From NCBI GenBank assembly GCA_002633005.1, contig NMRA01000123.1, positions 545,785 through 580,941 on the forward strand: a DNA stretch of 35,157 nucleotides, in the 5' to 3' direction. Positions within the stretch are counted from its first letter, which is position 1, and each line of letters starts with the position of its first letter. The notes beneath the pieces are model-generated. The model made no database searches and was not told the origin of the DNA. It was given only the letters and a program-made list of their open reading frames with translations. Made by a program: the position numbers and the translations under genes. The DNA is from Phoronis australis. Its lineage: Eukaryota; Animalia; Phoronida. This document shows, piece after piece, positions 1 through 35,157 of this stretch.

Positions 1-944
1 TGGAAACCACAGTGCAGAGCTCAACATCAAAGCTTCAAATCGAGTTTATGTCAATAAAAACAGGCTGTTGCAATTTTCATTACTTCGTTGGCCTTTTTCT
101 GCATGTTTCTCAGTTTTTACAAAAGGGGGCAGCATATGACGACCTTAGGTGTGACAATAAAATGGCTGCCGAAGGCAGTGCACATTTGAAATAACTCGGC
201 ACAAATTAAAGAAAACTTCCGAATCGATGAATGCGGTATATCTGTGAGAGTTAAATCGAATCCTATTCAGATCATAACTTTGAAGTGGAATAATTCGGTG
301 AGTACAACAGCAAGTCGGTTTTATGCTTAGGCGGACGACCATTGGGTTCCCCAGTATACTATGGCTAAAACTAACCCGACAGCTCACGCGCGTTTGTCAA
401 GTAAGAAAGGCAAAGAGATACTTTGGAAGGCAAAACGCATCGCTGTCATCAGAATATATGTGAGAGGTATTTTTGTTGCGAAGTGAGCTATTTTCTACTA
501 AATATATCGTGGTGACAAGGCCAAAGGCAAGAAGGCCCGTGGCCGTGGTCTTGATGAGTGAGTTTAATACACTAACCTTGACGCTATGTGAAGCCAAGCA
601 TCTCGCTTGGAGCTTTGTGTGACAGAGGATGAAAATTTGGAAAATAAAACGTCATTGTGCTCGGCCACACCAGCAACCAAGCGAGATAGTTCCGCTACCG
701 AAAAGTTCGGCTTCCTTTTGTCCATGTCGTCTGCTGCAAAAGCGCTTCTTTCTCCACCTCCAAGCTTTGAAACTTCCACATCCGGTAAGCTACGTCAAAC
801 TTAAGACAAAACTTAAGTCAAAAACTTAAGACGAACTTAAGATCACTTTCTTGGAACGGACTTAAGACAAACTTAAGATTTGTCTTAAAATTGACTTAAG
901 TTAAAGATTTGTCTTAGCTAAGACAGTTTTCTTGGAACGGGCCC
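1..944 (-). mobile_element. One end of a PIF/Harbinger DNA transposon (probably continues beyond the window start)
   Basis: Terminus reads GGGCCCGTTCCAAGAAA on the minus strand, ending at 944. Dense subterminal CTTAAG repeats at ~798-925. Adjacent Myb/SANT-like ORF. Confidence 0.75.
577..725 (-). CDS. Myb/SANT-like (trihelix, NAIF1-type) DNA-binding protein of a Harbinger transposon, first exon
   Basis: MDKRKPNFSVAELSRLVAGVAEHNDVLFSKFSSSVTQSSKRDAWLHIAS fits the RKPNFS..E...LV..V......LF.......K...W..IA pattern. It ends at a plausible donor AG|GTTAGT; no downstream exon was found in the window. Confidence 0.75.
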
Positions 945-1533
945 AAGGTCCCAGCGGTCTTATCTCGATTTCGTATCCGGGTGTTTATTTGACAATTATA
1001 GAACTGTTGCTTTATGCGACTGGGGTACATTCAATCAATAAAAAATTGGAATTTTTATTCCAAAACACAGCAGTAGGCCAAATCACAATTTAACCGAGGT
1101 AGAGCCTACGTAGTTCTAACTGCGAAACACCACCACACGCAAGAGACTGTTCAAGTATCCGGGTACAGGGCGTTATCTTCTTCGACACTAATTATGCCTT
1201 AATGTAAAAGCAGTTCTTCCCGATAATATCGGCCCTTGAATTCCTGGTACTGCTATTGTAATTGTATCTGTCAGGTGCCGTACGCTAACTTATTTTTATG
1301 CGCGTATGCGTATTTAGATCGATCTCCGCTACGTTATCGGGTTTCATTTTACAAATCACACGCCATGGGACAAACGATTCATGAAAGGGACTGGGGCGAG
1401 TGGAAAAGGAGCAACTTTGAATAAAGATTAATAGGTTCACCCTCTGTTTTAGATTGTTTTAGATAGCTTCAAAATTCTTAACCTTGTTGCGAGAGCTAGC
1501 CCAAACATTTCGTGTAGACTACAAAGTAGGCTA

Positions 1534-1783
1534 CATGCGCGCACACAGCCTTTAATAGGGGGGGCTCGAATCTCTGACAAGGTGGAAGTTTTGATAACAA
1601 AAAGCGGGAGGACTAAAACAAAAAGAACGGGGTATCACTTTCAGGTCTGTGAACTGTGCTTCTGCGCCTTTTTAGTGGACTTCTGTCGGACTTTTTTCTC
1701 TGAGGCGGACCTTTTTACCCACTTCGCCAAATGGGAGGACTTGCTTGAGCCCAACCGAGCCCCCCATGGTTGCGCACACGGGC
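1534..1783. mobile_element. Possible old, degenerate MITE
   Basis: GGGGGGCTCG at ~1559-1568 is mirrored by CGAGCCCCCC at ~1756-1765, with weak outer inverted similarity; no TSD seen. Confidence 0.3.
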
Positions 1784-3254
1784 TAGTAAACAGAATGTTA
1801 TTAGGGAGATATAAATGTGTGTTTACAGCACGATCATTTTTAACGTATACTGCGCAACAAACTAGGGCGCATGGCATAGCGAAGTCAGGTGTGCTGAGAG
1901 GAAGGTAGGTGGGCCGCATGTTCAAAGAAAAAAACTGAAGCCGTGAACCCGGGATTCGACTTGGTAACACAACGGTCTCATCTCCGGTGCTTATTAATTA
2001 GCTGTTAATTCAAATACAAAGCGTGACATTGTGGCGCTTACGCGAAAGTCAGAGAACGTACATTCTACTTGCACAGTGAAAAACCACGATCAAGCATGGC
2101 AAATATTTTAAGTCCGTGATTGCAACTGCCAAGAAAACGTCGAGAAAACCATCCACATCGGTAACTACAGACTGCGATATCAGTCAATACATTACAGCGC
2201 TGCCGTTATAATCAACGCGTCCGAAATTTGAGAAATATGATGAATGCCAAATTCGACCGTGTCCCAAATTTCAGAATCAAAAAAGTCAGTTTGGTGTTGA
2301 ATTTAGATGTCAGAAATTCGGGAGAGTGTTCTAAATTCTGGAATTTTTACCGTACTTTGGAAAGTCTTGCACTGCAGCCAATGTAATGATTTATCCACTG
2401 AACACTTCAATGCTACGCAAAAGATATTTGTTTCCTTTTTATCTACATGTGTCAACAAGCCTTTATTTGCAAAAATCACATAAGTAGTTGGACTAACTAG
2501 TTTATAGCATTTTAAATGCCATTGCATCCTGAAGTTTTACTAAAGATCTGTACCGCATTAAAGTTCCAGTTAATATATAAAGATGTCAAATTTGGGATAT
2601 ACAGTGTATGCCTGAATGAATTTTCCACAGCAACTGTGAGGATCTATATTCTAAAATCTTTGCCTTGATACGCCGAAATCTGTTGAACCTTTGGCATTAT
2701 TTCACTGCGGTTCATTTCCTTTTTTATGTTACCATTACACTCTCTTATTTTTCGCTTTTTGTAAAATTCCTGTTTTTAGAATTGAAAAAATATTTTTAAA
2801 CCTGCCACGTATGCGAATGGATACTAATTCATGAATTAAATTACTGATCTTTTAATTCTGGTATAATTACACACCGCCTCAACTCATGAAGGGTTTTCTA
2901 TTGACATTGCTTTTATGCAGTTCAGTTGAAAGAACTTCAGAGTTGCGAAAAGTTTTATTGGCAATAAATTCTATAGCAAGAGTCACTTCTGGAACAAACA
3001 TTGGAATGCAAACAAGTGTAATGCATGCATGGCGCAACCTCGCCAACACGAGATCGAATTTGGCATTCCTTTGCTAGAGTTCTGTCGTTTAAACGATGCT
3101 TACTTTACCCACATTGTTCACCAGTTGTGTTTTGACTTTAAATCATGCGAATCTAGCTTGCGGACGAAGTTAATGACCATGAAGTTCAGGGTCGCTCACA
3201 TTTTTAAAGGGACGTTCTCGACGTGAAAGACAATTTTACAGAAACTGTCAATAG

Positions 3255-3310
3255 CATGGAATCGAACTCACGAGATTTGCAGTAGCAGGCTCTGCCTATG
3301 AGCCAAATCC
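3255..3310 (-). mobile_element. Possible degenerate tRNA-derived SINE head
   Basis: Minus strand has an A-box-like TGGCTCATAGG and a B-box-like GTTCGATTC; no complete cloverleaf. Confidence 0.3.
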
Positions 3311-4485
3311 CACACGTTAAATAGCCGAATATATTAAACGTATTTATATCGTGTAGAAGTCGGAATTGATTTCAGCGTGCGTGTGACAAACAACGACTAG
3401 AATTGTTATTAAGTAAAGAAATACAAAAAAACGCAGCATGTTTTGTATTAAAACTCCTGTCAAATCTACTAACCTCAAAATCTCTTGCAACAATGCGTTT
3501 TGTGTCTGCACAACTAATTAGGTTCCTATAATAGACCGTGAATATTCGAATATATAAGCTTACCATAGAATGCTTTATCGGGTTTTCTTTGACTATTTGC
3601 TGAAGACCTATGAGCATCATAAACAAATTCTCTCCTTAATTCCGTGGAAAATTGTTTTGTTGCTATTAGTCCGTGAACGAAAAACTGTTTACCTCAGTCC
3701 TTGTCCATCTTATATGTACGGAATAAACATGCATGCCGACGTAACCATTCGTTACCTCACGCGTCAAGAAACGTGTCTGAGACGTACGCAAACACAATTC
3801 AATAAATCTACGCAATTCACTTACTCTCCCGGTGTTAATACGACTGAGTGATTAAAAGAAACGTGTCGCTCGTGCAATTAACAAACATTCAATGCTCGTG
3901 ATTTCTAAGTGTTGTCTACACACTATACATATATGCGGGCTGAACTTGAATGGCTTCGCCGGTTCCGCGGGCTCAATCATGTATGACTTTATTTCCCTCA
4001 GTTTTTCACTCACATCGTTTCCGTTTTTGTGACAAGGACAACCCTTATTTCCTGCAGTGTCTTTTTATATATGGCATTTCCTGGTAACGTGTTTGACCAC
4101 TGAGCCTTTATACAAATAAAACAAAGTTGAAAACTTTCCATGCAGTTTACTTCTAGACTTGGCGCAAAGCTGTATACTAAATATACAGCTTTGCGCCGAT
4201 GTGGGTAAAAGAATGACCAGATAAAATATGACACAAAATTAGTGTCATTAAAATTAACACACTTATTTTAGTAAATAAGATTATTCTCTGGTATTGGAAA
4301 ATTGGCTTTCTACCGCTATTCTGCTGCTTAAGTTGTGGGGCGATCTTCTGGGTCGGCTTTCGGCGACATCATAGACTATAGTAAGTGGACCGCCAACTCC
4401 GTATGCTTTCAATGGACGAAATCTGTGCTTTTTCGCACAAGCCGTTACGTCATTATTCACTAGCGTCACCTGGCCAAATTTTCTG

Positions 4486-4636
4486 CCTCGCGTTCAGTAA
4501 CGCTAGGACCTCGCCAAAAAGCAAGACTTCGCGAGATTACGTGAGATATTGTAGTGTATTTTAAACGAGAGCACGTGACTTTGACTAGGTTTTAGCTAGG
4601 TCCTAGCGTAGGTCCTGGCGTATACTGAACGCACGC
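4486..4636. mobile_element. ~150-bp Tourist/Harbinger-type MITE, copy 1
   Basis: Imperfect TIR (GCGTTCAGTAACGCTAGGACCT / AGGTCCTGGCGTATACTGAACGC); CTG TSD on both sides; closely related copies at 10444 and 14815. Confidence 0.85.
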
Positions 4637-4673
4637 CTGGTGTTATTTCCGGCAAGTACGTCGTCTGCTAATC

Positions 4674-4790
4674 ATGGTCGGTTGCTGTGTGGTCGGGTGT
4701 TCGGCCAGACAGGCGAAATGCAAAGGAGTTAGCAGCCATAGCGTACGGAGACCCATAATCGGCAGTGGGAGAAAAAACTTTCAAAAGCTA
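4674..4790 (+). pseudogene. Frameshifted THAP-domain-like remnant
   Basis: ATG at 4674 gives MVGCCVVGCSARQAKCKGVSSHS, then RQWEKKL in a shifted frame. This is the typical THAP start (M..CCV.GC...GVS.H..P....R.W). Confidence 0.45.
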
Positions 4791-5533
4791 GTGATTCACG
4801 AACTCCTGTACTTACGAGGAACTTCAGCCATATCCTAGTGTTCGAATTAACCAAACTGGTCATCTTCGCTGGCCCTAATCCGGCGGTTACTATCTCAACA
4901 GAATGCACACATTTTGTCGGAATTTGGATCACCCGTGACCGACTTAGCCGATTTATAAATCCGTGTGCAAATAAACTGAATGCTGGTAAAACCTTTAACA
5001 CAAATGAAAATCACATCAAAAGTCCAGAAATAACCAATTTGCCTTCCCGAAATCTATCTCGCAATTCAACAGCAGGTTACACACTTCATTTCATTTCCAA
5101 TATATGCCGCACAAAATATCTAGACCATCTTACTCAAGAACATTGCAGTCTATGAAAATACAACCAGCTTCTTTTCAAACATGGAACAGGAACACCAGAA
5201 GGGGGTGAAGGTTGCTTTTATTCTTTAATGTTAAATGTAATTTTTTGTAAGCGGACAAATGATTTTTAAATTTCCGCCTTAAGTCCTAACATTTCCAAAC
5301 TTAACCCTTTCAAACGAACGTTTACCACGAAAACGAAATTCTTCAACCAGTTTTGTAAAGTCCTATGCCACCTCTAGGGTACATAATGAACCAATCCCAC
5401 TCCTAATTTAAGAAATGGGTCCCCGTGTATCATTGTCCTTCTGAAATATTACCATATTCTCCCTAATGAGCGGCAAGGGCGTTTTGACAAATTCGCTTTA
5501 GGAAGGGGCCGCTTATTAAGTGGTTGAAACCTG

Positions 5534-6942
5534 GGCCCGGTCTCCAATCTCCGTACTCAGACTCGAATCATGCTCAAACTCACACTTCATACTCAACTCG
5601 AGTTCAGACTCAGCTTTGGTGTATTCAATGTCATACTCGAAAAATCTGTACTCGAAATTTCGAGCACGTACTCAGTTTTCGAGTGTACTCGAACTGAAGT
5701 GTATCTCATCTATATTTCGAGTTCGATTTTGAGTAAAAATTCCGAGTCTATGCTCAAATTTCAAGTTTGGTATGGCAGTGTGCTTGAAATCGTACTCGAA
5801 AATAAATACAAGCCAGAGAACAAAATATCGAAAGGGAACCAAGAAACACAGCAAATCTAAAAAAAATAAGTCCTCTTACCGTATCTCAGCACTTCAGTTT
5901 CAGTTCAGAGATAATAGTTTTCATCTTAAATCTTCTTATTCTTCACCTTATTAACTCGCCGTTTCACTGTACGTTATGGCCGCCATTCTACCTCTACAAT
6001 TCCTGGCAACAGGCGCATTGTAATCCCTTGTCGGCGAGTCATAACAAGCGTCAAAAGCAGTTGTGGGAAAAGTCGTGTGAGAAGTTTGTGCTGCCCATAT
6101 TTCGGTATGTGTGCCTACGATTTGTAGGGTTTCCAAAAGACGAGGAGGGGAGGGAAGTTAAAAAAGTCGCTTCCCTGTCAGGTACATTTCTCATCATAAC
6201 TTAGCCATCTACATGTATAATTCCTCAATCCCCAAATGGAATTCCAGATTTTGTTTGCCGATTTCTAAATAGATGTCTCGTCCCGTTCACTGCCACTGGT
6301 AAACTCTGAATGCCTGCACAAGTACATGTATTGTTTTTTAACTCACATGCCAAATGTCAACTCACTTGATACATCCCGGTAAAATACTGTACAAAGATAC
6401 AGTATCAAAGTTTGACATCAGCGTAGGCGTACACAGCAATGGGTTTTATGTCAAGACTAAATTAGCAACAGAGATGTGATGTGATAAGCTGTTACATATT
6501 TCCTAAGACATTTTCTGGACTGGGTGAGGAACTCAAGAAGTAAAGCTTAATAATGGCCAAATGTATCAAAGAAATGGCACAAGAATATTTATTGAAACTA
6601 AAAAATGAATTACAGTTACAGAACACTCAGAATTCCACGTTATAGACATACTCTTGTAGTTGTAGCGACAGCAGACGATAAAGTAGGCCTAGTTCTTGGG
6701 GTGGTCTATTCCAATAGGGAGCGATGAATCAGCGCGGCTTTGCGTGATTTTGCATTTCACATCATAAAGAGGTCCATAGCAACTCGAGTATGAGTGTAAG
6801 ATTTGAGTACGGTTGGAGTCTACTCGAAATACGACATTAGATACGCTTTTTTGAATACGACTCCAGTGAGCACGATTTTGAGTATGAAATCTCGGGTATG
6901 AGTACATGTATGAGTCTGAGTACGGAGATTGGAGACCGGGCC
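5534..6942. mobile_element. Non-autonomous PIF/Harbinger-like element (~1.4 kb)
   Basis: Perfect 31-bp TIR GGCCCGGTCTCCAATCTCCGTACTCAGACTC. Subterminal arrays of TACTCG/CGAGTA at both ends. CTG/CAG flanks inside a palindrome. No intact transposase. Confidence 0.85.
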
Positions 6943-8093
6943 CAGGTTTCAAGCTCCTCAGCTCGGTTTAACTATATATTAATAAACCAGAAAAATGGTT
7001 CCAAGTGATCAGTGCACTGGGCCAACATGTGCAGCATGCGCACGTCTAGTAAAACGTGTATCAGACCGCCTGCAATTATTTTTATGCAGTTCCTGACTTA
7101 AACAAGGGCTTCGTTTTTTTTGAATTTTGGTCCGTTATAAATACCGCCACAGACCTGGAGGTCCAGCGAAACACTTCTACCTTACAAATGTGACAATCCC
7201 TAGTCTCAGAAAATTTGAGCATCCGGCAAAAGGTACTGATGATGAAATTCCGGTGATGATAATCACCCACTTTGCTTATTTACTTCACCTACACAATTTG
7301 AAATAGTTGGTAAAATGAACCCCATTCAATTAAGCACCATTTGGGTCCCTATGCCAACCCAATATATGGTACAATCCAACAAGCTCACGTTAAGGTCAAA
7401 TGAGGATGGGCATAAATAAGGAAATTTACTTTATCAACAGATTGGCCAAATAAGAATAAGATACGAAGTGTTGCTATAGTGCACACGTGCACGATACTTG
7501 GTCTATAATTTTCCCGCCGTAAGTGCATGAACCAGATCACCAATGGCACAAAGTTTTCGTAAAAGCTACATTCTTAGGGAGTCCTGTTACTGCTCTATTT
7601 ATTTTCAAAAATGTATTGCGTTACATTTAATTTATTTTTTGTTCAACTCAATAATGTCACTTAATATAAATGCTTTCAACACGATTAATGCATTGTAAAA
7701 ACCATAAGTTATGCTCTATCAACATTAGACAAAATCAGTACACCCCTTTCTTAAAACATGCATTAAAAGTTAGAAACAAGGACAAAAGTTTCCATCACTT
7801 GTAACGTCGATTTCGGCATTAATGTTGGGGAGGAACATCAGTCTGGCGGCAGCAACGCGGAATTGTACGAAGGCGATGGTTTCGAAATTTGGTTCGTTTT
7901 TGTTGTATGTCTTTTTTCCCTACGGTTCAGGATAACTTGTGAATCCAGGGAGAAGAACTGAAAGAGGCATGGCTGGTGATAACGTTGGAGAACGGTAACA
8001 TTTATATAAGGTGTGACAACTGTCATCGATATTATCATCTGTGTTTCCATCCAACCTTTCGTGATGAAAACTTGAATGAAGAGAACCTTCAGT

Positions 8094-8806
8094 CAGTGGC
8101 GGATCTACGTTTTCAGTAAGGGGGGTTTAGGATTCCCGCAAAGGTCGAATCCGAGGCGCGTGGCGCCGAGCGGGCGGGGGGGGAGGTCGGGGGCTGGGGG
8201 TTGTGTAAGACAACTTTTTGTTTTTGNNNNNNNNNNNNNNNNNNNNNNNNNNNNNNNNNNNNNNNNNNNNNNNNNNNNNNNNNNNNNNNNNNNNNNNNNN
8301 NNNNNNNNNNNNNNNNNNNNNNNNNNNNNNNNNNNNNNNNNNNNNNNNNNNNNNNNNNNNNNNNNNNNNNNNNNNNNNNNNNNNNNNNNNNNNNNNNNNN
8401 NNNNNNNNNNNNNNNNNNNNNNNNNNNNNNNNNNNNNNNNNNNNNNNNNNNNNNNNNNNNNNNNNNNNNNNNNNNNNNNNNNNNNNNNNNNNNNNNNNNN
8501 NNNNNNNNNNNNNNNNNNNNNNNNNNNNNNNNNNNNNNNNNNNNNNNNNNNNNNNNNNNNNNNNNNNNNNNNNNNNNNNNNNNNNNNNNNNNNNNNNNNN
8601 NNNNNNNNNNNNNNNNNNNNNNNNNNNNNNNNNNNNNNNNNNNNNNNNNNNNNNNNNNNNNNNNNNNNNNNNNNNNNNNNNNNNNNNNNNNNNNNNNNNN
8701 NNNNNNNNNNNNNNNNNNNNNNNNNNNNNNNNNNNNNNNNNNNNNNNNNNNNNNNNNNNNNNNNNNNNNNNNNNNNNNNNNNNNCCCCCCCGTAGATCCG
8801 CCACTG
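8094..8806. mobile_element. TIR element with 5-bp TSD (hAT5-like), spanning the assembly gap
   Basis: Perfect 16-bp TIR CAGTGGCGGATCTACG / CGTAGATCCGCCACTG; TCAGT direct repeat on both sides. Confidence 0.8.
8227..8784. other. Assembly gap (558 N)
   Basis: Run of N inside a G/C-homopolymer-rich MITE. Confidence 1.
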
Positions 8807-10443
8807 TCAGTAATTGAATGAGCACAGTATACTGTGATATCTATGTTGAACTATTCAACGGTTCTAGTAAGAACCATTTCACGCTATACCTAAGGCTGAT
8901 GCACAGTACAACCAACGTCCCTTTTTAGGGCCACTTAACACTTCCCAGAAGAATTGCTCAATTGAGAATGTTGAATTATAAACATACAAAGGTTAGACCA
9001 GTGAAATCGTTGTAGAGGCGCATTTTTTAATCCGAACAAAATTCTAAAACAAAAAAGTTAAATAAGTATCATTTGCATTAACCCGGTACTCCTTAGATTT
9101 TGTGCACAGATATGTTTTCGTAGTTTTCTCAGAAAGTGAACCATGAATTACAAACTGTCCGATAACTATGGCGCTATTGTTCAAGCAGACGACATAATCA
9201 GTCGGCACATAAGTTTAAATTTTGTAATTAATTACTAGTAACATTGCCAAAAGTACTCACAATACCAACAGTTCTACTCTTAGGGGACTTTGAACACCGT
9301 TTCAATGTTTTACTGAACAATAAAGTAGATGCGAGAATTTCCCTTCAAAATACACTAACCGGAAACTGCACCAGATAATTCAGGAGAGTGGCACCTCCTC
9401 TTGGATAGCACGGGAAAAAACGTAGGAGTTGCGAATCTCTTGTCTATAATCTGTGGCGACATGAAATATTGCTTCACCTATTGGCCAGTTTTTTTTTTCG
9501 CCGATTCTTCAATCAGCTGTTGTTCTTTCACGAGGTTACGTACACGCCGCAACAGATTATCGGAACTGGTTTCACTTCATTATAAGTTTTTAGAATTTTG
9601 ATACCGAAAAATCGGATTTCAGAAGAAATTTCACTGCTGCCAAGTTATCATCTTCCGAGAGATGTCGCAAAAATTAGGAAATGGCGGGTGCGCGCGTCAC
9701 GAGCGTACTGTTTTCGAAACGACGACATAACTTTTCTTTGTTAGAAAAGGCGGAGGATTACGCAAAAAATGACGTTCATTTGATTGTTTTTCACTTACGG
9801 CTGTAACGGGAAAGGTGGACGCCGGTTGATTCCCAGATTTTGAATGTACCCTGTCCGGTCTTTAGCTTTAATGTTGATACAAGTTTCACGACGAGGTAAT
9901 TTGCAGAACTATCCTGGCTGTGTGCAATTTCGGGTTCAATGGAAGATTAAAACACAGTGGTACATGTACCTAGCTGTATTTTGACGATAGTCTTCATACA
10001 GCTAGCTGGCTGGCTGAGTTTATTTCCCTATTATATAGTACAATAAAACTTGGCGTACATGTAGCACTGAATATAAAACAACAGAAGGAACACCAATGTT
10101 TGCACGAATTCCGTTAATGCGTTAAAAAATTATGGATCGAAATTTGGGACCTAACTGGGACTGTTTCACACGACCGGTCACACGTGGGTAACAGCTTGAC
10201 GTGGCAAGTGAGCCCAATTTTAGATTTTGAAAAGACATTTTTACGTTCATCCCTTTTTGCTGCGAGGAAGGACGAGCTCGAGTCGACTGTACTTTCGACG
10301 GTTGCGTAATTTTTAGTGTTCTAAAATCTAAGAATACCAATCACCGTTCTGCCACCAACAAATGCGTCACTGGCGTCAAACTTGAATGGGTTCAACAAAA
10401 AACTCATACAATCTGTATCACAGCTAAAACATTGCGGGTCCCG

Positions 10444-10597
10444 CCTCCCGTTCAGTAACGCTAGGACCTCGCTAAAAAGCAAGACTTCGCGAGATTACGT
10501 GAGATATTGCCGTGCATTATTATAAGTGAGAGCACGTGACTTTGACTAAGTTTTAGCTAGGTCCTAGCGTAGGTCCTAGCGTCTACTGAACGCACGC
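10444..10597. mobile_element. ~150-bp Tourist/Harbinger-type MITE, copy 2
   Basis: Same family as 4486-4636; flanks CCG/CTG. Confidence 0.85.
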
Positions 10598-11935
10598 CTG
10601 GTTCGTCTAAAGCGTAAGTCACACTATCACGTCTGTAAGACTTCGAAAGATTTTTTCAATTTGTGCTCAAAAGTTTGAGGGTTGTCTGCTCTACAGAGCA
10701 TTGACGTGTACTTTGTTTCGGAGAACTACATTGGAAAGAAGTTTTTAATTTTTCTAATAAGCAAATACCGGGTTTGGTTTCTTTCATAAACTGAGATGCA
10801 GCGCGAACTTCATAAAGCACTTTGAAGTGCATTAGGAAGAGACAGAAATGTAGGTGACAGTTTAACCTTATGCCCTATTGTTTTGAAGTTTTAGATCGAT
10901 TGTGATTTGTTTGGAACTGGAGCTAGATTAGATTTGCGAGATTACACTGTTTTTATTTTGGTTGTTTCTATTTTCAGTACTGAGACAAATTTACCGTAGG
11001 CAAAAGTAGGTGGTCTTAAGATCACGGCTAACAAATATTTATTATAAACAGTGCCGTTGTTACCCATGTTTCCCGGAATGCGACCAACATGAGCAAACTC
11101 ATTCCGAGGTGTTCATCTAGCTCGTGTAAGAGTAAACATCACACTTAATAAGCTTTCCCAAGAAATTACAACCCTACATTCCTTTATCATTAATTCTTGC
11201 CTGAGCAACTATAGTCAGCATTTTTTAATCTTTTTACAAGTTCGAGCACATTATAGAACTTTCTGGAATCTATCCAATCATTCACAAATATGCACTAGAC
11301 ATTAGAATGTATCGAATCAAGATTTTGCTTCAGTTTAGGACGCTGGAACCTGGTTTGAATTATTCCATTGTAAGCAGCTGATGCTCCATTCTTTCAGTCA
11401 TTAGCTAGCCAGCTAAAATGATGCACACAGGTTATGAACATTAGAGTCGCTTCTAATGTTTGAAAAACCTAGTTTGAACGAGCAGCTGACTGGAACTCGA
11501 AGGACTCTATCATTATTTAGGTGATTTGTAGATTAATATGCACAGCAACGTATGTATATTTATCCCATACCCGTTGAATCTGTCGAGGAAAATACGGCCA
11601 TGTAATAATGTTTTCCCTATTCAGCTCTCGCACTACTTCAACAGTGACCTCTGACATTGAAGGTTCAAAAGGTAGTCAATGTCGACTCGACGTCGTTATC
11701 CGGTTAGATCATCAAACTTTCGGAAAATAGCTTAAAGTAATACAATTGTAGCCGTGTAAATACCACTCAATATGCAACCAGGTCTCAATCGTAACATTTG
11801 GAACAGGACTCAGCCGTTAATTATACGACAGTTCTGTCTCAGTTTTCCATTGCTAAGATATATCGTCTGCAAATCAGGCACCGATTCCTCGCCAATATCA
11901 AACTTTGTTGTCACTGGCCATGACAGCACCCGATA

Positions 11936-12109
11936 CTATTGGCGACAGTATTACACGAGCAGCAACGACGACCGTACAGTGTATACTAAATATACGGCAG
12001 TCTGTTGATTCAGCTAGCTGACTCGCTACGGATTCTGTAGCTTGGATAGGTCCACGCAGTGTTGCTGGGACGGTCGTCGTTGCTGCTTGTGTAATACTGT
12101 CGCCGATAG
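11936..12109. repeat. 40-bp inverted repeat (38/40) with a 94-bp spacer, just 3' of the GALM-like gene
   Basis: CTATTGGCGACAGTATTACACGAGCAGCAACGACGACCGT (11936-11975) versus the reverse complement of 12070-12109. Confidence 0.85.
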
Positions 12110-12152
12110 ACATTATTCTCAGTTTATATAAACACCAGTCAACATAGCACAA

Positions 12153-12158
12153 TTTATT
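12153..12158 (-). promoter_or_regulatory. Candidate polyadenylation signal AATAAA
   Basis: TTTATT on the + strand, about 38 nt past the stop codon. The hexamer is common in AT-rich DNA. Confidence 0.35.
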
Positions 12159-12195
12159 GTAAAAACGAAAGCACTTCATTCGCTGCACAATGCTG

Positions 12196-12273
12196 CTACT
12201 TTAACGAGAATTTGTAAACTGATCTGTGTTGGTAAGTCGAGTGAGGTCGAAGGACACCATCCGGAAAGAGTGG
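12196..12273 (-). CDS. GALM-like: Exon 9 (terminal): PLFPDGVLRPHSTYQHRSVYKFSLK*
   Basis: Acceptor gtctttcag|, phase 0, TAG at 12198-12196. Aligns to the GALM C-terminus PRFPPVLLRPGEEYDHTTWFKFS. Confidence 0.9.
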   Translation of the reverse strand, partial: PLFPDGVLRPHSTYQHRSVYKFSLK

Positions 12274-15200
12274 CTGAAAGACATTGCAAAGTGATGTACA
12301 AATAAAAAATGATACAGTATGACAAAATTGCATTCCATCTTAGCAGCAAAATCCACTCACTTCCTACGTGTTCACGATAACGTAAATTATGAAGGTTTGG
12401 TCTATGTTCACGATATTTTTTTTCTGAATGTAGAGAGCACCACTGCGGCATTAACTTACAATAATCTTTAAAAGAAATATTGACAGAATCAAACATTGGC
12501 AAATTTAATAGCAAAGATTTGGCCAACTTTCAAATGACTCCAATGAATCCATTTGGGATGTCCTCATAGATTTGATGAAGCTACTGGCGAGCTTACTCGT
12601 CGAGATTATTCACCTTTTTCATAAACTACTCTACTTATAGACATCAAGCAATTTTGTCTACACAAAAGTTGTACGCAATCGTCCCACTGTGGAACGACGA
12701 ATCTTGTATTTTATAGAGTGTCACAGGTTCCGTGCAATGATGATGGCTGCTGTTAAAGTGGACGCCATCAAGAGCATGCGTTCAAGCTGTAGCAACTGTA
12801 ACTACGCGCATGTGACTTGCAAAAACAGAGGAACAAAAACGGTTCACACAGGGGTCGTTTGCATTTTAGGTTCACACTAGAAGAAGGTTCATTTTCCCAC
12901 AAGAATCTCCACCAGAGATCTCTGAAAATCTCGAGCTTTACTCAAAATTTTAGCTTGAGTATAAAGGTCATTAAGGGAGAACTTGGTCTAACCATAACAT
13001 ATGATCGAACAAATGATAATTTATTTTCACTTTTGGTTATAATATGTATGACGTAAAAAGTAATTTCGAATTCAAAGATTATATTCCGAGCTGTGGTCTA
13101 TGTGCTGTATATGTAGGGTCAAACAGATTCAAAGGAATTTACTTTTGTCTCCAGAGTGACGCATGACTTATGGGTGTGTGTAACCTGAAAAAAGCATAAG
13201 TGCCCGATCCGTTACGCACGTCAGTCGCAGGATACAGCTAGTGATATCGCGTGCTTCGGCTGTAATGTGTGACGTTTTTTTCGCGACGACCAGCGTGATA
13301 TTGTCAAACACGTAGGCCTAGTAGAGTATTGAGCACTAGGAAATAAGAAGTTTTAAAAATTTAAGGTCGTAAAAAATATGAAGTCACGAAATCATTCGAA
13401 ACGCTTGAGTTTGTAGCTGCCGAGTTGAAGTTTGGTCTCCGACGTTACCATCCGTAGCATACAGTTAGCCTACTTCTAGGACAATAAACGTGAAGGTTGT
13501 ACGTACGTAGTAGGAGTAACCGTCTGGGTAACCCTGAGGTCGCATGTAAAATCCGCTGTACTTCTTGTACGACTGACTGTATTTTCCTATTGTGTTCAAA
13601 TTCTGTCCAGCATTAAAGCCCAAGCCCGGCTGGTCGGTAAACACTTCTAGAAATCTACCACTGGATTTGTCCCACGCTCTGGAAATTTCAAACAGATTGT
13701 AAAGTAAGTCTAAAGAATACTAAACTCTATATTGACGATTTCAACCGATCTTCGTTCTGTCACCTGCTAATGCACCATTGGCGTCATTCTTGAAAGTTAA
13801 AAACAGGAATCAACCAAAGACGTATGTCACAGATTAGATATTGTGGTTTTTTTTGGTGGGTGGTTTTCACCACAGTTGCTTTCTAATTCGCTAACAGCAT
13901 AGTTCACGCTTATTCGTATTCACGTAGCTTCAAAAGGATGTTGCAATGCCGTGCAGTTACCGACGAATAAAAATATAAAATAGTAAAACTAGAAAACTAA
14001 AATGACGAGGGTCGGTACTCAAATACATTAAGATATCCCCACTTATCGAGCGATGCGCTCTTTCAGGTCCCCTGTGCCATTTTATTTTAGATCTATCCAC
14101 ATGTATTCAGCAGTCTGTAGCACACCCTTGAGAAAGAGCGCATCGCTCGATACGTGGGGATATTTTAATACATTTTAGTACCGAGGCTCGTCATTTTAGT
14201 TTTACTAGTTTTACTATTTTATAGCTTCAAAAGGAGTTTTCAAATTTCCTCTAAACATTTGAAGGTTGTCTAAGGATTTTAGAGTACTACTAGTTTCAAG
14301 GAACTGGATAGGAAAGTCGTTTTTAATATCTGATAATAGGCCAAAACCGGCTTTGGTATCCTGCGTGTGGCAACGACGACAGTGAATTACTGTAGGCTCA
14401 GTCTTTTAAACCGTTAACATGTAATATTTAAATGGCTATCAACCCGCGTTCATTCCAAACAGGCGATTATTTTATATATGCCACTTAGTGTTTTAAAAAT
14501 TACATCAGGCGGGAAGAGATTTTTGGATTTGTGGAGAACTTACAGTCTTGGGGCCTGTTCCAACAAAGTCGACTTAGCTACAACAAATCTTAAATTTCAG
14601 TAAATTTTAGAATGAAGGTTAAATTTGTCTCAAAACTAATTCAAGTACGAGATCTTAAGTTTGACTTGATTGTTTGACATAAGCTTTGTCTCAATGTTGA
14701 CCATTTTACCGAATGTGGAAGTTAATCTTAAGTCAGCAATGCACTTAAGTCAGTTTCTTGGAACAAGTCCCTGACCATGGTCGACGCATAAAACAATATG
14801 TCAAGACAAACCTGCCTCCCGTTCAGTAACGCTAGGACCTCGCTAAAAAGCAAGACTTCGCGAGATTACGGAAAACGTTGCCGTGTATTTTAAATGAGAA
14901 CACATGACTTTGACTAGACTTTAGCTAGGTCTTAGCGTAGGTCCTAGCGTTACTGAACGCAGTCATGGTCTCGAGTAAGAAACAATTGTCATGAAATCAC
15001 CTCAAATATGACTAACGAGCAATTTGCAACTAACTCCATTACCGTATGCATATTTGCAAGGGGCAGCCGAGGTCTGCTCAAAGAAACTTCTTTGGGCAAT
15101 TTAGGTAGCAAAAGCCACAACAAAGTTTGATCTTCATGGCGTCTTGGGATTGCCAACTACTCGAAGGAGTAGCGAAAATGACAAAAGGTCGGCCAACAAC

Positions 15201-18200
15201 AATTTTTACATACAATGTCTGTAGCAATATGTGGCTACGGGCACGGTATGTGTGTTGTCTCTATGAAAATGGGGTTTTAGCACGGAAGGCGTTTTTTTGG
15301 GCACGTGAAGAGTTTTGTCCAGAAGCTTAGGCTACTTTTATTGTTGAAATGTTGCTGGCATCACAATTCAATAACTGTGTGTTCTAGCACACATTTTTCA
15401 CTATGCACCGAACTGGCTTGTCTCATGAACGTATTCAAAGAGGCATTCTTACAAATCACGCTTTTCAGCTAATTCCTGTGCCTCTCACGTGAAAGAATGG
15501 TGTGTACTTACGAGGCAGCCCGCTTCATGCCTGGTGAACCCAAAATTGAATAGACTTCGTCCACGCCGAAGGATTCCACCTCGGCTCCCTGATCGAGGAA
15601 TCTGGGCTCGAAAAAGCTTTTTGCAATTTTCACCAGCTTTCCTAATACAAATGCATTGAGATATTGAGATTATTCAAGCTATCCCAGAGTCCACTGCCGT
15701 TTGCGGCTAAGAAGCATTTGACAAGACACCAAATTTTGCTTTATTTCGCAAGAAATGTGTAGAGAATTTCCTTTCTGAGGAATGGATTTTATTTGCTTAA
15801 AAGGATACTAAAACCTGCTTTGGTGATTTCAACCAACACTCTTTCTACACTTGGTAATGCACCATTGGCGTCTTATTTGAATGGTGGAGGTAAAATTCAA
15901 CTAATTCAACTAAACTAACCAATGACTATATAGTATGGTTCTTCTTCAGTAATCTTTCTCCACAGTTAGGTGACACGTAACATGTCTGTAAATAACGCTC
16001 GAGAAAGTTGTTACCCTTGGAATACAAGTTTGTAAATCCAACCGCTAACTGTAGTCGATGTATGGACATGGTCAGATGAACCGAAGCACAGTAGAATTTG
16101 GACACAGAAAATTCCGGTAGTGTATGGGGATATGTCAACACATTTCAGAAAATGTTTTGTTCCTCACGCCATTTTACCAAGAGTATTTATGCAATAAAAG
16201 TTATCTCGTGATTTTAGAAAAGACTTAGTTTTTATTTGCATTCCATTTGGAAATGAGAGTAAGCGGAAACGGAAACAGACGATGGAGGCGCTTTTGTTAG
16301 TGGTTCTTTTTAACGAAGAATTTTATTAATTTAGGATTTACAGAATTGATTAAATGCACAACACTTTTTTATTGTTCACAGTAATTTAGGATTGCGAAGT
16401 AATCGTGAACAGAACAGAGAATTGTTTGTTTATGTTCGAGGTTTGTTGTGAAACAGCAGTGAAGGTTGCACATTCCATATTTGTTGCAAAAGCGCTGTTA
16501 ACGAAAACAAGATGCAAAACCCGCCCATGTGCGTAGCCTTAGTTTCTGACTGGTTGTCTTGTAACTCGCTTCAGGTGCAAGTCACGTTTACCAGTTTAGC
16601 TTTTTTAAGGAGTTTTCCATTTTTTATGAATATTTGAGGGATGGCGATGGTTACAGACCATTCCTCTGCTTTCAGTGTATTCGAAGAGTTGAATGAATGT
16701 AACTGCGTGGTTCGGCAGAGTTTACCAAAAAGACGTGATGCAATTGTTGTTTTACGACGCTGGCTTACTTAAAAAACACTTGAATAAAACTTGTATTTAA
16801 AATAACCGATAATGTCGCTTGAAAAAAATGTCGATTTTGCGTTGATTCTTGTTTTTTTGAGTTTTAATTATTGCGCGCGACCTCACAATAACGTCATAAT
16901 AAACAATAGAAAACTCAAGTGTAGGTATTAGGTGCGATTTAATTCAATTTCCACTTTTGGTTTCATTGATGTGACGTCATTAAAGTTTAAATAGCTCTCA
17001 AGTGGGTGACTCCGAAAAAAACAACGACTGGCTTTTTATGTAGAAGCCAGGTACTCAAAATCCAGAAATAAATGTTAATTACACGAACTTAAAGAATCAA
17101 CAAACCGAGAAATATATTTACAGGCGTTTAACAGTTAACGATATTAATTCGTGTTAAATTTGATTAGAGGTGATTTTTCAGTGACCCATGTTAGTTCATA
17201 GTTTTTTCAGGGGTTTCATTACTGAAACTGTTGCCTCAAAAAAATTAATTTGGTCACATGAACATTTTTCGAAAATTTGTATAAAACAAAGACTGAAACG
17301 CAAAACAACGAAATTAGTTGGCAAAAGTCAAAAATCGAATGAAACTCCTTACTCTCATACTAACGGTCTCGTAATGTTGCTTCGCGTGATAAGGATTTTA
17401 GGTCCGTTGCCAATAAAAAACATCGAAACCATCAGAAACCCGTGAAAATGCGGCTTACCGGGGTCGGGCCAATATCAATTAAAAAATGTCTGTTTGATTT
17501 TCAATGGATTGAGTTGGCACTGCACATTATCACGGTAAAGAATATTTTGAGATCGATTTTATAAAAGCAAAAGTTCTGGATCGATTTTAGGTAGCTAATA
17601 AGGACAAAATGCAATTTTAACTGACAAAGACCGAGTTTGGTACCCTCAGTAACGCAGGCGTATCATGCTTAAACTTAAAAAAGATTCAAAAAGTAGCCAA
17701 TGAACATGGGAATGTTAGTCAACACGAGGAAAAGTGAGGTCATGAACATGAACACATCGGCCATACCTGTGGTTAAGTGCATGCTGCCTCTTTCCACTTT
17801 CACAACTGCGTTTACGTGGAAAACGTGACTGTCCGTGATCTTGCGAGTCATGTTCTAAAAGCACGCCAGATGCGGTTACTCCGTTTCAAAATGAAGCATG
17901 CTGTTTACAGTTACATGTATGTAGGGCCCAGAATATCTGCTAATTTGGCTAAATTTTGAACATCGCATCTCAGAAATGACTGACCGGATTCACGTCTTAC
18001 TTTTAAATACTATGTTCTGTGCACTGTTTTTCAAAACGGCTTCAAGAAATGCTTTTGCATTTGAACTGTTAATCGCTTTAAGCTGCATTCCGTCCTGTTA
18101 ATCATGCTAAAAACGAAAATTAAACTTTACTTTTGTTAGTTTCATTTTCGTAAATTAGGTACCATAACATTAATATAGTTCCCTTTGACTTACCAATGCG

Positions 18201-21200
18201 CGTCGAAATCATCAGCTACTAAAGAAAGCGCTTTAGAGTTTATTGGAATTGGTCAACTAAATTTAAGAAACTGGATTCGAAAATGGCGCACGTGTGCATT
18301 GCCTATGACTTGAGTTGTCGACTCTTTCGGTAATAATTCAAGATAGGCGGATGAACGCGGTAGAGTTTGTAAACACTAAAGCGCCTCGGTTTAAGACAAT
18401 TGGACAAAATGCAGCTTTAATCTGCAAAGACGGGTGAATTATGTTGAACATAAATGTGACATCGTTCTAACTTACCACGCCGCCCAAGTTAAAAAGCAAG
18501 TTTGTACACAGGTTCACTGGAGTTGCTGTTGTCGTTGTGGCGGTGTAGGTGATGGCGAGTTCATTCTCGTCAGTTAGTTCAAATGTCGCATTTACGTTCA
18601 GTTTCCCAGGGTATCCCATATCCTTGTGCTCACTTCTCAGTGACATCACTACAGAGTTTCCAACAACGATGCTTTTCCAGTTTTTCTGAAAAAAGAGATT
18701 TCTGAAAAAAACATGCATACATTGTTTCCGGGAGAACCAGCTAATTTCAAACAGTTAATCCAACCAATACTATTATTGATGAAGACATTCCAAACTGAAA
18801 TCTGACATGAATTCCTACTGGATAATTTTCTATGGGCTCAACAGCAAAATTTGTTCTGCCAAGTGATGAGGAGTGAGATAGAGTGGACACAGAGAGGTCA
18901 TTTCCATGTATTTATCAGCAAGCAGACGCAAGGTCCACCATTTACGCATCATTTCTGTAAGGTTTCGTTCTGCAAAATAGCAGAATCATGTAATGTAGCT
19001 CACTGCATTCGTTGTATTGGCTCAAAGGGTTCATGCATCCGCCAACTACATGTGCTTTACATTACTAAGGGCGACTTCATAAAGAAGCCACAGGTTGACC
19101 TGTAACAACTGCCTTCAAGTGACCTACAGCTCAGCTCATAGCTCAAAGCTGGTTGTACACATGCAGCGAGTAAAATGCTCATTGACCAATTCATTACCTT
19201 CATTGTAACTAGCGTAAATTTAATACACACAGACCTATAGAGATAGCTTGAGAACTTTCTAGTTGTCAGATGATGCAATAATTAATTGCATTGGTTGTAC
19301 CTGGTCAAAGCCAGACGATCCGCCGTTCTTTGAGTTATCACCATCGTTGCTGTCAATCTTGTACGTTTTGTTGCTTCCTCCCGAGGGATTTATAATTGTC
19401 ACCTGTCCAAGGCGCGTGGACCCACACGTGCGACCAATGGTGGCACCCATGTAAGGATTTATTACCCTGTTTTTATTCCTGTAGCCTGTTGGTGCAACAT
19501 TGCTGATGTAGTTTGGTAATGTTGGCAATAAACGTCATCTTAGGTCGATTGTTAATATTGGTGGATTTAGCCGGGATGTCGTGAGGTGCAATCATAATTT
19601 CCGTGAGAAAAAATCTTTGTAGACCTTGAAAAGAAATTGCTTTTCCTGTCCACGATTGGTTTACCCCATTTGTTAATAGTCCTTGGACTGTGGGGGGAAG
19701 CTTTAAAGAGATTTTGGGGAAGGGCCTTCGCCTAGCAATTTTAGTTTGACTTTTTGAATGCAAAAAATCCGGCGTTCACCGTTTCACATGTTCGTGTAAT
19801 TTGCCCATGAGTTTGATGAAAAATGACAAAACTGAAAGTTTGAGTTAGAGTACAATGCGCCACTACTGGTGAAAATAAGTTATCTAAAGCACGGGAACAG
19901 ACACCTTTAAACATTGTTGGTCATATTTAACAAACTAAACGACCCAAATATGTCTAAATAGCTGTAAAAATACAGTTTTAATCACATCATAATGGTAGGA
20001 TATGAACCGGCGCTTCATTGCACGTGCATTGACCATTTTGATATTTATACAACATGTGAACTACGTTGTTTCAGTTAAACGAATGGTGATAAGTTGTAAA
20101 TCAAAAGGATGACAGAGTAGTAGTTATGAGGCAGGAGAAAATATCATAAAACAGCATAAACCGTGGTTTACTTTCGTCGCCCTTTACCAGAGATCCTAAC
20201 TGCATGTCACAATAACTAGACACCAGGGGTCATAGTAAAGATCAACAGAAAACTTCGTCAACTGTGGGTAGACTGGGGTACACTGGTTTGCCACTAATTT
20301 CCTCCCCTCACCATCTGAGTCACTGCTCATGTTTAAAGTAACACGTTTGCTACACTTTGGAGCACAAAGTTGATGTGCAAAAGACCAAAATTGAATATTG
20401 GTCTGCATTTACCAAATTATCGGAGTTTTGATTTGAACCCCTACATTTTTTCTTGGTTGAGTTCAGTGTTCCAAAATTACAATAGTACACCGGGCTGTAA
20501 TACAAATCGTATAAAAGTTGTTAGAAGTTAAGTTGATAAAGAATTGACTACCATCCAATGTTTGTGACAAAATGTTTTACAGTGATGTTCTTAATAAAAG
20601 TAAGTTTTATAAATACATGTATAGCGAATTGTGTCTAGGTAAATCGTACTCGAAAACAGTTGTTTGATAAAGACTGGTGTCGCTTCATTAAATGGCGCTG
20701 GTCATGCCTATTGTAACCACTGCACAATTCGTATAAAACAACCAAACTTTGTTAGCTTGCGCACATGATGATGTAATTTGTCAATTATGTGTTCTGTAAA
20801 TGCCTGGAGCTGGTGTGGAAAACGTCAGAAACGTCACCTTCCAGTCAGTTTACTTTCCTGTTGTGTTCCTTTGATGGCACATACTGTACTTCATACGTCG
20901 TATTTGTATTAACCTTAAAGGTTGTTTTTAATAATTCTGACCAAAAATAGTACTTGTCGTTACGCTGCTCGCTAACAAGTTCAATACACTCTTCCGGGTT
21001 CATACTCGTTCAAATTAGTACATCATGAATTTTAGCGCCAAGTAGCTTGAACATCGCATCGTTTACAACTTTGGTACTTGCGGTAGGCGCTTACTCTACC
21101 AAAATGGGCTTTTCAGTTTGGCATTAGCTAATGCTACCCTCTACTGATCAATATATGTCAATCAGAATTGCTTTGTTTTTATACAAGAGAAACGTATAAT

Positions 21201-24200
21201 TGGCAGGTGAAGGTTATCACGAAATATTCTCTTTCAGTTCAGGTCTCGCTGACTATCAATCCATCAATGCCCACTAAACGGCTTATGTTTATTTGACGTG
21301 CAACACGGCGCACGTTTACTCTCATCAAAGTTCACTTATACTTGCCTAATATTAATCCTTGCAGTATGACATATTTAACTTATTTTGTGTTGCCTACAAT
21401 TGCAAAGACCGAGTGGGGGTTGATTTTGTAAGAATGTGTTATCATCTGTTGCGTGAACTGCAGAAAGATGAAATTTTGGCATTGAAAGAAACAAAATGTT
21501 CGAAAAGGATGTCGCGCACCCTAAGAGGAAATCCCTTTGCACTGCAACAGGGTACTTTACGATCAAATAGATGTTACCATCAATGGTGTGAATGATACCT
21601 TTTTCTGGTGCAACATATAAAACTGTCCCTTTCCTACATGTACCTTGTGAAGAACTGAATCCAAGAAGAACGTCTTCGAACACCCCTTTGGTATCTGGGA
21701 GGTACAGTGCTGTTACCGCCGCCCCGAATGTTATCACCTGAGCGCGAACAGCATTGCTGTTTCGCAGGGTGTATCTGGAGACAATCAAAGAGTACAGGTA
21801 CAACTTACGGTTTGTGAACAAATGAGGCCATTCAACCAGCGGCACGCAGTTCATTCACAATATAATTTTGCTCGGTATTTGTGTTTGGGGGCTAGTGATT
21901 GGGATAAACGAAAACCGGAATCACGTGTGTCCAGAGTTCGAATACTTATTTCCGTAGTACCTTAAAACCCTGTATCGCTTAGGCTTCTTAAATCAAGTTT
22001 GTTGTTTTGATGTTTGTTTTGATCGAATGTTTTGCAGCTGCAATGCAACATAAGGCGTGATTGGTGTCGACACAGTTTTGATGCTTCAGTTGACCTGAGG
22101 TGAACACATCCAGTACGTCAATGACTTTTGCGCGAATGGTGCGATCAGTGGACTTAAAATATCCCTATTGTGGGAAGAATATACTTGCCCATAGGAAAGA
22201 GTTTGTATAGCATTCCTATGAGTCTCTAGTGGAAACAAGATACTAAGTCATTCTGTAGGTTCCATAGAAGCGGGGACTTGTTTAGATTTTAAAAATATTT
22301 TAGCTGCATTTCCTTAGCGGTGGGATATGGAAATTCAAAAGCCGCATTTTCTGACGAATCGAGAGTGCTTCTTTTTACGGGTCTCTCTGTTAAGTTTATT
22401 GGAATATGTAATCAGTGTTCGCGGAGCCAATTTTGACACGCGTCAGAACAGAAATGCATAACTTAAAATTTTTGGAGGACCCCGTCGGAGTTGCCACGCC
22501 TGGCCCATGTAAAACCCATTTGTGTGGTGGCACATGAAATATGACCAATTTACCTGAGCACCTTGCTGCCGTCGTTCAAGTTACCGAAATCGTCCACAAC
22601 AATACGTGGAATAACGCCCTGAAAAACAGGAGACTCGCAATTGATGGTCTCAAGTCACTTTCCTGCAACCTGCACTGTACATGTAAGCAATGTGCATTGT
22701 ACGTGTAAACTTTGTGCTCTGTACATGTAAGCAATGTGCTCTGTACATGTACGTGTAAGCAATGTGCAATGCACGTGTAAACATTGTGCTCTCTACATGT
22801 ACATGTAAACAATTTGCTCTGTATGTGTAAGCAATGTGCACTGTACGTGTAAGCATTGTGCTCTGTACATGTAAGCAATGTGTACTGTACATGTAAGCAA
22901 TGTGCACTGTACATTTAAGCAATGTGCACTGTACGTGTAAGCAATATACACTGTACATGTAATTAAGCAATTTACACTGTACATGTAAGCAATGTGCACT
23001 GTTTCGTTATGTTCTTGTGGGAAATTCGAAAGACAATGCCATCATAAATGGACATAAATTACTTCGCAATGTTTGACTTACACTGCACGAGTCCCTCGAA
23101 TGGTTACATAAAAATTCATTCGTCATCTGTACAACAAACGGTCGTCTCTAAATACCGAATCCCAAATAGCGTCCCTGAGTCTGTAGTCAAGCGTCCTCAA
23201 GTATAGACAATCCTTACCTTATGTTGAGATTTCTTAAAGACTCCCGTGACAGCTAACAGAATAAACACTATCGCTATGAGTAAGAGAAGGCACATGATGT
23301 AGAAGGCTATGAGACATTTCTTACGGCGCGTTAGCTCCGTTCGTGTTCCAGGTTTCCCGCCGCTCGTTACCTCGGATAAGAAGGCCTGCATGAGCGAACT
23401 TTTCTTTTTATCAGCCACTCTTGGAATAGGTGGCACCTTTATGAGTGGTGGTTTACTATCCTGTGAACTACTTCCTAGCGGAGGTCTCGTTCCCGGGGGA
23501 AGCAAACGATTACTGGCGGGCGTAGAAGCAGGGGAGAGGCCTCGTTGCGGTAAGCTCGCGACCGAAGTGTTCTCACTTGATGTTTGAGGACGTGTACCTC
23601 CAAGCAGGTTGATTTTCAGTTTAGCTGCTAATTGTTTCCCCTTTTCAGCGATTGGTTTTAAAGGACTGGTTTTGGAAACACCGTTTGGGTTACGTTTCAA
23701 TCCTTCCACTGCAACCTGCATTTTCTGCGGCAGCGGATGTTGACCTTTCTGGCAAATTGCAATTCCCTTTTTGTCTGCTGTCATGACAACGGGGGATCCA
23801 ATGATCATATCTCTGTTCATATCAATGGGAGATCGTTCACCACGTCTGGCTGCTGCCAATTTGGCGACATCTGTGTGAGCAACCCCACCAACTGGTGAGG
23901 GGGCTTTTTTACTTGAATCTCCAATTAGCTTTTGTATTGTCTTCGCTGTGGTTGTTTCTCCTGCCTTTATAGGTCTTTTTTGAGGGGTTGTCACACGTTG
24001 TCCAGGTGGTATTTTCACATTCTGCTTGGGAATACTTGGTGACACGTTTCCTTTGTCTTTTTTACCTATCTGAATCGACGATACCTCGCATTTCTGGCCC
24101 ACCCCGTCAGCTGGAGGTAAATTAGTACCTACCTTTTCACTAAATACTAATCGAGATTTTAACTGTTCTTTGGTTTGTTGAAGCATTTCCGTAGATGTTT

Positions 24201-27200
24201 TTTCAGTTCCTTTCTTTTTCTGCTGAGTGAGATCAAAAGTTCCGACAAAATCCTTATGAGCCTTGGTTTGACGAGTACTGTCTAGCAATGGCGGTTTCGT
24301 GTGATCTTGTGCACATATGGATGGTTCGTTATTTGATGGTTTTACTGATTCTGTGGTTTCAGGGCGCACTTTTATCGACTGTTTTGCAGTTTGTTTGTCT
24401 TTAAGAATCTTGACATCACCAGGTTCCGCTGCTTTATTTTGGTTTATTTGAACACCATAGCGTAGTAAAGGCTTAGCTTCATCATCTTTGGTAACCCGGG
24501 ACACTTCTGTAGAAGGCGATACTGCTTTGTTCTCTTTTGGAGTAGTGGCATCATTCGGTTCCATCGACCCATGATCTTCCTTGTGAGCATCTCCGTGTTT
24601 CAATAGCTTACTCTCATCACCTTCAACCCGTTTGAGTTCTTTGTTTACGTCTGGTGACTTCAATGGTTCTTTAGTCTCCCGAGACACTTCTGTAGAAGGT
24701 GTTACAGCTTTGTTCTCTTTTGGACTAGTGGCATCATTAGGTTCCATCGGCCCATGATCTTCCTTCTTGTAAGCATCTCCGTGTTTTAATAGCTTACTCT
24801 CATCACCTTCAACCCGTTTGAGTTCTTTGTTTACGTCTGGTGACTTCAATGGTTCTTTAGTCTCCCGGGACACTTCTGTAGAAGGTGTTACAGCTTTGTT
24901 CTCTCTTGGACTAGTGGCATCATTAGGTTCCATCGACCCATGATCTTCCTTCTTGTGAGCATCTCCGTGTTTTAATAGCTTACTCTCATCACCTTCAACC
25001 CGTTTGAGTTCTTTGTTTACGTCTGGTGACTTCAATGGTTCTTTAGTCTCCCAGGATACTTCTGTAGAATGTGTTACAGCTTTGTTTTCTTTTGGACTAG
25101 TGGCATCATTAGGTTCCATCGACCCATGATATTCCTTCTTGCGAGCATCTTCTTGTTTCAATAGCTTACTCTCATCACCTTCAACCCGTTTGAGTTCATT
25201 GTTTACGTCTGGTGACTCCAATGGTTCTTTAATCCCCTGGGACTTTTCTGTAGATGATGTTACGATTTTGCTCTCTTTTGGAAGGGTGAAATCTGTAGGC
25301 TCTGTTGGCCACTTTTTCTCCTTCCTGTCAACGTCACTGTGTTCTGATAACTTACTCTCCCCATGTTTGACATGTGTGAGTTCTTTGTTTGCATCTGGTG
25401 GTTTTATTGGCGTCTCGGCCTCCGGAGACACTTCTGAAGAGGGGTTAACAATTTTGTTTTCTTTTGGAATCGTGACATCAGCAGGTTCTATTGACCTCTT
25501 ATTCTCATTCGTGTGAACATTGCTCTTTTGCGAGGGCTTACTCCCATCGTCCTTGCCGTATACGTGAGCTTTTATCTCGCTGACGTTTGAATTGTGGTCT
25601 CTTTCTTTCTGTGCTGTATCCGTTGGAGATTCAACCACATTCTTATCTTTGTTTTCTTTAGCCAATTTCATAATATTTTCTGTTGCATCAAACGCTTCTC
25701 TCTTTGGAATCGATCCTCGCGTACCCGCTATTGCTCCCGCCAGGTCTGTTTCAATTCCAGTCCATGCAGGCGTTACTGTACCTCCGCTAGCTTCGATGTC
25801 GCATTTACTTTCCTCATTGGCACCACCACCCTTGTCTCCGTTTGTGAGTTTATCGTCAGTTTTAAAAAAGCTTTTAAGGCCCATGGCAATGCCACTCATC
25901 GTGCGTTGGATCATTCCCGAGTCTGTCTTTTTCATTTGATGCTCTTTGCCTTTACTTTGTCTTCTCGGTGGCTCTCCAGTCAATTTTGCTGCATTCATTT
26001 CAGCAACATCTTCAGAAACGACATTACAGGGAGTTTCGATGTCAGTTTGGCATGTGTTCTTCTCTTTGACGCTCTTTTGAGGTTGCTTACCTTGGACTCT
26101 ATCCGATTCTCTTCTTAAAAAATCAGAAAGCACTCCTGATGGTTCCTTTTTCACGTCCTTGCTAGTAGTATCTTCAATTGATTTTCCGTGCACAGGTATG
26201 GCTCCTAAGCCCTTTTGTTCATGACTAACAGTGGAATGATTTAGTAGCCCTGCCATTTTTTGCTCATCACTCATGGGTAGTTCATCCATTAGCGAAGACA
26301 TTTCTCCCTTTATTAAAGAGTTTACCGTATCGTCAGTCAGCTTGCCAGCACCGGCGGTTAAAGTTTTGATCTTTGCATGATCGGTCGCCACAGAATGCGA
26401 TTTTTCCTGAGCTTTTAGATTAGGCTGTTCTCCAGTCTCTATCTGCGCTTTGGCGTCATTTGCTATATCTGTTTTGACCGATTCCTTTGCCACCTGTGGT
26501 TTTACCAAACCCTTGTCTAAGTGTTCTTTTTGTATATGAGCTGTGGTCACATCCGTTTTTCTGATGTTTTTACATGCAGTCCCTTCAGAAGTTCTACTTG
26601 TTTCATCAACTTCCTCCACGTGTAATTGTTCTGTTGCCAACGTGTCTTGCGCCTCATTTAAATGTCCATGAATCGTGGCTCTTTCCTCGGTATTTCTCTT
26701 ACCGTCAGCTGCATTGAAGGTTTTCTTTGTTACTTCTCGACCATCTAATTGATCGACCACAACATCGTTTTCATTAATCTGCCCAGCGTTTGCTGGTTGT
26801 TCAGATTCCTTTGGCTTAAGTATAGCATGCATATCTTTGTCACCTGGCTCAGTGACAGATTTTAGTGCCGTGATTTTTGAATCGCGCTCAACAGAATTCT
26901 GAAGAATCTTTGTTTGGTCAATTTGTTTTTCCGCAATATCAACCTTCTTGCTCAATTCTGTCGCCCGTGTTTCTTCTCCTTGCGTTGACGAGAGTGCAGG
27001 CCTACTTGCATCTTTGTCGTCACTTCCATTCTTGCCATGTTCACTTCCTCTATTATCGTTAAGTGTGCTTTGCAGGTGCTCTTCTAACTCCTTAGGAACG
27101 GAGACAGCGTGGTCAGCTGCACGTGCAACACTTCCACTGTTATCTCCTGGATCATGTTTCTTGGAAAACGAGGCGTCGTGTTCCCCTGTAACATGACCCG

Positions 27201-30018
27201 TCTTTCCGCTTTTTTCATCACCATGAGCGTCTTTAGCATTACCGTTTCTAATCGTGTTTCGATCAAGTTTTGCGGCTTCGGTTGGGGCCATTATTTTAAT
27301 ATCTTCGTTTGCGTTTGATAGGTCGGTAGCTAAATTTCCCGGAGTTGTTGGCGAGGTCAGGACACCGTCTTCTTTATGTGCACTTAACATCCTGTCCTCA
27401 AGTGAGCCTACATTCTCAGTTCCGCTAGCATCTGCAGCAACAGCAGAGGCGGCCAAAAAATGTTCACCTCCCCTTTCATCAGTACCAGGACCCCGTGATT
27501 CCTCGGAAGATAGCTTAGCTCGAATTTTACCAAATAAGATTTTGGGAAATCCAGGTATATCTTCTTTCTCTTCCGCTGGCCAAATCTGGTCCTTGCCCGT
27601 TATTGCACCATTTTCTGTAGACGGAATTGGTGGCATTTGTTTTCCTATAAAGGATTTTACGATAATATCTTCACTCGTTCCGGATACTGATTGTTTTTCA
27701 CCAGTAGGCGGAAAATTTGTTTGGTCGTTCCCCTTTTCCTCGAAAATTCCGTTCGACTTAACGCCAGGATGTTCACACGCCTCATTAACTTTAATGGCTC
27801 GTTCGTCTAACTTTTTCTGTTCTTTGCTGCCATTTTGATTATTTGCACTGCCATCAGGAGTTCCTGCTAGACGAATTGTAGTGCTCACTTCCTCAGTTTT
27901 TGAGGAAACCGGTTTTAGTTTTGTAGCACCAGCGTCTTCCTTCGACATTTTACCCATTATACTTTTTTGAGAATTTTGCGCTATCTCGTTCGCGTATGCT
28001 ATTGTTCTACCAGCTTCAAGAACACAAGACTTCTTGGATACCGGCAAATTAGCGGCAGCCTTGTTGATTTCGTCACTAACTACCTGACGTAAGGGTCCGC
28101 TCGGTGAATCACCCGGTTGCACTTTCGGTTTGCTTTTGTCTTTCTCATCTGTTTGCGATTCTTCTAACCCATCCTTCGGCGACAGTTGACCCGACTGTTC
28201 TTTAGATGTGTCTTTCTCGTCCTTCTGAGTGTGTAAATTTACAAACCCTTCATTTTGTAACCGCCTGCTTGCATCCTTTGTGGTGCCTGTTGTGACAGCG
28301 TTTGTAAAATGTCGCACTGGTGGTTGCACAACGCCTTTGTGGAGGCTTAATTCAGCATCTTCCTTCGGAGATCTCTCGAACGTAGGAGTTTGTTTTTCGT
28401 GGCACATTTGGATTTCGTGTAATTGTTGTTCTCGGCTCTCTTGGTGTCTATTGTCAATGTGGTCATCAACTTCTTTGAAAACAAGGGTTAATCGTCGGTC
28501 AGACTCGGGGATACTATGCTGAGCACCTCCCGCACAGACAACATCAGTGCACATGTTCCCGGTTTTTATGCTATCTGAATCCAAAGGCTTCTGGAAACGT
28601 TCGTTTTTTTCGATTATTTGCGCCCGCGACAAAGGCTGGCTTCCAGGTTGACTGGTAACCGTTTTACCTTTGTCGTCTGCGCCAAATCCAGTTTGAGTTC
28701 GAGATTTCATTTCTTGTGCTAGTGTGTCAATTCCTTCTTTACCTTCTGAAGCTACCCTATTTTCACCTTTTTGCTTAGCCTCTCCATGCCGTGCTTGTTT
28801 GTCTTGAATTTGACCGCGATTTGCCTCTTTTAAGTTTACAGGAACATGTCCTCCAACGGTGGCTGGTTTCGATTCTGATCCTGAATCTGCAGCTTGTTTC
28901 TGAGAACATATTTTCTTCTCTTTTTCGGGAGATCTATCTCCTGTTTTACCATTTGAAACCAACCTGTTATCGATTTTATCCTTAGCTTCTCCGTGACCTC
29001 GTTTATCTTCTGCTAGACCAGTATTTTGGTGTAGAACACTGGTTTTTGAAAGTGCGTCTTTATTCAGTCTAGTTTTTGACACTTTGCCTTGTGCTTGCTT
29101 GTCTGTAGCTTGGTTGTAATGCGGTTGCTGACCCTTTACTAAGTCCCCGCTAGTTTTAGTAACGTCTGTCCCTGGTGCTTCTCGCGAAAACTTGTCAACT
29201 AATTCATCATCTTTTCCAGCCAATCCCTTGCGACCACTAAGGGCTTTTTTTAACCCATGAACAAGGCCAGACATAGAATCCACAATGCTTCGTTTTCTTG
29301 GCATTTGCCCGTCATCCAAAAGATCCTCGTGATCGAAATGTGGCGGCCGTTTTGACGAAATAGCTTTGGTTTTATCAGCTTTATGTACATGATCCAAGTT
29401 GTCAATGTGATCTGTTTTCTTTTTGCTACCGTCCCGTTTTCCTTTTCTTTTCTTTGTCTTTTCTGTACGTGAGGTCACTGATTCCATCCTCGAAGTATCA
29501 GAAATTTCTGATTGCGTTGTTATGCTTTCACCATCTTTATTCGTTTTCTTGTGTGCCATAGCTTTCCGAAGTTTCGGTCTCGGCGTTGGCGAAACTCGCT
29601 CTTGCATTTCACATGGCGATGAACTGCGTCGACCCGACTCACTAGCGGCCTCGACTTTAGTCCGGGTATCTATCACATCATCCAGAAAACTCAGGGTTAC
29701 ATCAATCCTGACTTGCTTTGATTCCGTGCCGTGGATCACTCCACTGAGAGTGGCTTGGCTTATGTTTGACTGCATGCCCGATCTGGCTAGAAATTCGCCT
29801 AAGTTGACCGACTTTAGCGAATGAACTGGTGCTGTTTTGTCCAACGCAATGGGTTCAGACGGCGACTGCTTGCTCGTGACCTTTAAAGACTTGCGTCCAG
29901 TTAAAACCACGCTGGAGCGGCCCTTTTGATCAGTGACAGATGGTTTGCTGACTAATCCTCCGTGATCAATTTCATCCAACATCTCGGCAAGATCTTTTGG
30001 CAAAGATGATCCAGACAT
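12196..30018 (-). CDS. GALM-like: Spliced gene, 9 coding exons (30018-23218, 22618-22554, 21774-21644, 19485-19301, 18685-18476, 17854-17767, 15641-15512, 13678-13507, 12273-12196; 7860 nt, ~2619 aa): giant type II membrane protein with a C-terminal aldose 1-epimerase (galactose mutarotase)-like domain, predicted catalytically inactive
   Basis: All 8 introns are GT-AG with matching phases (0,2,1,0,0,1,2,0). Exons 2-9 join into a 352-aa sequence colinear with GALM from the N-terminal FG-x-L-x-DG motif to the C-terminal FP..VLRP...Y.H...YKF motif, ending in TAG. Exon 1 ends in a hydrophobic helix followed by AAG|GTAAGG. The exon 1 to exon 2 join is inferred, not transcript-proven. Confidence 0.85.
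13507..13678 (-). CDS. GALM-like: Exon 8: AWDKSSGRFLEVFTDQPGLGFNAGQNLNTIGKYSQSYKKYSGFYMRPQGYPDGYSYY
   Basis: Acceptor tttccag|, donor TAC|GTACGT, 172 nt. Aligns to SGRVLEVYTTQPGVQFY...GK.G..Y.KHSGFCLETQNWPD. Not in the ORF track. Confidence 0.92.
13974..14223. mobile_element. Foldback/MITE with ~90-bp inverted arms (13974-14064 / 14132-14223), in intron 7
   Basis: TATAAAATAGTAAAACTAG...ATCGAGCGATGCGCTCTTTC is mirrored by GAAAGAGCGCATCGCTCGAT...CTAGTTTTACTATTTTATA. Confidence 0.8.
14551..14770. mobile_element. Non-autonomous Harbinger MITE related to the element ending at 944
   Basis: Ends GGGCCTGTTCCAACAAA and TTTCTTGGAACAAGTCC. The left end resembles the reverse complement of 900-944 (CTTAGCTA.ACAAATCTT). 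Internal CTTAAG repeats; flanks TTG/CTG. Confidence 0.7.
14815..14964. mobile_element. ~150-bp Tourist/Harbinger-type MITE, copy 3 (in intron 7)
   Basis: Same family; flanks CTG/ATG; 44 bp from another Harbinger MITE. Confidence 0.85.
15512..15641 (-). CDS. GALM-like: Exon 7: (G)KLVKIAKSFFEPRFLDQGAEVESFGVDEVYSILGSPGMKRAA(S)
   Basis: Acceptor ttgtattag|, donor TC|GTAAGT, 130 nt. GVDEVY aligns to GFDHNF. Not in the ORF track. Confidence 0.82.
17767..17854 (-). CDS. GALM-like: Exon 6: NMTRKITDSHVFHVNAVVKVERGSMHLTT(G)
   Basis: Acceptor gcttttag|, donor ACAG|GTATGG, 88 nt; phases 0 to 1 fit its neighbours. Aligns to I.DH.V.I.A.......LIPTG. Not in the ORF track. Confidence 0.8.
18476..18685 (-). 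CDS. GALM-like: Exon 5: KNWKSIVVGNSVVMSLRSEHKDMGYPGKLNVNATFELTDENELAITYTATTTTATPVNLCTNLLFNLGGV
   Basis: Acceptor cttttttcag|, donor GTG|GTAAGT, 210 nt. Contains the GYPG and TPVNL..FNL mutarotase motifs. Confidence 0.95.
19301..19485 (-). CDS. GALM-like: Exon 4: YRNKNRVINPYMGATIGRTCGSTRLG...DGDNSKNGGSSGFDQ
   Basis: Acceptor ccaacag|, donor CAG|GTACAA, 185 nt. Aligns to PYFGAVIGRVANRI...NSLHGGVRGFDK. Confidence 0.92.
21644..21774 (-). CDS. GALM-like: Exon 3: YTLRNSNAVRAQVITFGAAVTALYLPDTKGVFEDVLLGFSSSQ(G)
   Basis: Acceptor gtctccag|, donor G|GTACAT, 131 nt. Aligns to the mutarotase YTL.N...V.I..GA.IT.L..PD..G...DVVLGF motif. Confidence 0.92.
22554..22618 (-). CDS. GALM-like: Exon 2: GVIPRIVVDDFGNLNDGSKVL(R), GALM-like N-terminus
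   Basis: Acceptor tgtttttcag|, donor AG|GTAAAT, 65 nt. Matches the mutarotase N-terminal FG-x-L-x-DG-x-x-V motif. Not in the ORF track. Confidence 0.85.
22671..23002. repeat. Intronic minisatellite, ~22-bp unit (GCACTGTACATGTAAGCAATGT), about 14-15 copies
   Basis: Directly visible tandem repeat in intron 1, ending about 50 nt before the exon 2 acceptor. Confidence 0.95.
23218..30018 (-). CDS. Exon 1 (6801 nt, 2267 codons): K/E/S/D/T/G-rich low-complexity region, 62-aa tandem repeats, Pro-rich segment, C-terminal TM helix
   Basis: Uninterrupted 6.8-kb ORF. The ORF track starts at a TTG (30045); the first ATG is 30018 in AAAATG context, with an in-frame TGA at 30058-30060 upstream. Donor AAG|GTAAGG at 23218/23217, phase 0. 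Confidence 0.9.
23236..23328 (-). other. Signal-anchor/transmembrane helix RRKK-CLIAFYIMCLLLLIAIVFILLAVTGVF
   Basis: 27 uncharged, mostly hydrophobic residues directly after an RRKK cluster. No N-terminal signal peptide, so type II (N-in) topology is likely, although KK also follows the helix. Confidence 0.85.
24490..25490 (-). repeat. Coding tandem array, 186-bp (62-aa) unit EPNDATSPKENKAVTPSTEVSRETKEPLKSPDVNKELKRVEGDESKLLKHGDAHKKEDHGSM, 5 full units plus a partial one, with degenerate copies on either side
   Basis: Equivalent positions at 25484, 25298, 25112, 24926, 24740 and 24557 (spacing 186,186,186,186,183). The frame is always preserved. Confidence 0.95.
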
Positions 30019-30905
30019 TTTGAATTTATCAAATATCACTTTCAATTCATCATGAATTCATCGGCATTTTCAAGCTGCGAACTTTTGTTGTCACGAGATC
30101 GTTCATGCGTGTTATGAATCGCATGTGTGATAATTGATAGCTTTCGCAAATAAATAAAAAGGTCCATTTGCCAATAACTCAAGTATAAATTACAAATTCC
30201 TAGCGGCAAGACAACTTCGGTTGGCGTCCGTTTCATGAACAACTCTGTCGATAGCCACGAATGTACCTGAAGACCATGAGGTTACATGCAGTCATATTAC
30301 GAGTTGATGAACTAACATTTTAAAGTGCTCAGAACCACCATCTCCTTTTCAGACATGATTGCATTGTCAACGCCATTAAACCTTCCTTAATAGCACTGTA
30401 TATCACTATCGTGATTTCAACATCTCAAAAAAAACAGAAAAGAAAAGCAAAGGAACTTCAGTTGAAAGTTTCCCAGCTCCACGGACATGAGTACCCAGCG
30501 CCAGTGTGTCATGTCCACCAACACATTACTTTCTTGTACAAACACCCGCTCTTATCCAAGGTGCCGCGGAAAAGTTAAAGTAGGCGAAGCGTACGCAAGA
30601 GCTAAGTTGTCATAACCACCACAAGCGCAACGCCTGGCCCTCTATTTATCTTAAGTACCATAAACCACGGGGAAACGAGGGACAATATCTGACGAGTTTT
30701 CACACTAAACACCGCGACTGGTTGTATCGACCAATAAATGCTCGCAGCTCGAAATCAGCAAATTAACGCCTCGTCAGATAATGCTTGCCAATATTCATAC
30801 TGCAGTAAATGGCTGGAAACTCACAGATGTGTGTAAGCGATTGCGGAATCATGGTCTATGGAGCAGTGAGGAGGAAAGTGCCGCTTTCTAGACCTTTCCA
30901 TAATC

Positions 30906-31065
30906 CAGTGGCGGACATAGAGTGGGCCAAAGGGACCATATGCCCCCTCTAAAATTTTCCTAGGCTCCATTTGGCAGTTCGGGGGTGCCAAATGTCTGAT
31001 AGGAAAAAAGCCTGGCTAATACTATGCCCTGGCCCCCCTCATTCAAAATCCTGGATCCGTCCCTG
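30906..31065. mobile_element. 160-bp MITE with 5-bp TSD (hAT5-like)
   Basis: Ends CAGTGGCGGAC and GGATCCGTCCCTG; TAATC duplicated at 30901-30905 and 31066-31070. Confidence 0.75.
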
Positions 31066-31260
31066 TAATCTGCGGGACACTAGAAACACTGACATGGCTT
31101 CGACCGGAATACACCGTTCTCTAAGGAAACGGGTTTTCGATTCAGCATTTTAAGATATTTACTCTTCTCGCTGGTTCATGAAACTTACAGTTGATAAGAA
31201 ATATGTGATTCTTCACACCTATATCCACTCCCCTTGCTGATTTCTCGTCGTGAACCTTAA

Positions 31261-32950
31261 AGGAGCATGCCACCCAAAAAACAACCTAATTTGTATCAAT
31301 TTAGATCGAGTAGTTCTACTCCATAACGACACGTACGGTTGCGTTACCTGACACCTGACGGCAGACGGAGGTGTTGAAATTATCCAATGACGTCATCGGT
31401 TTCACACGCAGTCTGTTCAGCAGTTCACAACACTGGTTACTGGTGTCAGCTTATCGCTTGAAGTCATCGTTTAACACCAATAAATCATCAGACTTCGATG
31501 TAAAACCCTTAAAAATACACCGAGTTCTTATAAAAACGTGCTGTTTTATTTCGCTCTTACGGATTTATTGGTATTTGGACACACCGTAGCCTACAAAGTT
31601 CGGCAGGCCAATAAGGTCCGTAGCAGGAGTTTGGGGTCTGTTTGAAGATAATGTCGAAGTATTTTCCGTGAGATACAAATAGGAGAACCTAGATCTGTGT
31701 TGTTTAGACTTGTGATATTTTGAGTTCTAAACACAAAACGCTTGTTGTCCTGGCCAGTGGCTCGGAGACCGATCAGGCCCGTTGCGGCCGGCCGGATTGA
31801 CTGGTTATCGACGGCCAGTGGCTCGGAAACTGATCAGACATCACGAACATAAACCAGCCAAAGTTCAGTGGAAACTAAACTTCCAGTCAAGAAAATACTA
31901 TACTAGTGAGCCAAAGTAATGTGCACGTGATTATGTTGGTGAATTAGCCACGAAACTGCAAATCTACTTACTCGTCGGGGGCCGCGAATTCAGGTTCCGC
32001 TTTGGCCACAGTACCGTCAGGGCAGAAGTTGTACATTGACAATCGTTATTTGAATAATATAAATGTAAATAAAGATTCCCCTAACACCTGACCGTGGGAT
32101 GGAAATCGAGTTGTTTCGCAACAGTTTTTGCCAGCAAACACTAAAATAGCATGAGCTCACACGGCCTCGGTGTCTCGTCAATTAGTTTTATTGCACCTAA
32201 AGCCGGTAACGCAGTGATTTATTCATTCTGCGGCTGGCTTCCCAAATCATTTGCTCTCTCGAACACTCCAAAGGCATTACAAATTGCATCTAATGAGGCA
32301 CAATTTGTTACAGTTTTATATAAGTATTGGTTAGGATGAAAATAAATCATTTTGAAACAGAACGCTCAGTAATAAACGCCAACATGGCACTGGCCAACTC
32401 CGTCGCAATCCCGACTTGCTAGGACGAGATAGAGCTCATCAGACCCGACTTCGCAGGTGGATCGTTAAGTTTTACAGGCTATCAATTCGAACAGGAATAC
32501 AGTGATGAAGAAATACTAGAGAGGCGCCGTGAACAAGTTCAGACAACGGAACGTATGGAGTTCACAAGCCGGCATTCGTGAGGCACTATCGACGTCTGCA
32601 GGCCACAGACACGGAGATGTTTCACGGCCTCATACTTGCTATTTACAGCGTAGAGATCATCCTTCACTACCATGAGCCACTTCCTAAGCATTGCGGACTC
32701 TCGAGGTAGTAAAAAACGATATACCCGCTTTCCTCGCAGCTGCTTAGTTTGAACAAGCGGGAACGATGCACCGCAATATAGCGGCATTCACTCTGCATAT
32801 GAACAATTGACGTCGCTAGCGTCGTTTCTCACCTTGCTCACAGGTTAACGCGACATCTCTTGGCAAGGTAAGGTCGACCGTATGCTAGGCGATGTGGATA
32901 TAGACCGATTAAGACGGCAAAAAACTAATTAAATCGGGTGGCATTCTCCT
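31261..32950. mobile_element. Non-autonomous Kolobok-like DNA transposon (1690 bp)
   Basis: TTAA on both sides (31257-31260, 32951-32954); 15-bp TIR AGGAGCATGCCACCC / GGGTGGCATTCTCCT (14/15 match); AGG termini; internal THAP-like remnant. Confidence 0.85.
32595..32787 (-). pseudogene. Degenerate THAP-type zinc-finger ORF inside the Kolobok-like element
   Basis: MPLYCGA...RVYRFLLPRESAMLRKWL...HLRVCGL matches the THAP pattern C..A..C / F.P...R.W / VC..H, but the second Cys and the final His are missing. Confidence 0.6.
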
Positions 32951-34856
32951 TTAACTGTCCAAGTCTTTAGTAGAAATTTATCGGTGATCTCTTTGTTCAT
33001 TTTGCTTTCACCAGAGGAGACTTCATGGATTTGTGGAGAATTATTGGACATATTTATGTGTTCAATGTGACATATGTCTGAATGGTATCCGAGGTAATAT
33101 TTATGGCAAAAGCAAACGGTGAACTACGAGCTGTCTGCCTCAACTGAACGATTGCTGGACTGGGAAGGCGTGAAAACAGGACAATGATAGCAGACTCTCC
33201 GTTTGGCGCTCTCTGGAGTAAAGCGACTTCCGCTTGATCCTGACTGACAATTAGTTGACAGAAGTTCAATTACTACAACTACAACTACATGAATAGATCC
33301 CAATGTGTGTCCCTCCTATTGTTTGACTAGGTTAAGTTCAATAGTTTATTTTAGTTTTTGACATATGCTAAGACAGAATTCTTCCTCTTTATAGGTCACT
33401 GGCTTTGGTGGGAATTCTTCGCAGCGGGAAATGAATAGAGCATGATGCCTTTGTTCATCCATTGATGTTTAAAGAGATTTGCCTTTTTCCCTAAAGTGTA
33501 ACTACACCCCACCGAACAGCAGCGGAAATTTACCAGTATTATAATAGCATGCAAGGTGTTAAACGCCGTTAACACCAGTAACTTGAAACCTCCCGTCCGC
33601 ATTACCTGGGATGCAGGTGGCACTGAACGTCTCCTCACCAAAGACTTAATCGCCGTCTGGCGGGTTCATGAATTTCAATAGGGCGCCGCTATTTCGAAAA
33701 TCAGCCACTGAATGACCTAGCCGCTCATTTCATTTAACACTTCTCGCCTTGATGTGAGATGTCAGCTCAGTTTCCGTTTACTTGAGGCAGGCAGTCCGCT
33801 CCTGCGGTGACTCTTACTGCATAAGCTGTTCAGGGTTGTAAACTTAGTCTGTTTAATATACGTTTGGTAGCAACACCAAATGTCAGAGACATCTTTGTCT
33901 CAAACAAGTGCAAGCATTAGGATTGACATACTTGTAGTGTTTATATGGGTTAGACTGTATCAGTTTAGACTCGCTGGAGCTTCTGTACTGTCTCCAAATG
34001 TATGATGGAATAGCACGTCCTCTACAGGGCAATCCGGTATCCCACCTTTCTAACACATTTGAAAAAAATACGTGGATTACTCTGATGTTCTAAATCTGTA
34101 CGTTGAGCCCTAAGTGTTCACCATTTTCATTTGGTTTTGAAACATTTAGAACTGAAACTAAATAAAAAATTACGAGTTTTCACAACATTTATGGAGATCA
34201 CGTTTATTTTTAATAGACAAAATAAACAAAAGTCGGCTTTTTTACGATACCGACAGGTGAATATTCCCTTTAAGAGTGACACGTGACCTATATTACCCAG
34301 AATTCAACGGAAATACATAATGTTGAGTTCTGCTTCTAGCTTGGATTCTCAGATAAACAAATTATTTTACCAAGAACTCAGTATAATAGTACATTCTACT
34401 GATGACTTTACATGTATGTAATACATATGCAGAAATCTGCAGAGGTCGCGGTCGATTGACTGGTGGGATTGCTTTATGGTGTTTTTGATACGAAATTGGT
34501 GATTTTAAGCTCTTTAAGCAAAGGTATGCTTTCAAATAAAATGCATCGTCTACTTAGGAAATTCCTAGTGAAATTTGCCCAGAGTAATGAATATCTTATG
34601 CATCCCCGTAATAGATGCGGGGAGTGCAAATCGACAAGATCAAGTTGATGACAACAAACTCTATATCGGATCTGCTTGCAGTGAACGCACGATGAAAAGA
34701 GACACATATATGTTGGCTACAGAAAAAAAACCTATTTTACAGAAGTAAGCTGTTTCTGTGCAATGTGTCTCCTGCACAGACCCTCTAGATTGGTCCGTGA
34801 CGTCAGATTGTGAGGCCCGGGAACCAGCTTACCGCGCAATTGAGGTAAAGACAATG

Positions 34857-35157
34857 ATTACTCTGCGCGTGTAAGCGCAGAGTACTGTTGTTCCTGGGTT
34901 TTCTTCAATTTTATTACTCTGCGCGTGTAAGCGCAGAGTACTGTTGTTCCTGGGTTTTCTTCAATTTTATTCTTATTACTCTGCGCGTGTAAGCGCAGAG
35001 TACTGTTGTTCCTGGGTTTTCTACAATTTTATTCTCATTCTTATTCTTATTCTTCTTCTTATTCTTCTTCCGACCAACTTAGAGGCTTAATAACTCCAAA
35101 TTGGGTGCAGGTACGGTCTTTAAATTCAGCATATGAATTTTGACAGTATATAAATTT
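34857..35157 (+). mobile_element. Helentron/HINE (DINE-1-like) element end with a triplicated hairpin unit and a (TTATTC/TTC)n microsatellite
   Basis: Three tandem 56-62-bp units, each holding the hairpin TACTCTGCGC-GTGTAA-GCGCAGAGTA, followed by a microsatellite. This layout resembles HINE elements; it runs off the window end. Confidence 0.55.

Follow-up and report, generated by a model that had tools for sequence, protein, structure and literature searches.

The loss of the active site from a galactose mutarotase (GALM) domain is the main point of this analysis of a 35,157-nt stretch of DNA (the window), and it was overlooked by the first-pass annotation, a reading of the sequence alone. 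The domain was aligned to human GALM and relatives, and human numbering is used for its residues, with the human active-site residues in the available text of PMC11441068 as reference. The catalytic acid His176 is replaced by Asn2456 and the catalytic base Glu307 by Arg2583 (human residue, then residue of this protein). The alignment to 1SNZ, L. lactis chains and 172 relatives places both among six of seven sugar-site residues replaced, the others being four further sugar contacts (Table 1). Among the 172 relatives His176 is conserved in 154, Glu307 in 153 and His107 in 152; all three are replaced here. With both catalytic residues gone, the domain is predicted to be a pseudoenzyme. The change from His to Asn takes one base and occurs in a bacterial family (P0002) as well.

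The fold has been kept. A profile of the 172 relatives aligns to residues 2273-2618 over positions 3-343 of its 344 (341 covered, 291 bits), and this nearly full-length span bears out the earlier claim that eight exons encode a whole GALM fold. Highly conserved fold columns are retained at 50 of 68 positions, and exon 5 alone scores 43.6 bits against PF01263 (cut-off 27). The whole domain resembles human GALM, PDB 1SNZ and PF01263; in the PDB, exons 5 and 8 both match 1SNZ best, and identity to relatives reaches about 37% by BLAST. The domain has just two Cys, at 2353 and 2454. A match of exon 7 to PDB 8VD6 was below the cut-off and was rejected.

The domain belongs to a nine-exon gene on the minus strand, in which all eight introns are bounded by GT..AG, the phases agree and 7,860 nt run to a single terminal stop. 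The spliced product of 2,619 aa consists of about 2,234 hydrophilic residues, a hydrophobic segment of 27 residues and a complete GALM/aldose-1-epimerase domain. None of the 2,267 codons of exon 1 is a stop, compared with 56-212 stops in the other five frames, and 500 shuffles gave stop-free runs of at most 214 codons. Stranded RNA reads cross the 23218-22618 junction between exons 1 and 2, 14 in run X5 and 22 in run X6. The following joints have 20/29 reads in X5/X6 (E2-E3), 16/8 (E3-E4), 19/27 (E4-E5) and 31/18 (E5-E6). Joints were read individually for E1 to E6, the stretch examined stopping short of E7-E8 and E8-E9; for E6-E7, 36/13 reads have loose ends that match where exon 7 begins, and exon 8 has stranded cover of 24 and 19 at 13609 in the two runs. 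Exon coordinates, phases and the first RNA joint uphold the proposed phase-0 joining of the 6.8-kb exon 1 to the eight GALM exons, and the sequence confirms that exon 2 has no Met of its own.

Table 1. Features of the gene, in positions of the window
Feature	Position	Strand	Remarks
Exon 1, coding part, 6,801 nt	23218..30018	-	Start Met, ~2,234-aa predicted-disordered region, RRKK, TM, short stem
In-frame tandem repeat, 186 nt (62 aa) x 4.3	24495..25282	-	Acidic di-leucine-like motif in every unit
Minor alternative donor, GT at 23324	23218..23324 (removed)	-	RNA joints
Predicted TM signal-anchor, residues 2235-2261	23236..23316	-	Two Cys on N-terminal side
Exon 2, GALM domain start	22554..22618	-	Gene model and RNA joints
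Exon 3	21644..21774	-	PF01263 E 5.3e-6; RNA joints
Exon 4	19301..19485	-	Asn81>Gly, Arg82>Ser, His107>Asn (human numbering); RNA joints
Exon 5	18476..18685	-	Catalytic acid His176>Asn; PF01263 E 3.2e-11, above cut-off; RNA joints
Exon 6	17767..17854	-	Gene model, RNA joints
Exon 7	15512..15641	-	Asp243 retained; loose-end RNA reads
Exon 8	13507..13678	-	Gln279>Gly, Tyr281>Asn, catalytic base Glu307>Arg; RNA depth
Exon 9, carries stop codon	12196..12273	-	E8-E9 junction placed by phase and homology
AATAAA	12158		38 nt downstream of exon 9

RNA depth over exon 1 is continuous, stranded and 13-43 in X5 and X6, with no internal joints. Expression of the gene was about 15-17 fragments per kb per million in these two runs, and the third of the three runs compared had zero coverage of it. 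The transcript type joining exon 1 to the GALM exons occurs in some samples only. Two outcomes had been named beforehand as speaking against the gene model, a short alternative first exon for the GALM exons and a lack of expression. Neither was found: the gene is expressed in two of three RNA samples, the E1-E2 junction is spliced, and no alternative first exon is joined to exon 2 at three or more reads among the joints listed for X5 and X6. The alternative donor at 23324 accounts for 3 of 25 junction reads in X6 and 0 of 14 in X5. By translation, this splice form drops the TM and shifts the frame, giving a 2,243-aa product with neither TM nor GALM domain.

The protein has a single hydrophobic segment (Kyte-Doolittle 19-mer 3.25, runner-up 1.25), and a hydropathy scan of the whole protein found no cleavable signal peptide and no second such segment. 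When the last 300 aa of exon 1 were modelled with AF2, the TM was the sole confident helix; in runs like this one, made from a single sequence, low confidence says little about disorder. The N-terminal region falls under the charge-hydropathy boundary, has about 1.7% aromatic residues and gave no Pfam match near the cut-off. Weak Pfam matches to Tetraspanin and Engrail_1_C_sig lay below the cut-off and were rejected. Flanking charge differs across the TM by a small bias in the direction expected for an N-in/C-out protein, +4 versus +2.5 within 5 residues and +5 versus +3.5 over 15. On its N side 7 sequons were observed compared with 15.2 expected, and on its C side 3 (Asn2371, 2426 and 2465) compared with 4.0. 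The protein is predicted to be a type II single-pass membrane protein, with the GALM domain luminal or extracellular.

Variants were compared between the two parts of the protein. In the GALM domain 5 of those listed are synonymous and 3 non-synonymous (pN/pS 0.18, p=0.019 versus neutral), and the domain appears to be under constraint. Exon 1 has 8 synonymous and 25 non-synonymous variants (pN/pS 0.89); this value near 1 gives no sign of sequence-specific function, and the tail sequence is nearly unconstrained. The difference between domain and exon 1 is not significant over the 41 variants listed (Fisher p=0.084). A 12-nt deletion seen in RNA reads preserves the frame, as does the 186-nt repeat unit.

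Where the domain came from is indicated by an intron. It follows the FNLxG motif, and 44 short ORFs in the databases have their reading-frame ends at the matching place; this one intron position is shared with the animal GALM gene. The suggestion that a GALM duplicate was recruited is supported because this position is shared and the active site is lost; the receptor, adhesion or scaffold role attached to that suggestion is still a proposal. The careful tree gives the protein a long branch, 1.7 changes per site, and no settled place; its grouping with bacterial P0002 and P0025 is weak (74/80, long branches). A bacterial origin is nevertheless disfavoured because the intron position is an animal one.

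No orthologue has been found, so that the gene is so far known from a single species; an orthologue of 2,600 aa whose tail has diverged would fall outside the range of the searches. Whole exon 1 gave none among 7,981 scored candidates (proteins of 1,250-3,978 aa) and exon 5 none among 205 (124-2,000 aa). A HMMER scan with exon 5 had nothing above 60% identity among the 150 matches listed of 1,653, and a His-less profile found no orthologue among the 120 listed of 1,731 (259-2,000 aa). A metagenome scan returned 17 loci, of which the 8 true matches were intron-less GalM genes, none an orthologue. Exact look-up of the unspliced exon-1 ORF gave no match. In the ESM atlas the TM-proximal 300 aa retrieved nothing above 0.76, and exon 5 and P0197 only generic families. 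Among the 203 matches aligned over at least 200 residues, 33 have a hydrophobic segment, by eye nearly always an N-terminal signal peptide, and none of these has more than about 120 extra residues beside it.

The closest in layout is P0197, an unnamed and unannotated 410-aa protein from a public assembly, with a short N-tail, a hydrophobic anchor and a GALM domain, as in the C-terminal part here. It differs in having an intact active site and no giant tail. P0197 is probably of animal origin because it groups with the mussel GALM P0186 (100/94, careful tree); its placing as sister of this protein has no support and was not rejected in a tree test (p-AU 0.37). Two divergent GALM paralogues of Drosophila, Galml1 and Galml2, are predicted to be inactive in the available portion of PMC11836677, where nearly all non-canonical paralogues are described as testis-restricted. 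These insect pseudoenzymes share with our protein the loss of catalytic residues; their expression is restricted in that paper, and this gene is expressed in 2 of 3 RNA runs. The novelty is narrower than was first suggested: GALM pseudoenzymes (PMC11836677) and the short anchored P0197 exist. Searches of limited reach did not turn up the three parts together, and no description of a TM-anchored inactive mutarotase was found in the open-access literature. The addition of a TM anchor and a 2,234-aa N-terminal region sets the protein apart from human GALM.

The explanation we put forward, with confidence evenly divided for and against, is an expressed nine-exon gene for a predicted type II protein with a non-catalytic outer or luminal GALM binding module and a predicted-disordered cytosolic tail. 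A single transcript type links exon 1 to the GALM exons, and the domain has kept the fold core while six of its seven sugar-site residues were replaced. The hydrophobic segment may act as signal-anchor because a signal peptide is absent, leaving the N-terminus cytosolic and the domain luminal, where the three sequons could carry glycans. The long TM and the juxtamembrane Cys after a basic patch would favour the late secretory pathway or plasma membrane. Either the surface of the inactive domain or its remodelled cleft may bind a glycoconjugate or a protein partner. The tail could serve as spacer or scaffold by length and composition because its sequence is nearly unconstrained. Expression may be confined to a single tissue or stage; analogy makes the germ line the first candidate. 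An analogue is GnT1IP-L/MGAT4D, a tissue-restricted membrane protein from a carbohydrate-enzyme family that acts by protein contact through its luminal domain (PMC4572887, available text). It differs in its unrelated glycosyltransferase-like fold and Golgi location, no giant tail is reported in that text, and homology is not claimed.

An unlikely but tangible alternative is that the pocket was remodelled. The domain would then be a lectin or a sensor, with a new site formed by Arg307 and Asn107, Asn176 and Asn281, and its ligand would be another sugar or glycan, probably an anionic one. The aphid and adelgid mutarotase-like proteins P0181, P0182 and P0184 carry the identical Asn107, Asn176, Asn281, Arg307 and Pro308, Asp243 is kept here and the domain is constrained. 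A tree forcing this protein with the aphid ones, shared columns removed, is not rejected (p-AU 0.71), and its score exceeds that of the quick free tree by 15 log units; in the careful tree, however, they do not form a group and the protein remains on its long branch. The aphid proteins lack Asp243 and a TM (P0181 and P0184 are about 450 aa without a hydrophobic segment), the His to Asn change is a single-base one shared with bacterial P0002, and most sugar contacts here are gone. Taken further, and improbably, the protein would found a new receptor class: a mutarotase turned extracellular sensor with a rebuilt cleft (Asn107/Asn176/Asn281/Arg307-Pro308) and a disordered cytosolic tail of 240 kDa, perhaps on gametes. 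In that case the shared signature would be the mark of a family of animal pseudo-mutarotases that is old and unrecognised. In that reading the ligand is something like an anionic glycan and the tail signals or anchors.

It is quite improbable that the working product is a short one, about 410 aa of tail, TM and domain from Met2210 or released by cleavage, with most of exon 1 dispensable. The pN/pS of exon 1 and the layout of P0197 fit such a product, but exon 1 is stop-free throughout, the repeat unit and the read deletion keep its frame, 36 in-frame Met lie upstream of Met2210, and RNA depth shows no rise near 23400, as an internal start would. We consider very unlikely an opposite or organellar topology, in which a cytosolic GALM domain regulates active GALM or galactokinase and the long region lies in the lumen or outside. 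The small charge difference is compatible with it, canonical human GALM is cytoplasmic, in contrast to the luminal position predicted here (PMC11441068, available text), and the Drosophila pseudoenzyme paralogues have been proposed to modulate canonical enzymes (PMC11836677, available portion). Against it stand the absence of a signal peptide and of a second hydrophobic segment, and the depletion of sequons on the N side. It would also require the 2,234 residues before the signal-anchor to be translocated. Translocation of so long a region preceding a signal-anchor is unexpected. Least credible is a functionless duplicate in decay that happened to fuse with an ORF upstream of it: the long branch, the lost active site and the missing orthologue would suit decay, but the frame is intact over nine exons with exact splicing, the gene is expressed in two runs at the level given above, and the domain shows a synonymous excess and most of its core columns.

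If the type II topology is true, a cytosolic housekeeping fold was moved across the membrane and stripped of catalysis while selection kept it, a clean case of a pseudoenzyme recruited to a surface or luminal role. An aldose 1-epimerase label from automatic annotation would be wrong for this protein. That five substitutions recur in the aphid paralogues suggests that the GALM cleft has a defined non-catalytic state, and a single domain of 350 aa could serve to test directly what GALM-like pseudoenzymes bind.

The first-pass annotation described a 6.8-kb first exon spliced in phase to eight exons of a galactose mutarotase (GALM), and this description was borne out. The coding sequence on the minus strand opens at the ATG at 30018, leaves exon 1 by a GT donor after 23218 and continues through eight more exons with matching phases and GT-AG ends. 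It comprises 7,860 nt and encodes 2,619 residues (~285 kDa). Exon 1 carries no stop in 2,267 codons and the remaining five frames carry 56-212; the longest stop-free run among 500 shuffles was 214 codons. An ORF scan of the window revealed no further gene. The nine-exon gene is real, and its three-part architecture of tail, TM segment and GALM domain very probably holds.

Raw reads from three RNA runs labelled as this species (X5, X6 and X7; ~18-19% of each was used) were mapped to the gene. X5 and X6 reads are stranded as a minus-strand RNA would be, their depth over exon 1 is continuous (~13-43), and most intron bins are empty. The 23218-22618 junction between exons 1 and 2 is spliced in 14 reads of X5 and 22 of X6. 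The four joints that follow, up to exon 6, are crossed by 20/29, 16/8, 19/27 and 31/18 reads (X5/X6), and 36/13 reads with loose ends at 17766, just past exon 6, continue with the first bases of exon 7. Stranded reads also cover exon 8; read joints run from exon 1 to exon 6, so the last two joins are model-based, and the whole coding sequence was pieced together from short-read joints and exon phases rather than from one molecule. Upstream of the ATG, coverage fades within an estimated 100 nt or so (mean depth 4.2 over 30001-30450). X7 has zero depth over exon 1 despite a size and dispersed-repeat depth like those of X5 and X6; expression of the gene is therefore sample-restricted.

Features of the gene and its surroundings, in window positions
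Feature	Position	Remark
Stop-free frame	30057-23200	minus strand; 2,286 codons (ORF scan)
In-frame stop	30060-30058	upstream of main ATG
Short upstream ORFs	30106-30042	minus strand; end before main ATG
Residues 1-125	29644-30018	more hydrophobic than remaining tail
Minisatellite	22671-23002	22 nt, ~14 copies; intron 1, between TM exon and first GALM exon
Exons with the domain's Cys residues	19301-19485, 18476-18685	Cys2353, Cys2454
Match to unrelated transcript	17528-17562	35 nt; X6 reads, loose both sides
High-copy dispersed repeats	13750-14230, 14800-14950, 31257-31600	also abundant in RNA
Related repeat copies	near 4500-4640 and 10450-10600	by eye
Assembly gap	8227-8784	558 nt
Tandem repeat	34857-35039	56/62-nt unit; near window end

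By its sequence, the GALM domain has kept the core of its fold. Matches to the Aldose_epim family PF01263 were found in exons 3, 5 and 8, the top PDB hit of exons 5 and 8 is human GALM (1SNZ), and a profile from 172 relatives covers residues 2273-2618. This profile match places the domain in the fold family; by its active-site residues it would not belong to the active mutarotases. In GALM, the sugar has been described as surrounded by Asn81, Arg82, His107, His176, Asp243, Gln279 and Glu307, with His176 as catalytic acid and Glu307 as base (PMC11441068). The corresponding residues here are Gly, Ser, Asn, Asn, Asp, Gly and Arg, so that one of the seven (Asp243) is kept, the acid is replaced by Asn and the base by Arg. 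Among L. lactis PDB chains, exons 5 and 4 aligned best with 1NSX and 1NSU, variants with Asn at the two His positions that we take to be engineered low-activity mutants. Of the 68 positions shared by 85% or more of the relatives, 50 are unchanged here, chiefly Gly, Pro and residues of the hydrophobic core. The domain is predicted to be a pseudoenzyme. Its only two Cys residues each just precede a former active-site position, and a disulfide between them is possible.

By charge and hydropathy, the tail (residues 1-2230) is classed as disordered and the domain as folded. Single-sequence AF2 models, which without alignments are weak evidence of disorder, scored low in confidence both for residues 1-500 (mean pLDDT 44.6) and, apart from the TM helix, for the C-terminal 300 residues of exon 1. 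The former model contains a helix at 396-442 and tentative alpha/beta elements in residues 1-125, which may form a small folded or binding element.

Our preferred reading, to which we give an even chance, is a type II membrane protein made in a single tissue or stage, in which the dead mutarotase domain would serve as a binding module on the outer side and the tail as a spacer or scaffold in the cytosol. The germ line is a guess by analogy. Drosophila has five GALM genes, two of them canonical, and almost all its non-canonical carbohydrate-enzyme paralogues were described as testis-restricted (PMC11836677); more weakly, a prawn aldose 1-epimerase-like gene was listed as 3.19-fold higher during the reproductive season (PMC7812440). 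A more specific rival, in which the ligand cleft has been rebuilt, is possible but doubtful. Selection was assessed from 41 coding variants in the displayed RNA-read rows, with one intronic and one UTR row excluded. Among these 41, the domain has 5 synonymous and 3 non-synonymous changes (pN/pS 0.18; p=0.019 versus neutrality), whereas exon 1 has 8 and 25 (pN/pS 0.89) and no nonsense change (Fisher p=0.084 for the contrast). The only indel among the exon 1 rows listed is of 12 nt, and the exon's internal repeat has a 186-nt unit. Taken together, and with small numbers, the reading frame is preserved, the tail is almost free to change in sequence, and constraint seems to act on the domain. A functionless relic fits worse and is the least probable reading.

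A scan of the whole protein showed a single hydrophobic segment, at residues 2235-2261 (best 19-mer hydropathy 3.25, runner-up 1.25), and no hydrophobic N-terminus or signal peptide. Charge flanking the segment is +4 versus +2.5 over 5 residues and +5 versus +3.5 over 15, and sequons number 7 before it (15.2 expected) and 3 after it (4.0 expected). The missing signal peptide, the small charge bias and the sequon counts tend to favour a predicted N-in/C-out topology; the inverted topology fits worse and is quite improbable. In general, a long TM segment speaks for residence in the plasma membrane, and a Cys adjoining a basic patch is often palmitoylated. A short product also fits worse and is improbable. 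No joint was found within exon 1 in X5 or X6 reads, and among the rows listed no alternative exon is joined to 22618, apart from a minor minus-strand donor at 23324 (3/25 junction reads in X6, 0/14 in X5). In translation, its use removes the TM segment and shifts the frame; the transcript would either encode the tail alone as a soluble protein or be a target of decay.

By analogy, the protein may work as other pseudoenzymes do; GnT1IP-L/MGAT4D is a functional analogue of this kind without homology to it (PMC4572887). Every single element has precedent; neither a membrane-anchored inactive mutarotase nor the combination was found in the open-access literature. At the position of the intron after the FNLxG motif, 44 short database ORFs run on with Val and then lose similarity, the pattern that reading through a GT donor would give; this supports an origin of the domain by duplication of an intron-bearing animal GALM gene. 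An orthologue was not found in protein-database and metagenome searches, each of limited length range or listing. An unannotated 410-aa database protein (P0197) likewise has a hydrophobic anchor and a GALM domain, but its tail is short and its active site intact; it carries five sequons, groups with mussel GALM and is a candidate luminal mutarotase in animals. Three mutarotase-like aphid/adelgid proteins (P0181, P0182 and P0184) have Asn107, Asn176, Asn281, Arg307 and Pro308 in common with the protein here but lack its TM segment. Trees of 39 proteins with 11 active-site columns removed (bootstrap not settled) gave the protein a long branch and no firm position; neither its grouping with the aphid set (p-AU 0.71) nor that with P0197 (p-AU 0.37) was rejected, and the five shared substitutions could reflect either convergence or shared descent. 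A large, apparently bacterial GalM-like family (the P0002 cluster of 1,265 members, and P0025) is also without His107, His176 and Glu307 and is apparently an unnamed pseudo-mutarotase family.
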